Shown here piece by piece: positions 1 through 64,000 of a DNA stretch of 64,000 bases; the first letter of the stretch is position 1, and every line of letters begins with the position of its first letter. The DNA is from an uncultured Candidatus Saccharibacteria bacterium (GTDB lineage: Bacteria; Patescibacteriota; Minisyncoccia; Phycocordibacterales; UBA9973). The notes beneath the pieces are model-generated. The model worked only from the letters and a program-made list of their open reading frames with translations. It searched no databases and was not told the DNA's origin. The position numbers were made by a program, and so were the translations under genes. Where the stretch lies: NCBI GenBank assembly GCA_964484005.1, contig CAZADR010000002.1, positions 10,318-74,317 of the forward strand. Reading direction: 5' to 3'.

Positions 1-90
1 TGTTTTTACAAAAAGAAACAGCCTGGACTAGCTGTTTTCTTGGTTTTCTATCTTCGTGATGTTTAAAATATTTTTTCCAATTCATTAAAT

Positions 91-537
91 TTAACAAAAA
101 ATAAATCTTACCTCGTCGGATAGGATTTTTCCTGCCCTAAAATCATCCTGAAGTCCTTTTGGCATAATACGGATGTCGTCAGTGGGGCTTATCCAAACTA
201 TCTCGGCAATTTCGTGTGCATGGGTTCTGGGTAAACTTTCCATGTTTTTATATTCTTGTGAATTTTTTATTTCAAAAAAGAATTCTATGGATTGTTTTTC
301 GTCTGTGTCTATAAAATTATTTACATAAAGCAACCTGCCAATTTCTGGCTTGATTCCCAATTCTTCCATTACTTCTCGTTCCAAGCATTCTTTTATGTCC
401 TCTTTGTGTTCTAGGTGTCCGCCTGGTAATGCACAAAAACTCGTATCGTGCGGATGCTTTACTCCCAACAACTTACCGCCGTTTAAAATAATAGCCCTAA
501 CTCGAGCTCTTAAAAAGAATTTTTTGTCTTGTTCCAT
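91..537 (-). CDS. NUDIX hydrolase
   Basis: Nudix box GGHLEHKEDIKECLEREVMEELGI (GX5EX7REUXEEXGU pattern) in the 148-aa ORF. Confidence 0.8.
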   Translation of the reverse strand: MEQDKKFFLRARVRAIILNGGKLLGVKHPHDTSFCALPGGHLEHKEDIKECLEREVMEELGIKPEIGRLLYVNNFIDTDEKQSIEFFFEIKNSQEYKNMESLPRTHAHEIAEIVWISPTDDIRIMPKGLQDDFRAGKILSDEVRFIFC

Positions 538-561
538 AAATTGATTATATCAGTTTATTTT

Positions 562-2211
562 TTAAACCGCCTTGAATTCTACGAAGAAGGTGGAGCCTTT
601 GTCGGCGCCTTCGGACTCTACCCAGACTTTGCCTCCATGTGTTTCCACTATTAGCTTTACTGTGTAGAGCCCGTAGCCGGTGCTGTCCACATTTACTTTT
701 ACGGAGTCTTTACCTCGTCCACCTTCGGTAAATAGATTCTTTTTATCTTCTTCGGTGATGCCTACTCCAGTATCTTTGATTATGAGCCTTATCTTTCCGT
801 CTCCGTCTTCGAGATTTACAGATATTTTCCCTGCGGGAGTGTACTTGATAGAGTTTTCAATTAAATTATTTACCACTTCTTTGAGCCAAATAGAGTCTCC
901 CAAAAGATTGTAGCCCCCTTCTTTTATTTCAGATTCTAACTGCAAACCTTTTCTTTCAATAGAAACTTTTTTGTCAGAGATGGATTGCTCTACGAGGTCT
1001 CTAAAATTTAAGATTTTCATGTCATATTTAATGAGACCTTTTTCCATATTGGCGGCATTTAACACCAGGTCGACAGTTTCTATGCCCATATTATCAGAAT
1101 CCAAACCTTGTTCCGCATACTTTTTTACTTCAGGACTTATCTCACCAAAGGTTCCATCCAATAGTCCCGCAAAGATATATTTTGAGCGAGTAAATGAACC
1201 CTTCACTTTGTGGGTGACTAGGTGCACGAGGTTTTCTCTTTGTTTAATCAAGTCTTCCAAATCTAGGTTTAATTTCGCCAATTGTTCCTTCTGCTCTATT
1301 TCTTTTTTGACAGATTTAATTAAGAAGAAACCGAAAATTATTGAAGCAATAAAAGTTATGCCAGTTAATACTATATTAATAAATACTTTGACAAACAAGA
1401 ACTGGGAGCCAATAAGTAATACGAGTCCCCAAACCAAGGCCTGGGTGGCGATAAGTTTTACATTAAAGGCTTTATATTTAACAATTAAATAAGCGAGAAA
1501 ACCAACAAAGATAGGCATTCCAAAAAGACCAAATTGAGCAATGGTCCAGTTGTCTGTTAGACTCCCAATAATATTGCCATATGCGAGGCTTAGTAAAAAT
1601 AAAACTATGCCCAGGGTTATATTAAAAATTTGTCTTCTGTCTTCCTTGTTTGCTTTGAAGTATTTTTCAAAAGCAAAAATTAAAATCCATAGTACATAAA
1701 GAATTTCAATTCCATATCCATAAAGAGTGAGTGGTCCCTCTGTAACCTCTCTATAGCAGTTACTCAAGTCAAATTCAACCAAAGCTAATTTTGTTGATGC
1801 AAAAAAGAGTGTGGGTAAAAGAAAAACAGCTATACTCATTTTCTGAATCAGACTGGTGTCTTTTTTATTAATAAATACGTAGATAAAGTAAACACATGCA
1901 GCATAAATTATTGGTTCAATAATTACCAACAGGGACCAAAAGAACATTTGAAAATCAGGTTTTTCGTTTGCCCATAAAACTAAATCAGCAAAAGCCCATA
2001 ATGAAAAAGTGGTAGTTATAAAAAATAAAATCCTGTTGAGTAATGCTTTTTTGTCTTTTAGAAAAATGATTAAACCTATTAAAAAAGATGGTATTAGGGC
2101 AAAAAGGTGGGAATAAAATATAAGTGGATCAAAAACATTATTAGAAAAAATAAAAAACCTTGCTGTATCCCATTGGCATATTTCTATAAAAGATTGAATT
2201 GATGTTTCCAT
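562..2211 (-). CDS. Membrane-bound sensor histidine kinase (multi-TM N-terminus, HisKA/HATPase_c C-terminus)
   Basis: The N-terminal half is very hydrophobic with several TM helices. The C-terminus has ATP-lid motifs (DTGVGI, GGRGKD, GYGLYTV) and ends ..THGGKVWVESEG. No adjacent response regulator was seen. Confidence 0.8.
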   Translation of the reverse strand: METSIQSFIEICQWDTARFFIFSNNVFDPLIFYSHLFALIPSFLIGLIIFLKDKKALLNRILFFITTTFSLWAFADLVLWANEKPDFQMFFWSLLVIIEPIIYAACVYFIYVFINKKDTSLIQKMSIAVFLLPTLFFASTKLALVEFDLSNCYREVTEGPLTLYGYGIEILYVLWILIFAFEKYFKANKEDRRQIFNITLGIVLFLLSLAYGNIIGSLTDNWTIAQFGLFGMPIFVGFLAYLIVKYKAFNVKLIATQALVWGLVLLIGSQFLFVKVFINIVLTGITFIASIIFGFFLIKSVKKEIEQKEQLAKLNLDLEDLIKQRENLVHLVTHKVKGSFTRSKYIFAGLLDGTFGEISPEVKKYAEQGLDSDNMGIETVDLVLNAANMEKGLIKYDMKILNFRDLVEQSISDKKVSIERKGLQLESEIKEGGYNLLGDSIWLKEVVNNLIENSIKYTPAGKISVNLEDGDGKIRLIIKDTGVGITEEDKKNLFTEGGRGKDSVKVNVDSTGYGLYTVKLIVETHGGKVWVESEGADKGSTFFVEFKAV

Positions 2212-2352
2212 AATTATTCTTCAAGTAGAGAATTGTTAAACATTTCTTCGTCCGTAAAAATATCAAAATCTTTTTTTATAACAAAAGTGTAATATGAAAA
2301 AACTATTGATAAAAATACTAAAACAAAAAAAACTATTATAAATACTTTTGAT

Positions 2353-2841
2353 TTAATTTCCATTTTCTTTCACGTGTTTTTGATAAATTTTTTGGAAAAA
2401 CTTCGGAACATAAGGCATATACTTATTATAAACCCCTTTTTTCAAAAACTGAATTGATTTTATAACTTTTCTGCAATTTTTACTACCACAATTGCATTTT
2501 TTATCCAATTGCCAAAATTTGTCTTCTTCAGTTATTGAATAATCAATTAATATCTCGTCTCCTTTTTTTATATCTTTTATAGCTGTTATTGTCTTAGATC
2601 CTTTTATTCCTACATTGGGGGCGCATGAATGATTTAGATAATTAAAGGGTGGCTCTGGGTCTATCCATTTATTTTTTCCACAACCAATCCAGTTGGGACC
2701 AAAAGCAGAAGTTTTCTTATCAACAACTTTCCAATTTACGATTTTACCTTTTATGAAAGAAACTATTTCACCCTTTTTTATATCTTGAGCTGCGAAAATT
2801 CCTTTTCCGTGCAGTTTGCTTTTTCCGATGTATATTTTCAT
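2353..2841 (-). CDS. SET-domain protein (putative protein lysine methyltransferase)
   Basis: Motif NHSCAPN (SET NHSCxPN) followed by a Cys-rich post-SET-like CNCGSKNC; the product is 162 aa. Confidence 0.7.
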   Translation of the reverse strand: MKIYIGKSKLHGKGIFAAQDIKKGEIVSFIKGKIVNWKVVDKKTSAFGPNWIGCGKNKWIDPEPPFNYLNHSCAPNVGIKGSKTITAIKDIKKGDEILIDYSITEEDKFWQLDKKCNCGSKNCRKVIKSIQFLKKGVYNKYMPYVPKFFQKIYQKHVKENGN

Positions 2842-2844
2842 AAA

Positions 2845-3474
2845 TTAATCATGCTTTATGAGAAAGCTGACATCTTTCATTATACCTCTTTTCTTGAAAA
2901 GAAGTATAAGAATTATTATTAAATCAGAAACTAACATATAAATAGGGTAGACAAGGATTGCAAAAGTAAACCTTTCTACAGCAAACATGTTTAAGCTGTC
3001 TGCAAGCCCAGTACCAAACCAAGCCCAAAAATCTTCTCCTTCTGGGCGAAGATATGATTTTTTGATTGTTGGAATTATTGCAAAAGAATCTATGGCAAGG
3101 TTTGTGACGAGAGCAATCACAGGATTGTTGAATATAATCCAAAGAAGTACGCTTGCGAATGCTCCAAAAAGACAAAGTAGGTCAGTTTTATCCTCTAAAC
3201 TTCCTTCTCCATATTTTATAGAAAGAATTGCTATGCTTAATGGACCCAAGAATTCAACATAGGGAACCCAAATAGTATTTTCAGCTCCAGAAAAATGATA
3301 ACTTAAAGCCATTACCAAACCCATAAAAGACCAAATCCACCAAGTGGCTCTGTTTGGTTTAGTATTGCCCTTTATTATTGAAATTATATAAACGATGTAG
3401 GCTAAAAAGGCGATGATGCCTGCGATGAGTCCCAGAACAACCCTTATGTCTGTAAAATCAAGATTGAATATCAC
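2845..3474 (-). CDS. Hypothetical integral membrane protein
   Basis: 209-aa ORF with several hydrophobic helices; no motif recognised. Confidence 0.45.
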   Translation of the reverse strand: MIFNLDFTDIRVVLGLIAGIIAFLAYIVYIISIIKGNTKPNRATWWIWSFMGLVMALSYHFSGAENTIWVPYVEFLGPLSIAILSIKYGEGSLEDKTDLLCLFGAFASVLLWIIFNNPVIALVTNLAIDSFAIIPTIKKSYLRPEGEDFWAWFGTGLADSLNMFAVERFTFAILVYPIYMLVSDLIIILILLFKKRGIMKDVSFLIKHD

Positions 3475-3513
3475 TGTGATATTGTAACATATTTTGATAA
3501 TTTAACAGTAAAA

Positions 3514-3622
3514 CCTTGCTTTTTAGGTTTGTTTGTGGTATACTTCCAACAAATAGCAGTTCTCTGACTTTTCAATATTCACAAAACAAACGCAACACAA
3601 AAAACATCCAAAGGAGGATGCC
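3514..3622 (+). promoter_or_regulatory. Conserved promoter plus 5-prime leader, copy A (TTGCTT-N17-TGgTATACT, long UTR ending AAGGAGGATGCCATG)
   Basis: -35 TTGCTT at 3516-3521, 17-bp spacer, extended -10 TGGTATACT at 3536-3544, SD AGGAGG 7 nt before the ATG at 3623. Near-identical copies lie at 32370-32477 and 34445-34562. Confidence 0.6.
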
Positions 3623-4405
3623 ATGAGAAAGTATTTTGTTTTCTTTGTAGTTTCACTTCTTCTGGTGGCATTCTCGATGAATGCCGACCGCCGTCGCCCC
3701 GTGCGAATCGGCTCGTCAGACTCGGTGGAGGCAATCATTGCCGTCATCTATCTGGACAAGGATGGACTTCTTGTTCAGGAAGGTGATCCTTGGCATTATT
3801 GCTGGGTGTCAATGCAGTCGATGAGGCCGTTGACCTCGGGTACGACCTTCACCTACTCGGTGCAAAAACCTGGTGCAAATGAAGGTGATTTCACCTTCAT
3901 CAGATCCAACACGGTTCAACTGCATGAGGCAGGGTTTTACACTTCGTCCAGAATATATTTCAAGGACGGGTTCTATGATACCCTTTCTGACGGAAACCGT
4001 CAGGATTGGTTGCCTGGGATCGCTGTGTTCAGGGCGGAGATCCAACCTCTCAAAGGGGTGAAGACTTCGGTCATCCATAAAATACCGGTTCGTCTCGATG
4101 AACTCAGGGTGCCTCTTGGGCCCTTACAGCAGGCCATCGTCTCAGTAGATGGTAGAAGTGTCATGCTTCTGGGAGTTTTTTCAACACCTCCTTCTGCAAT
4201 GCTTTTTCATTTTTACTCCGATGGTACATGGATGAGTAATCCCGTTGGAGTCTCTCAAAACCAGTTTGTGGTTCCAGGTGGGATGTATGGTCATGGATCT
4301 CCACTGACAGTGATGTCGGGATATCCAGATGCAGAGTGCTCTACTGTGCAGGTGGACATTCCGGATACCTCCAAGAATAAGTTGTTTCGTGAAGAAGTTG
4401 AATAG
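3623..4405 (+). CDS. Secreted hypothetical protein, GC-rich, paralog of 34563..35255
   Basis: Signal peptide MRKYFVFFVVSLLLVAFSMNA followed by DRRRPVR. Shares its N-terminus and C-terminal motif (C-S/Q-T-x-Q-V-DIP) with 34563..35255. GC content is clearly above the surroundings. Confidence 0.65.
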   Translation: MRKYFVFFVVSLLLVAFSMNADRRRPVRIGSSDSVEAIIAVIYLDKDGLLVQEGDPWHYCWVSMQSMRPLTSGTTFTYSVQKPGANEGDFTFIRSNTVQLHEAGFYTSSRIYFKDGFYDTLSDGNRQDWLPGIAVFRAEIQPLKGVKTSVIHKIPVRLDELRVPLGPLQQAIVSVDGRSVMLLGVFSTPPSAMLFHFYSDGTWMSNPVGVSQNQFVVPGGMYGHGSPLTVMSGYPDAECSTVQVDIPDTSKNKLFREEVE

Positions 4406-4428
4406 AACCGAAAGGTTCGAAGATAAAC

Positions 4429-4458
4429 CAGCCCCGCGCAAGCGCGGGGCTTTTTTAT
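4429..4458 (+). terminator. Rho-independent terminator
   Basis: GCCCCGCGC-AAGC-GCGGGGC stem followed by TTTTTTATTT. Confidence 0.7.
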
Positions 4459-4517
4459 TTCTAAATTTCTCATTTTATATATTCTGTGGATAACTTTTTT
4501 TTACTTGTTTTTTTATT

Positions 4518-7370
4518 TTGTTGTATAATTTACAGCATATGATAACTACATTAAAAAGCAGGTTTTTATTATTAATATTTGTTTTTTCTTTTGTAACTTT
4601 TTTAGGAATTTCCGACAAGGCCAACGCTATGGTTGATTCTAGTGGAAATATTTTTTGTGCTAGAGAAAGTTATTGGGAATTAAACAAGACGGGTGCTGTT
4701 ACTGGAACTGGAGATGAGGGGAGTGGTTATACTACTTTAGTGCCACTACATTCTTCTTCGGATACTAGCTATGATACTATTAGCCCTTTTACGGCTGGCG
4801 CCACTCTCACATATCATCGTCGCTGGGTTGGGACTGAGCCAATATCACCAAGTACTTGGAATAGTTCTTGGACTACAGAAACCTGTACCACGGGTCCACT
4901 AGATGGAAATAAATGCTCTGTGAGTGTCAGTGGTGGTTTTTACCTTAATCCCGCATACAGCGGTGGAGGTCAGGCATATGATATTTATGGTGAGCCTGCA
5001 TGTATAGAAGATGGATATGCTGGTGTTGCTTATAGTTCACCAAATAGGATAAGTGCAGGATATACTGTAAATGCAACTGTTTCCGGGGTTGGGGGATCAC
5101 CTACACCTCTTTCTCAGTCAGTAGCTGCTAACGGCACCACAAAATTTACCTTAACTCCAAGTTCTTCTTATATTGTAAATAAAGATGATGTTACTAAAAA
5201 TTCTACTGGTTGTAATTTAGGAAACGAGGCAACCGCATGGTCTGGAAACGAGTACACTACTGGTACGATTAATGCTAATTGTACTTACACTTTTTCTTTT
5301 ACAGCTATTCCTGCTGTTACTGCTTCTTGTTCCGTCTCAAGTCCGGTGGCATCTGGGGTAAATCCAAGCATTACTTTTACCACAAATTCAAGTTCAAACA
5401 ATTGTTATGTTCGTAACGACAATATTGCCTTTGGTTTTTCTCCTCAACCTGGAACAGGAGTTTCTTCTTCCGGAACAGTCTATCAGCCTGGAGTTCAGAC
5501 AGCGGGCTCTCACCAAGGCTCAATATATTGTCAAAATTCAGCCAATACAGCAAATAGTGGCTGGCAATATTGTCCGTATACAGTGAGTGCACCAGCTATT
5601 CCCGCTACTCCCACAGGTCTTACCGCTACAGCAAGCTCCTGTGGAACTGGAACGATAAATGTATCTTGGAGTGCATCTGCTGGTGCAACAAGTTACACCC
5701 TTAAAGATGGAGCTACTGTTATTTATTCTGGAGCTTCTACTTCTTATTCTCATATTGGTCTAGTTGCAGGTTCTAGTCATAGTTACACTGTTTCTGCTTC
5801 AAACGCTGCGGGTTCATCAGCATATTCAGCTGCTGTTTCAAGAACTGCTCCAGCAGCTTGTGCTCCAACCGACGCTTGTGGTAATGGTAGTAGCTCTTTT
5901 CCTAGATTAACTGAACCGACAACTAATCCAACTGCTTGTAATCCAGGAGTGTATGCAAACTCTCCAGCTGATACCACCACCTTGGGCGCTCAAGCTTGGA
6001 ATTGGTCTTGTGGCACGGTCACTTCCTGTTCTGCTCCCAAATATGGCTGTAGAGTAACGACTGACTCAAATTATAGTCTTCCTCAATATGGACCAACTGG
6101 ACCAAACAACAATTATGGTTGCGCTGGTACTTGTGCAAACGGGGGAACAGATTATTCTACCTGTACACCTCCAGTTGGTATGTCTGGAACCTTGACCACT
6201 CCTAGCTGTACGATTGCTTCCGGGTCCAGCACTTGTACCACGACTGTCTCTTGGACAGTAACTAATCCTGTAGTAGTCGGCGGCTCTTCAGTCACTTCTT
6301 CATATCCTAGTGCTGGTACAGTCGTCGCTCCTCCAGTCAGTACTGGAACTGCAGATTCAGGTACAAAAACAGGTGTAACTATTCCATATAGTTCCAGGAC
6401 TTTCTATCTTTACAACAACAATGTTCAATTAAATACAGGCACAGCTAACGCTACCTGCGCTACAGGTTCAGCCTGGAACGGAACCATCTGTTATACAGCA
6501 CCCGCTCTTCCTGATTTGACAGCCGCTTCTACTACTCCTTCTACTGCTGTAAAAAATGAAGCCAAAACTTTTTCTTCAATCGTTACAAACATTGGAGCTG
6601 CAGATACTGGTGCATCTTTCTCAAACTTCTTTCAAGTGTGTAATGTAGGAGGAGGATGTGCAACTCCAACAGATCTAGCTCCTACTACCATGACAGCTTT
6701 GGCTGGTGGAGCGACCGGTACGGCCACCAAAGATTACACCTTTACCTCTGTCGGAACATTTTCTGTTCGAGCTTGTGCAGACAAGACAAACTCTGCTTCT
6801 CTTGGTGTAATTAACGAAGGGACCATGGAAGGCAACAACTGTGGAAATTGGGCTAATGTTACTGTTTCCGATACCCCAACTCCACCTTCCAATGAAGCCC
6901 CCGTCATCACCATCTGGGCTACTCCAACTTCTGGTACCGTGAATATTGTCAAACCTACTATTCTCTGGAGTGTCGACAATGATCCGACATCTTGTGCGGC
7001 AAGTGAAGACTGGTTAGGTAGTCGAAATTACAGTGGAGCTCAAACTCAAGAACCAGCCTTAAATCAAATTAAAACTTACCGTTACACATTAATCTGCTCC
7101 AATGCTTATGGTAGTGATGAAGCTACTGCTACGGTCGCAGTGTCTGGAACTGCCTCTGGAGTAAGTATTAGTGTAAATCCTACCTCCATCTATGCTGGAG
7201 ATTCAGCCACTCTCACTTGGTCAGGCGCAGGAGCTTGTACTTATAACTTTGATACTGGTTCTAATATTGTAACTCCAAATACGACCACTACTTACACTCT
7301 TACTTGTGATGGTGTATCTTCTAGTGCTACATTGATAGTGAAGAAGAAACCGATATTTATTGAGGATTAG
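4518..7370 (+). CDS. Large secreted Cys/Thr/Ser/Gly-rich surface protein (likely start 4539, MITTLKSRFLLL signal peptide)
   Basis: Signal peptide, low-complexity T/S/G/C-rich composition, and an extended -10 TGTTGTATAAT upstream. The C-terminal ~460 aa are identical to the product of 35386..38112. Confidence 0.7.
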   Translation: MLYNLQHMITTLKSRFLLLIFVFSFVTFLGISDKANAMVDSSGNIFCARESYWELNKTGAVTGTGDEGSGYTTLVPLHSSSDTSYDTISPFTAGATLTYHRRWVGTEPISPSTWNSSWTTETCTTGPLDGNKCSVSVSGGFYLNPAYSGGGQAYDIYGEPACIEDGYAGVAYSSPNRISAGYTVNATVSGVGGSPTPLSQSVAANGTTKFTLTPSSSYIVNKDDVTKNSTGCNLGNEATAWSGNEYTTGTINANCTYTFSFTAIPAVTASCSVSSPVASGVNPSITFTTNSSSNNCYVRNDNIAFGFSPQPGTGVSSSGTVYQPGVQTAGSHQGSIYCQNSANTANSGWQYCPYTVSAPAIPATPTGLTATASSCGTGTINVSWSASAGATSYTLKDGATVIYSGASTSYSHIGLVAGSSHSYTVSASNAAGSSAYSAAVSRTAPAACAPTDACGNGSSSFPRLTEPTTNPTACNPGVYANSPADTTTLGAQAWNWSCGTVTSCSAPKYGCRVTTDSNYSLPQYGPTGPNNNYGCAGTCANGGTDYSTCTPPVGMSGTLTTPSCTIASGSSTCTTTVSWTVTNPVVVGGSSVTSSYPSAGTVVAPPVSTGTADSGTKTGVTIPYSSRTFYLYNNNVQLNTGTANATCATGSAWNGTICYTAPALPDLTAASTTPSTAVKNEAKTFSSIVTNIGAADTGASFSNFFQVCNVGGGCATPTDLAPTTMTALAGGATGTATKDYTFTSVGTFSVRACADKTNSASLGVINEGTMEGNNCGNWANVTVSDTPTPPSNEAPVITIWATPTSGTVNIVKPTILWSVDNDPTSCAASEDWLGSRNYSGAQTQEPALNQIKTYRYTLICSNAYGSDEATATVAVSGTASGVSISVNPTSIYAGDSATLTWSGAGACTYNFDTGSNIVTPNTTTTYTLTCDGVSSSATLIVKKKPIFIED

Positions 7371-7378
7371 AAGGTTTG
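5988..7378. repeat. 1.39-kb segment identical to 36730..38120 (offset 30742)
   Basis: Protein sequences are identical from GAQAWNWSCGTV to the C-terminal IFIED. The shadow ORFs 6734..6979 and 37476..37721 are identical, and DNA identity ends right after the stop codons (gattagaag). Confidence 0.85.
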
Positions 7379-7457
7379 TTTTGAATTTAATAAATTAAAA
7401 AACCTATTTTATAACCCTAAGATAGGTTTTTTTATAGTTTATTGTTAAACTTTAAGT

Positions 7458-8030
7458 ATGATACTAGAGACCAAAAGGTTGATATTAAGAAAGCCCCAAA
7501 AGAGTGACTGGAAAGACTTAGTGGAGGGAGTGGGGGAGTATGATGTCGCCAAGATGCTTTTGATGGTGCCTCATCCTTACGGGAAAAAAGATGCAGATAC
7601 TTATATAAAAACTGTAATAAAAAGATGGGCACAAAAGGTTCAAAATGACTATACTTTTTTTATTGAGTTGAAATCCGAGAAAAAAGTTATTGGAGCTATT
7701 GGAATCCACAGAATAAACATTTTTTCTGGAACTGGAACGACGGGCTCCTGGATTAATAAAAAATATTGGAGAAATGGTTATATGACCGAGGTCAAAATTG
7801 TGTTAAATGATTTTGCCTTTAATAAATTAAAATTAAGAAGATTGAATTCAGAAGTTTTTGCTGGAAATAAAGCCTCAAACGCCACTCAGTCAAAAATGGG
7901 GTATAAGCTCGAGGGAACAATGAGAAAAGCCGCGAGGTGCAAAGCATCAGGCGAAATTCATGATGAAAATACCTATGGTTTATTAAAAGAAGATTGGAAG
8001 AGGGCCAGAGCTAAGATTGTTAAAAAATAG
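7458..8030 (+). CDS. GNAT family N-acetyltransferase (RimJ/RimL-like)
   Basis: N-terminus MILETKRLILRKPQKSDWKDL and overall GNAT-like pattern; 190 aa. Confidence 0.65.
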   Translation: MILETKRLILRKPQKSDWKDLVEGVGEYDVAKMLLMVPHPYGKKDADTYIKTVIKRWAQKVQNDYTFFIELKSEKKVIGAIGIHRINIFSGTGTTGSWINKKYWRNGYMTEVKIVLNDFAFNKLKLRRLNSEVFAGNKASNATQSKMGYKLEGTMRKAARCKASGEIHDENTYGLLKEDWKRARAKIVKK

Positions 8031-8035
8031 TTTTT

Positions 8036-8473
8036 ATGGAAACAAAGTTAAATGAAATAGGAAATGAATTTAAATGCCCCGTGGCCATTGTCGTGAAAGA
8101 GGGGAAAATATTGACTGGGCATCGTCATTATACAAAAGATAAATGGAAGGAAATTTCTGTTTGGACTATACCAGGCGGTAGGTGTGATTCTGGTGAAACT
8201 TTAAGGCAAGCTCTCACCAGAGAGATACAAGAAGAAGTAGGAATCACGGAATTTGAAATAGTAGATTTTATAGGAGAAGCACCAGGGGCAAAAGAGGGGG
8301 ACAGTGTGCCTATGTTTTTCTGTACGACAGAGCAAGATTTTATACTAATGGAACCAGAAAAGTTTTCTGAATGGAAATGGGTAACAAAAGATGAATACAT
8401 AAATGAGGACAAATACAGTGGTTTTAATCCTGTGGTAAAAAATTTGATTGTGGAATATCTAAAAAATCTATGA
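8036..8473 (+). CDS. NUDIX hydrolase
   Basis: Nudix box GGRCDSGETLRQALTREIQEEVGI. Confidence 0.75.
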   Translation: METKLNEIGNEFKCPVAIVVKEGKILTGHRHYTKDKWKEISVWTIPGGRCDSGETLRQALTREIQEEVGITEFEIVDFIGEAPGAKEGDSVPMFFCTTEQDFILMEPEKFSEWKWVTKDEYINEDKYSGFNPVVKNLIVEYLKNL

Positions 8474-8499
8474 AAAAGTGGGTATTTTTGAAATAAAAA

Positions 8500-9006
8500 A
8501 TGAGCAAAGAAAATTTAAATAAAATACTTATAGTTGGAGATATGGGAAGAGGAAAGTCCACTCTTGCAGAGAAACTTTCTAAAAAATTGGGGATACCGTA
8601 TTATTCTACTGACGATTTTTACTATGAGATAAAATTCTCAAAAGTACGAGATAGGCCAGAAAGTATTGAAAAAATACTAGAAGTTTACAAAACAGATAAA
8701 TGGATTGTTGAGGGTACGACTAAACGTCTTATTGAAAATGGTTTGCACTCCGCAGATTTAATTATTCATCTTCAGCATAAAAATATACCGACGCAGTGGG
8801 TGATTCTTTTTAAAAGATATTTGGGAAGAGAAAATGAAACAATCTTTGGATTATTTGGTCTTATGAAACATTCTTTGTTTAAAAAATATAAAATTGGTTA
8901 TAGAAAAGGTAAAGAAACACCCACAGAGACTATTGAGCCACATAAACATAAAGTAGTTAAGCTTTCTTCTTTTAAAGAAATAGATAAATTTATGGATTCA
9001 TTGTAA
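8500..9006 (+). CDS. P-loop NTPase / small-molecule kinase-like protein
   Basis: Walker A GDMGRGKST near the N-terminus; 168 aa, adenylate-kinase/topology-modulation-like. Confidence 0.5.
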   Translation: MSKENLNKILIVGDMGRGKSTLAEKLSKKLGIPYYSTDDFYYEIKFSKVRDRPESIEKILEVYKTDKWIVEGTTKRLIENGLHSADLIIHLQHKNIPTQWVILFKRYLGRENETIFGLFGLMKHSLFKKYKIGYRKGKETPTETIEPHKHKVVKLSSFKEIDKFMDSL

Positions 9007-9011
9007 ATTTT

Positions 9012-9899
9012 ATGGAAATTAAAAAAAGAAAATTTTTGAGTAAAATACACAAAGAATTTCCAGACTTAAGGTGGAAGAATGCAGAACATAATGTAGAGGG
9101 GTGGGATCATTATGTAATTATTTTAGATGATAAATATGTTTTTCGTTTTCCTCGAGCAAAAAAATATTTAAAGAAATTAAAAAATGAAATTCTTTTACTT
9201 AAGTATTTAAAAGACAAAGTTGAAGTTTCTATTCCCGAGTATACCTATATTGCAAAAGATAAGAGCTTTGCAGGATATTCTTTGATTCCGGGAATACAGC
9301 TAAAGAGGAAAGTATTTAAAACTATACCAAACAAAACGAGGAATCTTCTCGCCAAACAAATTGCAGATTTTCTTTCTTCTTTACATAAAACATCACATAA
9401 AGTTGCCAAACAGTACGGCGTTAAGAGTATAAAAACACAGAAACAATATAGAGAACTGGTGGTAAATACAAGTAAATATATTTTTCCTAGAATTTCTAAA
9501 AAAGAGCAGCTTCTTATTAATGATTATCTAAAAGAATTTAAGAATTATTTAAAGTTTCCCAAAAAAGTTTTTACCCACAATGATTTTTACTCCAAGCATA
9601 TTCTTTTGGGAAAAAACAAAAAATATATTTCAGGGATTATAGATTTTTCTGACAGAAAGATAGACGACCCCGCCCGAGATTTTAGTGAACTTTGGGATTA
9701 TGGAGAAAAATTCACGCTAGAAGTGTATAAAAATTATAAAGGCCACAAAGACAAAGATTTTTTAAAACGATCAATGCTGTATTATAAAAGAATCCCTCTT
9801 TGGACGATGATTTCTCCATTTCAGGGTGGTCGTGGTAAGTTTAAAAAAGGATATAAAGCATTTAAGCTGTTATTTAATAGTAAAAATAAGCTGGTATAA
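9012..9899 (+). CDS. Aminoglycoside/choline-kinase-type phosphotransferase (APH-like)
   Basis: Catalytic-loop-like HNDFYSKHILL and IIDFSD (DFG-like) motifs; 295 aa. Confidence 0.6.
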   Translation: MEIKKRKFLSKIHKEFPDLRWKNAEHNVEGWDHYVIILDDKYVFRFPRAKKYLKKLKNEILLLKYLKDKVEVSIPEYTYIAKDKSFAGYSLIPGIQLKRKVFKTIPNKTRNLLAKQIADFLSSLHKTSHKVAKQYGVKSIKTQKQYRELVVNTSKYIFPRISKKEQLLINDYLKEFKNYLKFPKKVFTHNDFYSKHILLGKNKKYISGIIDFSDRKIDDPARDFSELWDYGEKFTLEVYKNYKGHKDKDFLKRSMLYYKRIPLWTMISPFQGGRGKFKKGYKAFKLLFNSKNKLV

Positions 9900-9906
9900 T
9901 ACAGTA

Positions 9907-10383
9907 ATGATCATTTTTCTTAATGGCTCAATAAATGCAGGGAAAAGTACAGTTGCTAAAATATTAGCAACAAAACTTTTGAATACTGCTTTGGTAGAAA
10001 TTGATTCTTTAAGGGAAATGATTGACTGGATACCCATAGACCAGGCTGTGCCGATAAACCTGGAAAATGCTATTTCGGTAATAAAGAATTTTATAAAAAG
10101 AAATTTAAATGTAATTGTCCCATATCCTTTATCTCAAGATAATTATGATTATGTTGCAGGAGAACTAAAAGACATTAATACTAAAGTTTTCTTTTTTACC
10201 CTTGCTCCAAAACTCGAAGCGATACTAGGAAATAGGGGAGAAAGAGAGTTGGGCAAAAATGAGAGTGAAAGAATTAAGCATCATTATGATGTTGGTATCC
10301 ACAACCCATCTTTTGGGGAAATTATTGATAATACTAATCAAACCCCAGAAGAAACAGCGAAAGAAATATTAAAAAATCTATGA
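9907..10383 (+). CDS. P-loop kinase (chloramphenicol-phosphotransferase-like / AAA family)
   Basis: Walker A NGSINAGKSTVAKIL. The start is chosen at the in-frame ATG at 9907 (MIIFLNGS) rather than the track start at 9826, which overlaps the upstream gene. Confidence 0.55.
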   Translation: MIIFLNGSINAGKSTVAKILATKLLNTALVEIDSLREMIDWIPIDQAVPINLENAISVIKNFIKRNLNVIVPYPLSQDNYDYVAGELKDINTKVFFFTLAPKLEAILGNRGERELGKNESERIKHHYDVGIHNPSFGEIIDNTNQTPEETAKEILKNL

Positions 10384-11417
10384 AAAATACGATAGAAGCG
10401 AGTAGAAACATATTAATATTAACAGACGATAGAAACCAATTTTATAGCTCTTCAAAAGAATATGGAGGTAGCATGAATACATCTATAATTTTGAAAGAAC
10501 TTGAAAATTTTGGATATAAAGTGACAATTAAGGGTTTTTCAGAAATTTTCTCTAATGATGATAGTTATAAAAATTATTTTGTATTATATCAATCTACCGA
10601 GGACCCAGATCTTAGATATAAAGACTACGTAGAAGATGTAATCTTAGGTCTAAAAATTTCTGGAGCATACTTAATACCATCTTTTGAATATTTTAGAGCA
10701 CATCACAACAAAGTGTTTATGGAAATTTATAGGTTGCGAGCAAATTATGATAAATCTATCATGTCGTGGCATTTTGGAACATTTGAAGAATTAACTAAAA
10801 CTAAATGTAATTTTACATATCCTGTTGTTATTAAACCATCAGCGGGATCAAAAAGTAAAGATATTTCGCTTGCTCAGAATAAAAAGGAGTTGTTGGCTGC
10901 AGCCTTTAAAATTTCCAGAAGTTTTACCCTTGTAAATACACTAAGAGCAGTTAAAGCCTTTTTACATTTTAAAAACTATAACCCTATCTCAAATAATAGA
11001 AAAAAATTTATTGTTCAGGAATTTGTAAGTGGTTTGTCTGGTGATTACAAGGTATTAATATATGGAGATAAATACTATGTCGTAAGGAGAGAGAATCGGC
11101 CAGGTGATTTCAGGGCAAGTGGTAGTGGACTTTTTACCTTTTTAGATGTGGCATTGGATGACTTATTGAATTATGCTGAATCTGTTTTTACAAAATCAGA
11201 TACTCCTTTTTTGGGTATAGACATTGGTATTCGTGATGGTCGTTTTTTTCTTCTAGAATTTCAGTTTATGGTTATGGGAAGCGGTGCACTAGAAAGGTCG
11301 AGTGCTTATTTCAGAAAAATTGATAATAAGTGGCAAGTTATACGTGAAAAGTCTATACTAGAGAAGGTGTTTGCAGAGAGCGTGTATCTTTATATTAATA
11401 ATTTAAATAAAAAATAA
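10380..11417 (+). CDS. ATP-grasp domain protein
   Basis: YPVVIKPSAGSKSKDI and QEFVSGLSGDYKVLIYGDKYYVVRRE are typical ATP-grasp motifs. Confidence 0.6.
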   Translation: MKNTIEASRNILILTDDRNQFYSSSKEYGGSMNTSIILKELENFGYKVTIKGFSEIFSNDDSYKNYFVLYQSTEDPDLRYKDYVEDVILGLKISGAYLIPSFEYFRAHHNKVFMEIYRLRANYDKSIMSWHFGTFEELTKTKCNFTYPVVIKPSAGSKSKDISLAQNKKELLAAAFKISRSFTLVNTLRAVKAFLHFKNYNPISNNRKKFIVQEFVSGLSGDYKVLIYGDKYYVVRRENRPGDFRASGSGLFTFLDVALDDLLNYAESVFTKSDTPFLGIDIGIRDGRFFLLEFQFMVMGSGALERSSAYFRKIDNKWQVIREKSILEKVFAESVYLYINNLNKK

Positions 11418-12077
11418 ATGCCACCACTTGAAGATATATTTATAATAAGACATGGAGAATCTGACGAGGATGTTAATCCTGAAATGAAGGGGATGATTCA
11501 TAATTCCGAAATGGCTCTAACCCCAAAAGGTATTGAGCAAGCCCATGAAGTGGCTGAAAAATTAAAGGGTGAAATTGTGAATTTTGATGAAGTTACCTTT
11601 TATGTTTCTCCATACAAAAGAGCACAACAGACAGCTAAAATAATTTTAGATACATTAAAAAATGATAAGATAAAAATGATAACTGAGCCTTCAATAAGAA
11701 GCTTAAATTGGGGCGATACAACAACGGAAAATTTAAAGGAAAGAGAACAAGAGAGGTATAAAGTTGGTGTTTTGCATTATAATTTTCCAAATGGAGATAG
11801 GTCACCAGAATATGTTGAAAATATTTATGATTTTGTTTATAGAATAATTAAAGAAAAGCACATAGATAATGATAAAAAAGAGTGTGTTGTTATTGTTGGG
11901 CATGGATTTTCATTAAGAATAATTGTAAAAGCTTTTACTGAAATGAGTGATGATGATTTTAAGTGGATAAAAAATCCACCCAATACACATGTGGCTAGGA
12001 TATACTTTGATCCACAAAAAAATAATTTCTACATGAGAGAGCCTTTACCAGTTCGTGACCCAAGTCAGGTTGAATAA
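11418..12077 (+). CDS. Histidine phosphatase superfamily (phosphoglycerate-mutase-like) protein
   Basis: IFIIRHGESDED (RHGE signature), SPYKRAQQTA and VGHGFSL motifs. Confidence 0.75.
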   Translation: MPPLEDIFIIRHGESDEDVNPEMKGMIHNSEMALTPKGIEQAHEVAEKLKGEIVNFDEVTFYVSPYKRAQQTAKIILDTLKNDKIKMITEPSIRSLNWGDTTTENLKEREQERYKVGVLHYNFPNGDRSPEYVENIYDFVYRIIKEKHIDNDKKECVVIVGHGFSLRIIVKAFTEMSDDDFKWIKNPPNTHVARIYFDPQKNNFYMREPLPVRDPSQVE

Positions 12078-12084
12078 TAGATTT

Positions 12085-12636
12085 ATGATCAAATACTTAA
12101 AGATTATAAAAAATTTTAATATTTTTCCAAATAGTAAAATTAAAAAACCTAAAAAATATATTGAAAGACAGACGGTTAGAGCAATAGCTCTTAATAAAAA
12201 AGGAGAGATAGCTTTAGTTACAAATCCTATTCATAACTTATATTCATTTCCGGGTGGTGGAGCAGAGAGCGACAACCTAGAAAATGAAATTATAAGAGAA
12301 TGCGCTGAAGAGATAAGTCAAGAAGTAGTTGTTGTTAAGAAAATTGGAAAAATTAAGGAATACCGAGATAGAGAGTCAAAAAAATACATCACAACTTGTT
12401 TTGAGGTGAAAGCAATTAAAAAAATTAAAAAAGATTTTAGAACAGAAAGCGAGATTAAAAATGGACTTAATGTTGTTTGGTTTAATGTTGATGAAGCAAA
12501 AAAAATATTTGAAAAACAAGTAAAAAAAATTGAAGAAGGAAAAATTAATTTTTATAATACAGCTTTTAATATTGTAAGAGATCTAGAGTTTTTGAATGAG
12601 TATTTAAATATTAATGAAAATAATACACAAAAATAA
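12085..12636 (+). CDS. NUDIX hydrolase
   Basis: Nudix box GGGAESDNLENEIIRECAEEISQE. The start is set at the ATG at 12085, just after the upstream stop. Confidence 0.7.
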   Translation: MIKYLKIIKNFNIFPNSKIKKPKKYIERQTVRAIALNKKGEIALVTNPIHNLYSFPGGGAESDNLENEIIRECAEEISQEVVVVKKIGKIKEYRDRESKKYITTCFEVKAIKKIKKDFRTESEIKNGLNVVWFNVDEAKKIFEKQVKKIEEGKINFYNTAFNIVRDLEFLNEYLNINENNTQK

Positions 12637-12646
12637 GGTAAAACTC

Positions 12647-13063
12647 ATGAAAAAATTCTACTCGGTTATTGTTAATAGTCTCATTGTAAATAATGAAGGT
12701 AAAGTATTGATTGCACAAAGAAGCCCTGAAGAAGGGCACGAGGGAGGAAGATGGAGTATTCCTGGTGGAAAAGTAGAGTCAAACGGTCAAGAGCATGATG
12801 TTTTATTAAAAAATATTAAAAAAGAGATTTTAGAAGAAGTGGGAGTTGAAATATTTGATGACATTTCCCTAGTCCACGATAATACATTTACCAGAAGCAA
12901 TGGGGATGATGTTTTGGCTTTAGTTTTTAAATGTAAATATAAATCCGGAGAAGCGAAATCATTAGAAGATACGACAGATGTAAAATGGATAGGAAAAGAG
13001 GAAATTGATAGCTATCAATTTCCTCCTAATGTGAGAGAGTATGTATTAAAGGGGTTTAGTTAA
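12647..13063 (+). CDS. NUDIX hydrolase
   Basis: Nudix box GGKVESNGQEHDVLLKNIKKEILEEVGV. An alternative start is 12614. Confidence 0.7.
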   Translation: MKKFYSVIVNSLIVNNEGKVLIAQRSPEEGHEGGRWSIPGGKVESNGQEHDVLLKNIKKEILEEVGVEIFDDISLVHDNTFTRSNGDDVLALVFKCKYKSGEAKSLEDTTDVKWIGKEEIDSYQFPPNVREYVLKGFS

Positions 13064-13635
13064 TTTTTCTGATTCTCAAAAATTTTGTTGATACTCTCTG
13101 GTCCGGTATAAAGTACGGTTCTTAAATTTGGATATTTTTCAAAATTTAAATCTGCAAATCTTTTTTCTTTGTCATCCACAAAAATAACTTCATCGTCCTT
13201 AAATTGTTCACAGATATTCTCTACTGGACCCTTTTTTGTATCTAAAACAGTAAAAATTTGAGTAAAAAGTGGCCCAAGTCCGGTTCTTTCTACTTTTCCA
13301 AGCTGGTATTCTTTTACGCCGTGGGTAACCATATAGCAATCTTTTACCTCTAATTTTTTGATTTGATCAATCAGTTCGTTATTAACAAAATTTTTACATT
13401 CTCCCATTATTTTCTCGGAAAGTTCTTCTTTGCTTATGGAAGTTATATTTTCACCTTTTAAGACCGAGGCGACTAGACCAGGGAGGGTCCAACCTTTTTC
13501 TGTCTCAATTTTATAGTATTTTTTTACCGTATCATAATCTACCCCAACTTCCTCGAAACACGCATACATGTGTTTTTTAAATTTCTCTGTATTAAAAAAT
13601 AAAACATCGTCAAAATCAAAAATATATTTTGTCAT
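13060..13635 (-). CDS. HAD-superfamily hydrolase
   Basis: N-terminal DxD motif FDFDDVLF; 191 aa. Confidence 0.55.
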   Translation of the reverse strand: MTKYIFDFDDVLFFNTEKFKKHMYACFEEVGVDYDTVKKYYKIETEKGWTLPGLVASVLKGENITSISKEELSEKIMGECKNFVNNELIDQIKKLEVKDCYMVTHGVKEYQLGKVERTGLGPLFTQIFTVLDTKKGPVENICEQFKDDEVIFVDDKEKRFADLNFEKYPNLRTVLYTGPESINKIFENQKN

Positions 13636-13639
13636 ATAG

Positions 13640-14437
13640 TTATCTTTTTAATTTTTCTAAAATTAGGTCGGAATTCGAATTTTCCTTAATTTCTGTATCC
13701 ACCAGAAGAGCTGGTTTTCTCTCTCTGTCCTCGATAGGCCGTTCTCTTCCTTCATTAAAAGCTGTCAGTATTTTTTCTTTTTCATGCGGTTCAAAAGTGT
13801 TACCAGTAAATCCTTTTGAATTTCTTAAGTAAACAAAAAATTTATTGAATAATTCCACTTCGTTCAATAGCGTTTTAAGTGTTGTTTCTATGTTTCTATA
13901 TGCTTCATCATGGCTACTTTTTTTAGTATATCGAGCAGAAATACCCAACTTCTTTAATTCTTCATATCTATATTCTAAGCTTAGAAGAGAAAGTTCGTAG
14001 GGAGTAGAAAGCACAACAAGATTAATATTATAATCTTGCCCTTTTAGCATTTTTGCAGTTGAGAGAGGAGCTTCTTTTGTTCTCATTGTTCCTTCTACTA
14101 TCATATTTAAGCCACGAATAGCACACTCTTGAATTAAAGATTCAATCCAAAAATTACAAGCTGGTTGGGTCATGTCAGCAGCTTCTTGGTTGTTTTCTAT
14201 TAAATATGAATAATATTTTGGATGGTATGATCTTAGGTCATCTCCGTTTATAAAAACTGCGTTTGTGTTTAATTTCAATAATTCTCTAACTAGAGTACTC
14301 TTTCCACTGCCTGGTTGACCACCCAAAATAAAAGCATCTTTTACTATTTGGGGTGAGATGTTTCCAATTATTTGAGGGATTATTTTTTCTCTCAGAATAA
14401 TATTTATTTCTTCTTCTGATAGGTCAAATTTATTCAT
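13640..14437 (-). CDS. Zeta-toxin-family P-loop kinase
   Basis: Walker A LGGQPGSGKSTL, characteristic of zeta/PezT UDP-GlcNAc kinases; 265 aa. Confidence 0.6.
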   Translation of the reverse strand: MNKFDLSEEEINIILREKIIPQIIGNISPQIVKDAFILGGQPGSGKSTLVRELLKLNTNAVFINGDDLRSYHPKYYSYLIENNQEAADMTQPACNFWIESLIQECAIRGLNMIVEGTMRTKEAPLSTAKMLKGQDYNINLVVLSTPYELSLLSLEYRYEELKKLGISARYTKKSSHDEAYRNIETTLKTLLNEVELFNKFFVYLRNSKGFTGNTFEPHEKEKILTAFNEGRERPIEDRERKPALLVDTEIKENSNSDLILEKLKR

Positions 14438-14438
14438 A

Positions 14439-14630
14439 TTAACTTAAATTATCATTTATTTCTTTCAATGTTTTTATATTATCGACATAATCAAAATTGC
14501 CGTAATAAATTCGGTGACGCATCAAAGAAAGTTTTTCAATTAATTCTAAATTTTTAAAATATACAGCTTTAGCAAAAACTGTGTTTAGCATATTTAGTAA
14601 AACTTCTGTTTGTAAAGTATTGTCTGTCAT
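14439..14630 (-). CDS. Small hypothetical protein immediately upstream of zeta-like kinase (candidate antitoxin)
   Basis: 63-aa ORF ending 1 nt before the kinase start on the same strand. Confidence 0.35.
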   Translation of the reverse strand: MTDNTLQTEVLLNMLNTVFAKAVYFKNLELIEKLSLMRHRIYYGNFDYVDNIKTLKEINDNLS

Positions 14631-14637
14631 AATTTAT

Positions 14638-15825
14638 TTAACTTATCTTCTCTATCTTTTCCCAAGGCAAATTGTCTTTACCAAAGTGGCCGTAGGCGGA
14701 AGTTTGGGAGAAGATTGGTGCGCGGAGATTTAGTTTTTCGATAATTGCGAGAGGTTTGAAATCAAAATTCTTGCGAACTATTTCCGCCAAGTTTTCTCCT
14801 TTTTCATTTATGGCTTCTATCATTAGTGGCTCTGCCATACCGATAGCGTAAGCGACTGCTACAAGTACTTCTTTGCCGTAGCCGGAAGCGACTAAATTTT
14901 TAGCGACGAATCGCGCCATGTAGGCGCCAGAGCGGTCTACTTTGGTGGCGTCTTTACCAGAGAAACATCCGCCTCCATGTGGAATGAGTCCGCCATAAGT
15001 ATCTACCATTAATTTTCTACCAGTGAGGCCTGTGTCTGCCTCAAAGCCACCTTGGATAAATTGGCCAGTAGGGTTTACTAAAATTTTTACAGTTTTCTTT
15101 TCCTCCTCAGAGAGTAGGGGATAGATTATTTTTTCCGTGATTTCTTTTTTAATTTCTTCGTGGGCTACCTCCGCAGAATGCTGAGTGCTAACTAAAACAG
15201 TATTTAATTTCCCATCAGTATAAGTGACTTGAGTTTTGCCGTCTGGTCGAAGCCAGGGGATTGTCGGCAAAATATTTCCGTCAGGGAGAATATCCTCGCT
15301 CTCACCACGATAATTTTCTGCTGAAAATTCTCTCTGTCCGTCGTCGACACTCCTACCAAGGGTTCGCTCGAGGACATTCTCCCTTTTAGAATTTACTCGC
15401 ACTTCTTCAAGTCTCTTTGCGAGTTTGTGGGCGAGGACGATGCCTTTTGGTAAAAATTCTGGAGTCTCGTCTGTGGCAAAGCCGTACATTATTCCTTGGT
15501 CTCCGGCTCCGCCGGTGTCCACTCCCATGGCGATGTCGGGGGATTGGTTTACTATGTGTGAGACAATTTCCAATTCATCCGTGTAGCCTATATTTTTATA
15601 AATTTCACGAGCTATTTTCTCGTGGTCTACTTTACCCGTAGAAGTGACTTCACCTCCTATTACTAGCTTGCCGTGCCCGCCGAAAGTCTCTACGGCTACT
15701 CGGCTCTTTGAATCTATTTTTAAATAAGCATCTAGGATGGCGTCTGAAATCTGATCACAAATTTTGTCTGGATGGCCAGAGGTAACGCTTTCAACAGTGT
15801 AATTGTTGTTGTGTTTGTAAAACAT
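14638..15825 (-). CDS. metK: S-adenosylmethionine synthetase
   Basis: GHPDKICDQISDAILDA, GGGCFSGKDATKVDRSGAY and other MetK motifs; 395 aa. Confidence 0.9.
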   Translation of the reverse strand: MFYKHNNNYTVESVTSGHPDKICDQISDAILDAYLKIDSKSRVAVETFGGHGKLVIGGEVTSTGKVDHEKIAREIYKNIGYTDELEIVSHIVNQSPDIAMGVDTGGAGDQGIMYGFATDETPEFLPKGIVLAHKLAKRLEEVRVNSKRENVLERTLGRSVDDGQREFSAENYRGESEDILPDGNILPTIPWLRPDGKTQVTYTDGKLNTVLVSTQHSAEVAHEEIKKEITEKIIYPLLSEEEKKTVKILVNPTGQFIQGGFEADTGLTGRKLMVDTYGGLIPHGGGCFSGKDATKVDRSGAYMARFVAKNLVASGYGKEVLVAVAYAIGMAEPLMIEAINEKGENLAEIVRKNFDFKPLAIIEKLNLRAPIFSQTSAYGHFGKDNLPWEKIEKIS

Positions 15826-15858
15826 AGATTATCTTAATTTTGATTATACTACAAAAAT

Positions 15859-16380
15859 TTAATTATTTTCAACCAGTTTTTTTACTTTTACCAACCTCTC
15901 TTCGGGTGAACCGACAACTTCAATAAATGGAATCTCGTGCTTTTTAAAAATATCTCTGACTTTCTTGTCTATAGCTTGTTGGAATTCTTTATCAGTTGTC
16001 CTCACTCCATCATCTTCGATTTCAAATTGACCACTAGGTAAATACAAAACCAAATCATAATTGTTGAATCTTGGTACTAGTGTTTCTGTGGCGAATTCAA
16101 TCAAAGAAGATTCTTCGGAAAATAAGTGGTGTATATAAGCAAGGAGGTCTATAGAGGAGCGATCCGCTACCCATTTGCCTTCCGTGTTTTCGAGCTCAAT
16201 TTGTTTTTCAATTAGCCAAAGCTCTGTCTCTGTCGTAGCAGTCTCATCAAGAGCATACCCCGCTTCTTTTGCGAGGCGTGCTGCTTCGGGCAGGATTTCA
16301 AAGTCTGGGTATTCTTTATTTATTTGTTCGGCCAAGGTGGTCTTGCCTACTCCTTGAGCTCCGGTGATTACGATTTTCAT
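15859..16380 (-). CDS. P-loop NTPase (AAA-family kinase-like)
   Basis: Walker A GAQGVGKTTLAEQ; 173 aa. Confidence 0.5.
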   Translation of the reverse strand: MKIVITGAQGVGKTTLAEQINKEYPDFEILPEAARLAKEAGYALDETATTETELWLIEKQIELENTEGKWVADRSSIDLLAYIHHLFSEESSLIEFATETLVPRFNNYDLVLYLPSGQFEIEDDGVRTTDKEFQQAIDKKVRDIFKKHEIPFIEVVGSPEERLVKVKKLVENN

Positions 16381-16404
16381 AAAAGTTTCATAATTATTTT
16401 GTAA

Positions 16405-17664
16405 CTATTTAGTTCCATCTCGCCAACCAGCCATATATTTTTTTTGAGTTTCTGTGAGTTTATCTATGGTTGTGCCTAGGCTGTGTAACTTTAGGGTGGC
16501 TATCTTTCTATCTAAAATTTCTGGCAAGACATGTACGGCGTTTGAGAGCTTCCCTTTATTTTTTAAAATATATTCTGCTGCTAAAGCTTGATTGGCAAAG
16601 CTCATGTCCATCACCGAGGCAGGGTGCCCCTCTGCACTACCGAGATTTACGAGTCTGCCACCAGCGAGCACAAAGATAGTTTTTCCATTCTTCATGGTAT
16701 AGGCCTCTACAAAGTCTCGCAAAGTTTTTTTGTTTTTCGTCATTTTTTGAAGTGAAACTAAATCAATCTCTACATCAAAGTGTCCAGAGTTTGAAATAAC
16801 ACAACCATCTTTTATATTGTGAAACGTTTCACTTCCGACGACACTTGTGTTTCCTGTGACGGTACAGATAAAGTCTGCAATTTTTGCCGCATCCGTCATC
16901 GGCATCACCCTGAAGCCATCTAGGAGCGCCTCGATGGCTTTGATTGAATCTATTTCTGTGACTATAACATTTGCCCCCATGCCTCGGGCCCGCATCGCTA
17001 GGCCTTTACCACACCACCCATAACCAGCGACTACAAAGACAGAGCCCGCAATTAATTTATTGGTAGCACGAATTATTCCGTCCAAAGTAGATTGTCCTGT
17101 GCCGTAGCGGTTGTCGAAAAAGTGCTTTGTCATAGAATCATTTACTGCGACGACGGGGAAGAGAAGTGTGCCTTCTTTTTCCATAGATTTTAATCTAGAG
17201 ACTCCGGTGGTGGTCTCTTCTGTGCCACCGATTATTTTTTGTATTTGATTTTGTTTCTTAGTGTGAAGTTCCCCCACAAGGTCTGCGCCATCATCCATGG
17301 TCATGCTTGGATTCATATCCAACACATTGTGCAAGTGCTCAAAATATTCTTTTTTACTTTCTCCCTTTTTTGCGAAGACTGGAATACCAAAATTTTTCAC
17401 CAAGGCTGCCGCCACATCATCTTGAGTGGAGAGAGGGTTTGAGGCACAGAGACCGACAGTGGCCCCGCCCTCTTTGAGGGCGATCATAAGGTTTGCCGTC
17501 TCGGCAGTAACATGTAAGCAGGCTCCGATGGTGACCCCCTTGAAAGGCTTTGATTTTTTAAAGTCGGCCGAGATGCCGGAGAGGACAGGCATATCTCGTT
17601 TGGCCCACTCTATCTTAATCAGGCCCTTTGGAGCTAGATTTATATCTTTTATGTTATGTTTCAT
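16405..17664 (-). CDS. ahcY: Adenosylhomocysteinase
   Basis: NAD-binding GYGWCGKGLAMRARGMGANVIVTEIDSIKA and overall SAH hydrolase architecture; 419 aa. Confidence 0.9.
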   Translation of the reverse strand: MKHNIKDINLAPKGLIKIEWAKRDMPVLSGISADFKKSKPFKGVTIGACLHVTAETANLMIALKEGGATVGLCASNPLSTQDDVAAALVKNFGIPVFAKKGESKKEYFEHLHNVLDMNPSMTMDDGADLVGELHTKKQNQIQKIIGGTEETTTGVSRLKSMEKEGTLLFPVVAVNDSMTKHFFDNRYGTGQSTLDGIIRATNKLIAGSVFVVAGYGWCGKGLAMRARGMGANVIVTEIDSIKAIEALLDGFRVMPMTDAAKIADFICTVTGNTSVVGSETFHNIKDGCVISNSGHFDVEIDLVSLQKMTKNKKTLRDFVEAYTMKNGKTIFVLAGGRLVNLGSAEGHPASVMDMSFANQALAAEYILKNKGKLSNAVHVLPEILDRKIATLKLHSLGTTIDKLTETQKKYMAGWRDGTK

Positions 17665-17928
17665 GTTTCTATCTTAACATAAAAATCTAGATACTTGCCT
17701 CTAAAAATTAACATGGTATTATAATTCAAAATCAATGAGTGAAACGAATATGATTTTCTTTACCCTGTGAAATATTTTGAGTACAAAAAGAACATTTGTA
17801 TAAAATAGGTAAAAGAAGACCATTGAGCTATAATAATGGGTATATAAATTAAATTATTAGATTAAAAGACAAATGTTATTTCACGGGGTGGCGATTTATA
17901 TAGTCGCTTCGCTCCCTATAAATCAACC

Positions 17929-18285
17929 ATGTTAGACAAGAAAAAAATTAAAGAAAAATTAGAAAAAGAAAGAGACGATTTACTAGAACAAATGAAAGGC
18001 ATGGGCAAGCTTAATGCCGAGACAGGTGAATGGGAAACAATTCCAGAAGAAATTGATTTTCCAGAGTCAGATGAAAATGACAAAGCCGACAGGTTTGAAG
18101 ACTTTGAAGCTAGGAGCTCTATGATGCGAACCTTGGAGCCAAGATTAAAAAATATTTTGAAAGCACTCAAAGGACTCAGTCGAGATTCTTTTGGTAAATG
18201 TGAAGTTTGCAAAAAAGATATTGAGATGACCCGTCTAGAGGCAAACCCTGCAGCTCGAACCTGTAAGAAGCACTTAGAAGAATAA
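17929..18285 (+). CDS. DksA/TraR-family zinc-finger-like protein
   Basis: Coiled-coil N-terminus and C-terminal CEVC...TCKKH zinc-finger-like motif. Confidence 0.45.
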   Translation: MLDKKKIKEKLEKERDDLLEQMKGMGKLNAETGEWETIPEEIDFPESDENDKADRFEDFEARSSMMRTLEPRLKNILKALKGLSRDSFGKCEVCKKDIEMTRLEANPAARTCKKHLEE

Positions 18286-18291
18286 CCTAAG

Positions 18292-19842
18292 GTGGCATTT
18301 GCAAAAGTATACTCCGCGCAAGTAAGCTTACTCTCGGGAGCTATAGTAACTATCGAAGTAGACCTGTCCAGAGGACTGCATTCTTTTAGTGTCGTCGGAC
18401 TGCCTGATAAAGCGGTGGACGAATCGAAAGACAGAGTGAGTGGAGCGATAAAAAATTCTGGTTTTCAATCTCCTAAAGCCAAGAACCAAAAAATAATAGT
18501 ATCACTTTCACCGGCCGACTTAAAAAAAGAGGGGCCGTTTTTTGATTTAGCTATTGCTCTTTCTTATATGTTGGCGGCGGGGGATATAAAATTTGATTCG
18601 GAAAAGAAAATATTTTTAGGGGAACTCGGACTAGATGGCACACTACGGAGGATTCGTGGAGCTTTACCACTCGCCCAAGAAGCCAAGCGAATGGGATTTG
18701 AAGAAATATATTTACCAAAAGAAAATGCGGTGGAGGCGGCTTTGGTGGAAGGTATAAAAATATTTGGTGCTGAAAGCTTGAAAGAGGTGGTTGAACACAT
18801 AGATGAAGGCAAAAAAGAATTACAAAAACAATTAAATAAAATTTTAATTCAACCTCAGACAAAAATAAATTATAAAAAAGAAATAGCTCGGACGGACTTT
18901 GCAGATATTCGTGGACAAGAAGGTGCCAAGCGCGGGCTCGAGATAGCTGCGGCCGGCGGACACAATATCGCCATGTATGGTCCACCGGGTACAGGCAAGA
19001 CGATGCTCGCTAGAGCTTTCTCTCAGCTCTTACCAGATTTAAGTATTGAAGAAGTTTTAGAAATCACTGGCATACATTCTGTAGCGGGAAGCACTAGGGG
19101 GGAGCTCGTTTGCTTTTCTCCTTTTCGTGCTCCGCACCACACTGCTTCTTATGTTTCTATTATTGGTGGAGGAACTTTTCCAAAACCGGGAGAAGTGACT
19201 CTCGCGCACAGGGGAGTGCTTTTTCTAGATGAGTTTCCTGAATTTGAAAAAAGAGTCATCGAATCTTTGCGTCAGCCACTCGAAGACAACATTGTCTCTA
19301 TCTCTCGCGCCAAAGGCACGGCTGTGTTTCCTTCAAATTTTATTTTAGTAGCAGCAATGAATCCTTGTCCATGTGGAAACTCTGGCAACAAACAAAAAGC
19401 CTGCATCTGTAAACCTTCAGATCTAGATAGATATAAGAGAAAGCTTTCTGGGCCGATTGTGGACCGTATTGATCTCTGGGTCTCTGTCGGAAATGTGGAT
19501 TACAAGAAACTCGGGGGAGAGGGCACTGGTGAAAAAAGTGAAAAGATAAAAGAGAGGGTGACAAGGGCGCGAGAAATTCAAAAAGATAGATTTAAAAAAT
19601 TTGAAAAAGATATCAAGACGAATAGTGAAATGAATGTAAAAGATTTGGGCACCATGGTGATACTCGATGGAAAAGTAAGGGACTTACTCGATGACAGCGC
19701 TGAACGACTTTCCTTGTCTGCGAGAGCATATCATCGAGTCTTAAAGATAGCTCGCACTATTGCCGACCTAGAAAACTCTCCAAACGTAGAAGCACATCAT
19801 ATCCTAGAAGCTATACAATATAGGCCGAAAGTGAATCAGTAA
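18292..19842 (+). CDS. comM: YifB/ComM-family Mg-chelatase-like AAA+ ATPase (GTG start)
   Basis: GPPGTGKTMLARAF Walker A, LFLDEFPEF Walker B, plus Lon-like N-terminal and C-terminal domains. Confidence 0.85.
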   Translation: MAFAKVYSAQVSLLSGAIVTIEVDLSRGLHSFSVVGLPDKAVDESKDRVSGAIKNSGFQSPKAKNQKIIVSLSPADLKKEGPFFDLAIALSYMLAAGDIKFDSEKKIFLGELGLDGTLRRIRGALPLAQEAKRMGFEEIYLPKENAVEAALVEGIKIFGAESLKEVVEHIDEGKKELQKQLNKILIQPQTKINYKKEIARTDFADIRGQEGAKRGLEIAAAGGHNIAMYGPPGTGKTMLARAFSQLLPDLSIEEVLEITGIHSVAGSTRGELVCFSPFRAPHHTASYVSIIGGGTFPKPGEVTLAHRGVLFLDEFPEFEKRVIESLRQPLEDNIVSISRAKGTAVFPSNFILVAAMNPCPCGNSGNKQKACICKPSDLDRYKRKLSGPIVDRIDLWVSVGNVDYKKLGGEGTGEKSEKIKERVTRAREIQKDRFKKFEKDIKTNSEMNVKDLGTMVILDGKVRDLLDDSAERLSLSARAYHRVLKIARTIADLENSPNVEAHHILEAIQYRPKVNQ

Positions 19843-19847
19843 GTTAT

Positions 19848-20163
19848 CCCCCACACCTTTCATTTTATAACTTCAGATCATATTATTTTTTATGTATTAT
19901 TTATATATTCTAAAAAGCCTTAAAGACGAAAAATTATATGTTGGTTCGACCAATGATCTGAAGCGAAGACTTTCGGAACACAACAATGGACTTAATCGTT
20001 CAACAAAAGCAAGGCGTCCATTTGAACTTAGATATTATGAAGCTTGTACTAATGAAAGTGATGCCCGAACTAGAGAATATAACCTCAAGAAAGATGGAAA
20101 AGCACTTGGGCAGCTTAAAAGACGAATTTCCGAAAGTCTTAAATAAAATAAAAGGTGTGGGGG
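19848..20163. mobile_element. Miniature GIY-YIG element: 13-bp terminal inverted repeats CCCCCACACCTTT / AAAGGTGTGGGGG flanked by direct TTAT
   Basis: IRs at 19848-19860 and 20151-20163 enclose the 84-aa GIY-YIG ORF. A near-identical copy lies at 32023-32340. Confidence 0.5.
19892..20146 (+). CDS. Small GIY-YIG nuclease-family protein
   Basis: YLYIL..LYVGSTNDLKRRLSEHN matches the GIY-YIG (URI) domain; 84 aa. Confidence 0.75.
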   Translation: MYYLYILKSLKDEKLYVGSTNDLKRRLSEHNNGLNRSTKARRPFELRYYEACTNESDARTREYNLKKDGKALGQLKRRISESLK

Positions 20164-20181
20164 TTATCCACAGAAGGGTTG

Positions 20182-20211
20182 TTGACAGGTGAACGCTCGT
20201 TCACTTATACT
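20182..20211 (+). promoter_or_regulatory. Sigma-70-like promoter with embedded Cheo-type LexA box GAACgctcGTTC
   Basis: TTGACA (20182-20187), perfect palindrome GTGAACGCTCGTTCAC (20189-20204), then TATACT (20206-20211); it lies upstream of the DUF465-like ORF and lexA. Confidence 0.6.
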
Positions 20212-20276
20212 ATATACATAGCCAAGTCGGGCTAGATTAGTAAAACTAAATAAGAAGCATTACGCTTCGCAAATCA

Positions 20277-20477
20277 ATGTCACAATCACAATATCTAAAA
20301 ATGTTAGAAAGGGAGATACAAAAGATTAATAAAAAAATTGATCTTAAGATTCTCCAAGGTGAGAAATATATCAAAGAGGCGAGAGAGCACAAACTCCTCT
20401 TAAAGAAGGTCCGCTATCATACTAGGAGAAACTTCTTTAGCAAATTTTTCCCAACTTTCACAAAATTTTCTTTCTAA
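20277..20477 (+). CDS. Small coiled-coil protein (DUF465/YdcH-like)
   Basis: 66 aa; MLEREIQKINKKIDLKIL..EAREHKLLLKK pattern. Lies immediately upstream of lexA. Confidence 0.35.
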   Translation: MSQSQYLKMLEREIQKINKKIDLKILQGEKYIKEAREHKLLLKKVRYHTRRNFFSKFFPTFTKFSF

Positions 20478-20480
20478 AAC

Positions 20481-21059
20481 ATGCAGACTATTTACCAGAC
20501 AAAACTAGAATCTTTCTACGGGCAAAATAAAAGGATGCCTTCTTATACAGAGATGATGAAGCTCTTTGGTTTTAAATCCAAGAATGCCGTATTTAGAGTC
20601 GTAGAAAAACTCGTTGATGCAGGGTTTGTGACAAAAGATTATTTAGGCCGACTTGTTCCCTCTGAATCTTTTACTGAGAATGCTGCGAGTGTACCCATGC
20701 TAGGTTTTGTGACTGCTGGGTTCCCAGCTACCGTAGAAGAAGAGCTAGCTGATACTGTAAACCTCGATGATCTTTTAATAAAAAATAAACCTCTTACATA
20801 CATGCTCGAAGTAGATGGGGACTCTATGATAGATGCGCACATAGAAAAGGGCGACATGGTACTCGTAGAAAAGACAAACAGTGCCAAAGACGGAGACATC
20901 ATTATAGCTGAGGTAGACGGAGAGTTTACCATGAAGTATTTCAAAAAAAGTGGAAATAAAGTTTGGCTCGAACCCGCAAACAAAAAATATCAACCAATAT
21001 ACCCCGCGCACTCTTTAAATATAAATGCAGTCGTAAAAGCTGTAATAAGGAGATACTAA
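20481..21059 (+). CDS. lexA: LexA repressor (S24 peptidase family)
   Basis: N-terminal wHTH, Ala-Gly cleavage region VTAGFP, S24 catalytic GDSM and a Lys in the VLVEK motif. Confidence 0.85.
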   Translation: MQTIYQTKLESFYGQNKRMPSYTEMMKLFGFKSKNAVFRVVEKLVDAGFVTKDYLGRLVPSESFTENAASVPMLGFVTAGFPATVEEELADTVNLDDLLIKNKPLTYMLEVDGDSMIDAHIEKGDMVLVEKTNSAKDGDIIIAEVDGEFTMKYFKKSGNKVWLEPANKKYQPIYPAHSLNINAVVKAVIRRY

Positions 21060-21187
21060 AAATAAATTTTTTTCTCAGTATAATCTTATATCAGCACACA
21101 TAATTTTTTGCTAAAAATTTGCTCTGCTCGGCTACCCGCCTGCGCAAGGCTTCTCTAAGATTACACTTTCAACAAAATTTCTTCTAA

Positions 21188-21226
21188 AATAAAAAATCCC
21201 CACTGAAGGGGATTTTTTATTTTTTA
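21188..21226. terminator. Bidirectional rho-independent terminator between lexA and hup
   Basis: AAAAAATCCCC-ACTGAA-GGGGATTTTTTATTTTTT. Confidence 0.7.
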
Positions 21227-21239
21227 TCTCGAGATAAAA

Positions 21240-21512
21240 TTACGCAACCATATCTTTCAAACCTTTTGCAGGTCGGAATTTTGGAACTCTTTTTGCAGCT
21301 ACTTTGACTTGTTCTCCAGTCTTTGGATTGCGAGCCATGCGAGCAGCACGAGATTTTACGGAAAAGATTCCGAAGCCGGCGATTGAAACTTCACCTCCTT
21401 TTTTCAAAGTCTGGATGATAGCATCAAACATTCCGTCTACGATTTCTTCAGCTTGTACTTTTGTACCACCTAGTTTTCCGTGTACCCATTCAGCTAATGC
21501 TTGTTTATTCAT
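21240..21512 (-). CDS. hup: HU family DNA-binding protein
   Basis: GFGIFSVKSRAARMARNPKTGEQVKVAAKRVPKFRPAKGLKD is the classic HU arm; 90 aa. Confidence 0.9.
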   Translation of the reverse strand: MNKQALAEWVHGKLGGTKVQAEEIVDGMFDAIIQTLKKGGEVSIAGFGIFSVKSRAARMARNPKTGEQVKVAAKRVPKFRPAKGLKDMVA

Positions 21513-21635
21513 ATTTTTTTTAAATTATTTTTTATAATTCTTTCGACCTGCCTCGCTTTAGCGTGGCTAGTTGTCCTTATAATTACTACCAATGTAGCCT
21601 CTATCCATTATATATCAAGGGTTTTTTAAGGCAAG

Positions 21636-23162
21636 CTATCTAGCGTATTCGATAATTCGAGTTTCTCGTATCATTGTCACCTTTATTTCTCCTGGATATT
21701 TGAGTTCTTGCTCAATTTTTATAGCAATATCTCGAGCCATAAGCTTGGCTTCGGCATCAGAAATCTTTTCAGGGGTGACAAAGATGCGTATTTCACGTCC
21801 AGCTTGCAGGGCATAAGACTTTTCGACAGCAGGGAAGCCGTTTACTAGGGCTTCTAGCTCTTGTAGGCGTTTTAAGTAGTTCTCTACTGAGTCTCGGCGG
21901 GCACCTGGGCGGCCTCCAGATATAGCATCTGCAGTCTGAACAATGATGGATTCTATGGTTTCATAAGGGTAGTCCTCGTGGTGAGATTTCATTGCGGTGA
22001 CGATGCGTTCGTCAGCCCCAAATTTTTGCAAAATGCGCATTCCTATCTCAATGTGGGTACCTTGTACTTCGTGGTCTAGGGCTTTACCTATGTCGTGAAC
22101 GAGGGCTCCTGCTTTGGCTATAGCTACATCTGCACCCAATTCTTCGGCTATCATTCCAGCGATGTGAGACATCTCTATTGAGTGCTGAAGAACATTTTGT
22201 CCATAACTGGTTCGGAAATACAATCTTCCGATGATTGCTACTATGCGAGGATCAAAGTTGAAGATTCCACACTCGTAGACAGCTTGTTCTCCCTTTTCTT
22301 TGATTATCTTGTTTATTTCTTCTTTGGCTTTTTCTACCAATTCTTCAATCTTTGCAGGTTGAATGCGTCCATCTAGAATCAAGTTTTCCAAAGCAAGTCT
22401 TGCTACTTGTCTTCTGATTGGGTCGAAAGAAGAAATGACGATTGAGCCCGGTGTGTCATCCACGATGAGCTCTACTCCGGCTGCTCTCTCAAAGGCTCGG
22501 ATGTTTCTTCCTTCTTTTCCGATTATCTTTCCTTTGATTTCATTGTTAGGAATAGATACGACGGTGGTCATGAGCTCGGAGGCTGTACTAGAAGCTAAGC
22601 GTTGTATGGAGGTAGCCAAAATATCTTTAGCACGTCGGTCCAACTTTTCTTCATTACTATTTTCTAGTTTTTGTATCTTTACCAAGATGTCTTCCTCGTA
22701 TCTTTTTTCGACATCTCTCAAGAGCTCATTTTTTGCTTCTTCTGCAGTGAGCTTGGCAATTTTTTCTAATTCAAGAACTTTTTCTTCTTCAATTTTTACT
22801 ACCTTTTCCTGAATCTTTTTTATTTCTTCCACTTTGAGTTTGATATTTTCAACTTCTTTGTTTACCTCCACCTGACGCGCATCTAAAAACTCGTCTTTTT
22901 TGATGAGTCTTTTTTCTGTTTCTTTAAACTCTATTTCTTTCTCTTTTTCCTCTTCTCTTAGCTTTCCTAGTTTTTCTTCCGATATCTTTTTTGCTTCATC
23001 TAATATTCTTTGTGCTTCTTCCTTGGCCCCCACCATCATCTGCTTGATGTCTATCTCAATAGACCTTCTCTTTCCAAGCGCGACGATAAGTCGGAGATAG
23101 TATCCGATACCTACGCCTAAAAGGAGTACTCCGACTCCGATTAAAATTATTATTATACTCAT
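21636..23162 (-). CDS. rny: Ribonuclease Y
   Basis: N-terminal TM helix, coiled coil, KH domain (GKIIGKEGRNIRAFE) and HD domain (HSIEMSHIAGMIAEELG..HDIGK). Confidence 0.9.
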   Translation of the reverse strand: MSIIIILIGVGVLLLGVGIGYYLRLIVALGKRRSIEIDIKQMMVGAKEEAQRILDEAKKISEEKLGKLREEEKEKEIEFKETEKRLIKKDEFLDARQVEVNKEVENIKLKVEEIKKIQEKVVKIEEEKVLELEKIAKLTAEEAKNELLRDVEKRYEEDILVKIQKLENSNEEKLDRRAKDILATSIQRLASSTASELMTTVVSIPNNEIKGKIIGKEGRNIRAFERAAGVELIVDDTPGSIVISSFDPIRRQVARLALENLILDGRIQPAKIEELVEKAKEEINKIIKEKGEQAVYECGIFNFDPRIVAIIGRLYFRTSYGQNVLQHSIEMSHIAGMIAEELGADVAIAKAGALVHDIGKALDHEVQGTHIEIGMRILQKFGADERIVTAMKSHHEDYPYETIESIIVQTADAISGGRPGARRDSVENYLKRLQELEALVNGFPAVEKSYALQAGREIRIFVTPEKISDAEAKLMARDIAIKIEQELKYPGEIKVTMIRETRIIEYAR

Positions 23163-23371
23163 AAGCTTGTGTCAGCTTACAAGAACAAGCCACTATATTT
23201 GCTGTTTTTCTTTCCTAAAACTTAAGATTTGAAAAATTTCCTTTAAACATTTCATAATATATGGGATATTCCTGTGAACCAGACTTTAAATTAAGAAAAT
23301 AAATTTGTAAATTTCAACATCTAAAGTATAACAGAAAGAAATTTTTCTGTCTAGGGCGACTCGCGGTGGGG

Positions 23372-23977
23372 TTATTCTTCCTTTTTTGGGCCTGGGTTTT
23401 TGGACTTTGTGACTATTTCGTCTACAATTCCGTATTTCTTGGCTTCATCTGCATCCATAAAGAAGTCTCTCTCTACGTCTTTTTCTATTTGAGGTAAAGA
23501 TTTGCCAGTGTTTTTAGCTAAAAGTTTATTTAAATTATCTCTAGTTTTTAAGATATGCTTTGCTGTGATGGCGATATCTGTGGCTTGACCTTCTACTCCA
23601 CCCAAAGGTTGATGTATCATCACTTCAGCATTTGGTAAAATAAATCTCTTTCCCTTTTTTCCTGCAGATAAGATAATTGCAGCACCCGAAGCAGCTAAGC
23701 CAACACAAAAAGTGGCTATGTCTGGGCGGACATGATTCATGGTATCTACTATGGCCATAGTAGAGGTGACTGAGCCACCAGGGGAGTTTACATAAAGATA
23801 AACATCTTTTTTAGCATCTTCAGACTCCAAAAAGAGAAGCTGGGCGATGACAATGTTTGCAGTGTGGTCATCTATTGGGCCACCTAGGAATATAATTCGT
23901 TCGCGTAAAAGACGAGAATAAATATCGTAAGCTCTTTCTCCAAACTGACTTTTCTCAATAACTGTTGGTATTAACAT
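23372..23977 (-). CDS. clpP: ATP-dependent Clp protease proteolytic subunit
   Basis: GLAASGAA (catalytic Ser), MIHQP (His), and overall ClpP pattern; 201 aa. Confidence 0.9.
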
Positions 23978-24023
23978 AATAGTATTATATTCTTGATTTT
24001 CAGCTTTTTCAAGCTGAGAAAAA

Positions 24024-25109
24024 CTATTGAGTTTCCAAGAATTGGAAGATTTTTTCGTTAGTTAGAACATTTTCTGCATGCATGCGGGCTCGCTCGGGGT
24101 CTGCATCTTTGTAATGTTCCAATATTGCAGCTACCTCAGTAGCTACTTGTTCGTCATCGGCTTTAATATTTTCAACTTTTGCTATCTCGTTTAAGATAAG
24201 CGCTAGTTTTGCTTTCTTTTCTGCGTCATTTCTAAATTCTTTTCTTAAATCTTCAACTTTTTTGTTTATGTGTTTTAAGTAATCTTCAAAATTTAGACCC
24301 ATTGCGGTGATATCTGCTTCCATTTTGTATAAGATTTTGTCTAGCTCTACTTCAATTAAGATTTCAGGAACTTCGACTTCACTTTCATCGATTATTTTTT
24401 CGATTATTTTTAATCGGGTTTTTTCTTTCACTTGATTTCCTTTTTCTAGTTTAATATTTTCTTTTAGTTTTTCTCTAAAATCAGCTACATCTTTGAAGGG
24501 CCCGAGAGCTTGCACAAAATCATCATTGAATTCTGGGAGCTCTGGTTTTATTTCTTCTCCTGTCTCTTCGGCAGGCAGGTCTTTGTGTTCTTCGCCCTCC
24601 TTGTGTTCATGTGGCTCTGCCATGTGTATTTTGGGTGCACGAGATTTGCGGATATCCATTATAGTATTTTCAACATCTTCTTCGGATACAGTTGTATCCT
24701 TTTCAGCTTCAGTAAGTTTTGAGATTATTTTTTTTGCTGTTTCTTTATAGACAGGAAGTTTTATTTCAGGCAAGACAGCTGTTTTTATTTTGAATCCGAG
24801 GGGATTGTTGCGAGCCAGCTTAGTGATAGCAATTTCTGGTCGGCTGATAGCGTCAATTTTTTCATCTTCAAGAATTTTAGGGTAATGCTCGTTGATAGCC
24901 AATTGAGTCATTTCTTCTAAAATGCTGATTTCTGGTACTTTTGAGAGTAAAACACTTTCTGGTACTTTACCTTTTCTAAAACCATCCAATTCTACATTCT
25001 CTCCAATTTTCTTTAATGCTTTTGCAAAGTAAGTTTCAAAAACCTCAGAATCTATTTCTCCTTCGATTTCCACCTCACTTTTAGGTAATTTTTTTACTGT
25101 TATTTTCAT
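24024..25109 (-). CDS. tig: Trigger factor (short form)
   Basis: [21 protein letters not shown]-terminal ribosome-binding domain and C-terminal chaperone arm; 361 aa. Confidence 0.75.
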
Positions 25110-25218
25110 CCCGGTACTTAAATTTTAATTAATAATCTTCATCTTTATGTCCTATAATCAAAAATTTACTACGGGACACGTAGATTTTCAGTTTATATTT
25201 ATTTGGGTTCTTTGTCAA

Positions 25219-25262
25219 AAGCCCCTCCGGCGTTTCCGCAGGAGGGGCTTTTGTTCTTTTAT
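25219..25262. terminator. Rho-independent terminator hairpin
   Basis: AAAAGCCCCTCC-GGCGTTTCCGCA-GGAGGGGCTTTTGTTCTTTT. Confidence 0.6.
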
Positions 25263-25274
25263 AGAGAGTTGTAT

Positions 25275-25493
25275 TTACTCTATAGTATTTACATCTACAC
25301 CTATATCAGTTTCTAGTGTGTTTAAATCCTGATCAAGTGCTTCTACTCCGTTTTCATCTTCAGTAGTGAGAACATCAACAGGTTCTTCTACGTTAACCTT
25401 TGATTGCCAAGCATATATACCACCAATGATAAGGATGATGACTATGATTACCAACCCTATGAATGCTCCATTTGATTTTTTTTCTGGTTCCAT
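25275..25493 (-). CDS. Small single-pass membrane protein
   Basis: 72 aa with TM helix FIGLVIIVIILIIGGIYAW; sits upstream of the acidic secreted protein. Confidence 0.35.
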   Translation of the reverse strand: MEPEKKSNGAFIGLVIIVIILIIGGIYAWQSKVNVEEPVDVLTTEDENGVEALDQDLNTLETDIGVDVNTIE

Positions 25494-25513
25494 ATTTTTT
25501 TAGTTAATAGCTA

Positions 25514-26374
25514 TTAATTGTTGTTGTCATCACTTTCATCGTCATTGTCATCTTCTGTAGTATTTTTGAGATCTTCAAGCATGGCTTTGATCTCTTCTCT
25601 TAGAGATTTTACTGCATCCTTTAATGATTTGTGTGCTTCTACTATCAAGGTTTGAGTCTCTTGAGCCAAAGTCCTTAGTTTTGTTTTATCTTCTAAGGTA
25701 AGTTTCTCAATAGAAATAGCTAACAATGTGTTTATTTCAGCAATTTTTGTTTTAGCACTTTCTAGTTTTGTCTCTGCTGTGTTTACAAAAGCCTCAGCTT
25801 CTGTGGTGTCTACTCCCTTTGCATCTAGCTTAGTTATTTGTGCCTCGATTTTATCTTTGAAGCCGTTCATTCTTTCTACTGCGGCATCAAACCTTTCCAA
25901 AGCTTTTTCTCTACCTACTATTCTATCTTCTTTTATTTTTGCTTGAGCTGCATCTTTCTCTGTTTTAATTTTTTCTCTCAAAGCTTCCATTTTTTGCTTT
26001 GCCTCTTCACGAACAGCTTCTATTTGTTTCTTTATTTCTTCTCTCTTTGCCTCAAATATTCTTTTTTGCTCTTCTCTTTGAGCTTTTTCTAAAGAGGTTT
26101 CTTCGCTGTCATCGTCACTATCTTCATCTTCATCACTATCATCATTTAGATCTTCATCACTATCGTCATCAAGGTCTTCGTCTTCATCTTCGTCTAAATC
26201 TTCATCATTATCATCATCTCCAGACAAAGAATCGTTATCATCATTGTCATCGTCTGATGATTCGATTTTTACATCGTCAGATGAATCATCGTTACCTTCT
26301 CTTGCTTGAACCATTCTGTTTCCCAAGAAAAGTATCATCAGGAAAATCACAAACAATCCTAAATATTTTTTCAT
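25514..26374 (-). CDS. Secreted highly acidic (D/E-rich) coiled-coil protein
   Basis: Signal peptide, roughly 80 aa of Asp/Glu/Ser low-complexity sequence, then a Lys/Glu coiled coil; the DNA at 26100-26290 is an imperfect GA(T/C)-rich repeat. Confidence 0.5.
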   Translation of the reverse strand: MKKYLGLFVIFLMILFLGNRMVQAREGNDDSSDDVKIESSDDDNDDNDSLSGDDDNDEDLDEDEDEDLDDDSDEDLNDDSDEDEDSDDDSEETSLEKAQREEQKRIFEAKREEIKKQIEAVREEAKQKMEALREKIKTEKDAAQAKIKEDRIVGREKALERFDAAVERMNGFKDKIEAQITKLDAKGVDTTEAEAFVNTAETKLESAKTKIAEINTLLAISIEKLTLEDKTKLRTLAQETQTLIVEAHKSLKDAVKSLREEIKAMLEDLKNTTEDDNDDESDDNNN

Positions 26375-26443
26375 ATCTTTTTTATTTCGCTTATTTAAGC
26401 GAGTTATTAAATTAATAATACAACTTATAAACCGACAAGTGTA

Positions 26444-28456
26444 TTATACCAAAAAAGCAACCAAAAGTAATGCAACAATGTTGAGAATCTTTATCATTGG
26501 GTTTATGGCTGGTCCCGCTGTGTCTTTATAGGGGTCTCCTACGGTATCCCCAGTAACTGCAGCCTTATGGGCATCAGAGCCTTTGCCTCCGTGATTACCT
26601 TGTTCTATGTGTTTTTTAGCATTATCCCAAGCACCTCCTCCGGATGTCATTGAAATAGCTACGAACAAACCTGTAATGATGGAGCCAAGAAGTAGCCCTC
26701 CCAAGACCACCAAGCCGTTTTCTTTTCCAAAAGCTAAAATTACCAAGATTGGAGCGAGTACGGGAATCAAAGCGGGAAGAATCATTTGTTTGATTGCAGC
26801 TCCGGTGATGATAGACACAGCTTTTGCATAATCAGGCTTTGCGGTGCCTTCCATAATTCCTTTTATTTCTCTAAATTGTCGGCGAATTTCTTCTACGACT
26901 TCTCCTGCTGTTTTTCCAACTGCTTCCATGCAAAGTGCAGCAAAATAATATGGCAAGAGTCCTCCCAAGAAGAGACCAACGATGACATAAGGATCACTCA
27001 AATCAAAAGCAATACTTTTTCCAGCCTTAGCAATTTCTTCGGTATAAGAAGCAAAGAGGACGAGCGCAGCGAGTCCTGCGGAGCCGATAGCGTAACCTTT
27101 AGTGACGGCTTTGGTGGTATTTCCAACAGCGTCTAATGGATCAGTGATGTCTCGTACAGCTTGAGGAAGCTCTGCCATTTCGGCGATACCTCCTGCATTA
27201 TCTGTAATAGGTCCATAGGCATCTATCGCTACTATTATTCCAGTCATTGAAAGCATAGACATAGCTGCGACAGCGATACCATAAAGTCCGCCGTATTCAT
27301 AACTAATTAAAATTCCAAGCACAATCGTGATAAGAGGAAGAGCGGTAGACTTCATTGATATCGCCAAACCTTGAATTACATTTGTGCCGTGTCCAGAGAC
27401 TGAAGCAAGAGCAATAGATTTTACGGGAGCGTATTTTGTAGAAGTAAAATATTCGGTGATGACTACGAGGGCTCCGGTGACAAAAAGTCCGACAAGAGAA
27501 CAAATAAATAAATCCATCACTTCATATTTTCCATTTCCTTCCATCAATATCTTTGTGACAGGGTAGAAGAGGGCTCCAGCGATGACGCCAGAAGCAATAA
27601 GTCCTTTGTAGAGAGCGCCCATTATATTTTTCTCTTTTCCTAAACGAACAAACCAAGTACCGATGATGGATGCAAAGATTGCCATACCACCGATGACGAG
27701 GGGATAAATAACTGCATTTTCAAATCTAGTAAAAAGAAGAGAGCCGAGGAGCATAGTAGCTACTGAGGTGACAGCATAAGTTTCAAATAAATCTGCTGCC
27801 ATACCTGCGCAGTCTCCCACATTGTCTCCCACATTGTCTGCGATAACTCCAGGATTTCTTGGGTCGTCTTCGGGGATTCCAGCTTCGAGTTTACCTACTA
27901 AATCTGCTCCGACATCGGCTGCTTTGGTAAAGATTCCTCCACCGAGTCTAGCGAAAACAGAAATGAGAGATGCTCCAAATCCGAGCCCGATGAGAGCAGT
28001 CACATCTTTGGTGATTGCATAAAAAGCTGTGACCCCAAGGAGAGCGAGGCCGACTACGAGAAGTCCGGTAACTGTTCCTCCTTGAAAAGCGAGAGACAGT
28101 GCTTCGTTGATTCCTTTTCTAGCAGCTTCAGTGGTTCGGACGTTGGCGCGGACAGAGACATTCATGCCGATATATCCAGCAAGAGCAGAGAAAACTGCTC
28201 CAACCAAGAAACCAAAAGCCATAGTCCAGCCTAGTTTTTCAACCATACCGATAATTAGAAAAAGAACCAAAGCTATAATGCCGATTGTTTTGTATTGTTT
28301 ATTTAAATAAGCACTTGCACCGTCTTGGATAGCTTTGGCTATCTCTTGCATGCGAGCATTGCCTGGGCTTTTCTTTAAGATAGATTTTGCTAAAAACAAA
28401 CCATAAAAAATAGCTACAAAAGAACTTACGATTGCAAACAATAAAAATGAATTCAT
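26444..28456 (-). CDS. hppA: Membrane-bound proton/sodium-translocating pyrophosphatase
   Basis: [40 protein letters not shown] motifs; 670 aa polytopic. Confidence 0.9.
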
Positions 28457-28495
28457 AAATGATTTTTAACGAACATTGTGAGTATAAAAATCTTT

Positions 28496-28558
28496 ACCCC
28501 GTTAAATATAAAATCTTTAGATTTTTAATTTTGCTTTGCAAAATTTATTTAATGGGGT
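28496..28558. repeat. Short palindromic element (ACCCCGTTAAATA ... TATTTAATGGGGT)
   Basis: 13-bp imperfect inverted repeat around a 36-bp spacer that contains AATCTTTAGATTT; member of a family (see 17752-17889, 29830-29894, 29945-30231). Confidence 0.5.
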
Positions 28559-28602
28559 TAGTAAAATATATTCGCTATGCTCATTATTGTTACTAATAAT
28601 TT

Positions 28603-29793
28603 TTATTCTTCTTTGACCTCTACTTTTTCTCCATCAGTGCTGGCTACTTCTTTGCCATCACCTTTGATATCTATTCTCCATCCTGTCAATTTTGCAGCGA
28701 GACGAACATTTTGTCCACCCTTGCCGATAGCGAGAGAGAGCTGGTCATTGCCTACTTCTACTGTCGCTTTGTGTTCTTTTTCATCTATTTCAATTGAAAC
28801 AACTTTGGCCGGAGAAAGAGAATTTGATACAAAGACTTTTGGGTCTTCGGACCAAGGAATTATATCTATTTTTTCACCTGAAAGTTCTCCAGTAATAGTA
28901 TTTACTCTGGTTCCTTTTTGTCCAACACAAGAACCCACCGCATCGATGTGTTCATCGTTTGAAAAAACGGCTATCTTTGAACGAGCGCCCGCTTCGCGAG
29001 CGACTGATTTTATTTCCACAACTTCGCTCTCTATCTCAGGAGCTTCCATTGCAAAAAGTTTCTCTATAAATTTTGGATGAGTGCGTGAAAGACGCAAGTT
29101 TATTCCTCTTGGTGTGTCTTCTACGCTGTAGAGATATGCGCGGATACGCTGACTGCGTTGCCAATATTCTCCTGGAATTTGTTCTTCGGCAGGGAGGATA
29201 CCGGTAGCTCTGTTGAAATCAACATAAATATTTCCGCGTTCTACTTTTTGTACGATTCCAGAAATAATTTCGCCTTCTTTGGTTCCATATTCATCTATGA
29301 TAGAAGTGCGTTCTGCTTCACGAATCTTTTGGATGATGACTTGCTTTGCAGTCTGAGCGGCGATGCGTCCATAATCGTCTTTGGCTTCAAGAGGAAAAAT
29401 GATTTCATCATTGAGCTCTGCCCCCTTTTTTATTTTTTTTGCGTCTTCTAAAAGAATGTGATGTTCGGGGTTGAAGTGCACGCGTTCATCGCCATCATCT
29501 TTGATAGAGTATTCCACTTCTTTTATGTTTTTTTTGTGACCGACAGTTTCTTCTTCAACAGGTTCATCCATGATAGCGATACTTTCATCTACCACAATTT
29601 TTACCTGATAGAAATCTGTCGCACCGGTTTCCATATCAAATTTTGAACGGATTATTTGTCCTTTCTTGCCGTAATCTTTTTTGTAAGCGGCCGCCATGGC
29701 TTGTTCGATGGCTTCCAATATTTTTTCTTTTGGTATTTTTCTCTCTTCTTCTAGTTGCTCTAGTGCTGATTTGAATGTTTTTATATCTAACAT
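28603..29793 (-). CDS. nusA: Transcription termination/antitermination factor NusA
   Basis: MLDIKTFKSALEQLEEERKIPKEKILEAIEQA N-terminus, S1 and two KH domains; 396 aa. Confidence 0.85.
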   Translation of the reverse strand: MLDIKTFKSALEQLEEERKIPKEKILEAIEQAMAAAYKKDYGKKGQIIRSKFDMETGATDFYQVKIVVDESIAIMDEPVEEETVGHKKNIKEVEYSIKDDGDERVHFNPEHHILLEDAKKIKKGAELNDEIIFPLEAKDDYGRIAAQTAKQVIIQKIREAERTSIIDEYGTKEGEIISGIVQKVERGNIYVDFNRATGILPAEEQIPGEYWQRSQRIRAYLYSVEDTPRGINLRLSRTHPKFIEKLFAMEAPEIESEVVEIKSVAREAGARSKIAVFSNDEHIDAVGSCVGQKGTRVNTITGELSGEKIDIIPWSEDPKVFVSNSLSPAKVVSIEIDEKEHKATVEVGNDQLSLAIGKGGQNVRLAAKLTGWRIDIKGDGKEVASTDGEKVEVKEE

Positions 29794-29829
29794 AATGATT
29801 TTTAAGGAATGTAATGACTATAAAAATCA

Positions 29830-29894
29830 TTACCCTGTGAAATGAAATCTTTCAGATTTCAGCTTTTTCGAAGAAAAAGTTATTTCACTGGGGT
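29830..29894. repeat. Short palindromic element (TACCCTGTGAAAT ... ATTTCACTGGGG) with internal hairpin
   Basis: Terminal IRs of 11-12 bp with an inner AGCTTTTTCGAAGAAAAAGT hairpin; same family as 28496-28558 and 17752-17889. Confidence 0.5.
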
Positions 29895-29942
29895 TGTAAA
29901 CTTACAACCACTTCTCTTGTTAATTAATTTATAAACAAATTA

Positions 29943-30221
29943 TTACCCTGTTAAATATGATTTGAGCCGATTTCGCAAAAACTGTTTTCCGTATGTTGTC
30001 TTTAGATATTCTTCACGATGCATTGCATCATGTTTATCTAAACAAGCTTCGGAATAAATCAGTTCTAATGGCCTTCGATCTTTTGTTGAACTAACTTGAC
30101 CTTTGCAATGTTGCTCAAATCTAGATTTCAAATCATTCGTATATCCGACATATAGTTTTTTGTCTTTTTGGGACTTTAAAACATATATGTAGTAAAACTT
30201 TTTTATTTGATTTGAAATCAT
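29943..30221 (-). CDS. Small GIY-YIG nuclease-family protein
   Basis: YYIYVLKS..KLYVGYTNDLKSRFEQH is a GIY-YIG domain; 92 aa; divergent paralog of 19892..20146. Confidence 0.7.
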   Translation of the reverse strand: MISNQIKKFYYIYVLKSQKDKKLYVGYTNDLKSRFEQHCKGQVSSTKDRRPLELIYSEACLDKHDAMHREEYLKTTYGKQFLRNRLKSYLTG

Positions 30222-30231
30222 TTAACAGGGT
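29945..30231. mobile_element. Miniature GIY-YIG element with 12-bp terminal IRs ACCCTGTTAAAT / ATTTAACAGGGT
   Basis: IRs at 29945-29956 and 30220-30231 exactly bracket the 92-aa GIY-YIG ORF; the IR sequence is related to the ORF-less palindromic elements nearby. Confidence 0.5.
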
Positions 30232-30520
30232 TTAAAAAAATATAATCGCTTTGCTTCTTATTTTTTTAAAAATAAAAGCCCTGTTTCTGACAGGACTCAT
30301 ATATAAGGAGCATAGCACAAAGCTTGTTTTAATGCAATGGACTAGGTTTGACAAAAAGGGGAAAGTATTGCTAAGATGTGTATAACAAGGGTTCCTTAAC
30401 AACTAACCCCCAAGTCCTATTGATTTTATTGTCTTTTGGGTCAATAAAGTTAAATGAAAGTTCTGGATGAACTTTCAACCTAAGATACAATAGAAAATAT
30501 GGGCAAGAAAGGAGGTAGTT

Positions 30521-30724
30521 ATGACTGAAAAGCATTGGGTGAATGAAGACCATTACCGCACCGTCTCAAGTGACGGCAAGACATCTTACCTCTTCAAGGA
30601 CGACGGAGGATCCTTCTTCACCGATACGTGCGTGGAAGTCACAGACCATCACAGTGATGGGACGACCGATGCGTACGAACCCGACAACTCCCTTTTCAGC
30701 GATGGAAAGGGAGATCACAAGTAG
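30521..30724 (+). CDS. Small acidic hypothetical protein, GC-rich
   Basis: 67-aa ORF with AGGAGG SD 6 nt upstream, a TTGACA-N18-TAAGAT promoter about 150 nt upstream, and a terminator hairpin at 30755-30790; GC is clearly above the local background. Confidence 0.4.
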   Translation: MTEKHWVNEDHYRTVSSDGKTSYLFKDDGGSFFTDTCVEVTDHHSDGTTDAYEPDNSLFSDGKGDHK

Positions 30725-30793
30725 TAGGCTTTCGGAAGATGGCCTACACATAAAGGTGGTTCATTCGTGAGCCACCTTTATTTTTATTAAACT

Positions 30794-31342
30794 TCAGAAG
30801 TTGTAAACATAAAGTTTTTTATTTTTTTGCCAATTAGGTAATCCTGTTTCTAAAATCTTATCAGGTTTTCTTTTTGAAAATTCAAAATCGCAAGAAACAA
30901 CTCTTGAGCCAACTTTTAATTCTTTTTCAAATTTAGGAAGAAGTTTATCCATAGCTTCTGGAAAAAGATATAAAAAAATATGAGAAGCTTCAGAAATATT
31001 AGTTTTATAAAAATTTCCATATAAGATATAAATATTTTTTGAAGAATTTAACAGTTTTTTTATTTTTGCAAGCATAAATGGAAAAGGGGAAATTTCAACG
31101 CCAATACAGGAGATATTGGGATTTGATTTTAATGCTTCTAAAAGAACTCGCCCGTCTCCACACCCTAGGTCATAGAGAGTACTATCCTCTTTTAATTCTA
31201 GTGCTGAAACAATTTTATTTAAAACCTCTTTTCGTACAGGTACAAATGGTATTAGTGAAAAAAGTGGAGTGATAAGGAAAAGGAGGGCAGAAAGAAAAAT
31301 TAAAAGCAACAGAAAGAGCAATAAGTAAGATAAAATTATCAT
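30794..31342 (-). CDS. Class I SAM-dependent methyltransferase with N-terminal TM anchor
   Basis: Motif I LYDLGCGDGRVLLEA; hydrophobic N-terminus. Confidence 0.6.
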   Translation of the reverse strand: MIILSYLLLFLLLLIFLSALLFLITPLFSLIPFVPVRKEVLNKIVSALELKEDSTLYDLGCGDGRVLLEALKSNPNISCIGVEISPFPFMLAKIKKLLNSSKNIYILYGNFYKTNISEASHIFLYLFPEAMDKLLPKFEKELKVGSRVVSCDFEFSKRKPDKILETGLPNWQKNKKLYVYNF

Positions 31343-31372
31343 AAAAGCATAATAACATATTTTTGTTTGTTT

Positions 31373-31606
31373 CTAACGAGAAATCCAGGTATTTGTCGGA
31401 ATACCAGATTGTAATATTATACCTTTCATTGTTCTTGGCTTAATAGACAAACTACCGTGCCTGGGAACACAAACTTGTTTCATGATTTTATTTATATGAC
31501 CCACATAATAGTAGTGACTTCCTTTTATATAATTTAAACGAAAGTTGTGTTCTTTTAGAAAAGTTTCTACATCTCTAAATGTCCAATTGAGAATACCTCT
31601 TGGCAT
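31373..31606 (-). CDS. hicA: HicA-family mRNA interferase toxin
   Basis: FLKEHNFRLNYIKGSHYYY...VPRHG..L...MKGIILQSGI matches the HicA pattern (KGSH motif); 77 aa. Confidence 0.6.
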   Translation of the reverse strand: MPRGILNWTFRDVETFLKEHNFRLNYIKGSHYYYVGHINKIMKQVCVPRHGSLSIKPRTMKGIILQSGIPTNTWISR

Positions 31607-31612
31607 ATGTTG

Positions 31613-31939
31613 TTATATATTAACGACTCCATAATATCGTATTTCATCATATGGAGATTTGATAGGCTTCTTGCTCTCTATCAATTTTTTCCAAAGCTTT
31701 TCGTATTCTTCGTCTGCTTTTTGATTTAAAGGTGAAACTCGAGAACCTTTTATTTTAGCTTGAGATTCTACATAACCTTGAATAGCTTCCAATAGATTAT
31801 TTTGTGCGACATAAGCATCATCGGAAGATTCTACAATATTAAATTCCAGAGCCACAGCATACCATGTGTCTTTTTCTCTAAAAACTATAGTTCTAACTGA
31901 GCCTTTTTGTATTGTATTCATACAATGACATGGTACCAC
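31613..31939 (-). CDS. hicB: HicB-like antitoxin (UPF0150 fold); probable start at internal Met (31921)
   Basis: FREKDTWYAVALEFNIVESSDDAYVAQNNLLEAIQGYVE resembles the HicB N-domain; ends 7 nt before hicA. Confidence 0.45.
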   Translation of the reverse strand: MVPCHCMNTIQKGSVRTIVFREKDTWYAVALEFNIVESSDDAYVAQNNLLEAIQGYVESQAKIKGSRVSPLNQKADEEYEKLWKKLIESKKPIKSPYDEIRYYGVVNI

Positions 31940-32022
31940 ATAAATATTTTAAATGCTAAATATGCTTGTTCAAATACAAAAATTACCCCCAAACCCCATA
32001 TTTTGCTGGTTTTAAAGGTTAT

Positions 32023-32340
32023 CCCCCACACCTTTCGTTTTATACCCTTAAATCATATAATGGCTGTTATGTATTACATGTATGTTCTAAAAAGTCTTAA
32101 AGATGAGAAATTATATATTGGTTCTACTGATGATTTAAGGCGAAGACTTTCGGAACACAACAAGGGACTTAATCGTTCAACTAAAGCAAGACGTCCATTT
32201 GAACTTCGTTACTATGAGGCTTGTGCTGACGAACGTGATGCTAGAACAAGGGAATATAATTTAAAAAAAGATGGAAAAGCGCTTGGGCAACTTAAACGAA
32301 GAATCTCCGAAAGTCTTAAATAAAACAAAAGGTGTGGGGG
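32023..32340. mobile_element. Miniature GIY-YIG element (second copy of 19848..20163 type)
   Basis: IR CCCCCACACCTTT at 32023-32035 and AAAGGTGTGGGGG at 32328-32340, both with TTAT immediately outside; encloses a near-identical GIY-YIG ORF. Confidence 0.5.
32060..32323 (+). CDS. Small GIY-YIG nuclease-family protein
   Basis: Product nearly identical to 19892..20146 (MYYMYVLKSLKDEKLYIGSTDDLRRRLSEHN...); the track ORF 31907 start is too early and the real start is 32060 or 32069. Confidence 0.7.
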   Translation: MAVMYYMYVLKSLKDEKLYIGSTDDLRRRLSEHNKGLNRSTKARRPFELRYYEACADERDARTREYNLKKDGKALGQLKRRISESLK

Positions 32341-32369
32341 TTATTCACAGGATGTTCACAGTTCACTTG

Positions 32370-32477
32370 CCTTGCTTTTTGAGTTTATTTGTGGTATACT
32401 TTAGGTGATAGAGTAGCTCTTCGACAACTTTTCACTAAACAAACAATAAACAAAAATGACATTCAAAGGAGGATGCC
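32370..32477 (+). promoter_or_regulatory. Conserved promoter plus 5-prime leader, copy B
   Basis: TTGCTT (32372-32377), 17-bp spacer, TGGTATACT (32392-32400), leader ending AAAGGAGGATGCCATG at the rSAM start. Confidence 0.6.
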
Positions 32478-33575
32478 ATGAAAGTTGTTCCGACCACTGC
32501 TTGGCTAACAGTAAATAGATCCTGCAATTTTCGTTGTAGCTGGTGTTACGCAAAAAGTGATGTATTTGACAACAAAGATACATTAACAATGGAGCTCGCA
32601 TTAAGACTCCTGACAATTATTAAAGAAATGGGAATCAGTCACATTACATTGATTGGTGGTGAGCCCACGCTTTGGAAATATTTAATGGATTTTAATACCA
32701 ATTGTCGTGAAATGGGTATTAAATCCTCGTTGGTAACAAATGCTTATCGTTTTGGTGATGATAATTTTTGGAGTCAGTATATCAAAAACCCGAACGACAA
32801 AGTAAGTGTTTCCCTTAAGGCTTTTGATAATAAGTCAGCAATGGAATTTGTCGGAATAAATAACTTTGAATTAATGACAACTGGAATAAAGAGAGCCATT
32901 TCCGAGTTTAATAGTGGGGTTTCTTTTCTTTGTAATTCATTTGCTAATGGTAACCTAATGTCATTGGCGAGAGTTGCTCACGAATGTGGAGCTCGTAGCA
33001 TAGCTATTAGTCCGTGCACACCATCTTTTTCCAAAGAAGGTGTCGATATTGTGGGGATGCTTGAATCAGGAGAATTAGTTGCAAGTTTCACCTCTGAATA
33101 CGAAGAGATGAGTAATCTTTTTGGAAATAGATTAACTTTTGCAATAAAAACTCCGCTATGTATTTGGCCGCGGAATTTTATTGAAAAGCTGATAACAAGA
33201 AAACAGCTACGAGCAACATGCCAACTCCAACATCGATCAGGGATTATATTTGATCCAAAGGGTCAAGTGTCAGCTTGTAATAGTTTAGCCAATTTTCCGA
33301 TTGGAATAATTGACAAAAACTACAATAATGCTGAATCCCTGATTCAAATTTTGAATAGTGATAATGTGGTTAGAGTTTATAATCACATTAATTCTTATCC
33401 TTCGGAAGTCTGTATTAATTGCCCCGACAACTCAATTTGTCGTGGCGGTTGTCCTTTAATGTGGTCAGTCTATGACCCTAAAAAACATATTCCAGGTTGG
33501 AATATGGGAGAAAAACAGAAAGGAGGTGATAAAAATGGACAAGCTGCTGGAGCTCATCTCGGTAACCGGGATTGA
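32478..33575 (+). CDS. Radical SAM enzyme with C-terminal SPASM domain (candidate peptide maturase)
   Basis: CNFRCSWCY (CX3CX2C) at residues 16-24 and C-terminal CINCPDNSICRGGCP (CX2CX5CX3C SPASM signature); 365 aa. Confidence 0.8.
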   Translation: MKVVPTTAWLTVNRSCNFRCSWCYAKSDVFDNKDTLTMELALRLLTIIKEMGISHITLIGGEPTLWKYLMDFNTNCREMGIKSSLVTNAYRFGDDNFWSQYIKNPNDKVSVSLKAFDNKSAMEFVGINNFELMTTGIKRAISEFNSGVSFLCNSFANGNLMSLARVAHECGARSIAISPCTPSFSKEGVDIVGMLESGELVASFTSEYEEMSNLFGNRLTFAIKTPLCIWPRNFIEKLITRKQLRATCQLQHRSGIIFDPKGQVSACNSLANFPIGIIDKNYNNAESLIQILNSDNVVRVYNHINSYPSEVCINCPDNSICRGGCPLMWSVYDPKKHIPGWNMGEKQKGGDKNGQAAGAHLGNRD

Positions 33576-33687
33576 GAGATCCGACGTGGGTCGCGAGTTG
33601 TTTTTGTATTCAGGAGACTGTGATTGTTCTCCTGATACAGATGACTGCTCAAACCCCAACGACTGCGACTGCGACTGCGCGCCGTAA
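33535..33687 (+). CDS. 50-aa Cys/Asp-rich peptide (candidate RiPP precursor, SCIFF/ranthipeptide-like)
   Basis: ATG at 33535 preceded by AGGAGGTGA; overlaps the rSAM 3-prime end by 41 nt. Product MDKLLELISVTGIERSDVGRELFLYSGDCDCSPDTDDCSNPNDCDCDCAP has 6 Cys, all in the last 23 residues, each adjacent to Asp. GC-rich. Confidence 0.55.
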   Translation: MDKLLELISVTGIERSDVGRELFLYSGDCDCSPDTDDCSNPNDCDCDCAP

Positions 33688-33738
33688 GTAGAATCGTCCC
33701 CCATAACAACTTATCGTTATGGGGGACATTTATATAAA

Positions 33739-34380
33739 ATGAATAAAATAAAATTTTCAATTAAATATTCAAAAGAACTTGAGATTCAACGGGTTTTGTC
33801 TACTAAGAAAAAACTTAAATGGTATTTTGATAATGGTTATAATTTAAACAATTCGGCTTTACCTAAATATATAAGCATAAAAGAATTGGATAAAGCTCCC
33901 AAGGGTGAGCTAATTAAATACATAAATGAAGAATATACTCCAAAGCTTTTTCAATTAAACAAAAAAGAAATCAGTTTTCTTTTACCAGATTACTTGAATA
34001 AATTAGAAGATTATTTTTCTAAAATAAACGTAAAACCAATTTTAAACATAAGAATCATACTCACAAAATACGGAACTGCTGGAAGTTATATTGTTCCAAA
34101 TATTATTGTGATTAATGTTTCAAATTTTTTTAGTATTGGATTAATAAGAAATATTTTACATGAAATAATTCATTTGCATATTCAAGATTTAATAAATAAA
34201 TATGAAATAAAACAATGGGAGAAAGAAATAATCGTCGATAGTGTTTTTGAAAAGTTTTCAGCTTCTCTTTTTAAGAGACAAAATTATCCAATAAATGCAT
34301 TTGAAATTCAAAAAATCTTTAATGAAAGTTATCCAAATATTGAGTTAATTATTTCAAGAATTTTAAAAATAAGACTGTAA
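33739..34380 (+). CDS. Hypothetical protein with HExxH motif (candidate metallopeptidase)
   Basis: NILHEIIHLH contains HEIIH; 213 aa; directly downstream of the peptide ORF. Confidence 0.4.
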   Translation: MNKIKFSIKYSKELEIQRVLSTKKKLKWYFDNGYNLNNSALPKYISIKELDKAPKGELIKYINEEYTPKLFQLNKKEISFLLPDYLNKLEDYFSKINVKPILNIRIILTKYGTAGSYIVPNIIVINVSNFFSIGLIRNILHEIIHLHIQDLINKYEIKQWEKEIIVDSVFEKFSASLFKRQNYPINAFEIQKIFNESYPNIELIISRILKIRL

Positions 34381-34444
34381 GTATATTCTCCTAAAAACTT
34401 AAAAAATCAAGGTTTTTCAGGCTTTTCCGCCAGCTATACACACT

Positions 34445-34562
34445 TTGCTTGACTTGCTTTTTGAGTTTGTTTGTGGTATATTTACCCCAAAGAAGCACAG
34501 TTCTCTGACTTTTCAATATTCACTAAACGAACACAACACAAATTCATCCGAAGGAGGATGCC
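34445..34562 (+). promoter_or_regulatory. Conserved promoter plus 5-prime leader, copy C
   Basis: TTGCTT (34454-34459), 17-bp spacer, TGGTATATT (34474-34482); CAGTTCTCTGACTTTTCAATATTCAC..AAC.CAACAC block shared with copy A; ends GAAGGAGGATGCCATG. Confidence 0.6.
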
Positions 34563-35255
34563 ATGCGCAAATTCGTAATGTATTTTCTTGTCGCAGTATT
34601 TCTGTGCTCGGCATTCTCTCTGAGTGCCGACAGACGACGTCCCGCGCGTAGCGGAATGCAACCGACATTTCTCACCAAGCAGACTTCTCTGTCTGTGGTG
34701 GGACCCAACGAGAAAGGGGAATACAGTGCGCCTTTTGTGGCCTGGTTCCCGGTTTCAAATGGAACAACGGTAAGTAGTTATACCGTGGATGTTAATGGTA
34801 ACAAAACTCCAATTGTGGGCGCGTCTTTCACTGTCACCGCGGAAAATGCCGATCACGGTTGGGCAATGCAACTCTGGGGACCTTTTACTGGCGGATATGC
34901 GCCAATTCCCACGAGTAGTGGTATTGTTGCTTTCCGCGTGGAATTCACGGGAAATTTCCAGACTTACAGTGTCAACGCAAGGGTTCCGGATGGAACACGT
35001 GCTACTGCTGTGGTAGATGTCTACCCCGACGGGAAGCTCTTCCTCAAGCAGTCTTACGCTGTTCTTCCGGTCGCTAGCCTCAACGGTCGAGGCCATCCTG
35101 TGGTAAATGGTTGGATCACTCCGACTCAGTATTATACTGGATCGGATGTGGTTGTTGCTGTTTGCTCCGGATTTCCGGACTCGCAGTGTCAGACCCAGGT
35201 GGTCGACATTCCGGCTCCTCAGACCAACGCAGGAAAAACGTTTAGTTTCGAATAA
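34563..35255 (+). CDS. Secreted hypothetical protein, GC-rich, paralog of 3623..4405
   Basis: Signal peptide MRKFVMYFLVAVFLCSAFSLSA followed by DRRRPAR; C-terminal GFPDSQCQTQVVDIPAP matches GYPDAECSTVQVDIPDT of the paralog. Confidence 0.65.
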   Translation: MRKFVMYFLVAVFLCSAFSLSADRRRPARSGMQPTFLTKQTSLSVVGPNEKGEYSAPFVAWFPVSNGTTVSSYTVDVNGNKTPIVGASFTVTAENADHGWAMQLWGPFTGGYAPIPTSSGIVAFRVEFTGNFQTYSVNARVPDGTRATAVVDVYPDGKLFLKQSYAVLPVASLNGRGHPVVNGWITPTQYYTGSDVVVAVCSGFPDSQCQTQVVDIPAPQTNAGKTFSFE

Positions 35256-35290
35256 GAAGTCAAACTCGAATCGGTAAAACGATTCATAAC

Positions 35291-35320
35291 TTGCCCCGCA
35301 CTTGTGCGGGGCTTTTTTAT
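35291..35320 (+). terminator. Rho-independent terminator
   Basis: GCCCCGCA-CTTG-TGCGGGGC followed by TTTTTTATTT; homologous to the 4429-4458 terminator. Confidence 0.7.
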
Positions 35321-35385
35321 TTGTAAACATTTTGTGTTGATAACTTTCTTCACTTACTTTTTATTTTGCTGTATAATTAAAATCT

Positions 35386-38112
35386 ATGAAATCTATTATA
35401 AAAGGCAGATTTTTATTATTAATTTTTGTTTTATCATTTTTATCATTATTTGGTTTCTCTAGTCAGGCTCAGGCATTGACCATGGCACCAGATTTTAGTG
35501 TGACTTCTTTTACTTTATCTGCAGATCAAAACACTATTACTTTTACAGCAGATGGAAATTCTGGATATTTATATTCTAGTTGTGGTGCTGATGTTTTAGA
35601 GCCTCATTATGAAGGTGGTCCTTATACTTATACTCCTTATGCTATGTCTAGCGGAACTATTTCTGCAGGTTCTGTCTCAGGGACAATATCTTCTGGGGAA
35701 ATTGCAAAGTTAACTAATGGACAAACGGGCACACCTTGCGATGACCCAGCCAGGTCTTCCCCAACAGGCAATGTTGTTCCCGGTACTCCAGGAACTTTTA
35801 CAGTAACAAACAAAACCCTTAATGTTTCTAGTTTGGCCAATGGTTCATACACTCTTTCTGTTTCACTTTGTGCGACTGCCGGAGTATGTAGTGTTGCTAC
35901 TAGGGCTTTTACTATAAATAATAGAGTAACTAGTTTTAATGTTACAGCAACTGCCGGTACTGGTGGTTCCGTTTCTTCTCCTTGTTCTGTGGCGAGCGGA
36001 AATACTTCCGCAACATGTAGTAATATTAATGCTTTGTCTGGGTATTCTTTAACTCAAGCTGTAGAATTTACTCCTTCTAATTGTGCCACTGGGGGCTCTT
36101 TTTCTGGAAATGCATATACTACAGGAAATGTTAATGTTAATAATTGTAATGTAAAATTTAACTTTGCTCCTGTAGGCACAGTTTCCGGCTATCATGACGG
36201 AGCTTCAGGCACAGTTGCTTCTACTTCCTGTAACGCAAATGGCTGGGCAGCTTTTTCAACACTACCAGGAACAGACTTAACAATAGGAATAATAAGTGAT
36301 GGGGTAGCAGTGTACTATGGTCCTGCTGGGGAGTATAGAGGAGACCTGACAGGACAGTGCACAAGTGGAACTTGTGCATATAATGTGGACTTGAGTAGTC
36401 GTATTTCTTCTGGAGTAAATCACTCAATCACTGTTCAAGCTCAAAATCCTAATACTTCGGCTTGGGTGACTCTAGGTGGAAGTCCAAAGACATTAAATTG
36501 TACAGCAGTACCTCCACCACCTTGTGGAAATGGTGCCAATAATCCTCCAACTTGTACTACCTGTACTTCACCCCTTGTTTGGAACGGTAGCTCGTGTGTA
36601 GCACCTTCAACCGATGCTTGTGGTACTTATAGCGGTATTACCCCTAGACTCACTGAACCAACCACAAATCCTACTGCATGTAACCCAGGCACATATGCAA
36701 ACTCTCCAGCGGACACCGCTACTCTCGGTGCTCAAGCTTGGAATTGGTCTTGTGGCACGGTCACTTCCTGTTCTGCTCCCAAATATGGCTGTAGAGTAAC
36801 GACTGACTCAAATTATAGTCTTCCTCAATATGGACCAACTGGACCAAACAACAATTATGGTTGCGCTGGTACTTGTGCAAACGGGGGAACAGATTATTCT
36901 ACCTGTACACCTCCAGTTGGTATGTCTGGAACCTTGACCACTCCTAGCTGTACGATTGCTTCCGGGTCCAGCACTTGTACCACGACTGTCTCTTGGACAG
37001 TAACTAATCCTGTAGTAGTCGGCGGCTCTTCAGTCACTTCTTCATATCCTAGTGCTGGTACAGTCGTCGCTCCTCCAGTCAGTACTGGAACTGCAGATTC
37101 AGGTACAAAAACAGGTGTAACTATTCCATATAGTTCCAGGACTTTCTATCTTTACAACAACAATGTTCAATTAAATACAGGCACAGCTAACGCTACCTGC
37201 GCTACAGGTTCAGCCTGGAACGGAACCATCTGTTATACAGCACCCGCTCTTCCTGATTTGACAGCCGCTTCTACTACTCCTTCTACTGCTGTAAAAAATG
37301 AAGCCAAAACTTTTTCTTCAATCGTTACAAACATTGGAGCTGCAGATACTGGTGCATCTTTCTCAAACTTCTTTCAAGTGTGTAATGTAGGAGGAGGATG
37401 TGCAACTCCAACAGATCTAGCTCCTACTACCATGACAGCTTTGGCTGGTGGAGCGACCGGTACGGCCACCAAAGATTACACCTTTACCTCTGTCGGAACA
37501 TTTTCTGTTCGAGCTTGTGCAGACAAGACAAACTCTGCTTCTCTTGGTGTAATTAACGAAGGGACCATGGAAGGCAACAACTGTGGAAATTGGGCTAATG
37601 TTACTGTTTCCGATACCCCAACTCCACCTTCCAATGAAGCCCCCGTCATCACCATCTGGGCTACTCCAACTTCTGGTACCGTGAATATTGTCAAACCTAC
37701 TATTCTCTGGAGTGTCGACAATGATCCGACATCTTGTGCGGCAAGTGAAGACTGGTTAGGTAGTCGAAATTACAGTGGAGCTCAAACTCAAGAACCAGCC
37801 TTAAATCAAATTAAAACTTACCGTTACACATTAATCTGCTCCAATGCTTATGGTAGTGATGAAGCTACTGCTACGGTCGCAGTGTCTGGAACTGCCTCTG
37901 GAGTAAGTATTAGTGTAAATCCTACCTCCATCTATGCTGGAGATTCAGCCACTCTCACTTGGTCAGGCGCAGGAGCTTGTACTTATAACTTTGATACTGG
38001 TTCTAATATTGTAACTCCAAATACGACCACTACTTACACTCTTACTTGTGATGGTGTATCTTCTAGTGCTACATTGATAGTGAAGAAGAAACCGATATTT
38101 ATTGAGGATTAG
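35386..38112 (+). CDS. Large secreted Cys/Thr/Ser/Gly-rich surface protein (paralog of 4518..7370)
   Basis: Signal peptide MKSIIKGRFLLLIFVLSFLSLFGFSSQAQA, divergent N-terminal ~450 aa, C-terminal ~460 aa identical to the paralog; extended -10 TGCTGTATAAT upstream. Confidence 0.7.
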   Translation: MKSIIKGRFLLLIFVLSFLSLFGFSSQAQALTMAPDFSVTSFTLSADQNTITFTADGNSGYLYSSCGADVLEPHYEGGPYTYTPYAMSSGTISAGSVSGTISSGEIAKLTNGQTGTPCDDPARSSPTGNVVPGTPGTFTVTNKTLNVSSLANGSYTLSVSLCATAGVCSVATRAFTINNRVTSFNVTATAGTGGSVSSPCSVASGNTSATCSNINALSGYSLTQAVEFTPSNCATGGSFSGNAYTTGNVNVNNCNVKFNFAPVGTVSGYHDGASGTVASTSCNANGWAAFSTLPGTDLTIGIISDGVAVYYGPAGEYRGDLTGQCTSGTCAYNVDLSSRISSGVNHSITVQAQNPNTSAWVTLGGSPKTLNCTAVPPPPCGNGANNPPTCTTCTSPLVWNGSSCVAPSTDACGTYSGITPRLTEPTTNPTACNPGTYANSPADTATLGAQAWNWSCGTVTSCSAPKYGCRVTTDSNYSLPQYGPTGPNNNYGCAGTCANGGTDYSTCTPPVGMSGTLTTPSCTIASGSSTCTTTVSWTVTNPVVVGGSSVTSSYPSAGTVVAPPVSTGTADSGTKTGVTIPYSSRTFYLYNNNVQLNTGTANATCATGSAWNGTICYTAPALPDLTAASTTPSTAVKNEAKTFSSIVTNIGAADTGASFSNFFQVCNVGGGCATPTDLAPTTMTALAGGATGTATKDYTFTSVGTFSVRACADKTNSASLGVINEGTMEGNNCGNWANVTVSDTPTPPSNEAPVITIWATPTSGTVNIVKPTILWSVDNDPTSCAASEDWLGSRNYSGAQTQEPALNQIKTYRYTLICSNAYGSDEATATVAVSGTASGVSISVNPTSIYAGDSATLTWSGAGACTYNFDTGSNIVTPNTTTTYTLTCDGVSSSATLIVKKKPIFIED

Positions 38113-38120
38113 AAGTAAAT
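36730..38120. repeat. 1.39-kb segment identical to 5988..7378
   Basis: See 5988..7378; identity stops immediately after the shared stop codon. Confidence 0.85.
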
Positions 38121-38190
38121 AAAAAAAGTTTTTACAAAAAATCCCCACCACAATTAACATTGGTGGGGATTTTTTGGTATACTATATGTA

Positions 38191-39951
38191 ATGCAAATAA
38201 ACGAAGAACAGCTAAAGAAGTCTATTTTAGAATCTGGTCTCGTCTCTAAAACAGATTTTGAAGAAGCGCTAAAAAAAGCTGAAGAAAAAAAACAAAAAGT
38301 TGGAAATATTTTAATTTCTGAAGGAAAAATATCAGAAACAGACCTAAAACAAATGGAAGCTTTTGTTTTGGGTATTCCTTTCATTAATCTAAATAATGAA
38401 AAGATAGATGCCGCTGTTCTTTCATTGATTCCTGAGCCAATCGCCCGAAATGACAATATTGTCGCTTACAAAAAGACAGACAACAGTCTAGAAGTGGCAA
38501 TGCTCGATGTGGATGATTTGCCAGTTATTGATTTTATAAAAAAACGTTCTGGTTTAAAAATTTTACCTCGTTTGACAGATACTTCTTCCATCAAATCTGT
38601 GCTCGTCCAATATCGCCAGAGCCTAAAGGCGGAATTTCAAGATATCATTAAAAAAGAATCCGATTCGTTGGGGGATTCAATCGACGAAGAGGGAGATAAG
38701 CCTCACGAAAAATCGGAAAATGAATTGAAAGAAATGGCAGAAGATTTGCCAGTGGTAAAGATAGTAGATTCTCTTGTCTTTCATGCTATTTTACAAAATG
38801 CTTCAGACATCCATATCGAGCCAGGGGAGAAAAACCTCACCGTGCGTTACCGTATCGACGGTATCTTGCACGATGCGATGGTGCTCGATAAAAATGCTGG
38901 TCTTGGTATCACTGCGCGTATAAAAGTTTTGACCAATTTAAAACTTGATGAAAAAAGATTGCCCCAAGATGGTAGATTTAAAATAGAACAAAATGGAGAA
39001 AAGATTTCTTTTCGTGTTTCCACCTTGCCTACTTTCTTTGGAGAAAAAACAGTTATCAGAATCTTGAAAGAAAATTCTCACGGTTTTTCTTTGGAGACCC
39101 TTGGTTTTCACGGAGAAGGACTTGAGCTTATACATAACTCAATGAAATTAAAAACAGGTATGGTGCTTGCTACTGGTCCGACTGGAAGTGGAAAGACAAC
39201 GACCCTTTATACCATGTTAGATATTTTAAATAGACCTGAAGTAAATATTTCTACCGTTGAAGATCCGATAGAATATCAAATGCCGAGAGTAAACCAGACT
39301 CAAGTTAAACCAGAAATTGGATTAACTTTTGCCAATGGACTTCGTTCTCTCCTCCGACAAGATCCAGATATCGTGATGGTGGGGGAGATTCGTGACGGAG
39401 AGACGGCAGGTCTCGCCATTAATGCTTCTCTCACAGGGCACTTGGTATTGTCTACTATCCATACCAACTCAGCCGCAGGTGCCATCCCTAGACTTATAGA
39501 TATGGGAGTAGAGCCTTTTCTTATTACCGCTACCGTCAAGACAATCATTGCCCAGAGGCTCGTTCGTCGTCTTACTGAAAAAAAAGAAAAATATTTTTTA
39601 TCATCAGCTGAGATAAAAAATCTTGGAAAAATTGTAGACATAGACAGAGTGCTTACTTTCTTAAAAACAGAAAAAATAATATCAGATGACAGTACAATTG
39701 AAAAAATTCCGTTTTATAAAGCGATAAAAAATGGTGAATTTGAAGATGGGTATTCCGGTCGCATAGGTATGCATGAAGTATTAAAGGTAACATCATCTAT
39801 TAGAGAAATGATTTTAAAAGGAAGTTCTCAGGACGAGGTAGAGGCACAGGCTAAAAAAGAAGGGATGCTCACCATGCTCGAAGATGGAGTATTTCAATCC
39901 GTTTTAGGGGTGACGACACTAGAAGAAGTGTTTCGTGTGGTTTCTGAATAA
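38191..39951 (+). CDS. pilB: Type IV pilus assembly ATPase PilB / GspE family
   Basis: GspE N-terminal domain, Walker A GPTGSGKTTTLYTML, Asp box and His box regions; 586 aa. Confidence 0.85.
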   Translation: MQINEEQLKKSILESGLVSKTDFEEALKKAEEKKQKVGNILISEGKISETDLKQMEAFVLGIPFINLNNEKIDAAVLSLIPEPIARNDNIVAYKKTDNSLEVAMLDVDDLPVIDFIKKRSGLKILPRLTDTSSIKSVLVQYRQSLKAEFQDIIKKESDSLGDSIDEEGDKPHEKSENELKEMAEDLPVVKIVDSLVFHAILQNASDIHIEPGEKNLTVRYRIDGILHDAMVLDKNAGLGITARIKVLTNLKLDEKRLPQDGRFKIEQNGEKISFRVSTLPTFFGEKTVIRILKENSHGFSLETLGFHGEGLELIHNSMKLKTGMVLATGPTGSGKTTTLYTMLDILNRPEVNISTVEDPIEYQMPRVNQTQVKPEIGLTFANGLRSLLRQDPDIVMVGEIRDGETAGLAINASLTGHLVLSTIHTNSAAGAIPRLIDMGVEPFLITATVKTIIAQRLVRRLTEKKEKYFLSSAEIKNLGKIVDIDRVLTFLKTEKIISDDSTIEKIPFYKAIKNGEFEDGYSGRIGMHEVLKVTSSIREMILKGSSQDEVEAQAKKEGMLTMLEDGVFQSVLGVTTLEEVFRVVSE

Positions 39952-39958
39952 AATTAAT

Positions 39959-41179
39959 ATGCTTTTTTTATACAAAGCAAAATCAAAAACAGGAGAGATA
40001 ACTGAGGGGGAGCAAGAATCCCTTGATCGTTTTTCTTTAAATAAAGATCTCAAATCTCGTGGATTTACTCCTTTGTCGATTGTTGAAAAAAATAAAACTT
40101 TTGGTGGTAATTTTTCTATAAATTTTTCTAATATTTTTTCAAAAGTAAAGATTTCTGAACAAATTATTTTTACTAAAAATTTGAGCGGAATGATAAAAGC
40201 AGGTCTTTCCCTCAGTCGCGCTTTGTCAGTTTTGAGAAAACAAACAAAAAACCAGAAACTAAATGATATATTTTTATCTATTTCAAATGACATAAATGCA
40301 GGGGCGACTTTTTCTTCTGCTTTAGCAAAGTTTCCCGAAGTTTTTTCCAAATTATTTATATCGATGGTCAGAGCTGGTGAAGAGTCTGGAAATCTAGCTG
40401 GTTCCTTGTCTGATATAGCTTTAAACTTAGAAAAAGCAAACTCTTTAACAAAAAAAATAAAAGGAGCACTCATCTATCCAGGGGTCATAATGTCTGCTAT
40501 GGTGGTCATCGGAGTTTTGATGTTTGCTTTTGTGGTTCCTACCTTGGCAAATACTTTCAAAGAGCTCGGTGTCACACTGCCTCTCTCTACCAGAGCCCTT
40601 ATCTTTTTCGGTAACTTTTTTTCCAATCATCTCATTTTGACTTTTGCGATTATCTTATCTATTGCCTTTGGTTTCTTTATGCTTTTTCGTTCAAAATTTA
40701 TGGCAAAATATATCGATTTTGTACTTATGAAAATTCCAGTTATCGGAACCATGGCGAGAGAGTTAAATACTGCTCGTACAGCGAGAACCATCTCATCTCT
40801 TTTGTTGTCTGGGGTTTCTATTACTCGTGCAGTGGAAATCACCGAGGATGTCGTACAAAATATTTACTATAAAAAAGTTTTAAAGGAAGCTAGAATAGCG
40901 ATAGAAAAAGGAGCTCCGTTTTCTGAAGCTTTTGAGAAAAATACCAATCTTTACCCAGTGATGATGTCTGAGATGGTTCAGGTTGGAGAGGAGACAGGGA
41001 AACTTTCCGACATGTTGCTCCAAATTGCTCTTTTTTACGAAGAGGAAATTGAAAATAAAACAAGAAATCTTTCGACCATTATCGAACCAATATTGATGAT
41101 ATTTATTGGTTCAGGTGTTGGGTTTTTTGCCATCTCCATGATTTCTCCACTTTATTCAATATTAGGAAGCATTGGTTAA
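39959..41179 (+). CDS. pilC: Type IV pilus platform protein PilC / GspF family
   Basis: Two GspF repeats and polytopic membrane segments; the start is taken at the ATG at 39959, just after the pilB stop. Confidence 0.8.
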   Translation: MLFLYKAKSKTGEITEGEQESLDRFSLNKDLKSRGFTPLSIVEKNKTFGGNFSINFSNIFSKVKISEQIIFTKNLSGMIKAGLSLSRALSVLRKQTKNQKLNDIFLSISNDINAGATFSSALAKFPEVFSKLFISMVRAGEESGNLAGSLSDIALNLEKANSLTKKIKGALIYPGVIMSAMVVIGVLMFAFVVPTLANTFKELGVTLPLSTRALIFFGNFFSNHLILTFAIILSIAFGFFMLFRSKFMAKYIDFVLMKIPVIGTMARELNTARTARTISSLLLSGVSITRAVEITEDVVQNIYYKKVLKEARIAIEKGAPFSEAFEKNTNLYPVMMSEMVQVGEETGKLSDMLLQIALFYEEEIENKTRNLSTIIEPILMIFIGSGVGFFAISMISPLYSILGSIG

Positions 41180-41181
41180 TA

Positions 41182-41649
41182 ATGAAAAATTTTTATCAAA
41201 AAGGAATAACTATTTTTGAATTATTGATAGTTTTTGCTATTTTAGGAGCCATCTTAGCTGTTACTATTCCACAATTTTCAAAAATTAGAGAATTACAAGT
41301 TGTAAAATCAGCCGTGCAAGAGGTTTTGTCATCTATTGATAGGGCTAGGTCAGACTCTCTTTCTTCCTTAGATTCTTCCGAATATGGTGTGCATTTAGAG
41401 TCCGATAAGATTATAATTTTTAAAGGAATGATTTTTTCTGAAGGAGCAGGCGATAATGAAATCATAAGTATCACTTCTCCCGCGACAGTCTCCAATGTTA
41501 CTTTTGGTGGGGTCAGCGCTTCTTCTGGAGATGTTTATTTCAATCGTCTTTCGGGTTCACCTAGCAAGACAGGAACTATCACTATTTCTTCTCCAAATTA
41601 TTCAAAAATAATAACAATCTTAGCTACGGGTGTCGCAAGTGTGAATTAA
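41182..41649 (+). CDS. Prepilin-type (type IV pilin / pseudopilin) protein
   Basis: N-terminus MKNFYQKG|ITIFELLIVFAIL has a class III signal with Gly at -1 and Glu at +5. Confidence 0.7.
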   Translation: MKNFYQKGITIFELLIVFAILGAILAVTIPQFSKIRELQVVKSAVQEVLSSIDRARSDSLSSLDSSEYGVHLESDKIIIFKGMIFSEGAGDNEIISITSPATVSNVTFGGVSASSGDVYFNRLSGSPSKTGTITISSPNYSKIITILATGVASVN

Positions 41650-41652
41650 ATT

Positions 41653-42189
41653 ATGAGATTTTTTCTAAAAAATAAAAAAAGTGGCTTTACCCCCACACCT
41701 TTTGGAAAAAAAGGTGTGAGCCTACAAAGTAGGCGGGGGTTTATGGCAGTTGAGATATTGGTGGCTGTGTCAATCATCACAGCTTCTGTTTTAGCCATGA
41801 TGGCAGTCTCTCAAAAATCAGTTTTTATTTCTAGGCAGTCTTTTCATTCTGCACAAGCAGCATTCTTGTTAGAAGAGGGAGCAGAGGCAATCAGAATATT
41901 TAGAGATGATGCATGGACCAATATTTCTAGTCTTACTCCATCCACAGATTATTATCCAACTTTTTCTGGTGGGACATGGGTTTTGAGTAGTACACCAAAC
42001 ACAGTTGGTATTTTTACTCGTACTGTCAGTATCGCCAGCGTAAATCGCGACGATACCTCAAAAGATATTTCAGAAGTGGGCACAGATGATATAGACACTA
42101 AGCTGATCACTGTTACAGTATCTTGGCCGGAGGGAGGGGTGACGGTCACTAAAACATTACAGTTTTACATAATGAATATTTTCTCATAA
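41653..42189 (+). CDS. Prepilin-type protein with unusually long leader
   Basis: ...SRRG|FMAVEILVAVSII: G at -1, E at +5, preceded by about 28 residues; the real start may be a downstream codon. Confidence 0.55.
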   Translation: MRFFLKNKKSGFTPTPFGKKGVSLQSRRGFMAVEILVAVSIITASVLAMMAVSQKSVFISRQSFHSAQAAFLLEEGAEAIRIFRDDAWTNISSLTPSTDYYPTFSGGTWVLSSTPNTVGIFTRTVSIASVNRDDTSKDISEVGTDDIDTKLITVTVSWPEGGVTVTKTLQFYIMNIFS

Positions 42190-42193
42190 GAAT

Positions 42194-42700
42194 ATGAAAA
42201 AATTTTTTAAAAACAAAAAAAGAAAACAGGGCTACGCCATCTTAGAACTTCTTTTTTATATTACACTTTTTTCTATCCTTTCATTTGTATTAATCAATGC
42301 AATGATAATAATGTCTAAATCTTTTAAACAAACTGTTATCCAGACCGAGTTGATGCAGACGGGAAATCTTCTAGAAAGAATAAGTAGAGAGATAAGGGGG
42401 GCTTATGGAATAAACACTATCAGTGTAAATAGTTTGATATTGAATACCAAAGATGATGCTGATGTAAATAAAACAGTACAGTTTTTAATTTCAGGTTCAG
42501 ATTTGCAATTTTTAGAAAATGGAGTTTTGGTGGGCAACTTAAATACGCCAGATTTGCAGGTTATCGCACTTTCTTTTACGGATATAACCACCGCACAGGG
42601 CAAAGCAATCAAGGTATTTTTAACTGTAAAATCTGTAAATGATACTTCGGGTCGCACAGAAGATTTCTATAACACAGTTGTATTGCGGGGTGGTTATTAA
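42194..42700 (+). CDS. Prepilin-type protein
   Basis: MKKFFKNKKRKQG|YAILELLFYITLF has a prepilin cleavage motif with Glu at +5. Confidence 0.65.
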   Translation: MKKFFKNKKRKQGYAILELLFYITLFSILSFVLINAMIIMSKSFKQTVIQTELMQTGNLLERISREIRGAYGINTISVNSLILNTKDDADVNKTVQFLISGSDLQFLENGVLVGNLNTPDLQVIALSFTDITTAQGKAIKVFLTVKSVNDTSGRTEDFYNTVVLRGGY

Positions 42701-42714
42701 ATTATATTTTATAA

Positions 42715-43977
42715 ATGAAAAAACAAAAAGAAAGAAAAATAAATAAACAAAAAGGAGCAGCTATGTTGATATCAGTAGTATTTTTTCTTTTTATTTCTCT
42801 GGCGATAGTTTCTGGACTCGTTTCTCCGGCGGTGAGAGAATTTAAAATTTCGAGTGACTTGATAAGGTCTCGCCAAAGCTTGTTTTTATCTGAGTCAGGA
42901 ATAGAGGATGCATATTTTAGATTAAAAACAGCGAAACCAATCGCTTCTATTACTTATTTAACCCTTGGAGGAAATACTGCCACTACTACCATAACTGACT
43001 CTGGTTATAATGAAAAAACAATCAATACATTAGGAGATGTTTCTTCTAGGCAAAGAGTAAATAAAGTAGTGCTTTCTACTGGTACAGGAGTTTCTTTTAG
43101 TTATGGGGTGCAGGCGGGACTCGGGGGTTTTACTATTGGTAATGCGACAATAAATGGAAATGTTTATTCAAATGGAACAATAGAAGGGGCGAATGGCGCG
43201 ATCATAACTGGCTCTGCTTTTTCTGCAGGAGCTTCTGGGCTTATAGATAATATCGATGTCGGCCAGTCGGGAACAGGAGATGCCAGAGCCCACGTTGTTA
43301 CAAATTCTAACATTACAGGCAATCTATATTGTCAAAGTGGAACAGGGAACAATAAAGCATGTGACACATCACAAGCAGATCCTGCCACCACCAGTATGCC
43401 GATTACGGAAGCCATGTTTGATAAATGGAAAGCCGACGCAGAATTGGGTGGAATTATAACTGGAGATTTGACCATATCAACACCTTCGATTCTCGGTCCT
43501 AAAAAAATTACAGGCAATTTAGCCATAAATAGTGACGTTGTTATTTCTGGTACTCTTTATGTAGTAGGAAACATCACTACAAACAATGGAGCCCAGGTTT
43601 CTTTGGATAGTTCTTATGGCCCTACAGGCGGTATCATAGTGACCGATGGGCGTGTCACTCTTTCTAATAATGTAAATTTTGCTGGTTCTGGAAGTGAGGG
43701 TTCTTATGTTCTGTTAGCTACGACGAGCCCTTGTCCATCTGGATGCTCTGGTTTAAATGCTTTGGAGATTTTAAATAATGTGGGGGCCATCCTAGTAAGT
43801 GCGCAATACGGCACAGTGCACTTGAACAACAATGTTGCCTTAAATGAAGTGGTAGGTAATAGAATAATTGTAGATAACAGTGCTGAAGTTACCTATGTTT
43901 CTGGTTTGGCTAGCACTCTTTTTACCTCTGGGCCTTCTGGTGGATGGAGCATAAAGTCTTGGAAAGAGGTCAAATGA
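42715..43977 (+). CDS. Membrane-anchored Gly/Thr/Asn-rich protein, probable pilus-associated component
   Basis: N-terminal TM helix then repetitive G/T/N/S-rich sequence suggestive of beta-helix; last gene of the pilus cluster. Confidence 0.4.
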   Translation: MKKQKERKINKQKGAAMLISVVFFLFISLAIVSGLVSPAVREFKISSDLIRSRQSLFLSESGIEDAYFRLKTAKPIASITYLTLGGNTATTTITDSGYNEKTINTLGDVSSRQRVNKVVLSTGTGVSFSYGVQAGLGGFTIGNATINGNVYSNGTIEGANGAIITGSAFSAGASGLIDNIDVGQSGTGDARAHVVTNSNITGNLYCQSGTGNNKACDTSQADPATTSMPITEAMFDKWKADAELGGIITGDLTISTPSILGPKKITGNLAINSDVVISGTLYVVGNITTNNGAQVSLDSSYGPTGGIIVTDGRVTLSNNVNFAGSGSEGSYVLLATTSPCPSGCSGLNALEILNNVGAILVSAQYGTVHLNNNVALNEVVGNRIIVDNSAEVTYVSGLASTLFTSGPSGGWSIKSWKEVK

Positions 43978-43998
43978 GTTGTGTTATACTGAATTGAT

Positions 43999-44766
43999 AT
44001 GCAAAAGAAGAAAATAATAATCGGAAATTGGAAAATGAATCCGCTTACATTAAAAGAGGCGGAAAAATTATTTATTAATATAGCAAAAAATATTTCTGCT
44101 ATTAAAAAAACAGAAATTGTAATTTGTCCTCCTTTTTTGTATTTAGAAAAACTAAAAAAATTATCTAAGAAAATAATACTAGGAGCTCAGGATGGATTTT
44201 GGGGAGATGTGGGTGCTTTTACTGGAGAAGTTTCAAGTTCAATGCTTTACGAGGTGGGAGCTAGGTATGTGATATTGGGGCATTCAGAAAGGCGAGCTCT
44301 CGGAGAAAATAACGAGGTTATCAATAAAAAAATAAAGTCTTCTCTCGGAGTAGGCCTTCGTCCTGTTTTATGTGTGGGTGAAAATGTTCGAGATGCTGAC
44401 CATGGTTATTTTAATTTTGTTAAAACTCAACTAGAAGAATGCTTGGCGGGTATTCAAAGAGCTAGTATTTCAAAAATAATAATTGCGTATGAACCAGTCT
44501 GGGCTATCTCTACTACCAAAGACCGCAAAGATGCGACTCCCGAGGATTCAAAAGAAATGGTTATTTTTATTCGTAAAGTTCTTTCAGATAAATTTGGGCC
44601 TGAAGTTTCTAATATGAGAATAATATATGGAGGTTCTGTAAATACAAAAGACGCTCTTGGTTTTTTGAAAGAAGGAGGTGTAGATGGTTTGCTTCCAGGT
44701 CGTAGCTCTTTAGATGCAAAAAAGTTTTCAGAAATTGTAAAAATATGCGAAACATTAAATCAGTAA
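43999..44766 (+). CDS. tpiA: Triosephosphate isomerase
   Basis: IIGNWKMN, GHSERR, AYEPVWAIST motifs. Confidence 0.9.
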   Translation: MQKKKIIIGNWKMNPLTLKEAEKLFINIAKNISAIKKTEIVICPPFLYLEKLKKLSKKIILGAQDGFWGDVGAFTGEVSSSMLYEVGARYVILGHSERRALGENNEVINKKIKSSLGVGLRPVLCVGENVRDADHGYFNFVKTQLEECLAGIQRASISKIIIAYEPVWAISTTKDRKDATPEDSKEMVIFIRKVLSDKFGPEVSNMRIIYGGSVNTKDALGFLKEGGVDGLLPGRSSLDAKKFSEIVKICETLNQ

Positions 44767-45821
44767 CATCTATTAGTAAAAACTTAAAAGGTAAGACGGT
44801 GTTAGTTCGGGTAGATTTTAATGTTCCTATTAAAAATGGAAAGGTGGAGGATGATTTTAGGATAGTTAAAGCATTGCCGACTATTAATTTTCTACAAAAA
44901 AAGGGTGCAAAAATAATCTTATTTACTCATTTAGGTGAAGATGGTAGTGCTAGTCTGGAACCTGTAATAAAACACTTTTTTAGAATTTCAAAGTTATCAA
45001 AAAAAGATGTATCTTTTTTTGATAATATAAGAAAGTTTGGAGGAGAAATGAAAGATGATCAAGCTTTTGCAAAAAAGATTGCAAAAATGGGAGATTTTTA
45101 TGTGAACGAAGGATTTTCAGTTTCTCACAGGAAACATGCTTCGATAATCTCTGTTCCCAAATACTTGCCTAGTTTTGCTGGTTTTCAATTTGAAAAAGAA
45201 ATAAAAAATTTGTCTCATGCCTTAAATAAAACTCAACATCCATTTTTATTTATTTTGGGAGGCATAAAGTTTTCTACTAAGATGCCTTTAATTAAAAAAT
45301 ATTTAAAATTAGCAGACAGTGTTTTTGTCGGAGGAGCCTTGGCAAACGATTTTCTAAAAGCCAAGGGTTTTGAAGTCGGTAAATCTGTTTTGAGTATTGA
45401 GAATTACAACTTAAAAGAGATTATAAAAAATAAAAAATTAATATTACCTGATGATGTATTTGTAAAATCTGGCAATAGGTTGATAAACAGAAAAGTAAAT
45501 GAGATAGAAAAAAATGAAGAAATTTTAGATGTTGGAAATAAAACTGTAAAAAGATTGATATCTTTAATATCAAAATCAAAAATTATTCTTTGGAATGGAC
45601 CACTGGGTAAATACGAGGCTGGTGGAGCAGTTTCTACTAAAAAAATATTAAAGACGATTGCTTCTGCGAGAGTAGAAAGTATAATCGGCGGGGGAGACAC
45701 GGTGGCTATGATTTCTAAAATGAAGATGGAAAAAAAGTTTTCTTTTGTTTCTACTGGTGGTGGAGCTACCTTGGACTTTCTGGTTGATGGCACTCTTCCA
45801 GGCATTAAAGCTTTGGAATAG
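44745..45821 (+). CDS. pgk: Phosphoglycerate kinase
   Basis: RVDFNVP N-terminal motif, GGGDT and GGGA motifs near the C-terminus; 358 aa. Confidence 0.85.
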   Translation: MRNIKSVTSISKNLKGKTVLVRVDFNVPIKNGKVEDDFRIVKALPTINFLQKKGAKIILFTHLGEDGSASLEPVIKHFFRISKLSKKDVSFFDNIRKFGGEMKDDQAFAKKIAKMGDFYVNEGFSVSHRKHASIISVPKYLPSFAGFQFEKEIKNLSHALNKTQHPFLFILGGIKFSTKMPLIKKYLKLADSVFVGGALANDFLKAKGFEVGKSVLSIENYNLKEIIKNKKLILPDDVFVKSGNRLINRKVNEIEKNEEILDVGNKTVKRLISLISKSKIILWNGPLGKYEAGGAVSTKKILKTIASARVESIIGGGDTVAMISKMKMEKKFSFVSTGGGATLDFLVDGTLPGIKALE

Positions 45822-45925
45822 TTTTATTTTTTAATCTTTTTGACACAAATACATTTTTAATGTATGGTGTGGTGGGTTAACTGTTCACCAAAATACCAAC
45901 TGCGAAAACCGAAAGGAGAAAACGC

Positions 45926-46582
45926 ATGGACAAGCAAACAGGGAAACTCATCGCCCGCATAGCCGAGAATTTACCAGAAATGAGTGGAGTGGCTATGCAA
46001 GATTGGATAGATGACCCACTAGGGCTTCAAAAGTTTCTTTTGGGTCTTAAGTCCAAAAACACCAAGGTTACTCTTATCCAAAAAGCTAGTGAGGACACTG
46101 ATCTTACTGATCTTCTTGGACTCAGTAAAAAGAGCCACCTTGATTTCATGATTAATATAGATCGCGCATCTCTTAGGTTGAGCTATCCTAGAAGTAAGAA
46201 AAGACTCCTGAATCCTGAACTTGAGTTCCTTGGCCCCAGGGAATACAATCTTCAAAAAGAGGTGAAGCCCTGGTTCCATCTTAAGCAGGAAAATACAGCG
46301 GTCCCGGGGCATGAAATCTACTCCAGGTTACAAATAGATGGTCTCTTGGGTCGCTCTCTTGGTTTGATTGACCTTGCGGCCATCTTGGCCAAAGGGAACG
46401 ATGTTCATCACGAGCTTTATCGGGAGATAGCAGTGTTTGCCTGGAAGTCAGCAATCGAAGATCGGTTGGGTCGCAGATATGCGCCTGGTCTTTTCTGGAG
46501 CGGAGAAAGGCTCATCATAGACTGGAGGATCTTTGATCATAGTTGGGGGGTGGGAAGCCCCGCGCTTATTTTTAAAGAGTAA
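45926..46582 (+). CDS. Hypothetical protein, moderately GC-rich
   Basis: 218-aa ORF with GGAGAAAAC SD and a TTGACA-N17-TATGGT promoter at 45869-45897; strong terminator follows. Confidence 0.45.
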   Translation: MDKQTGKLIARIAENLPEMSGVAMQDWIDDPLGLQKFLLGLKSKNTKVTLIQKASEDTDLTDLLGLSKKSHLDFMINIDRASLRLSYPRSKKRLLNPELEFLGPREYNLQKEVKPWFHLKQENTAVPGHEIYSRLQIDGLLGRSLGLIDLAAILAKGNDVHHELYREIAVFAWKSAIEDRLGRRYAPGLFWSGERLIIDWRIFDHSWGVGSPALIFKE

Positions 46583-46593
46583 CATCAACACAA

Positions 46594-46632
46594 TAGCCGG
46601 CACGAGAGATCTCGTGCCGGCTATTTAATTTT
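46594..46632. terminator. Bidirectional rho-independent terminator (13-bp GC-rich stem)
   Basis: TAGCCGGCACGAG-AGAT-CTCGTGCCGGCTA followed by TTTAATTTT; lies between convergent genes. Confidence 0.75.
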
Positions 46633-47023
46633 ACAAAGCTCCTAAGATTTTTTTTAATACTTCTTTTTCTTCTCCATTTTCGTATGTCTTGGTGGGTAAG
46701 TTTGGAAAACGAATAGCATGATATCTAGGAATTAAGTGAATGTGAAAATGAGGTACTTCATTTCCAACCACAGATTCTTGGACATAATCACAACCCAGGG
46801 CTTTTTTGAGAGTTATCATCATCTTTTTTGTTAGTTTGAATATTTCTGAAATAGTCTCATCATCAGCTTCTTGCATCCAGACAATGTGCTTTTTGGGGAT
46901 GATTATCAGGTGTCCATCTGAAACTGGTTTGATATCAAGAAAAACTAGAAATTTTTCGTCTTCATATATATTATCGCTAGGTATTTCTTTTTTTACAATT
47001 TTACAAAAAATACAATCGTCCAT
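46631..47023 (-). CDS. HIT-family (histidine triad) hydrolase
   Basis: HFHIHLIP histidine triad motif; 130 aa. Confidence 0.8.
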   Translation of the reverse strand: MDDCIFCKIVKKEIPSDNIYEDEKFLVFLDIKPVSDGHLIIIPKKHIVWMQEADDETISEIFKLTKKMMITLKKALGCDYVQESVVGNEVPHFHIHLIPRYHAIRFPNLPTKTYENGEEKEVLKKILGAL

Positions 47024-47060
47024 GCGAAAGATTATATCAAAATATGCTAAAATCTGCTAT

Positions 47061-48722
47061 ATGCAAAAATACGGTGAGTTATTGGGTGCACTTCTGAAAA
47101 AGAGGGGAATCACAGATTCGGAAGAAGCTGATATTTTTTTGAACCCAGACTATGAAAAGGGTTTACACGACCCTTTTTTAATGAGGGACATGGAAAAAGC
47201 CTGTGTGCGTATATTTGAGGCTATAGATGCCAAAGAAAAGATAGTAATTTATGCAGATTATGATTGTGATGGTATTCCGGGGGCTGTAATTTTAAATGAT
47301 TTATTTAAATTATTGGAGTATAAAAATTATGAGGTTTATATTCCTCAAAGAAATAGTGAGGGTTATGGATTAAATCTTGAGGCAATAAAACAGTTTGCAG
47401 GTAGAGGTGTAAAACTTTTGATAACCATAGATTTGGGTATTACGGCGGTGGCTGAAGTAGCCCAGGCCGAAGTAGATGGAATAGATGTGATAATTACAGA
47501 TCACCACATACCGCACGAAGTATTGCCTCGTGCTTATGCTATCTTAAATCCTAAAGTAGATGATTATCCAGAAAAGATGCTCTGTGGAGCAGGAGTGATG
47601 TTTAAACTCGTGCAAGGTTTTATAAAAAAATATGGAGAATATTTTAAGATTATAAATGGTAAAGAAAAGTGGATGCTAGACATGGCAGGACTCGCTACTT
47701 TGTCTGATATGGTTCCTCTAACTGGTGAAAATAGAGTGTTGGCATATTTTGGAATGAAGGTTTTACGAAAATCTCCTCGTCCTGGATTACAAAAACTTTT
47801 GGCCAAGATGAAAATTGATCAAAGGTATTTGTCGGAAGATGATATTGGTTTTATGGTTACCCCAAGGCTAAACGCTGCTTCACGCATGGATGATCCGATG
47901 CGTGCTTACGAACTTCTTTCTACAAGTGATGAGATAGAGGCAGACACTCTAGCGGAGCATCTGTCTAAAATAAATGATGAAAGGAAAACCATTGTGACGG
48001 GCATTATGCGAGAAGTAAATAAAAAATTTAGTGAAAATTCTGTGCATATGCAAAAAGAAGTAATTGTAATTGGAAATCCAAAATGGAAAGTAGGTATTTT
48101 GGGGTTGGTGGCAGGAAAAATTTCAGATGAATACAAAAAACCTGTTTTTGTTTGGGGAAAGGATGAAAATGATTTAATCAAAGGTTCTTGTCGGAGCGAT
48201 GGTTCGGTTTCGGTAGTAGAATTAATGACTGAAACTAAAGATTCTTTTCTAGAGTTTGGTGGCCATGAATTGGCTGGAGGATTTACTGTTCATAATGAAA
48301 AGATTCATTTTCTAGAAGATGAGTTGTCTCTTTCTTTTCATAAAGTAAAAAGAGACAAAAAAGAAGTTGAAATAAATTATGATGTTAAATCAGACTTAAA
48401 GGTTGTAAACATGAAAAATTGGAAGGAAATAGAGAAAATGGCTCCTTTTGGCTTGGGTAATCCAAAGCCAGTTTTTCTTTTTGAAAATGTAAAAATAGAA
48501 AAAATAAAAAAATTTGGCAAAAATGGTTCCGGTGAACATTTGGAAATAACTTTTTCTGACATAAACAACAACAAAGCTACCGCTATTTCTTTCTTTTCAA
48601 ATCATGAATCTTTTGATGTTCCAATTTTAGAAGATAAAAAAGTTAATTTGTTGGGAGTTTTTGATCTCTCTAGATTTAGGGGCAGGGCTGAGCTTCGATT
48701 GAGAATTGTTGGTATAATATAA
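47061..48722 (+). CDS. recJ: Single-stranded-DNA-specific exonuclease RecJ
   Basis: DHH motifs (ADYDCDGI, ITDHH) and DHHA1 domain. The start is set at 47061 (MQKYGELL); the track ORF from 46806 overlaps the HIT gene. Confidence 0.8.
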   Translation: MQKYGELLGALLKKRGITDSEEADIFLNPDYEKGLHDPFLMRDMEKACVRIFEAIDAKEKIVIYADYDCDGIPGAVILNDLFKLLEYKNYEVYIPQRNSEGYGLNLEAIKQFAGRGVKLLITIDLGITAVAEVAQAEVDGIDVIITDHHIPHEVLPRAYAILNPKVDDYPEKMLCGAGVMFKLVQGFIKKYGEYFKIINGKEKWMLDMAGLATLSDMVPLTGENRVLAYFGMKVLRKSPRPGLQKLLAKMKIDQRYLSEDDIGFMVTPRLNAASRMDDPMRAYELLSTSDEIEADTLAEHLSKINDERKTIVTGIMREVNKKFSENSVHMQKEVIVIGNPKWKVGILGLVAGKISDEYKKPVFVWGKDENDLIKGSCRSDGSVSVVELMTETKDSFLEFGGHELAGGFTVHNEKIHFLEDELSLSFHKVKRDKKEVEINYDVKSDLKVVNMKNWKEIEKMAPFGLGNPKPVFLFENVKIEKIKKFGKNGSGEHLEITFSDINNNKATAISFFSNHESFDVPILEDKKVNLLGVFDLSRFRGRAELRLRIVGII

Positions 48723-48727
48723 ACACA

Positions 48728-49198
48728 ATGAAAGAAGTCGTAAAAATATATACAGATGGTGCGGCTCGGGGCAATCCTGGGAGGGCGGGTTGGGGTGCTG
48801 TTTTTTTAATGGGCAAAAAAGTTGTTGAGCTTGGTGGAAGGAGTGATCATGCTACCAACAATCAAATGGAACTTACGGGGCCTATTGAAGCCTTAAAACA
48901 TCTTAAAAAACTTTCCCCTCCTCCTGGAGGAGGGGAAGTGACGATTGTGTCAGATTCTAAGTATGTCATTTTGGGAATAACAGAATGGATTTTTAATTGG
49001 CAAAAAAATAATTGGCGTAATGCTGCCAAGAAACCAGTCTTGAATCGTGAGCTTTGGGAAGAGCTGTACAAGCTTACAGAGGAATTGAAGCCTAAGTGGG
49101 AATATGTAAAAGGACACAATGGTGATAAATGGAACGAAAGAGCGGATGAGATAGCTACGAGTTTCGCTGATGGTACGGACATAGACTTAAAAAAATAA
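48728..49198 (+). CDS. rnhA: Ribonuclease HI
   Basis: IYTDGAARGNPGRAGWG, SDSKYV, HNGDKWNERADEIA. Confidence 0.85.
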   Translation: MKEVVKIYTDGAARGNPGRAGWGAVFLMGKKVVELGGRSDHATNNQMELTGPIEALKHLKKLSPPPGGGEVTIVSDSKYVILGITEWIFNWQKNNWRNAAKKPVLNRELWEELYKLTEELKPKWEYVKGHNGDKWNERADEIATSFADGTDIDLKK

Positions 49199-49218
49199 AA
49201 GTCTGTTATACTTCTCTC

Positions 49219-50739
49219 GTGCGTGATAAAGTTTTTTATATACTTTGTTTTGGTTTTTTATTAGGAGTGCTTTTGCGCTCTTTTGTTTTTGTAAATAATT
49301 ATTATGTTATTTTGTTCGCCGTAATTTCCATTGCGGTTTTTTTGTTTTTTATTTTTGTTTCACGAAATAATTGGGGAATTTTGTTTTGTGTTTTATTTAT
49401 TGCTTTTAGTTTTGGCATTTTTAGGTTTCACAGTGTTGATGCAGTCAACCCTACATTTTTTGAATCTAATGTTGGTAAAAAGGTTTCTTTGTTGGGACAA
49501 ATAATAGATGAACCTAATATTAAAGAAAATAATCAACAGTTAACAGTATTTGTAACTTCTAGAGGTTGGACATCGGGCTCCCTTGATGTCCAACCTCTTT
49601 TCACAAAAGTTCTGGTTTCTGCTGGTTTTGATGATGACTATAAATATGGTGATGCTGTAAAAATTGAGGGTGTTTTAAAGAAACCAGAAAACTTTACAAC
49701 TGACACAGGCAAAGAATTTGATTATATAAATTATTTACGAAAAGATGGAATATTATATGTGATGAGTTATCCCAAGATTGAGATTGTTTCTTCGGGTAAC
49801 GGAAACAAATTACAAAGTATTTTGTTTTTGGCCAAAGAGAAATTTTTAGAAAAAATAAACTTCTCAATAAATTCACCAGAGAATTTATTGATGGGTGGTC
49901 TCATCCTTGGAGAAAAGTCTTCTTTTGGTGAGGAGCTTCGAGAAAGCTTTGTGAATACAGGGACGATACATATAGTAGCTCTTTCTGGTTATAACGTGAC
50001 GATTATAGCTGAGTGGATTATGAAATTATTTTCTTTTTTACCTATAAATTTTGCAATTGGAACTGGAGTTTTTGCTATTATTTTATTTGTCCTAATGACA
50101 GGAGGGAGCTCTACTGCAATCAGGGCGGGGACTATGGCAATACTCGCACTGGTAGCTCGCGCGACCGGTAGAAATTATGATGTTGCGCGGGCGCTTATCC
50201 TCACTGCTCTTGTCATGGTCTTCATTAACCCATTTCTGTTGGTTTTTGATGTTTCTTTTCAGCTTTCTTTTATTGCGACAATAGCAGTGATATTTTTCGC
50301 TCCTAGAATTGAAAAATATTTTTTATGGGTACCAGACAAGTTTGGATTGAGAGATATCGTCTCTGTGACTAGTGCTGCTTATTTTTTTGTTTTTCCTTTT
50401 ATTCTTTATAAAATGGGAAATTTTTCTCTAGTGGCACTCCCAGCAAATATTTTAGTGCTTCCTTTTATTCCTATTACTATGTTGCTTGGATTTTTGACTG
50501 GTTTCGTGGGGCTCTTTTCATACACCCTCGCGATACCCCTTGGTTATTTTTCTTATTTTTTATTACATTATGAGTTAGGTGTGATAGGTTTTTTAGCCGA
50601 TATTCCTTTTGCTGTTTTTTCTTTTCCAAACTTTCCACTTTTTCTCGCACTTTTAACTTATGCCTATTTTATTTATAGACTGTTTGGTAGAAACATAAAG
50701 AGATTTTTTCAATTTGAAAAAGTTATTGAGCCTCTATAA
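49219..50739 (+). CDS. comEC: ComEC/Rec2 DNA-uptake channel, membrane (competence) domain
   Basis: Polytopic protein with the ComEC competence motif region IHIVALSGYNVTII; 506 aa; lacks the MBL domain, which is encoded separately at 51380..52135. Confidence 0.7.
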   Translation: MRDKVFYILCFGFLLGVLLRSFVFVNNYYVILFAVISIAVFLFFIFVSRNNWGILFCVLFIAFSFGIFRFHSVDAVNPTFFESNVGKKVSLLGQIIDEPNIKENNQQLTVFVTSRGWTSGSLDVQPLFTKVLVSAGFDDDYKYGDAVKIEGVLKKPENFTTDTGKEFDYINYLRKDGILYVMSYPKIEIVSSGNGNKLQSILFLAKEKFLEKINFSINSPENLLMGGLILGEKSSFGEELRESFVNTGTIHIVALSGYNVTIIAEWIMKLFSFLPINFAIGTGVFAIILFVLMTGGSSTAIRAGTMAILALVARATGRNYDVARALILTALVMVFINPFLLVFDVSFQLSFIATIAVIFFAPRIEKYFLWVPDKFGLRDIVSVTSAAYFFVFPFILYKMGNFSLVALPANILVLPFIPITMLLGFLTGFVGLFSYTLAIPLGYFSYFLLHYELGVIGFLADIPFAVFSFPNFPLFLALLTYAYFIYRLFGRNIKRFFQFEKVIEPL

Positions 50740-51316
50740 AATTGTTTTCAACAACTTCCCAGTTTAGGTTTTCAAAAAATGCTTCAATATATTTTTTCTT
50801 TTCGGATGTAGGGTAATCATACACATAGGCGTGTTCCCACATATCTAGGGCCAGTATCCATTTTACGCCATTTAGTTGTCCCATGTGTTGTTCGTCTACC
50901 CAGATATGTAATATTTGCTCTCTTTTTTTATCATAAGCCAACACAGCCCAGCCTATTCCACGAGTCATGGCTAGTATCTTAAAAGCATCGAGCCACGCTT
51001 CGAAAGTACCACACTCTGTTTCTATGGCCTTTTTTAATTTTGAATTTTCAGGTAATTTTTTTGCCCCTTCTTCTAGTGATTTGAAATAATATTCATGATT
51101 TTTAACACCATTAAATTCGAAACCATATCTTCTATGCAACTCTCCAATGACATACATATTCTTTTCTGGTTCGAGCATATACTCTTCTAATTTTTCAAAT
51201 ATCAAATTTGCATTTTTTACATATCCAGCGTAAAGCTTTAAATGTTCTTCGATATTTTTTTCAGATATCCCTTTTAGTGGACCAATATTAAATTTTACTT
51301 CTTCAAATTTTTTCAT
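50723..51316 (-). CDS. Fe/Mn superoxide dismutase family protein
   Basis: FNGVKNHEYYF and DMWEHAYVYDY motifs provide metal ligands His, Asp and His; 197 aa; the N-terminal His pair is only partly conserved. Confidence 0.6.
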   Translation of the reverse strand: MKKFEEVKFNIGPLKGISEKNIEEHLKLYAGYVKNANLIFEKLEEYMLEPEKNMYVIGELHRRYGFEFNGVKNHEYYFKSLEEGAKKLPENSKLKKAIETECGTFEAWLDAFKILAMTRGIGWAVLAYDKKREQILHIWVDEQHMGQLNGVKWILALDMWEHAYVYDYPTSEKKKYIEAFFENLNWEVVENNFIEAQ

Positions 51317-51379
51317 AATTTTTTATTTTTCCTAGGCATTCTGCCAAGGATAGGTTAATTTATATGTTAACATTATAAC

Positions 51380-52135
51380 ATGCCCGCACAAAGCAGAAAG
51401 TATGGCCTTTTGTTATTTACATTTTTGCTGTTATTGGTAAATATTTTTCTTTTTCTTTTAGACTGGGAAAACTCTCATCGACAGCTTACTTTTGCCGTAC
51501 TGGATGTCGGCCAGGGTGACGCTCTTTTCATAGAATCTCCCACTGGAATACAAGTATTGTTTGATGCTGGGCCTGCTCGAAAGGTTTTAGGTCCACTCAT
51601 GAGGGTGATGTCTCCTTTTGATAGAACCATAGACGCAGTATTTATTACTAATCCAGACGCAGATCACATCGGTGGATTTTTGGATGTATTAAAAAATTAT
51701 AAAGTGGGGATGGTTCTCGAACCTGGAACTTTGACTGACACTAAGACATATCAAAATTTAAAAAAAGAAATTAATATTAAAAATATTCCGAATATTTTAG
51801 CTAAAAAAGGCATGAGGTTGGATATGGGAGGTGGTGTATTTATAGATATTTTATTTCCAGACAGGGATGTGTCTTTGTGGTCTACTAATGACGGTTCTCT
51901 TGTGGCGCGTTTGGTTTATGGGGAAACTTCAATAATGCTTACTGGTGATACAACTAGTAAAACTGAAAGAATAATTTTAGAACAGAATAAAGAAAATCAA
52001 TTTGTTAGTACTGTTTTAAAGGTTGCCCATCACGGCTCCAGGTCTTCTTCATCTGTTTCTTTTGTGGAAAAAGTTTCTCCAGTTTATGCCTTAATTTCAA
52101 ATGGAAAAGAAAATAAATATGGGCACCCCCACTGA
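51380..52135 (+). CDS. ComEC C-terminal metallo-beta-lactamase domain protein (interrupted by in-frame TGA at 52136)
   Basis: LDVGQGDALFIESP, NPDADHIGG, VAHHGS motifs. After ..YGHPH a TGA is followed in frame by ETLDTLSRFGAQILRTDLLGTVIM, which matches the usual ComEC C-terminal tail. Confidence 0.65.
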   Translation: MPAQSRKYGLLLFTFLLLLVNIFLFLLDWENSHRQLTFAVLDVGQGDALFIESPTGIQVLFDAGPARKVLGPLMRVMSPFDRTIDAVFITNPDADHIGGFLDVLKNYKVGMVLEPGTLTDTKTYQNLKKEINIKNIPNILAKKGMRLDMGGGVFIDILFPDRDVSLWSTNDGSLVARLVYGETSIMLTGDTTSKTERIILEQNKENQFVSTVLKVAHHGSRSSSSVSFVEKVSPVYALISNGKENKYGHPH

Positions 52136-52227
52136 GAAACATTAGATACATTGTCTCGTTTTGGGGCTCAAATTCTCCGTACTGACCTACTTGGCACTGT
52201 AATTATGAAGTGTGATAGAATGGAAAC

Positions 52228-53472
52228 ATGCGTGATAAAAAAATAGAAAAACTAATAAAAGGGGAGGAGCAGAGGCAAAGAGAAGGATTGGAACTTATTC
52301 CATCTGAGAATTATGTTTCAGAAGATGTGCTGAAGGCCAATGGTTCTGTATTTACAAATAAGTATTCAGAAGGGTACCCTGGGCGCAGATATTACGGCGG
52401 GCAGGATTTTACAGACCAAGTAGAGAGATTAGCCATCGAGCGTGTTTGTAAATTATTTAAATGTAAATATGCAAATGTTCAACCGCACTCTGGGGCGCCC
52501 GCAAATTTGGCTGTTTATGCTGCTTTACTTGAACCAGGGGATACTGTACTCGGCATGGATTTATCTCATGGTGGGCACCTCACTCACGGACATCCGATGA
52601 CTCTTCCGGCCAAGATTTATAAATTTGTCACCTACAAGATGAAAGATCCTGAAACGGGAGAAATTGATTATGAAGACATGCGCAAAGTTGCACTTCAGTA
52701 TAAACCAAAATTAATTATTGCAGGATTTTCTGCTTACTCACGCACCTTGAATTACAAAAAATTTGTTGAGATTGCCAGAGAAGTCAGTGCTGTCACCATG
52801 GCAGATATGGCACATATTGCAGGCCTCATCGCAGCTGGTGCTCTTCGTAATCCCTTTGATGATGGTTTTGATATTATTACTTCCACCACCCACAAGACTC
52901 TTCGTGGACCACGCGGAGGAATAATTTTGACTCGCGAAAGTGAAGAAATCGCTAAAAAAATTGATAAGTCTATTTTCCCGGGCATCCAAGGTGGACCACA
53001 TATGCATACGATAGCTGGGAAGGCTGTAGCTTTTGGTGAAGCAATGACTCCAAAATTTAAAAAATATGCCAAGCAAATTTTGAAAAATGCGAAGGCAATG
53101 GAAAAAGTATTTCACAAAAATAACATTCGTATGATTGGCGGTGGTACAGACAATCACCTTATTTTGGCAGATGTTTTCGGCTCTCTCGGAGTCACAGGCA
53201 AAGAAGCACAGAGCGTGCTCGACGAAGTCGGTATTACTTTAAATATGAACTCCATCGCTGGGGACACCAGAAAGCCTTTAGACCCTTCAGGTATTCGTTT
53301 TGGTACTCCAGCTATCACTACCCGTGGATTTAAGGAAAAAGAATGTGCTTATGTGGCAGAGCTCATGTTGAAAGTTTTGAGAAACAAAGACGATAAAAAA
53401 ATAAAAGAAGTAGTGCACAAAGAAATTAAAAAATTAGCTAAGAAATTTCCAATACCAAAGAAATTTGTATAA
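52228..53472 (+). CDS. glyA: Serine hydroxymethyltransferase
   Basis: HGGHLTHG and TTHKTLRGPRGG (PLP lysine region); 414 aa. Confidence 0.9.
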   Translation: MRDKKIEKLIKGEEQRQREGLELIPSENYVSEDVLKANGSVFTNKYSEGYPGRRYYGGQDFTDQVERLAIERVCKLFKCKYANVQPHSGAPANLAVYAALLEPGDTVLGMDLSHGGHLTHGHPMTLPAKIYKFVTYKMKDPETGEIDYEDMRKVALQYKPKLIIAGFSAYSRTLNYKKFVEIAREVSAVTMADMAHIAGLIAAGALRNPFDDGFDIITSTTHKTLRGPRGGIILTRESEEIAKKIDKSIFPGIQGGPHMHTIAGKAVAFGEAMTPKFKKYAKQILKNAKAMEKVFHKNNIRMIGGGTDNHLILADVFGSLGVTGKEAQSVLDEVGITLNMNSIAGDTRKPLDPSGIRFGTPAITTRGFKEKECAYVAELMLKVLRNKDDKKIKEVVHKEIKKLAKKFPIPKKFV

Positions 53473-53484
53473 AAATTAAAAATC

Positions 53485-54165
53485 ATGAATTTAAAAAATA
53501 AAGTTGTGGTTATTACTGGATCTACGGGCGGACTCGGAAAAGCTCTAGCTTCAGAGTTTATCAGTGAACAGGCCAAAGTTATTATAAACGGACATTCTGT
53601 GAAACAACTTCATAAAGTAAGTGAAGAGATAGGAGCATTGTCCTGTGTCGGTGATGTGACAAAAGAAACTGACATGCAAAAGCTTGCGAATTTTGCTGTA
53701 AAGAAATTTGGGAAAATAGATATTTGGATAAATAATGCGGGCGCCAATATGCCTCATTCGACTATTGAAAAAATTGATTCTAGGTTGGCCCATAGGGTTA
53801 TGGAAGTTAATTTTTTTGGAACTTTCTTTGGTTCTCGCTCAGTGATTAAACATATGAAGAAACAGAAATATGGAACTATTGTAAATGTAGTTTCTGTAAG
53901 GTCTCTCGTTCCGAGTCCTATTTCAATAGTTTATTCTTCAAGTAAATGGGCGGTACGAGGACTTACAGAAGTGTTGCGTATGATTCTTAAACCTGACCAT
54001 ATTTCTGTAATAGCTGTGCATCCGGCTGGTATGAAAACAAATTTATTCGGCAAAATTAAGCCAGAAGGATATAAAAATTATATGGAGCCTTCTTTTGCTG
54101 CTAAAAAAATAGTTCAGAATTTAAAACTTTCAAAACCCAAAGAAGAGTTAATTGTAAAAAAATAA
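53485..54165 (+). CDS. Short-chain dehydrogenase/reductase (SDR)
   Basis: TGSTGGLGKA Rossmann motif and YSSSK catalytic YxxxK. Confidence 0.75.
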   Translation: MNLKNKVVVITGSTGGLGKALASEFISEQAKVIINGHSVKQLHKVSEEIGALSCVGDVTKETDMQKLANFAVKKFGKIDIWINNAGANMPHSTIEKIDSRLAHRVMEVNFFGTFFGSRSVIKHMKKQKYGTIVNVVSVRSLVPSPISIVYSSSKWAVRGLTEVLRMILKPDHISVIAVHPAGMKTNLFGKIKPEGYKNYMEPSFAAKKIVQNLKLSKPKEELIVKK

Positions 54166-54170
54166 ATAAT

Positions 54171-54866
54171 ATGGCAAAAAAAGGAAAGCTCATAGTAATA
54201 GACGGCACAGACGGGAGTGGAAAGGCGACTCAGGTTGCTCTTTTGGCAAAAAAATTAACGCATGAAGGAAAAAAAGTAAAAATAGTCGATTTTCCTGAAT
54301 ACTACAAGAATTTCTTTGGAGAATTTATCGGGCATTGTTTGAGTGAGCAGTATTATAATTTTATAAAAGTGCATCCCAAGATTGCTTCTGTCCTGTACGC
54401 GGCAGATCGTTTTGAGTCTAGTGCTGAGATCAAAAATTGGTTGAAAGATGGTTATATTGTTATTGCCAATCGTTATGTTTCAGCCAACCAGATTCACCAA
54501 GGGGGAAAAATTAAAAATGCGAAAAAAAGAAATGATTTTATAAAATGGCTAAATAAGATGGAATATGAAGTTTTTGGTATTTCCAAACCAGATATTACTC
54601 TATATTTAAGCTTACCGATAAACATTGTGTTGCAACTGTTAAAAAAACGAGATAGTAGTAAAATGAGAAGAGCTTACTTAAAAAAGAAAAAAGATGTGCA
54701 TGAGGCAGATGTTGATTTCTTGATCAATTCTAGGAAGAGCGCACTTTGGCTGGTAAAAGAAGTTCCAAATTTTATTAAAATAGATTGCGCACCAAAGGGA
54801 GAGATCTTGTCTCGTGAAGAGATTCATAAAATGGTTTTTGAAAAAACAAAGAAGATTATTAAATAA
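54171..54866 (+). CDS. tmk: Thymidylate kinase-like
   Basis: IVIDGTDGSGKATQ P-loop and DRF motif (AADRFES). Confidence 0.7.
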   Translation: MAKKGKLIVIDGTDGSGKATQVALLAKKLTHEGKKVKIVDFPEYYKNFFGEFIGHCLSEQYYNFIKVHPKIASVLYAADRFESSAEIKNWLKDGYIVIANRYVSANQIHQGGKIKNAKKRNDFIKWLNKMEYEVFGISKPDITLYLSLPINIVLQLLKKRDSSKMRRAYLKKKKDVHEADVDFLINSRKSALWLVKEVPNFIKIDCAPKGEILSREEIHKMVFEKTKKIIK

Positions 54867-54877
54867 TTTTTAAAAAT

Positions 54878-55210
54878 ATGGAATTAAATGAATACCAAGA
54901 GAAAGCATTAACTACGGCTCTTTATCCAGAAAAATATAAAGTTATTTATGCGGCCATGGGTCTAGGCAACGAGGCAGGAGAAGTGATGGGGAAAATAAAA
55001 AAGTGGCTGAGGGGTGATGACGGGGAAGGAGCGATGAGCGAAGAGCGCAAGGAGGCGTTAAAAGGAGAGCTTGGAGATGTGCTGTGGTATTTGGCAATTT
55101 TAGCTCATGACTTAGATCTTTCTCTTGAGGATGTTGCCAAGGAGAACATAAATAAATTACAATCTAGAAAAGAAAGAGGAACTCTAAAAGGAGATGGGGA
55201 TGTAAGATAA
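54878..55210 (+). CDS. MazG-like nucleotide pyrophosphohydrolase domain protein
   Basis: LGNEAGEVMGK...ELGDVLWYLAILA is the EExxE-type MazG pattern. Confidence 0.6.
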   Translation: MELNEYQEKALTTALYPEKYKVIYAAMGLGNEAGEVMGKIKKWLRGDDGEGAMSEERKEALKGELGDVLWYLAILAHDLDLSLEDVAKENINKLQSRKERGTLKGDGDVR

Positions 55211-55214
55211 ATTC

Positions 55215-56942
55215 ATGGAACAAGAAATAAAAAAATTAATAAATGACGCATTAAAGAATCTAAGCATAGAAGTCAGCACTATTTCTCTGGAGCATCCAGA
55301 GGATTTAAAGAATGGTGATTACTCTACAAACATTGCTTTAGCTATCGCCAAAAGTATCGAAAGAAATCCAATAGAGCTAGCCGAAAAAATAATAGAGCAA
55401 ATCTTAAGATTGAATGTGGATAAAAATATTGAGAGGGTAGAGTTGGCGGGCCCAGGATTTATAAACTTTTATCTTTCTCGACAATTTTTTAGTAAAAGCA
55501 TAGAAGAAATTTTAAGTCAGGCAAACAACGTCGGCAAGAATGACACATACGCTGATAAAAAGATAATGGTTGAATATACGGATCCAAATCCCTTTAAGCC
55601 TTTTCATATTGGGCACCTGATGACCAATGCTATCGGTGAGTCCATCGCTAGGATATTAGAACATTCTGGGGCGGTGGTCTCTCGAGCAAATTATCAAGGA
55701 GATGTGGGGCTACATGTGGCCAAAGCTATCTGGGGTCTTTTAAATAATGAGAAATTACAAAGTAAATCTGGTTCGCACAATCTACAGGCGACAAATATAG
55801 GGCTAGCATATTCTCATGGCGCAGGTATGTATGAGGTAGATGAAAATATAAAAAAAGAAATAGATGAAATAAATAAAAAAGTATATGCTAGAAATGATGA
55901 CAAAAAAGACAACAAGATAAATGAAATATATGAGTGGGGGTTCAAGGTGACCATGGAAGCTTTTGAAGATTTGTATAAAATGCTTGGTACAAAGTTTGAT
56001 TATTATTTCTTGGAGAGTGTTATGGCAGAGGCTGGGAGGGAAATAGTGGAAGCCAACATAGAAAAGGTATTTGAAAAGTCTGATGGCGCAGTGGTTTTTA
56101 AGGCTGAAAAATATGATCCAAAGCTTCATACGAGAGTTTTTATTACTTCACAAGGACTACCTACCTATGAGACCAAAGAGCTCGGCCTAGCCGAGGAGAA
56201 GTTTAAGACAGAACCAAACATGGATTTGTCTATTACTATTACAGCCAATGAGCAAGCAGACTACATGAGAGTGGTAGCTAAAGCTCTTTCTTTGATTCAT
56301 CCAGAATATGAAAATAAAATGAGGCACATTACTCACGGCATGATGCGTTTTGCTGAAGGTAAGATGAGCTCCAGAAAAGGAAATGTTATTACTGGTGAGT
56401 CATTGTTAAACGATGTTCGGGATTCTATTTTAGAAAAGATGACTGACCGAGATTTCTCAAATGTTGAGAGAGAAAAGATAGCCTCTGATGTAGGAGTAGC
56501 AGCGATAAAATATTCTATTTTAAAACAATCTATCGGTGGAGATATAATGTTTGATTTTGAAAAATCGATTTCTTTTGATGGTGATTCTGGTCCCTACCTT
56601 CAATATTCTTATGCTCGAGCAAATTCCATTTTAGATAAATCTCAAAAAGAAAACATTTTGCCAGATTTTGAGATTTTACCCGAAGAAACTTTTGAAGTAG
56701 AAAAATTACTGTATAAGTTCGGAGAGGTTGTAGAGAGGGCGTCTTCAAAATACGAGATACATCACATTGCAAATTATTTGATAGAAGTAGCCCGTGCCTA
56801 CAATAGCTTTTACGGAAATATGGTGATTGTAAACAAAGAAGATAAAACTTCAGCCTATAAAGTAGCCCTAACTTATGCTTTTTCTTTTGTGATGAAAACG
56901 GGCTTACACCTTTTGGGTATTGAGGCTCCAGCAAAGATGTAG
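55215..56942 (+). CDS. argS: Arginine--tRNA ligase
   Basis: N-terminal Arg_tRNA_synt_N, HIGH-type PFHIGHLMTNAIG, C-terminal DALR anticodon domain ending in Met. Confidence 0.85.
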   Translation: MEQEIKKLINDALKNLSIEVSTISLEHPEDLKNGDYSTNIALAIAKSIERNPIELAEKIIEQILRLNVDKNIERVELAGPGFINFYLSRQFFSKSIEEILSQANNVGKNDTYADKKIMVEYTDPNPFKPFHIGHLMTNAIGESIARILEHSGAVVSRANYQGDVGLHVAKAIWGLLNNEKLQSKSGSHNLQATNIGLAYSHGAGMYEVDENIKKEIDEINKKVYARNDDKKDNKINEIYEWGFKVTMEAFEDLYKMLGTKFDYYFLESVMAEAGREIVEANIEKVFEKSDGAVVFKAEKYDPKLHTRVFITSQGLPTYETKELGLAEEKFKTEPNMDLSITITANEQADYMRVVAKALSLIHPEYENKMRHITHGMMRFAEGKMSSRKGNVITGESLLNDVRDSILEKMTDRDFSNVEREKIASDVGVAAIKYSILKQSIGGDIMFDFEKSISFDGDSGPYLQYSYARANSILDKSQKENILPDFEILPEETFEVEKLLYKFGEVVERASSKYEIHHIANYLIEVARAYNSFYGNMVIVNKEDKTSAYKVALTYAFSFVMKTGLHLLGIEAPAKM

Positions 56943-56989
56943 AAAGTTTTACACCTTGCCCTGTTTACTTTTATTTAATAGCTGTCTAC

Positions 56990-57266
56990 TATTGTAAGTA
57001 GAAGAGTGTTCCCAACCCTAACCTGCAAGGAAAGGAAGGACTAAACAATGATGCAGATGAGGTACAGCCCACTTTCTCGTCGTATCAGGTTGTTTTGGTT
57101 GAGGAGGAACAAAGTTCACCTGATGTTGCGTCAAAATTCTGTATCCATCTGCGTCAGACGAGCTGCGGTTTATTTCATGCCTCAGCGCGGCTAGATATCT
57201 CCACAGGTTTGCAGGCACACCTCAAAGTGCCTGCTTTTTATTCCAACAGTATGTTATATTTTATAT
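56990..57266 (+). promoter_or_regulatory. GC-rich structured leader with intrinsic terminator (57211-57242) immediately upstream of ileS - candidate attenuator/riboswitch
   Basis: About 270 nt with GC well above background and multiple local palindromes; terminator GCAGGCAC-ACCTCAAA-GTGCCTGC + TTTTTATT ends 25 nt before the ileS ATG. Confidence 0.4.
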
Positions 57267-60200
57267 ATGGAAGAAAAGGATAATAACAAATCAGAAGCAG
57301 CTCTCCGAGAAGAGCGTATTTTAGACTTTTGGCGCGAAAATAAAACTTTTGAGAAGACCTTAACGAAAGAGGCACCTGGTGGGCATTATGTTTTTTATGA
57401 TGGTCCGCCTTTTGCTACAGGACAAATTCACTATGGGCATATTTTAGGTAGTACGGTAAAAGATGTAATAGGAAGATATAAAACCATGCAAGGTTTTTAT
57501 GTACCTCGAAAATGGGGTTGGGATTGTCATGGCTTACCAATTGAAAATATTGTTGAAAAAGAATTAGGTATTGCTGGGCATGTAGAGATTGAAAAATACG
57601 GTATTGATAAATTTGTGGAATATGCACGCAGTAAGGTTCTGCAATATGACAAGGACTGGGAGAAGGGAATTGAGCGTATCGGACGCTGGGTGGATTTTCG
57701 TGGCCAGTATAAAACGATGGACAACACTTTTATCGAGTCTGTTTGGTGGGCATTGTCGGAGTTAAACAAAAAGAAACTTATCTATGAGGGGGTGAGAGTT
57801 CTCGCTTATTGTGCTCGTTGTGAGACACCGATTGCTAATTCTGAAATCGCGATGGACAACAGTTACAAAGATATTTCTGATATTTCTGTTTATGTAAAAT
57901 TTGAGTTAGAAGGAGAACCTGGTACTTATTTGCTTGCTTGGACGACGACCCCTTGGACATTACCAGGCAATACAGCCATCGCCATCAATCAAGATATTGT
58001 TTATATAAAAGTAAAAGTAGCAGAAGATGTTTTAATTCTTGCCAAAGAAACGGTGCAAAATGTTTTGAAAGATAAAGAGTATTTGGTGTTGGGCGAAATA
58101 AAAGGAGCAGACTTAATTGGCAAAACATATAAACCGGTTTTCCCATATTATAAAAATTCTGAATCTGCCAAGAATGAAAATATTTGGAAAGTTTGGCACG
58201 CAGACTTTGTCACCCTAGAAAAGGGAACAGGTATTGCTCACGAAGCTCCTGCTTTTGGTGAAGATGATATGAACTTGGCAAAACAAAATAATATTCCTTG
58301 GATAATCCATGTAGACGAAACAGGAAAATTTAAGTCTGAGATTGTGGATTTTGCTGGCATGCAGGTAAAACCAAAAGGTATTGAAAAAGATGACCACCAG
58401 AAAGCAGACATAGAAGTTATAAAATATCTGGCAAAAAATAATTTACTTTTTGCTAAAGAAAAGATAATTCACTCATATCCACACTGTATGCGCTGTGATA
58501 CGCCGATTATATATTATGCATTACCTTCTTATTTTATAAATATTCAGGAAGTAAAAAAAGATATAATCAAAAAATCACATAGTATAAATTGGATACCTTC
58601 ACACTTAAAAGAGGGACGGTTTAAAAATATAGTAGAGAATGCACCGGATTGGAACATATCTAGGAATCGTTATTGGGCGAGCCCTCTTCCAATTTGGAAA
58701 TGTGAAAATTGTAAAGAAAAAACTTTTGTTAATTCTTTAGAAGATTTAAAGTCAAAAGTAAAAAATTCTGGCAATCAGTATTTTGTTGCTCGTCATGGAC
58801 AAGCTGACAGTAATGCGGGAATGTATATTGATTCAAAATCAAAACAATCAAACAAATTAACCGAAAAAGGGAAAGAAGAGGTAAGAGAAAGTGTGCAAAA
58901 AATAAAAGGTACAAATTTTGATTATGTTTTCTGTTCACCAATGCTTCGCACCAAAGAAACTGCAAAAATAATAGCTGAAAATTTAAAGATGGATATAGGT
59001 CAAATTGTTTTTGATGAACGCCTGGTTGAATTTCAGGTGGGAGACTTAGATGGAAAAAGTATAGAAGAATACTTTAAATATATCGAAACTATTCCAGATT
59101 ATTTTTCAACTCCACTCCCTGGAGGGGAGAGTAGGCTTGCTGTACACAAGCGTATGGGAGATTTTATTTATGAGTTGGAAAAGAAATATTCTGATAAAAA
59201 AATATTAATAATCTCTCACGGAGATCCGATATTAGCACTCTTTTTGTTGAGCGAAGGGTATACAAAAGAAAAAATAAAAGAACAGGAAAAAAACTTCCCA
59301 TATTTTAAAACAGGAGAAATAAGAGAGCTTTCTTTTGTGCCTCTTCCACACAATAAAGACTATGAGTTGGATTTACATCGTCCATATATTGATGACATAC
59401 CACTTGTGTGCGAGTGTGGCAGTCACTTGGTGCGTATACCTGAAGTATTAGATTGCTGGTTTGAATCTGGCTCCATGCCTTTTGCTCAAGATCATTTTCC
59501 TTTTGAAAATAAGGAGTGGCAAAAGAATAATTTTCCTGCAGGTTTTGTGGCTGAATATATCGCTCAGACTAGAACTTGGTTTTATTATACCCATGTTGTA
59601 TCTACAATTCTTTTCGATTACACCCCATTCAAAAATATAGTAACCACTGGTACCTTGAGAGCGGAAGATGGAGAAAAAATGTCTAAATCCAAACAGAATT
59701 ATCCTGATCCTTGGAAATTTATAGATAAATATGGGGCAGACGCCTTGCGCCTTTACTTGATGTCTTCTACTTTAATGAAAGGGGAAGATTCAAATTTTTC
59801 AGAGAAAGCTGTGCAGGATATCGCTAGTAAGATTATTGGGCGTTTGTTTAATGTGTTTGCCTTTTATGAATTATACAGAGATAAAGAAATAGAGACAGAT
59901 GAAGTGCCAAAAAGTGAAAATATTCTCGACAAATGGATTTTATTGCGTTTTTATAAAACTCTTGAAGAAACTTCTAAAGGTATGGAGTTATACGATATGG
60001 TAGAAGCTACCCGTCCAATCGATGCATTGGTCAACGATCTTTCCACTTGGTATCTTCGCCGTTCTCGTGAACGAATCAAAGATGGAGACGCAGAGGCAAA
60101 ACAAACTTTGTATTTTATTTTAAAAACCTTAGCAAAAATGCTTGCTCCATTTGCACCATTTTCCGCGGAAGATATATGGCTAAAATTAAAAAATGAAAAT

Positions 60201-60773
60201 GATGAAGAAAGTGTGCACCTGACTAGTTGGCCAGAAGTTCATAAATCTTTCTTGGACACTATTTTGGGAAGGACAGTCCTTCACGGAGATAAAGAAATAA
60301 TAGAAAATATGGAAAAAGTTCGAAATATTGTAACTTTGGGCCTCGAATCAAGACAAAAAGCTGGGATAAAAGTTCGCCAGCCACTCGCCAAGTTGGAAGT
60401 AAAAAATCTTGAGCTTGGAGATGAGCTTGTGGAGCTCATAAAAGATGAAATAAATGTAAAAGAAATTCTTGAAAATAAAAACATTGAAGGAGAAGTTTTG
60501 CTTGATGTAAAAATTGATGATGAATTAAAGATAGAGGGGGATTATCGAGAGCTCGCTAGGGCATTGCAGGATATGAGAAAGAAAATCGGCCTTACTCCGA
60601 GTGATGTTATTTCAATTACTTTTGAAACAAGTGAAATAGGTAAGAATTTAATTCAAAAATTTGAAGTTGATATGAAAAAAACCGTACTAGCTTCCAAAAT
60701 AGAATTTGCAGGCAATGATGGCGAAGAAATAAAAATAGACAGTTTTATCTTCAAGGTAAAAATTCTAAAATAA
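57267..60773 (+). CDS. ileS: Isoleucine--tRNA ligase with inserted histidine-phosphatase-like domain
   Basis: HYGHIL (HIGH), KMSKS, editing and anticodon domains. About 200 extra aa between the CENC and CECG zinc-knuckle halves carry VARHGQADSN, CSPMLRTKETA and ISHGDPI (histidine phosphatase branch-1 signatures). Total 1168 aa. Confidence 0.85.
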   Translation: MEEKDNNKSEAALREERILDFWRENKTFEKTLTKEAPGGHYVFYDGPPFATGQIHYGHILGSTVKDVIGRYKTMQGFYVPRKWGWDCHGLPIENIVEKELGIAGHVEIEKYGIDKFVEYARSKVLQYDKDWEKGIERIGRWVDFRGQYKTMDNTFIESVWWALSELNKKKLIYEGVRVLAYCARCETPIANSEIAMDNSYKDISDISVYVKFELEGEPGTYLLAWTTTPWTLPGNTAIAINQDIVYIKVKVAEDVLILAKETVQNVLKDKEYLVLGEIKGADLIGKTYKPVFPYYKNSESAKNENIWKVWHADFVTLEKGTGIAHEAPAFGEDDMNLAKQNNIPWIIHVDETGKFKSEIVDFAGMQVKPKGIEKDDHQKADIEVIKYLAKNNLLFAKEKIIHSYPHCMRCDTPIIYYALPSYFINIQEVKKDIIKKSHSINWIPSHLKEGRFKNIVENAPDWNISRNRYWASPLPIWKCENCKEKTFVNSLEDLKSKVKNSGNQYFVARHGQADSNAGMYIDSKSKQSNKLTEKGKEEVRESVQKIKGTNFDYVFCSPMLRTKETAKIIAENLKMDIGQIVFDERLVEFQVGDLDGKSIEEYFKYIETIPDYFSTPLPGGESRLAVHKRMGDFIYELEKKYSDKKILIISHGDPILALFLLSEGYTKEKIKEQEKNFPYFKTGEIRELSFVPLPHNKDYELDLHRPYIDDIPLVCECGSHLVRIPEVLDCWFESGSMPFAQDHFPFENKEWQKNNFPAGFVAEYIAQTRTWFYYTHVVSTILFDYTPFKNIVTTGTLRAEDGEKMSKSKQNYPDPWKFIDKYGADALRLYLMSSTLMKGEDSNFSEKAVQDIASKIIGRLFNVFAFYELYRDKEIETDEVPKSENILDKWILLRFYKTLEETSKGMELYDMVEATRPIDALVNDLSTWYLRRSRERIKDGDAEAKQTLYFILKTLAKMLAPFAPFSAEDIWLKLKNENDEESVHLTSWPEVHKSFLDTILGRTVLHGDKEIIENMEKVRNIVTLGLESRQKAGIKVRQPLAKLEVKNLELGDELVELIKDEINVKEILENKNIEGEVLLDVKIDDELKIEGDYRELARALQDMRKKIGLTPSDVISITFETSEIGKNLIQKFEVDMKKTVLASKIEFAGNDGEEIKIDSFIFKVKILK

Positions 60774-60851
60774 AATCGTTTTTACCCTTGCTTTTTTATA
60801 AAAAAGTGCGAAGATAAAAATGGAGTCAAAAATTGAATGGGAGGGGTTCTA

Positions 60852-61067
60852 ATGTTTGTTTGCGAAAAATGCAGTTGTGGTCTGGAAGATCGCGAGAAGT
60901 GCGCTAGCCTGATTCTTTTTGAAGCAGGTTATCGTTCCGACGCATACCCAGTGATACTGTCGGGAAAGGTAGCACGACAGCGACGTTTCGAGGAAAACAT
61001 CCTCCTGCTTCGCGATCTGCCTTCGCATGATCTGGTGATCATACCAGAAGCCACACCTGAAATCTAA
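60852..61067 (+). CDS. Small Cys-containing hypothetical protein, GC-rich
   Basis: GGGAGG SD 7 nt before the ATG at 60852; 71 aa beginning MFVCEKCSCG; GC content far above the surroundings. Confidence 0.35.
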   Translation: MFVCEKCSCGLEDREKCASLILFEAGYRSDAYPVILSGKVARQRRFEENILLLRDLPSHDLVIIPEATPEI

Positions 61068-61159
61068 GTCCGACACCCCCTGTCGGCAAACACCCGCTTG
61101 TAAGTTGCATTCTTTGCACCTACCGGCGGGTTTTCTTTTTATTATGATAAAATATAAGT

Positions 61160-61720
61160 ATGAAGAAAGTTTTTATAATTCATGGTTTTAATGGGGCTCC
61201 AAATGGAGCTTGGCGGCCTTGGCTATTGGGGGAACTATCAAAGAAAGATGTCTATGCTTGTGCTTTACTTATGCCTACTCCAGATAAACCTGAAAAAGAT
61301 GAGTGGGTAAAAACTATTAGTGATGCTGTCGGATTTCCAAGTGAAGAAACATTTTTAGTTGGTCACTCTCTCGGAGTACCAGCTGTCTTGCGTTATTTAG
61401 AGACCTTAAATAAAAACCAAAAGATTGGCGGAGCAGTCTTAGTTTCTGGGCCAATTTTTGAAATTAAAAAAGATGGGTACGAAAAAGTTAATACATTTTT
61501 AACCCCACCGTTTAATTTTGAGCATCTAAAAACTGTTTGCAAAAATTTTGCTGTTATTCACGGAGACGATGACAGGTCGGTTCCTTTTTCTGATGGAGAA
61601 TTTCTTTCAAAAAATCTTTCCTGTGAATTAATTCCTGTTCCAAAGGGAGGACATTTAAATGATAGTGCTGGCTGGAGGGAATTGCCGCAGCTTTTGGAAG
61701 TTTTAGAAAAAATGTTTTAA
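61160..61720 (+). CDS. Alpha/beta serine hydrolase (YdeN/RBBP9-like)
   Basis: FIIHGFNG and lipase box VGHSLG; 186 aa. Confidence 0.6.
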   Translation: MKKVFIIHGFNGAPNGAWRPWLLGELSKKDVYACALLMPTPDKPEKDEWVKTISDAVGFPSEETFLVGHSLGVPAVLRYLETLNKNQKIGGAVLVSGPIFEIKKDGYEKVNTFLTPPFNFEHLKTVCKNFAVIHGDDDRSVPFSDGEFLSKNLSCELIPVPKGGHLNDSAGWRELPQLLEVLEKMF

Positions 61721-61743
61721 TTTTAAATGAATCACATCTCTTC

Positions 61744-62244
61744 GTGGCCACGAAAATGTGTTATAATAGATTTATGAAACCAACAACTCTGGATTTCGTA
61801 ATAGCATTTTTGCTTTCTGCTCGTTCAACAAAAATATATAGAAAAATATTATGGTCAAGATTGCAAGACACACAAAAAGGTTTAAGTGTTAATGCCTTTA
61901 ATCAACATATTTACCGTTTACATAAAAGGGGGATTATAACAACAAAAGGGAATGTTGTTTATATTTGTCGAGAGAACCTTTTAAAATTCTCAATTAAAAA
62001 TAACTCAATAATAAAAAATATTTTTTCAAATAAAACAGAAAAAATATTAATATCTTTTGATATACCCGAAACAAAGAAAAAGATTAGGGATTGGCTCAGA
62101 AATCAAATAAAGTATTGGGATTTTGAAATGATTCATCAAAGCCTATGGCTTGGATACGGACCCTTTCCAAAAGAATTCAATGAGAGATTAAAGCAGCTTG
62201 GTGTGGATAAGAATATTAGAATTTTTAAAATTAAAAAAGTATAG
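61744..62244 (+). CDS. Hypothetical protein, possibly PaaX-like (winged helix plus Cas2/VapD-like C-terminal fold)
   Basis: Weak pattern match only (ISFDIPETKKKIRDWL..QSLWLG resembles the Cas2-like beta-alpha-beta core). Confidence 0.3.
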   Translation: MATKMCYNRFMKPTTLDFVIAFLLSARSTKIYRKILWSRLQDTQKGLSVNAFNQHIYRLHKRGIITTKGNVVYICRENLLKFSIKNNSIIKNIFSNKTEKILISFDIPETKKKIRDWLRNQIKYWDFEMIHQSLWLGYGPFPKEFNERLKQLGVDKNIRIFKIKKV

Positions 62245-62316
62245 ATAACAATCCATCGTGACCGCGAAAGAGTGTTATACTTAATAAGTAATAAAAAGGT
62301 GTGTTAAAATAAAGTT

Positions 62317-62958
62317 ATGAAAATAAAGAAGTTGGGACATTGTTGTCTAGTAATAGAAACAAAAGGCAAAAGGATTATGACAGATCCAGGCTCTTATACT
62401 GTTAATGAACAAGTAAAAGAAAAAAATATTGATTTAGTTTTAATCACACATGAACACCAGGATCATCTCCACGTTGAATCTTTGAAAGAAATTATAAAAA
62501 ATAATTTAAATGTTGTTGTAATTACAAATAATGGAGTAGGAAAATTACTAACTGAGGTAAATATTAAATACGAAATTTTAGAAAATAGTTTAAAAGAATT
62601 TTTAGGCGTAGAGATTGAAGCTTGTATTTGTAAGCATGAGGAAATTTATCAAGCTTTTAAGAATGTGCAGAATACTGGATATTTTATAGATAAAAGATTA
62701 TTTTATCCTGGAGATTCGTTTCAAAAGCCACTTAAGCCAGTTGAAATTTTAGCTCTGCCAGTCGCTGGTCCATGGGTTAGCATAAAAGATGCAATAAAAT
62801 ATGCAATTGATATTAAGCCCAAGGTATGTTTTCCCGTACATGATGGAATGATTCAAAAAGATAAAATGGGTCCTATCCATGGAGTATCAACTTTAATTTT
62901 ATCCGAAAACGGTATTAACTTTAGAATTTTAGAAGAAAACAAGGAAGAAGAATTTTAA
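62317..62958 (+). CDS. Metallo-beta-lactamase fold hydrolase
   Basis: LVLITHEHQDHL (HxHxDH) motif; 213 aa. Confidence 0.65.
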   Translation: MKIKKLGHCCLVIETKGKRIMTDPGSYTVNEQVKEKNIDLVLITHEHQDHLHVESLKEIIKNNLNVVVITNNGVGKLLTEVNIKYEILENSLKEFLGVEIEACICKHEEIYQAFKNVQNTGYFIDKRLFYPGDSFQKPLKPVEILALPVAGPWVSIKDAIKYAIDIKPKVCFPVHDGMIQKDKMGPIHGVSTLILSENGINFRILEENKEEEF

Positions 62959-63540
62959 ATGCATCACATTTACCACACAGAGGGGATAATATTGGGGAGT
63001 AAGAATTACGGTGAAACTGGAAAATATTATTCTATTTTTACTCGTGACTTGGGTATGGTTTACGCTTCGGCACAAGGTGTGCGCAAAATGTCTTCCAAAC
63101 TTCGTTTTGTTTTACAAGATTTTTCTTATATAAAAGTGGATCTTGTTCAAGGCAAAGATTTTTGGCGTATCACTAGCGCTTCCAAGACAAACTCTCTAGA
63201 ACAACTTTCTAAAAATTCAGGAACTTTTAAAGTTTTATCAAATGTAGCAAATTTGTTAAAAAGACTTTTGGCAGGGATAGAGCCCAACGAAGCTCTGTTT
63301 AGTGATTTATTAAACGGATTATTTATTTTAGAAAAAACAAAAGAAGGAGAAGACTTAGCAAACATAGAGGCGATTATTGTTTTGCGCATATTAAACAATT
63401 TGGGATATATCGGAGGTGACGAAAATATGCAAAACTTGGTCAAGTCTCCATTTGAAGATAATCTAATTTTTGAAGTTTCTAAATCAAGAAGAGAGGTTTT
63501 ACACCAAATAAATAAAGCCCTCAAGGAGACTCATTTGTAG
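62959..63540 (+). CDS. recO: DNA repair protein RecO (short form)
   Basis: HTEGIILGSKNYGETGKYYSIFTRDLGMVYASAQGVRK matches the RecO N-terminal OB-fold pattern; 193 aa. Confidence 0.55.
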   Translation: MHHIYHTEGIILGSKNYGETGKYYSIFTRDLGMVYASAQGVRKMSSKLRFVLQDFSYIKVDLVQGKDFWRITSASKTNSLEQLSKNSGTFKVLSNVANLLKRLLAGIEPNEALFSDLLNGLFILEKTKEGEDLANIEAIIVLRILNNLGYIGGDENMQNLVKSPFEDNLIFEVSKSRREVLHQINKALKETHL

Positions 63541-63600
63541 ATAAAATTAAAAGAAGCTACTTCTTTTAATTTTATTTTGATAAATGCTATAATTTCCAGA

Positions 63601-64000
63601 TGGCGCCAGATGATAGAAATAAGCTAAACAGACTCGAGGAATTGAAGGATAAACTTTTTAGAAAGAATTTTCAGACAACGATAGATCATCGGGATACTTT
63701 TTCTCGTGTTCACAGAAAAGAAGTCGTAGATTCTTGGGGTACAGAAGAAAAAGGAGAGGGAAACAATGCAGAGAAATTTTTTATGAAAACTTCAAGATTT
63801 AAAAAATTCTTTTTCTTTTCACTGGGTTTTTTCCTTTTAACTGCGATGTATGCAAGTTATGTTTTTTTTGCTGGTGGAAACACTGTTTCAAATGAAAATA
63901 TAGATATATCAATCTTAGGAAACAACTTTACTGCAGGAGGAGAAGAACTTCCGATTATTATTGGGATTACAAATAGAAACAATGCTTCTTTGGATTTGGT
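63601..64000 (+). CDS. Hypothetical membrane protein, 3-prime partial (runs off window end)
   Basis: Open frame from the ATG at 63601 (or 63784) to the window end; TM helix FFFFSLGFFLLTAMYASYVFF. Confidence 0.3.

Follow-up and report, generated by a model that had tools for sequence, protein, structure and literature searches.

A candidate RiPP cassette of Patescibacteria pairing a radical-SAM/SPASM enzyme with a Cys- and Asp-rich peptide and a HExxH protein

The SPASM radical-SAM enzymes that install thioethers in peptides are homologous to each other across both regiochemistries of the link, and most of the characterized thioether maturases bind the leader of their precursor by means of an RRE domain. 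Among the systems that are closest to the locus described here, the SCIFF peptides (TIGR03973) and their maturases (TIGR03974; CteB, Tte1186) are typical of Clostridia and not of the CPR. Their precursors are short (about 45-50 residues, with six cysteines in the C-terminal half, the criterion being six in about 45 residues) and are encoded beside the SPASM radical-SAM gene, and CteB carries an N-terminal RRE domain of about 100 residues. The anaerobic sulfatase maturases (anSME; TIGR03942; PDB 4K36-4K39), which act on a cysteine within a peptide segment, have a compact SPASM architecture that lacks the RRE. The substrates of QhpD offer side-chain acceptors. PapB, the maturase of the freyrasin precursor PapA, forms thioethers from cysteine sulfur to the Cβ of aspartate and accepts a spacing of 0-6 between the two residues (PMC9413430); the PapA core is made up of six CX3D repeats. 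Two further groups of proteins are relevant by virtue of their HExxH motif: the minimal zincin-like hydrolases (YbeY, Wss1/SprT and the catalytic domain of the M1 aminopeptidases) and the alpha-KG-dependent RiPP tailoring enzymes ChlH, BpmH and PflC/PosC (IPR026337).

Analysis of a 64,000-nucleotide stretch of DNA (hereafter the window) supports the presence of a small RiPP locus, in which the precursor is encoded just downstream of a radical-SAM/SPASM maturase (Table 1). A preliminary description had proposed this arrangement, having noted an enzyme with a CX3CX2C and a C-terminal CX2CX5CX3C motif, an overlapping 50-residue ORF with its own Shine-Dalgarno site, six cysteines each beside an aspartate and a higher GC content than its neighbors, and a HExxH ORF following it; all of these observations are borne out below. 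Searches with the enzyme recovered the Radical_SAM domain in Pfam (PF04055, 59.7 bits, cutoff 29.5, 5e-16) and SPASM in NCBIfam (TIGR04085, 33 bits, cutoff 27), placing it in the SPASM subfamily of the radical SAM superfamily, with the Pfam model PF13186 at 16, under its threshold of 21.5. We found 259 homologues of the enzyme, and an alignment of 36 of them showed that the radical-SAM motif (C16-x3-C20-x2-C23) and the SPASM cysteines (C248-x13-G-x4-C267 and C312-x2-C315-x5-C321-x3-C325) are constant; none of the cysteines needed for three Fe-S clusters varies, and C228 is an additional invariant cysteine. The AF2 model of the enzyme (pLDDT 89, with disorder at residues 346-365) has SPASM enzymes as its nearest folds: Foldseek places SuiB and anSME at the top (TM ~0.62), followed by SkfB, CteB and PqqE, and a profile search of solved proteins places the peptide maturases SuiB and CteB nearest, with PqqE and SkfB next. 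Neither the motif position nor the model reveals an N-terminal RRE domain, for which there is no room because the CX3CX2C motif begins at residue 16. At the other end lies an extension of ~24 residues that is not conserved and runs into the peptide gene.

Table 1. Features of the candidate cassette (positions in the window)
Feature	Position	Strand	Basis or remark
Promoter-like element, ~75-nt 5' leader and RBS	32355..32477	+	repeat copies, consensus
Putative peptide maturase, radical-SAM/SPASM enzyme	32478..33575	+	365 aa; Pfam and NCBIfam matches
Shine-Dalgarno site AAGGAGGTGA of the precursor peptide	33520..33529	+	sequence reading; 5 nt before ATG
Precursor peptide gene, MDKLLELISVTGIERSDVGRELFLYSGDCDCSPDTDDCSNPNDCDCDCAP	33535..33687	+	50 aa and stop; orthologues, dN/dS, leader motif
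Stable hairpin directly 3' of the peptide stop	33696..33727	+	folding energy, terminator scan
HExxH protein, zincin-like fold	33739..34380	+	213 aa; HEIIH at residues 141-145

The peptide ORF shares 41 nt with the 3' end of the enzyme ORF. It contains exactly six cysteines, every one adjoining an aspartate, and is the sole ORF in the window with six cysteines and eight aspartates within its last 30 residues. Residues 1 to about 27 (MDKLLELISVTGI...) would constitute a leader, which presumably resembles double-glycine leaders (E-L-x-x-V-x-G), and residues from about 28 to 50 (DCDCSPDTDDCSNPNDCDCDCAP) a Cys/Asp-rich core, the boundary being approximate. Its GC content of 0.53 exceeds that of the enzyme gene (0.365) and the HExxH gene (0.226), and its GC3 is 0.65 as against 0.29-0.33 in the ordinary genes of the window. 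An antisense ORF of 79 codons (33465..33704) was rejected as the mirror image of the DCDC codons. The preliminary description had made its proposal depend on conservation of the 50-residue ORF in related genomes, and orthologous peptides are indeed found in eight related loci (L001, L003, L009, L012, L013, L014, L016 and L077). Comparison with the nearest relative, L001, yields a dN/dS of 0.09 (20 synonymous and 14 non-synonymous differences, with the synonymous sites saturated), indicating purifying selection on the frame and a real gene for the peptide. The window peptide itself has no entry in public protein collections, only one homologue has been called among 5.8 billion protein clusters, and no NCBIfam family matches it at E <= 1. 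It nonetheless combines linkage to the enzyme, a conserved leader, variable core subtypes and selection on the frame, as a generic RiPP precursor does.

Exact peptide words of the window enzyme had no match in our genome collection; relatives, mostly Patescibacteria MAGs, were recovered by an alignment-based scan of it and suggest that the window, too, comes from a bacterium of the Patescibacteria/CPR type with a tiny genome. In all, 80 related loci were compared. A Cys-rich small ORF lies beside the enzyme in 64 of them, the density of such ORFs being 0.49 per kb around the enzyme as against 0.13 per kb in the flanks. The peptides share a leader motif, MxKLLxxLxxTGI, and 52 of 57 curated sequences contain CxC, whose middle residue is most commonly aspartate (70 of 178 occurrences). 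Cysteines number 4-8 in orthologues of the window peptide and 4-24 in the wider family (median 7), and six is therefore not a conserved feature of the family. Furthermore, aspartate is scarce or missing in the cores of many members (e.g. CKCRCANCKCNCYC), which implies either that the acceptor residue varies or that the chemistry centers on cysteine itself. The HExxH protein accompanies the enzyme in 45 of the 80 loci. Gene order is variable: the peptide follows the HExxH gene in L016 and L077, is convergent in L023-L025 and L029, and lies upstream together with the HExxH gene in L070. The linkage, as judged from these gene neighborhoods, is kept despite such changes, and given that the flanking genes vary from locus to locus it is the cassette itself that is conserved as a unit. 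The 80 loci contain no exporter or immunity gene linked to it, nor was a C39 peptidase or an ABC transporter found in the related loci; hence, its target may be intracellular or extracellular.

The preliminary description had also taken the operon to be driven by a conserved leader common to two secreted-protein cassettes. The module itself is real: a -35 element (TTGCTT, 32372..32377), a 17-nt spacer and an extended -10 element (TGG-TATACT, with TATACT at 32395..32400) precede the AAGGAGG Shine-Dalgarno site of the enzyme gene (32466..32472), and a 27-nt core recurs in the window, at 3516, 32372 and 34454, where 0 copies are expected by chance. The copies align over ~125 nt with 76% identity, including the RBS and the ATG, and are shared between the cassette under study and the two secreted-protein cassettes, which lie beside type IV pilus genes. 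Its agreement with the consensus suggests a promoter, although a simple promoter scan gave no score there. In the relatives L001, L003 and L009 the enzyme gene is not preceded by the module, which is restricted to this genome and was rejected as a trait of the cassette or its family. A single three-gene operon, the other part of the claim, is not certain, given the strong hairpin between the peptide and HExxH genes (dG -23.5 kcal/mol, z -4.3), which is also picked up by the terminator scan and probably acts as a terminator or attenuator. Its U-tract is weak in the window (ATTTATAT); all six relatives checked (L001, L003, L009, L012, L013 and L014) have a hairpin 3' of the peptide stop, differing in sequence and with clear U-tracts in five. 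No Rfam family was detected in the window, nor in the leader and hairpin region.

The third gene encodes a protein for which no Pfam or NCBIfam family was found, and a search of PDB sequences with its profile gave no match. It has a zincin-like metallohydrolase fold, in which the HExxH (H141-E142-x-x-H145, encoded at 34159..34173) lies on the active-site helix, the third ligand on the next helix, and a mixed β-sheet precedes them. The HExxH is invariant and E163, located 18 residues past the second histidine on the following helix, is nearly so; this placement of the glutamate is gluzincin-like. Unlike YbeY, Wss1/SprT and the M1 catalytic domain, whose family thresholds it does not reach, this family possesses a helical N-terminal region of ~100 residues and a conserved TKYGxxGSYxxPN motif, both specific to it, and its genomic pairing with a RiPP maturase is, as far as could be found, new. 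The N-terminal half of its only fusion protein, P0237, is uninformative. Comparison of the loci indicates that the HExxH protein is an integral and conserved partner of the cassette, and its most likely role is that of a leader peptidase. We consider it improbable that it is instead an alpha-KG/Fe(II) tailoring oxygenase akin to ChlH, BpmH and PflC that would hydroxylate the β-carbons of the core aspartates, a possibility that concerns the third gene only and is compatible with our main explanation. None of 29 members of the HExxH family matches models of the TIGR04267/IPR026337 type or any other NCBIfam model. In contrast to those tailoring enzymes the window protein stands alone, is smaller (~210 aa) and has a conserved gluzincin-type glutamate, and in structure the hydrolytic zincins are closer to it (YbeY 9.6, M1 ~9 and Wss1 8.4, all above the alpha-KG type). 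Moreover, HExxH partners also accompany Asp-poor cores, and Patescibacteria are commonly seen as fermenters whose metabolism of oxygen and 2-oxoglutarate is limited, which we take to argue against such an oxygenase here.

No curated maturase family in NCBIfam is reached by the enzyme. The SCIFF-like label of the preliminary description does not survive: while the window peptide has six cysteines in 50 residues and the solved structures nearest to the enzyme include CteB, the enzyme, unlike CteB, has no RRE, and the cysteine count ranges widely across the peptide family. TIGR03974 is neither among the 20 families matching the enzyme at E <= 1e-8, nor among the top 25 of its 70 matches at E <= 1, nor among the 25 families most often matched by the 36 enzyme-family members; SCIFF membership was accordingly rejected on the models for both peptide and maturase and on architecture. 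Of the named RiPP maturase models, that of the PapB family (NF047865) is by sequence the most consistent full-length match. It aligns over its full length with 35 of the 36 family members (best E 2e-18, with wider members at ~64-72 bits) and with the window enzyme at 38.8 bits; as the cutoff is 340, the enzyme is not a member of the PapB family, and generic MoaA and viperin models outscore PapB on its radical-SAM core. The two systems have in common an enzyme of ~330-350 aa and a core with several cysteines and aspartates; they differ in that the cassette has CxC/DCDC runs in place of CX3D repeats, another leader, a dedicated HExxH partner and mainly patescibacterial hosts. The Cys-to-Asp links that the preliminary description had attributed to freyrasin-type ranthipeptides are indeed those made by PapB.

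In light of the above, we propose, as a reading that we regard as more likely than not, that the locus is a self-contained RiPP cassette, in which leader-guided thioether cross-linking of the CxC/Asp-rich core is followed by removal of the leader. The strong ribosome-binding site of the precursor would drive its translation, while the hairpin past its stop probably lifts the level of a transcript covering enzyme and peptide over that of the downstream gene. The amphipathic N-terminal leader with the MxKLLxxLxxTGI motif could then dock the precursor on the compact RRE-less enzyme, which, by way of a 5'-deoxyadenosyl radical and with the help of its auxiliary Fe-S clusters, would introduce cross-links into the C-terminal core. 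By analogy with PapB, and with an aspartate beside each cysteine, thioethers of the ranthipeptide type are the most likely outcome, with cysteine sulfur joined to a side-chain carbon of a neighboring residue (aspartate Cβ in this clade). Up to six such links could form in the core, each with a loss of 2 Da, after which the HExxH zincin-like protein would most likely take off the leader. Weighing against this reading are the Asp-poor cores of many members, the lack of an RRE, enzyme scores below the curated maturase families, the structural closeness of anSME and the finding of no linked exporter or immunity gene.

The same cassette could alternatively install sactionine-type links, from cysteine sulfur to the α-carbon of the acceptor, and its product would then be a sactipeptide. 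The StsB sactipeptide maturase model matches 34 of the 36 family members, the structures nearest to the enzyme include SkfB and enzymes of the CteB type, and the homology between SPASM thioether enzymes extends across both regiochemistries. However, the StsB match covers just the N-terminal radical-SAM core (residues 8-113) while that of PapB spans the full length, and the strong enrichment of aspartate beside cysteine in this clade recalls the substrates of PapB and QhpD; hence, we regard this regiochemistry as unlikely. Slightly less likely again is a radical reaction on the CxC core other than thioether formation (oxidation of cysteine to formylglycine as by anSME, epimerization or another cysteine-centered change) that yields an intracellular metal-binding or redox peptide resembling metallothionein. 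To its credit are the RRE-less anSME, which equals SuiB in structural closeness over the full length, the CxC repeats of many relatives, which contain K/N/R/Q and which we take to resemble metallothionein motifs, and the fit between an intracellular product and loci without exporter or immunity genes. On the other hand, the enzyme reaches 31.5 bits with the anSME model, whose cutoff is 349, the core lacks the C/S-x-P-x-R sulfatase motif and the neighborhood contains no sulfatase gene, so that identity with anSME, which the preliminary description had named as a possible misassignment, was rejected. Despite their similar length, the cassette differs from anSME in retaining a dedicated small precursor with a leader in place of a sulfatase; such a cleavable leader and the dedicated HExxH partner better suit a conventional RiPP pathway. 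Finally, the notion that the 50-residue ORF arose by chance or is not translated and that the enzyme acts on a non-peptide or housekeeping substrate, suggested by its omission from public annotation and its overlap with the enzyme gene, is effectively refuted by the orthologous ORFs with leader and core motifs in most related loci, the low dN/dS, the strong RBS and conserved downstream hairpin, the linkage that outlasts rearrangement and the origin of the overlap in the disordered, non-conserved 24-residue tail of the enzyme.

The proposed thioether cassette recurs in dozens of relatives, and this distribution indicates that it is widespread in Patescibacteria and unannotated. Our search of the full-text literature found no description of it, which is no proof of absence. 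More tentatively, we suggest that it might represent a large, essentially unannotated RiPP family characteristic of Patescibacteria/CPR, which unites an RRE-less SPASM maturase, CxC-repeat precursors with possibly distinct chemistry and a new zincin-like partner family. Given that the acceptor seems to vary among D, N, K and R, the chemistry of the CxC precursors may differ from that of known sactipeptides and ranthipeptides. A maturase so compact and without an RRE, together with cores as extreme as the DCDC type, would be attractive for enzymology, both for how a leader is read without an RRE and for which carbon is attacked, and could appeal as biocatalysts for peptide stapling of the kind pursued with PapB. 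The single peptide homologue among the billions of clusters points to small-ORF annotation as the limiting step. A large part of bacterial diversity belongs to the CPR/Patescibacteria, whose genomes are tiny and are often counted as devoid of natural-product clusters. Indeed, one survey reported no such clusters in its Patescibacteria MAGs (PMC11613949). Retained in many such genomes, a cassette whose precursors escape gene callers and whose partner enzyme is assigned to no family suggests that a peptide chemistry of these episymbionts has been overlooked. If the proposal is true, the duplicated promoter and leader that the cassette has in common with the two secreted-protein cassettes of this genome, next to type IV pilus genes, would connect the product with the interaction of the episymbiont with its host, or else with metal or redox handling.

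The enzyme, the 50-aa peptide and the HExxH ORF named in the preliminary description are all present. The enzyme carries a radical-SAM motif, CNFRCSWC (C16/C20/C23), and a C-terminal motif, CINCPDNSICRGGC (C312/C315/C321/C325). It is matched by the Pfam Radical_SAM model (5.3e-16), and its earlier assignment to the SPASM enzymes stands with the NCBIfam domain model TIGR04085 (33 bits against a cutoff of 27) but not with the Pfam SPASM model (16, below the threshold of 21.5). Neither the window enzyme nor any of 35 close homologues and 9 distant members of the family passes the cutoff of an equivalog model. Of the models for named RiPP maturases, that of the ranthipeptide enzyme PapB gives the most consistent matches (35 of 36 members, full-length alignment, best E 2e-18); the window enzyme scores 38.8 bits on it, where the cutoff is 340. 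The enzyme's top matches do not include the SCIFF maturase model, nor do the 25 families that members of its family match most frequently; furthermore, the radical-SAM motif begins at residue 16, which leaves no N-terminal RRE (leader-recognition) domain, and the SCIFF-like assignment initially proposed is accordingly dropped. A profile search of PDB sequences placed SuiB, CteB, PqqE and SkfB at the top ranks, and for the AF2 model of the enzyme (pLDDT 89) the best structural matches are SuiB and anSME (TM about 0.62), followed in order by BlsE, DesII, viperin, SkfB, CteB and PqqE. An alignment of homologues shows C228, C248, C267, C312, C315, C321 and C325 to be invariant, which would suffice for two auxiliary clusters. 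We recovered 259 homologues from a protein set of 5.8 billion clusters, the named ones mostly from Patescibacteria MAGs. In the first related loci compared, the homologous enzymes end at ...IPGW, about 24 residues before the window enzyme, for whose additional tail disorder is predicted (pLDDT <50, residues 346-365); thus, the 41 nt shared by the enzyme and peptide ORFs are a trivial overlap.

Features of the cassette and its surroundings in the window
Feature	Position	Strand	Basis or remark
Radical-SAM/SPASM enzyme, 365 aa	32478..33575	+	motifs, Pfam and NCBIfam matches
Precursor peptide ORF	33535..33687	+	ATG 33535, 5 nt after AAGGAGGTGA
Hairpin, 12-15 bp	33696..33727	+	dG -23.5 kcal/mol, z -4.3, 3' of peptide stop
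HExxH protein gene	33739..34380	+	HExxH motif, profile family
Module copy 1	3516..3625	+	before ORF 3623..4405
Module copy 2	32355..32480	+	before radical-SAM gene
Module copy 3	34440..34565	+	before ORF 34563..35255
Two small GIY-YIG ORFs and HicA toxin gene with putative HicB partner	29943..30221, 32060..32323, 31373..31939	-, +, -	directly upstream of cassette
Paralogous secreted-protein cassettes (two)	3623..7370 and 34563..38112	+	each behind a module copy
PilB-type type IV pilus ATPase	38191..39951	+	3' of second secreted cassette

The peptide, MDKLLELISVTGIERSDVGRELFLYSGDCDCSPDTDDCSNPNDCDCDCAP, has six cysteines, each with a neighbouring Asp, as first described. In the first three related contexts an uncalled small ORF lies in the gap 3' of the enzyme gene and encodes a clearly orthologous peptide (MDKLMNLISVTGIQRPNAGHELFLDSGDCDCSPDSDDCSNPDDCDCDCGA in locus L001, MNKLTELMSVTGIERPEPRREAFRDSGDCSDQCSAPGDDCSTPDDCDCNCAPS in locus L003). 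An alignment-based scan with one genome per species yielded 272 relatives, of which 80 loci were taken for analysis; their hosts are mostly Patescibacteria (Saccharibacteria, Parcubacteria-type lineages, WWE3, CPR2), with more distant members in Firmicutes, Mollicutes, Myxococcales and others. In 64 of the 80 loci the enzyme has, no more than 1.2 kb away, a small ORF whose last 30 residues contain four or more Cys (roughly 55 are clear precursors by eye); such ORFs number 0.49 per kb close to the enzyme and 0.13 per kb in the far flanks. The leaders of the peptides follow a common pattern, M-x-x-(L/F)-(L/I)-x-x-(L/F)-x-x-(T/S/N)-G-(I/V); 52 of 57 peptides contain CxC, the middle residue being most often Asp (70/178), then N, K, A, R and Q. 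The window and L001 genes differ by 20 synonymous and 14 non-synonymous changes (dN/dS 0.09), and in more distant pairs the synonymous sites have reached saturation. The called proteins of the whole collection include a single homologue of the peptide, and the window peptide itself is missing there, whereas the collection does contain its enzyme and HExxH protein. We conclude that the peptide ORF is a real gene, and its conservation in relatives bears out the earlier claim.

Several variants were seen among the relatives. In L005 (5052..5217; contig shared with L010; Candidatus Vogelbacteria MAG GCA_043807405.1) a C6 run (5164..5169) has one C too many and splits the orthologous precursor, which may be a mistake in assembly or a genuine frameshift; with C5 the peptide reads ...HCDDCTTPNDCDCDCAPPHCGVS, in agreement with the family consensus. 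In this locus the enzyme is closely preceded by an ATP-grasp (MvdD/RimK-like) gene, and two HExxH paralogues follow it. Distant enzymes in Firmicutes and Mollicutes MAGs accompany precursors of 100-115 aa in which CDC/CNC repeats take up almost the whole length and Cys number up to 24 (L066 4020..4319, L074 3960..4271, L088 2643..2987), the same core type carried to an extreme. A Saccharimonas MAG (L047) has tandem precursor ORFs with similar leaders (3283..3468 and 3497..3649) behind one enzyme gene; hence multi-precursor versions exist. An antisense SQSQSQ-rich 79-aa ORF (window 33465..33704, minus strand) was rejected as a gene: it is what the GAC-TGC (Asp-Cys) repeats yield when read on the complementary strand. 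The pattern recurs in relatives whose precursor lies on the opposite strand and is useful for locating precursors.

The peptide is GC-richer than its neighbours, as had been noted (0.53, versus 0.365 for the enzyme and 0.226 for the HExxH gene; window 0.367), with a GC3 of 0.65, where ordinary genes have about 0.3 and the adjacent HExxH gene 0.16. The high GC3 may reflect codon choice linked to expression, mRNA structure or transfer. Orthologous peptides have high GC3 in L001 (0.63) and L013 (0.79), and 0.17-0.20 in L016 and L077.

The HExxH protein matches no Pfam or NCBIfam family, with weak SprT-like matches in a few members only. An exhaustive profile search recovered 774 representative clusters, of which 452 have E <= 1e-10; among the 150 matches listed, nearly all are standalone proteins of about 200-230 aa. 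H141, E142, H145, G112 and Y117 are invariant in the family, and E163, 18 residues after H145, nearly so. A member adjoins the enzyme in 32 of the 80 loci by family HMM; a second neighbour cluster (19 loci), whose members all carry HExxH, is remotely homologous to the family (hhalign probability 97.2%, E 4e-11), and the two united give a partner in 45/80 loci. Given that alpha-KG-HExxH enzymes hydroxylate Asp in RiPPs (PMC12636437), the protein might instead be an oxygenase; this is unlikely, as the alpha-KG-HExxH family model does not match it and its confident AF2 model (pLDDT 93.7) is structurally closer to hydrolytic zincins.

The best-supported reading is leader-guided radical-SAM maturation followed by leader removal: guided by the leader, the enzyme would modify the Cys-rich core, and the zincin-like partner would then remove the leader, so that the cassette would work like ranthipeptide and sactipeptide systems. 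By analogy, we favour Cys-to-side-chain thioethers, probably to Asp C-beta in the window clade, because PapB is the nearest named maturase and makes such links, and because Asp flanks every Cys of the window peptide. PapB forms Cys-to-Asp C-beta thioethers and tolerates spacings of 0-6 residues (PMC9413430), so the Cys-to-Asp crosslinks given in the preliminary description for freyrasin-type ranthipeptides are correct for PapB. Asp-poor cores occur in family members outside the window clade, which means that either the acceptor varies or the chemistry differs. Crosslinks of the sactionine type are improbable, given that matches to the StsB sactipeptide model are confined to the N-terminal core of the enzyme. 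An anSME-like or other Cys-centred reaction yielding a metal-binding peptide would accord with the compact anSME-type architecture, which the RRE-less layout resembles, and with a structural match level with that to SuiB, but is less probable again, the anSME model scoring 31.5 against a cutoff of 349, by which the enzyme is, consistent with the preliminary description, no anaerobic sulfatase maturase.

Hairpins as strong as that behind the peptide gene occur at the matching position in six relatives, usually with a clear U-tract and with unrelated sequences. A hairpin after the structural gene is an arrangement common in RiPP loci. It suggests termination or attenuation before the HExxH gene; thus, of the proposed operon the three ORFs stand, whereas their uniform transcription is not to be taken as given. 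The shared upstream leader likewise holds for the window, where a 27-nt core occurs three times (3516, 32372, 34454; none expected by chance) within about 125 aligned nt that take in the RBS and ATG, with identity of about 76% through AAGGAGGATGCCATG and with promoter-like elements (-35 TTGCTT, 17-nt spacer, TGG-TATACT). This module has no Rfam match and was not found 5' of the enzyme gene in L001, L003 and L009, which makes it a genome-specific duplicated regulatory module and not a trait of the cassette.

Gene order in the cassette differs among loci, with linkage kept, and no other recurrent partner (transporter, immunity gene or any gene) appears in the 80 loci. Neighbouring genes differ in every relative examined; hence the cassette behaves as an independent unit and is probably mobile. 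In the window it is preceded by a GIY-YIG ORF, the HicA gene, its putative antitoxin partner HicB and a methyltransferase, the GIY-YIG and HicA genes suggesting a variable or mobile stretch, and followed by a secreted 230-aa protein, a 908-aa CARDB-like protein and the PilB-type ATPase. The paralogous secreted cassettes each encode a small protein (260 / 230 aa; similar signal peptides, then ADRRRP(V/A)R) and a large one (950 / 908 aa, weak CARDB match); the small ones have unusually high GC3, about 0.5.

One survey reported no BGCs in its Patescibacteria MAGs (PMC11613949). The cassette falls outside SCIFF, PapB and anSME, its precursor and HExxH families are covered by neither Pfam nor NCBIfam, and a full-text literature search found no description of it; together these observations indicate a new variant of ranthipeptide/sactipeptide-like systems. 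What we rate as new is the combination of a putative SPASM maturase that lacks an RRE, precursors rich in CxC and Asp, and a new partner protein of zincin-like type; this combination is widespread in the CPR.

Follow-up and report, generated by a model that had tools for sequence, protein, structure and literature searches.

The question raised by this locus is how two copies of a gene unit can share their ends and their regulatory DNA and yet differ in the coding middle. An earlier note on this DNA had offered two answers: cassette exchange by homologous recombination, or strong diversifying selection on a cell-surface system. We analysed the whole stretch of 64 kb (hereafter the window), which contains two copies of the unit, each comprising a small and a large gene; the copies are transcribed separately.

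Organisation and genomic context of the two cassettes

The coding parts of the two cassettes are listed below.

3515-7373, + strand: cassette A
3623..4405, + strand: small gene A, 260 aa, type 2
4539..7370, + strand: large gene A, 943 aa; modules S1-gamma, S2-beta, S3-beta and FN3, and the shared C-terminal half
34453-38115, + strand: cassette C
34563..35255, + strand: small gene C, 230 aa, type 1; signal peptide, DRRRP motif and two Ig-like beta-sandwiches
35386..36604, + strand: variable N-terminal part of large gene C; signal peptide and modules S1-alpha, S2-alpha' and S3-alpha

Over both cassettes, the large proteins are 908-943 aa long and the small ones 230-260 aa. The start codon of large gene A is the ATG at 4539; a TTG at 4518 was rejected, since the product obtained from the ATG (943 aa) matches the database protein P0003. 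Cassette C is the first element of a type IV pilus cluster, and cassette A, 31 kb away, has a SET-domain/209-aa gene pair on one side and a GNAT gene on the other. The sequence following cassette C comprises:

38143..38183, + strand: hairpin (TCCCCACCA...TGGTGGGGA and a T run) and pilB promoter (TATACT), from sequence reading and a promoter scan
38191..43977, + strand: type IV pilus genes (pilB, pilC, three pilin-like genes and a 420-aa gene; Pfam T2SSE, T2SSF and N_methyl)

The pilin-like genes (155, 178 and 168 aa) are located at 41182-42700 and their translations contain prepilin motifs, a G followed by (F/I/Y)xxxE. Genes for ComEC, ComM and RecJ are also present in the window. Both in the window and in each of the six relatives whose contigs extend that far, the small-large pair lies directly 5' of pilB-pilC-pilins, so that its position next to the pilus genes is firmer than the earlier note knew. 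The order nusA (pointing away), small, large, pilB is found in L001, L003, L008, L009/L010, L011 and L013, and the order SET-209aa-...-small-large-GNAT in L002 and L014. L001 and L002, which come from the same metagenome sample and are about equally distant from the window, were treated as one nearest relative. Both cassette loci are old, the same two positions being occupied in relatives.

Regulatory DNA

The leader, the terminator, the inner promoter and the 3' 1.39 kb, which the earlier note had described as shared by cassettes A and C, were seen again by self-BLASTN and base-by-base comparison, with the terminator and the inner promoter at the positions it gave. The leader blocks (3515-3711 and 34453-34654), which include the promoter, the 5'UTR and the ribosome-binding site, are 76.6% identical; the blocks spanning terminator, inner promoter and signal peptide (4431-4606 and 35293-35453) are 74% identical. 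A third copy of the leader is found at 32371-32480, 5' of a radical-SAM operon. The regulatory elements and this operon are as follows.

3516..3622, + strand: promoter and 5'UTR of small gene A
4431..4456, + strand: terminator of small gene A
4518..4529, + strand: extended -10 element of large gene A, TTGTTGTATAAT
32371..34380, + strand: operon under the third promoter/leader copy
32478-33575, + strand: radical-SAM/SPASM maturase
33536-33687, + strand: Cys/Asp-rich peptide, 50 aa
33739-34380, + strand: HExxH protein, 213 aa
34454..34482, + strand: promoter of small gene C (TTGCTT, 17-nt spacer, TATATT, TG upstream)
34483..34562, + strand: CA-rich conserved 5'UTR of small gene C, with the ribosome-binding site AAGGAGGATGCC directly 5' of the ATG
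35293..35318, + strand: intrinsic terminator in the interval between small and large gene C (8-bp stem with 7 G-C pairs, T run), kept in cassette A
35349..35377, + strand: promoter of large gene C (TTCACT, 17-nt spacer, TATAAT, TGC before)

The promoter of small gene C is kept in cassette A, in the radical-SAM operon and in seven related loci. The 5'UTR leader is present in three copies in the window (0.07 expected by chance) and is kept across relatives. The terminator has the form GCCCCGCxxxxGxGCGGGGC followed by a T run. The promoter of large gene C ends 8 nt 5' of the ATG, which is preceded by no Shine-Dalgarno sequence; the inner promoter sequences of the two cassettes are TGTTGTATAAT and TGCTGTATAAT. 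Concerning the 5'UTR, RNAalifold gave just a hairpin of 5 bp surrounding the ribosome-binding site and no helpful covariation, and an Rfam scan of the whole window matched no family, the 5'UTR included; a riboswitch or structured leader was dropped on these grounds. A tRNA scan of the window found none. The DnaA-box-like motif TTATYCACAG, located upstream of the promoters and palindromic in relatives, is not enriched (9 in the window vs 9.75 expected).

Predicted export signals, folds and modules of the encoded proteins

Both the small and the large proteins are predicted to carry N-terminal export signals, Sec-type by appearance. Re-analysis by eye again showed putative signal peptides in all four proteins, each with 14-18 hydrophobic residues between a basic n-region and an AxA-type site; cleavage is predicted between ANA and M, AQA and L, MNA and D, and LSA and D. 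AlphaFold models the hydrophobic stretch as helical (residues 2-21 and 2-22), with a disordered linker after it. Neither protein has a class III prepilin signal (G, then F/M-x-x-x-E), the signals being of the ordinary AxA type. In the small protein an Arg cluster (DRRRP) directly follows the predicted cleavage site, which is atypical for an exported protein and makes the topology of the small protein uncertain.

The small proteins form one family with two tandem Ig-like beta-sandwiches. Those of A and C align end to end (26% identity, E=2e-11) and are thus homologous throughout; the earlier note had found them recognisably homologous only at their ends, which are indeed the best-kept blocks, but the homology runs the full length. 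Pfam and NCBIfam searches of the small proteins gave no match, and a PDB sequence search with profiles of both families returned nothing useful.

The large proteins are chains of Ig-like beta-sandwich modules drawn from a shared pool; the AlphaFold model is of low confidence (pLDDT 59). The CARDB domain (PF07705) scores 21.2-21.3 bits in the full-length large proteins, below the Pfam gathering threshold of 22.7, and 22.7 bits, equal to the cut-off, in the C-terminal half alone (E=1.2e-4); homologs of the large protein have precomputed PF07705 hits. An FN3 domain was matched in the product of large gene A. The Cys-rich module has the sequence PRLTEPTxNPxACNPGxYANSP...AQAWNWSCG, and the C-terminal tail KKPxFIE(D/N) is invariant. 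The N-terminal halves of the large proteins had been described as completely different: at the DNA level this stands, as self-BLASTN found no similarity between the N-terminal part of large gene C and cassette A past the signal peptide, but the proteins retain a marginal similarity (24% over 151 aa, E=0.036). A scan of GTDB genomes yielded only a fragmented contig of this species and three distant module-bearing proteins.

The identical tract

The 3' parts of the two large genes contain the following segments.

5988..7373, + strand: tract copy in cassette A, 100% identical to 36730..38115
36605..36729, + strand: junction zone, about 125 nt, about 78% identical to 5863-5987
36730..38115, + strand: tract copy in cassette C, putative gene-conversion tract, 100% identical to 5988-7373

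Self-BLASTN and base-by-base comparison gave 0 mismatches over the 1386 nt, and dS is 0 over the 462 codons of the tract. The tract codes for the remainder of the Cys-rich module and for module R1, the CARDB domain, domains T1 and T2 and the tail KKKPIFIED, and includes the stop codon and 3 nt beyond. The downstream edge is where homology ends, whereas the upstream edge falls inside the Cys-rich module, the most conserved of the family; the junction zone is the start of this module, which is kept across close relatives. Farther 5', and from 4 nt past the stop, identity is 36-42%, the level of unrelated sequences. Divergence along the aligned cassettes is therefore not uniform. Cassette exchange by homologous recombination, as proposed earlier, is well supported by this tract without a single difference between loci otherwise saturated at synonymous sites, by its edges at the Cys-rich module and at the end of homology, and by the groupings in relatives described below.

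Mosaicism in relatives and the proposed mechanism

A module table of 10 cassettes contains chimeric genes, with N-terminal modules in different combinations per locus and strain. Modules of the N-terminal part of large gene C recur, in other combinations, in genes of L001, L003, L013 and L014. Small protein A is 62% identical to the small protein of L002 and 60% to that of L014. Depending on which of three segments of the large gene is compared, the sequences group in three incompatible ways. In the N-terminal domain (alignment columns 1-200), P0001 falls together with P0002 and P0005 (54-86% identity), whereas its identity to P0003 is 18-35%. The middle (columns 300-400) groups by locus, with 70-84% for P0001/P0002, 86-96% for P0003/P0005 and 18-37% for cross pairs. 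The C-terminal half (columns 700-850) groups by genome: P0001/P0003 are 100% and P0002/P0005 82-88% identical, as compared with 25-55% between genomes. Such incompatibility is what repeated gene conversion and concerted evolution leave behind. The two copies of the nearest relative have 3' halves that are 85% identical to each other and far less like their positional counterparts in the window, which indicates that the C-terminal half evolves in concert per genome; paralog dS in this half is 0.16-0.8, as against an ortholog dS of 1-2 or saturation. Similarity between L001 and L002 is limited to the same cassette blocks.

We consider it probable that the locus is a recombining two-locus surface-protein unit, in which inter-locus gene conversion uses anchor blocks and the large protein has a constant C-terminal and a variable N-terminal half. 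A recent gene conversion between the loci of cassettes A and C, i.e. a non-reciprocal homologous recombination, would have produced the identical tract. Three regions may serve as homology anchors, i.e. the leader with the signal peptide, the terminator with the inner promoter and signal peptide, and the Cys-rich module; these would allow independent replacement of the small-gene body and of the N-terminal part of the large gene, while the C-terminal half with its KKPxFIE(D/N) tail would stay uniform. Probably the constant half is cell-proximal or serves for attachment, and the variable half is probably exposed and may contact a partner cell or substrate alongside the pilus. Ig-like folds, predicted export signals and the conserved position 5' of pilB are what suggests a possible role in partner-cell contact.

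A more far-reaching joint reading, offered tentatively and on balance doubtful, is that of a Patescibacteria-specific partner-recognition module working with the type IV pilus, with two recombining slots and a regulon shared with a radical-SAM-modified peptide. The two expressed loci would generate new combinations of distal Ig-like modules, possibly with matched small-protein types, and keep a common anchoring half; KKPxFIE(D/N)-COOH would be a previously undescribed C-terminal tail signal, and the shared promoter and leader would put the pair in one regulon with the Cys/Asp-rich peptide.

Part of the mosaicism between strains could also reflect uptake of DNA from relatives followed by allelic exchange. 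That such uptake is its main source, with allelic replacement at each locus and inter-locus exchange rare or one-off, seems unlikely. Type IV pili, ComEC, ComM and RecJ are encoded, and CARDB, S3-alpha and FN3 modules occupy different positions in more distant relatives, as uptake would have it; however, the 100% identity within one genome requires at least one inter-locus event, over the 3' half and over the first 590 nt the two loci of the relative are closer to each other than to their positional counterparts, and small-protein type 2 is found at the pilus locus in L003.

Selection and evolutionary rates

The cassette genes change more rapidly than the genes around them: between relatives their proteins are 54-67% identical, compared with 92-96% for PilB, NusA and H+-PPase, and gene-wide dN/dS is 0.10-0.33, compared with 0.04-0.16. 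Both figures would suit positive selection by point mutation on an exposed middle, with purifying selection on the ends and no recombination, but this explanation is decidedly improbable. Selection on amino acids cannot yield 462 codons with dS = 0 beside saturated sequence, the identity runs 3 nt beyond the stop codon, and the differences are sharply bounded replacements of entire modules, which may be present, missing or in another order. Pairwise dN/dS along the alignments gives no support to the strong diversifying selection suggested earlier. Synonymous sites are saturated wherever the sequences strongly differ (small genes; dS about 0.7 to infinity in diverged parts), and the large genes as a whole have a pN of 0.23. 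No window of the alignments has omega above 1; the highest finite value, 1.00, is that of a single 54-codon window (L001 vs L002 paralogs, alignment columns 180-240) adjoining saturated ones. The diverged middle is thus old or replaced sequence.

Further copies

Programmed variation, either from an expression locus with silent donors (as in pilE/pilS or vlsE) or by a diversity-generating retroelement, would give a similar picture of conserved ends and a variable interior, and the inspection covered 64 kb of the genome. It is nevertheless very improbable. Both copies are complete genes, each equipped with a promoter, a start codon, a signal peptide and a terminator of its own. The silent cassettes that the earlier note had suggested looking for do not occur in the 64-kb window: TBLASTN with all four proteins (E<=10) found no further fragment and self-BLASTN no other related repeat. 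As for a retroelement, the repeat is perfect, free of adenine-specific changes, and no reverse transcriptase was found among the part of the window ORFs put through Pfam.

Assembly of the repeat

The window belongs to a metagenome-derived contig of 103,760 nt, and a perfect 1.39-kb repeat is unbridgeable by ordinary short reads, so that the pairing of left and right flanks is the assembler's; even so, it is barely credible that the 3' halves are identical through a collapsed, duplicated or mis-threaded repeat, since ten independent short-read contigs of the same organism from at least four other samples, five per tract side, have exactly the same branch point on each side, relatives with full-length large genes at both loci show the same flank pairing (pilB 3' of the nusA-side copy, GNAT 3' of the SET-side copy), and one relative shows a like pattern at 85% identity, which is no difficulty for an assembler. 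These contigs, 100% identical to the window, were assembled with MEGAHIT (k141), SPAdes (k55) and Logan (k31), and end 141, 55 or 30 nt into the tract, i.e. they stop exactly k nt into it on both sides, and the repeat is therefore not an assembly artefact.

Comparison with known systems

The closest analogue in mechanism is babA/babB of Helicobacter. The babA, babB and babC genes of Helicobacter pylori (Hop proteins) are full-length paralogs at fixed loci, with near-identical termini and a divergent middle; intragenomic gene conversion produces chimeric genes, and strains differ in the combination per locus (PMC4552749). Like these, the two cassettes have full-length paralogs at distinct loci with positions conserved between genomes, a 3' part of 1386 nt that is 100% identical, 5' blocks at 74-77% and an interior with no detectable DNA similarity, as well as chimeric genes and locus-swapped types in relatives (10-cassette table, three segment groupings). 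In sequence and fold, however, the two systems are unrelated: the Bab proteins form beta-barrels in the outer membrane of a diderm, whereas strings of Ig-like modules in a CPR bacterium are found here; Pfam and NCBIfam gave no match to the Hop beta-barrel, and the models are beta-sandwich arrays. Also, the unit here has two genes, its conserved frame takes in the promoter, leader and terminator, no dinucleotide-repeat phase switch was seen, and conversion is read from sequence comparison.

Neisseria pilE/pilS is similar in varying a surface protein by non-reciprocal homologous recombination on conserved blocks, and in its type IV pilus connection. There, however, the donors are silent, promoterless and partial and the target is the pilin itself, whereas here both copies are complete genes of the expressed type, with no prepilin signal and no silent copy in the window. 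Concerning the modular giant surface proteins of Patescibacteria (CARDB, InlB B-repeat / Flg_new_2 and FN3 arrays), the Cys-rich module is common to proteins of 600-1600 aa labelled Nomurabacteria, Minisyncoccia or Paceibacterota, and CARDB with repeat modules and a short acidic C-terminal tail are shared features. Those giants are single genes in scattered contexts, in contrast to the fixed small and large pair, duplicated and heading a pilus cluster.

Significance

Gene conversion between surface-protein paralogs is well known; the protein family described here is uncharacterised. To our knowledge, the recognition and holding of partner cells by ultrasmall CPR bacteria are largely unknown outside a few cultivated Saccharibacteria. 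The locus is a worked example for assemblers and annotators, as a perfect intragenomic repeat breaks every short-read assembly of this organism at the same base. In the few cultivated Saccharibacteria, type IV pili matter for partner contact (PMC9894109, PMC12206443). In one uncultivated lineage, the locus offers a concrete candidate for partner recognition: a conserved, fast-evolving, predicted-exported two-protein unit which heads a pilus cluster, with clear evidence that recombination between its two copies reshapes it.

Layout of the two cassettes

The genome is low in GC (about 30–37% across most of the window). Among the genes of the window are housekeeping ones (metK, ahcY, lexA, RNase Y, clpP, trigger factor, H+-PPase and nusA), ones related to competence (comM, comEC and recJ) and a type IV pilus cluster. 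Relatives in the databases go under the names Nomurabacteria, Minisyncoccia or Paceibacterota, and one MAG of the same species is filed as "Ca. Saccharibacteria"; based on these labels the organism is a member of Patescibacteria (CPR). Each of the two cassettes, A and C, comprises a small and a large gene, arranged as follows.

34454–34482, promoter of the small gene, cassette C
leader of cassette C, about 80 nt, ending in AAGGAGGATGCC-ATG
34563–35255, small ORF of cassette C, 230 aa
35293–35318, strong terminator
35349–35377, second promoter, just 8 nt 5' of the large-ORF ATG
35386–38112, large ORF of cassette C, 908 aa
3' end of cassette C, a hairpin and then the pilB promoter
3516–7373, cassette A, with the same layout
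3623–4405, small ORF of cassette A, 260 aa
4539–7370, large ORF of cassette A, 943 aa

A TTG at 4518, called by the ORF finder as the start of large gene A, was rejected since it sits within the -10 region. In the large genes and pilB, a TATAAT/TATACT box stands only 7–9 nt 5' of the ATG and there is no Shine-Dalgarno sequence (35372–35388, 4524–4541 and 38178–38193), which suggests that their mRNAs are leaderless. The leader of the small genes is long and their ribosome-binding site strong; this site and the small gene's own terminator suggest that it may be by far the more abundantly expressed of the two. The cassettes reach 41–46% GC (3001–7000 and 35001–38000), probably reflecting a Thr/Ser/Gly/Ala/Cys-rich composition.

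Comparison of the two copies

According to self-BLASTN and a base-by-base comparison, positions 5988–7373 and 36730–38115 are identical (0 mismatches over 1386 nt). The identity ends 3 nt past the stop codon, and directly 5' of this shared tract it is roughly 78% over about 125 nt. Identity is 76.6% between the leader blocks and 74% between the terminator/inner-promoter/signal-peptide blocks. The duplicated cassette with conserved flanks and a diverged middle is therefore genuine, and the earlier note described it accurately. Its view that the small proteins are recognisably homologous only at their ends needs refining: they align over their full length (26% identity, E=2e-11). The N-terminal halves of the large proteins (408 and 443 aa), which it considered completely different, are nearly so, with only a marginal match (E=0.036).

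Distribution in relatives

The order small gene, large gene, pilB, pilC and pilins, with nusA upstream in the opposite orientation, is found in the relatives' loci L001, L003, L008, L009/L010, L011 and L013 (the contigs of L003, L011 and L013 end short of nusA); the location next to pilus genes is conserved. A second position (SET-domain gene, 209-aa membrane protein, then small gene, large gene and GNAT/NUDIX) is occupied in L002, from the same sample as L001, and in L014. Both loci are old, and the pilus-adjacent one is widespread. Between the window and L001, housekeeping neighbours share 80–96% protein identity, cassette proteins only 54–67%.

A 182-aa methyltransferase gene lies 5' of the SET/GNAT-type cassette in L002 (4954–5502) and L014 (7223–7840) and 5' of the pilus-type cassette in the window (30794–31342), a placement that indicates rearrangement of the cassette-upstream regions.

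Mosaic structure of the large proteins

Six large proteins were aligned and identities were scored in 50-column windows. In the first 200 columns, the C copy groups with both copies of the relative (L001 and L002) and not with the A copy (54–86% vs 18–35%). In columns 300–400 the grouping is by locus (C/L001 70–84%, A/L002 86–96%, cross pairs 18–37%), and in columns 700–850 by genome (A and C 100%, L001/L002 82–88%, between genomes 25–55%). In this C-terminal part, a putative CARDB module occurs in both window copies, while the relative's two copies each have a second "MSGTL...FYLYNN" repeat. Tabulated module by module with BLASTP, ten cassettes show further combinations, with the N-terminal order alpha-alpha'-beta in L013, gamma-beta-alpha in L014 and delta-beta-alpha plus FN3 in L003; more distant relatives have CARDB or S3-alpha (the alpha type of the third module) at other positions. 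The DNA likeness of L001 and L002 is confined to cassette blocks: identity is 85% over the 3' 1436 nt, 80% over the first 590 nt (which take in the inner promoter) and 69% over the leader.

Based on the Nei-Gojobori method, dS is 0 across the shared tract of the window and 0.16–0.8 between the relative's paralogs in their shared parts. Judged from sequence, the segment groupings and this dS profile form the pattern that repeated and partial gene conversion leaves. The identical tract and the three conflicting groupings bear out the earlier proposal of cassette exchange by homologous recombination. Between positional counterparts dS is about 1 to saturated. That the mosaicism comes mainly from allelic exchange between strains is quite unlikely. 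Diversifying selection, the other option offered, was not supported: omega exceeded 1 in no 60-codon window, the top finite value being 1.00 in one L001/L002 window beside saturated ones, and selection by point mutation is very unlikely. A silent-cassette or DGR system is highly implausible; as far as the window shows, this is not a pilE/pilS-type or DGR-type system. We regard gene conversion as the source of the pattern, and count as shown at sequence level a recent conversion tract, recurrent module exchange, a concerted C-terminal half and two paralogous units of the expressed type.

The conversion edge falls within the Cys-rich module (PRLTEPTTNPxACNPGxYANSPADT...AQAWNWSCG...), which is 84–93% identical among close cassettes, is present in many other CPR surface proteins and would be a natural homology anchor.

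Assembly of the identical tract

Exact-protein look-ups found other assemblies of the same organism, from several samples, that match the window at 100% identity. Contig ends on the C side are 36759 (Logan, k=31), 36784 (SPAdes, k=55) and 36870 (MEGAHIT, k=141), and those on the A side are 6017 and 6128; all of them fall exactly 30, 55 or 141 nt inside the shared tract. Such branching of the de Bruijn graph means that the reads hold one shared sequence that is entered from two different left flanks, and the pairing of left and right flanks in the window is supported by synteny in relatives. That the perfect repeat is an assembly artefact is scarcely credible.

In some samples contigs end at the large-gene promoter or start (L020–L022 near 35369–35392, L028–L029 near 4528–4530). 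Contig L030 (1568–1861; its aligned part matches window 2904–4469) runs past the terminator of small gene A into unrelated sequence with a minus-strand ORF. Either the population varies in structure where the large genes have their 5' edge, or a contig is chimeric.

The encoded proteins

The small-protein family has just 42 members among 1.84 billion representative proteins (profile search). The AlphaFold model (pLDDT 81, pTM 0.73) consists of an N-terminal helix, which would be the signal peptide, a disordered linker with an invariant D-R-R-R-P-x-R-x-G and two beta-sandwiches. This motif directly follows the predicted signal-peptidase site (34626–34652 and 3686–3712; residues about 22–30). 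Exported proteins seldom carry such a positive cluster early in their mature part.

Type 1 small proteins are the window C copy and those of L001, L013, L008, L009 and L011; type 2 are the window A copy and those of L002, L014 and L003. The subtype is not bound to the locus, because L003 carries type 2 beside pilB. When the two window cassettes and L001, L002, L003, L008, L009, L011, L013 and L014 were considered, subtype 1/2 matched the type of the second module S2 (alpha'/beta) perfectly in the seven close cassettes, which could be co-adaptation or mere linkage in a small sample of non-independent lineages. The first module S1, located between the small gene and S2, breaks the subtype pattern in L002.

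For the large protein, the structure prediction suggested in the earlier note did yield a chain of beta-sandwiches, broken by the unmodelled Cys-rich module, at low confidence (pLDDT 59). Foldseek matches are Ig-array adhesins, S-layer proteins and similar structures; in Pfam there is a borderline CARDB match and, for the A copy, also a sub-threshold FN3 match. In the comparison of proteins P0001–P0025, K-(K/R/Q)-(K/Q)-P-x-F-I-E-(D/N/E) closes all ten cassette large proteins whose C-terminus is complete (window sites 38082–38112 and 7340–7370). No transmembrane segment follows this K-K-P-x-F-I-E-(D/N/E) tail and no NCBIfam model matches it; it might serve as a signal for C-terminal sorting or attachment. 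Many other CPR surface proteins have similar tails; x-(F/Y)-x-E-(N/Q), or else NEG/KEQ, is the terminus of many unrelated giant ones. A prepilin signal is absent from both cassette proteins; the true pilin-like genes stand 3' of pilC.

A third copy of the leader and other features

The cassette promoter, leader and ribosome-binding site recur a third time at 32371–32480, probably the "cassette B" missing from the earlier note. They head a RiPP-like operon of three genes (32371–34380), not present between nusA and the cassette in L001.

32478–33575, radical-SAM/SPASM maturase, weak full-length match to PapB-type ranthipeptide maturases
33536–33687, uncalled precursor of 50 aa, MDKLLELISVTGIERSDVGRELFLYSGDCDCSPDTDDCSNPNDCDCDCAP, whose gene has a Shine-Dalgarno sequence of its own
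33696–33727, strong terminator 3' of the precursor
third gene, 213-aa protein with a HEIIH motif

A small GIY-YIG nuclease-family gene is duplicated with its flank at 85% identity (19843–20173 and 32018–32350), one copy lying directly 5' of the radical-SAM leader. The nusA-to-cassette interval also holds a HicA/HicB-like pair and a second GIY-YIG gene (L015 gene calls). Elsewhere, an isoleucyl-tRNA synthetase-like gene (57267–60773, 1168 aa) has a His_Phos_1 (histidine-phosphatase) domain inserted at residues 506–669.

Proposed mechanism and known systems

The conserved non-coding blocks, the signal-peptide blocks and the Cys-rich module may act as recombination anchors. The constant half of the large protein, with its tail, would be the cell-proximal or attachment part, and the variable half would be exposed and, along with the pilus, make contact with a partner cell or a substrate. 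The nearest known system in mechanism is babA/babB/babC of H. pylori, paralogs at fixed loci with near-identical ends and a divergent middle, among which intragenomic gene conversion yields chimeras (PMC4552749). The Bab and cassette proteins are unrelated; the cassette locus is bab-like in its working but lies outside the bab family. The phenomenon is of a known kind; the gene pair that shows it here is unannotated and lineage-restricted, and its bacterium is uncultivated.

Follow-up and report, generated by a model that had tools for sequence, protein, structure and literature searches.

Genes at the locus

The window, by which we mean the whole 64-kb stretch of DNA analysed, carries two ComEC-type genes on the forward strand, an SOD gene on the opposite strand between them, and glyA behind. 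The features are as follows.

49219..50739, + strand: ComEC N-half gene, 506 aa, intact, stop TAA; DUF4131 OB fold plus transmembrane Competence channel domain
50713..51353, no strand: SOD cassette of ~641 nt, present in the window and absent from its closest relative, L007 (DNA alignment)
50723..51316, - strand: SOD gene, Fe/Mn type, 197 aa (Sod_Fe_C, PF02777, E 3.7e-22)
51317..51379, no strand: divergent intergenic region of 63 nt between the SOD and MBL starts (ORF coordinates)
51380..52135, + strand: ComEC nuclease-half ORF, truncated, 251 aa, ending in TGA (Lactamase_B, PF00753, E 1.2e-10)
52133..52135, + strand: premature TGA at a variable codon (sequence)
52136..52246, + strand: in-frame tail of 36 intact codons plus TAG (alignment with relatives)
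52198..52221, + strand: 24-nt run shortly before the glyA ATG; the window, L007, L008, and L009 have the same sequence here
52228..53472, + strand: glyA, serine hydroxymethyltransferase (PF00464, E 3.8e-154)

The 506-aa product of the upstream gene contains DUF4131 (PF13567, E 1.3e-19), and thus an N-terminal OB fold, as well as the Competence channel domain (PF03772, E 6.2e-48, residues 228-488). The 251-aa ORF encodes an N-terminal TM helix followed by the MBL domain through the GHPH motif. This MBL half matched the ComEC MBL domain of PDB entry 9ic4 (E 7.7e-44), which was also its top match in Foldseek, and aligned with the full-length ComEC structure 30bt (chain 514-790). Coordinates and Pfam domains therefore agree with an earlier note on this DNA, which had placed the ComEC domains on separate ORFs (49219-50739 and 51380-52135). 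Positions 71-382 of the TIGR00361 model were covered by the N-terminal half, and positions 423-661 by the MBL ORF joined to its downstream tail. Scored separately, the halves reached 87.3 and 124.5 bits, both below the equivalog cut-off of 190 bits.

The gene at 50723-51316 had been described as Fe/Mn-SOD-like, and its matches to Sod_Fe_C and to PDB entry 1coj agree on this assignment. The 197-aa protein aligned with 1coj over its full length (E 1.5e-24), with conservation of the four metal-ligand columns H/H/D/H, corresponding to H25, H74, D158, and H162 in the window protein (numbering read from the alignment); Sod_Fe_N scored 23.8 bits, under its 27-bit cut-off. The SOD gene is convergent with the ComEC N-half gene, with a 17-nt overlap of the 3' ends, and divergent from the MBL gene.

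Two-gene ComEC and the antisense SOD gene

A ComEC made of two polypeptides is standard in Nomurabacteria/Paceibacteria, and the window genome is of the Nomurabacteria type (CPR). The halves were separate in all 120 best database matches of each half. The 120 best homologs of the N-terminal half, 473-523 aa long, comprised DUF4131 and Competence without an MBL domain, and stand-alone forms predominated among the 150 best 50%-identity clusters. Likewise, two ORFs were found at 85/85 related loci, including 12 that have no SOD gene. The pattern of the clade is a DUF4131-plus-Competence protein of ~500 aa accompanied by a nearby TM-plus-MBL protein of ~288 aa, which the window fits except for its 251-aa MBL product. 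With omega at about 0.1-0.16, the MBL gene is conserved under purifying selection, and hence this domain has not been lost in the clade. Since the two-gene form is clade-universal and is kept at the 12 SOD-less loci, the idea that insertion of sod split ComEC in this genome is not supported; "split" and "sod between the halves" hold as descriptions of the locus, but not as peculiarities of this genome.

The first gene would thus provide the OB fold and membrane channel, and the second an MBL nuclease anchored in the membrane, which corresponds to the last TM helix together with the C-terminal domain in canonical ComEC. ComEC/Rec2 of the canonical, single-chain type (B. subtilis; structures 30bt and 9vc6; MBL domain 9ic4) consists of the same three modules, arranged identically, namely, OB fold (DUF4131), Competence channel, and TM helix plus MBL nuclease with metal-binding motifs. 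In the window, by contrast, these modules are distributed over two polypeptides, with the break just before the last TM helix, and the MBL half additionally lacks its last 36 residues. A single operon is impossible, because an antisense SOD gene usually lies between the two ComEC genes. The window channel protein has the same DUF4131-plus-Competence profile as the MBL-lacking "DC" type of ComEC (Pimentel & Zhang 2018, PMC6299819), known, for example, from Helicobacter and Deinococcus; in the window clade, however, the MBL domain is encoded by the neighboring gene and is under purifying selection. "Split," "separate," or "adjacent" genes are not mentioned in that study. Surveys of ComEC conducted per protein would score the whole clade as an MBL loss, although the neighboring gene encodes the domain, and reconstructions of how domains were gained and lost, for example in PMC6299819, may need correction for CPR bacteria. 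The OB fold is reported to boost ComEC nuclease activity when both reside on one chain (PMC12455585), and a natural two-chain ComEC offers a ready test of whether membrane co-assembly can take the place of covalent linkage.

The SOD gene occupies the same place and orientation at 73/85 related loci and is missing from 12/85; its position between the halves persists down to 40% MBL identity. Comparison with SOD-less L007 delimits a cassette with breakpoints at 50713 and 51353, read from the junction alignment and accurate to a few bases, and this cassette of ~641 nt has probably been lost repeatedly. The motif GTTAACATTAYAA directly before the MBL ATG is also found in L007 in the DNA alignment. 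Presumably, the 63-nt intergenic region serves as promoter region for both the SOD and the MBL gene; a promoter and terminator scan of 50600-52400 yielded 6 candidates versus 6.9 expected, which is not above chance. Fe/Mn SOD (K04564) is variably present in Patescibacteria and commoner in oxic groundwater (PMC8672522). The window gene resembles these in being a Sod_Fe_C protein with the four ligands of 1coj and in its patchy distribution among relatives, but differs from Patescibacteria Fe/Mn SOD in general by its fixed antisense place between the ComEC genes of the clade. Such nesting of an SOD gene was not found in the literature searched.

One might speculate that the conserved nesting is functional and not accidental, with SOD and nuclease genes co-regulated by metal or oxidative status and the nuclease acting as a separately controlled subunit of the DNA-uptake channel, an idea that we regard as quite unlikely. 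If it held, the window strain would represent a naturally occurring variant with the channel only. The starts of the SOD gene and of the gene for the Mn-dependent nuclease, which is followed by glyA, are 63 nt apart and point in opposite directions.

The premature TGA and the tail behind it

The MBL ORF ends in TGA, as had been seen before, and its in-frame continuation matches the C terminus of every relative. Two details of the earlier description require revision. The stop codon exists but occupies 52133-52135, with 52136 being the first base after it, and the conserved continuation, correctly recognized as resembling a ComEC C terminus, extends over 36 codons (52136-52243) and not 24. This tail closes at a TAG (52244-52246) and overlaps the glyA start (52228) by 19 nt, an overlap that is the same in the intact relatives L008 and L009.

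Among 85 relatives, the residue at the TGA column is K in 30, Q in 26, P in 15, R in 7, and E, T, A, N, L, S, or M in the other 7, with no stop. None of the 85 has an internal stop, and in all of them 33-41 residues follow this column. Residues downstream of the TGA are thus conserved, and the relatives do not end there. The window product (P0002) was also the only short one among the 120 best MBL matches. The codons of the nearest clade, AAA, AAG, and CCA, each differ from TGA at two positions, which requires two substitutions on the window branch; AGA or CGA would be the one-step precursors on such a mutational path. In a cluster look-up, the 251-aa and 506-aa window products formed singleton clusters.

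What the truncated product lacks can be read from structures. In an AF2 model of an intact relative, the tail comprises a helix (252-260), a strand (264-267), a helix (268-271), and a strand (274-278), that is, the last helix and two beta-strands of the MBL fold, and it aligns with the solved ComEC MBL domains 9ic4 and 30bt up to profile position 282. L255, L258, R267, T268, D269, and G272 are invariant in the alignment of relatives. The 251-aa product is 36 residues short, and its C-terminal MBL fold is incomplete, without the helix, two strands, the R-T-D residues, and the G. Guessed residue labels for the removed region were not found in an NAR 2025 paper. A separately translated tail peptide was considered and rejected, as internal ATGs would give peptides of at most 14 aa without a fold. 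The 24-nt run at 52198-52221 is the sole run of at least 20 nt identical in four genomes over 1467 nt, and probably represents the translation-initiation region of glyA, lying inside the MBL tail.

Substitution patterns are those of a selected gene. Omega was 0.145 for the tail versus 0.16 for the body. Outgroup-polarised changes on the window branch numbered 13 synonymous to 6 nonsynonymous, compared to 10:11 on the sister branch. Changes in the body of the gene on the window branch (11 synonymous, 6 nonsynonymous) revealed no relaxed selection. Unambiguous changes in the tail on this branch amounted to 2 synonymous and 0 nonsynonymous, with most sites being ambiguous and 36 codons giving little power. 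No frameshift or second stop was found in the MBL gene including the tail. As far as the sequence can tell, the nonsense mutation is young, because the gene shows no other sign of decay. The intact tail and the low omega would be expected equally from ongoing translation beyond the TGA and from a very recent mutation.

Interpretation of the TGA allele

We consider it likely that the two-gene ComEC normal for this clade carries, in the window strain, a young, strain-specific, and fixed TGA allele, which probably cripples the nuclease subunit. Recent nonsense mutation or pseudogenisation, one of several options raised in the earlier note, is supported by a stop that is unique among 86 sequences and lies at a variable codon, by the lack of a second lesion, and by normal purifying selection on the window branch. 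An assembly or sequencing artefact hiding a sense codon is very unlikely. Six assemblies were 100% identical over 3027 nt and shared an identical 63-mer around the TGA; they were generated from different samples by two pipelines, MEGAHIT (ENA) and Logan, although a single clonal population underlies all six, which probably come from one study and may derive from few sequencing runs. Moreover, the site is not in a homopolymer, TGA is two positions away from AAA, CCA, and AAG, and a search of JGI metagenome contigs for a sense-codon variant, with the flanks matched exactly and NNN in place of the codon, returned 0 matches. Programmed recoding, either by selenocysteine insertion or in a lineage that reads TGA as sense, is hardly credible. 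Some CPR lineages (Gracilibacteria, Absconditabacteria) do read TGA as Gly, but table 11 leaves the long ORFs of the 64-kb window intact, so reassignment as in tables 4 and 25 was not found. TGA serves as a normal stop elsewhere in the window, as had been stated before, ending the CPT-like, methyltransferase, and radical-SAM genes, and it terminates the MBL genes of 8/85 relatives. No Cys, Sec, Trp, or Gly occurs at the TGA column among the orthologs, no tRNA gene was found in the 64-kb window, and two chance-level matches were all that Rfam yielded for 48500-53600 at E <= 1. A SECIS-like hairpin was not detected in 52130-52215, with a minimum free energy of -12 kcal/mol against -16.2 kcal/mol in shuffles (z = +1.42) and 188/200 shuffles folding at least as well. 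Programmed read-through, another of the options raised earlier, finds no support, given the lack of downstream structure, of an Rfam match, and of Cys, Trp, or Gly at the column, and an ordinary TGA-G context. A release-factor gene with the motif GGQH[VI]N was not found in the window, and the presence of RF2 is read from TGA usage only.

Two further explanations retain a functional nuclease. UGA is generally the leakiest bacterial stop codon, and basal near-cognate read-through might supply full-length 288-aa nuclease in amounts sufficient for selection to act on the tail. A column this variable should accept any inserted residue, the tail has no second lesion and an omega (0.145) equal to that of the body, and the allele is fixed in the population recovered in the six assemblies. 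However, stimulatory structure downstream is lacking (z = +1.42), bona fide genes end in the same TGA-G context, the TGA is confined to one strain and hence without evolutionary conservation, and a very recent mutation accounts equally well for the intact tail; we therefore judge leaky termination unlikely. It is improbable that the 251-aa protein still works as a nuclease and that the stop is effectively neutral. The protein keeps all metal-binding motifs (DxDH, TGD, HHGS, and GHPH), the motif residues up to H251 are invariant in the alignment, and its body evolved without relaxed selection on the window branch (11:6). Yet six invariant residues, R-T-D and G among them, lie in the part removed, the helix and two strands of this part belong to the beta-sandwich and are ordered in solved ComEC structures, and the tail is kept in 85/85 relatives and in 119/120 database matches.

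According to the favored explanation, a strain-specific nonsense allele, a variable codon shortly behind the GHPH motif would have become TGA in the window strain. Normal termination there would give a 251-aa protein with the metal-binding motifs but without the last helix and two beta-strands; from fold considerations, this protein would most likely be unstable or have no activity. In such a cell the DNA channel would remain, but the non-imported strand would no longer be degraded, or far less so. Judging by B. subtilis, DNA uptake should be lowered, not abolished. Loss of the ComEC nuclease appears tolerable, since the patescibacterium S. epibionticum can grow without comEC (PMC10633639), and mutation of the CTD metal site in B. 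subtilis lowered transformation only 10- to 100-fold (PMC8579336).

Compared with nonsense pseudogenes of reduced genomes, the window likewise has one premature stop, unique to the strain, in a gene that a related patescibacterium does not need for growth (PMC10633639); in contrast to them, its downstream frame is intact, and its substitution pattern is that of a selected gene. The window MBL gene is thus at most an incipient pseudogene. The TGA allele would represent a naturally occurring truncation of the nuclease in an uncultured patescibacterium, and its persistence across several samples fits non-essential competence in this group.

A two-gene ComEC enclosing an SOD cassette

In the window, ComEC is encoded as a channel part (N-half, or ComEC-N) and an MBL nuclease part (MBL half), with an antisense SOD gene between them. 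The three ORFs described in the earlier note were recovered.

Genes and stop codons at the comEC locus
49219-50739, forward strand: ComEC N-half, 506 aa (DUF4131, E 1.3e-19; Competence, E 6.2e-48)
50723-51316, reverse strand: Fe/Mn SOD, 197 aa (Sod_Fe_C, E 3.7e-22)
51380-52135, forward strand: MBL half, 251 aa, with an N-terminal TM helix (Lactamase_B, E 1.2e-10)
52133-52135, forward strand: TGA stop codon of the MBL ORF
52244-52246, forward strand: TAG closing the frame beyond the TGA

Sequence comparisons indicate that a two-gene ComEC is the normal state of this lineage. The N-half's 120 best database relatives range from 473 to 523 aa and all carry DUF4131 and Competence domains, none with MBL; among the 120 best for the MBL half, lengths run from 278 to 301 aa, except for the window's own 251-aa product. 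Source names on these relatives are Candidatus Nomurabacteria, Paceibacterota or Minisyncoccia. At 85 related loci (80 species-level genomes and five contigs of closest relatives), the halves were separate ORFs wherever both were visible. The earlier description of a split ComEC with sod between its halves stands, but not as a peculiarity of the window. The best 150 clusters in a library at 50% identity were mostly stand-alone proteins of ~270-300 aa, down to ~36% identity, and fused ComECs (697-818 aa) were seen there only at ~41-46% identity. The window pair tiles the full-length ComEC/Rec2 model TIGR00361 (N-half 71-382, MBL protein 423-661), with neither half alone reaching its equivalog cut-off of 190 bits. 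Alignment of the MBL profile to the solved full-length ComEC 30bt begins at chain residue 514, which makes the second gene the counterpart of the last TM helix and the C-terminal domain. Compared with textbook ComEC, the window proteins are clear homologues, differing in the two-gene organization and the nested SOD. Full-text literature searches, ComEC evolution and structure papers included, yielded no description of either feature, an absence that is not proof; both genes occur in hundreds of public MAGs, labelled 'ComEC/Rec2 family competence protein' and 'MBL fold metallo-hydrolase'. As for the TGA, it is best read as a young nonsense mutation of an ordinary kind.

The order RecJ, RNase H, ComEC-N(+), SOD(-), MBL(+), SHMT(+) was found at 73 of the 85 loci, and RecJ-to-SHMT order with SOD is still kept in L094, a locus with only 40% MBL identity. 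SOD is absent from the other 12, where in every case ComEC is still two ORFs, each closed by its own stop and most pairs lying in different frames; by these comparisons, the ComEC split is clearly independent of SOD. Among the 12 is the closest relative, L007 (89% MBL identity), whose junction aligns as window sequence up to ~50712 fused to that from ~51354, and SOD therefore represents a presence/absence cassette of ~641 nt. Fitch parsimony on an NJ tree of MBL proteins reconstructed SOD as present at the root, with nine or more changes, and SOD and MBL pairwise distances showed a weak but significant correlation (Mantel r = 0.26, p = 0.001). The evidence as a whole favours a cassette that is ancestral and was probably lost repeatedly, in agreement with the reported variable presence of SOD in Patescibacteria and its being commoner in oxic groundwater (PMC8672522). 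The window SOD looks functional, matching Aquifex Fe-SOD 1coj (E 1.5e-24) with ligand columns H, H, D, H conserved.

The 3' ends of ComEC-N and SOD overlap in every SOD-bearing locus inspected, by 17 nt in the window (50723-50739), L008 (4912-4928) and L009 (5344-5360) and by 20 nt in L094 (3315-3334), so the convergent transcripts must overlap. RecJ and RNase H lie directly upstream of ComEC-N in the window (46806-49198), L008, L009, L094 and L095, down to 37% MBL identity; they make up a deeply conserved nucleic-acid-processing block around the DNA-uptake channel. In L095 (37% identity), both ComEC halves adjoin without SOD. In L092 (1148-2781; 50% identity), a stand-alone MBL gene unlinked from ComEC-N is directly downstream of a gene with a Pribosyltran domain, which also occurs in ComF-type competence proteins; this adjacency hints at an alternative competence-gene linkage.

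A strain-specific TGA in the MBL gene

The MBL ORF ends in TGA as the earlier note had it, although position 52136, named there, is the first base beyond the codon. The frame does continue, not for 24 codons but for 36, ETLDTLSRFGAQILRTDLLGTVIMKCDRMETCVIKK, until the TAG at 52244-52246, giving the extended frame a 19-nt overlap with glyA, the downstream SHMT gene (start 52228). An exact copy of the window SOD protein was found on seven contigs, from which six loci were retrieved (ENA MEGAHIT and Logan assemblies, different samples). All six match the window at 100% over 49219-52245, including the 63-mer centred on the TGA, which excludes a one-off assembly error; they sample one clonal population and say nothing on allele frequency.

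All 85 relatives have a sense codon at this column (K 30, Q 26, P 15, R 7, and one each of E, T, A, N, L, S and M), preceded by invariant G-H-P-H and followed by E-[TV]-L. None has an internal stop, and 33-41 residues follow the column in every one. The codons of the nearest relatives, AAA in L007, CCA in L008 and AAG in L009, all differ from TGA by two steps. Single-step precursors do exist in the family (two AGA, one CGA), and TGA could plausibly have arisen by a route like Lys to Arg to stop.

Of the explanations raised by the earlier note, a recent nonsense mutation fits both the confinement of the stop to this strain and the lack of any second stop or frameshift in the MBL gene. Comparison of the window with L007 yielded Nei-Gojobori omega values of 0.16 (body) and 0.145 (tail), and differences polarized with L008 and L009 gave 13 synonymous to 6 non-synonymous changes on the window branch and 10 to 11 on the L007 branch (Fisher p = 0.22). 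Low omega, the 13:6 ratio and the absence of a second lesion argue that the gene was under selection through essentially the whole terminal branch. Unambiguous window-branch changes in the tail, too short for a powerful test, were two synonymous and no non-synonymous. Either the TGA arose very recently or translation still reaches the tail at a useful level; the data would fit both.

Programmed read-through, another option raised, gains no sign of recoding from the sequence. The 86 nt from 52130 have no structure beyond shuffles (MFE -12 vs mean -16.2 kcal/mol, z = +1.42; 188 of the 200 shuffles were as stable or more stable), and Rfam gave only chance-level matches around the TGA, so the search for a SECIS-like or read-through context came out negative. 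No Cys, Trp or Gly occurs at the column among the 85 orthologues, and ARAGORN found no tRNA or tmRNA genes in the whole 64 kb (1-64000). TGA is, as noted earlier, a normal stop in the window (G+C 36.7%), where long ORFs are unbroken under table 11 and those of at least 150 codons end in TAA (40), TAG (14) or TGA (8). It closes the CPT-like kinase, methyltransferase and radical-SAM genes (next base A, A and G, respectively) and a fourth ORF without Pfam match (next base G); since G follows TGA at other gene ends, the TGA-G context of the MBL ORF is ordinary. Among relatives, TGA ends 8 of 85 MBL genes and the ComEC-N gene of L017.

In the tail's first half (52136-52200), window codons match those of L008 (CGT TTT; ATT CTC CGT) and L007 codons those of L009 (CAA [GA]TT; ATC TTT CGC), whereas over the whole MBL gene the window groups with L007. 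This mosaic may reflect recombination inside the gene.

Predicted consequences for DNA uptake and glyA

The alignment of MBL-half proteins has invariant tail residues L255, L258, R267, T268, D269 and G272, and solved ComEC MBL domains can be aligned through profile position 282 (9ic4, E 7.7e-44; 30bt, E 2.1e-42). An AlphaFold2 model of P0001, the MBL protein of an intact relative (mean pLDDT 78; top PDB fold match 9ic4, E 6e-23), forms the tail into helix 252-260, strand 264-267, short helix 268-271 and strand 274-278. These three lines indicate that the TGA cuts off core secondary structure, not a disordered extension. The metal-binding motifs are all upstream of the TGA and hence kept; we infer that the truncated MBL half would be inactive.

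The nuclease activity of ComEC resides in its C-terminal domain, which is Mn-dependent and degrades the non-translocated strand; B. subtilis metal-site mutants show transformation reduced 10-100-fold, not null (PMC8579336; PMC12455585). In the patescibacterium Southlakia epibionticum, comEC is dispensable for growth and needed for transformation (PMC10633639). Besides the ComEC channel half, the nearby competence-related set appears intact in the window, including:

18286-19842: ComM-like Mg-chelatase-family protein
38158-39951: PilB
39923-41179: PilC

Given this set and the published mutant phenotypes, the window strain most likely combines an intact channel with a crippled nuclease subunit, a state in which DNA uptake would be reduced, not abolished.

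Ribosomes would now halt at the TGA, 92 nt short of the glyA ATG that the frame formerly overlapped, and translational coupling to glyA might possibly be lost as a side effect. Just upstream of this ATG, within the MBL tail, a 24-nt run (52198-52221, forward strand; GTAATTATGAAGTGTGATAGAATG) is shared without a mismatch by the window and loci L007, L008 and L009. No other identity of at least 20 nt is common to all four over 1467 nt, with synonymous sites elsewhere near saturation; the run suggests RNA-level or translation-initiation constraint.

Other features of the window

An isoleucyl-tRNA-synthetase-like protein of 1192 aa (57195-60773, forward strand) carries a His_Phos_1 (histidine phosphatase) insert (E 6e-28, residues 530-693) between two parts of its class-I catalytic domain; precomputed annotation of the L001, L008 and L009 orthologues has the same architecture, which is thus conserved. 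Three further ORFs may encode pilus or surface proteins:

4494-7370, forward strand: 958 aa, no Pfam match at E <= 1e-5
35377-38112, forward strand: 911 aa, no Pfam match at E <= 1e-5, directly upstream of the PilB/PilC genes
42715-43977, forward strand: 420 aa, no Pfam match at E <= 1e-3, after PilC and three small unannotated ORFs
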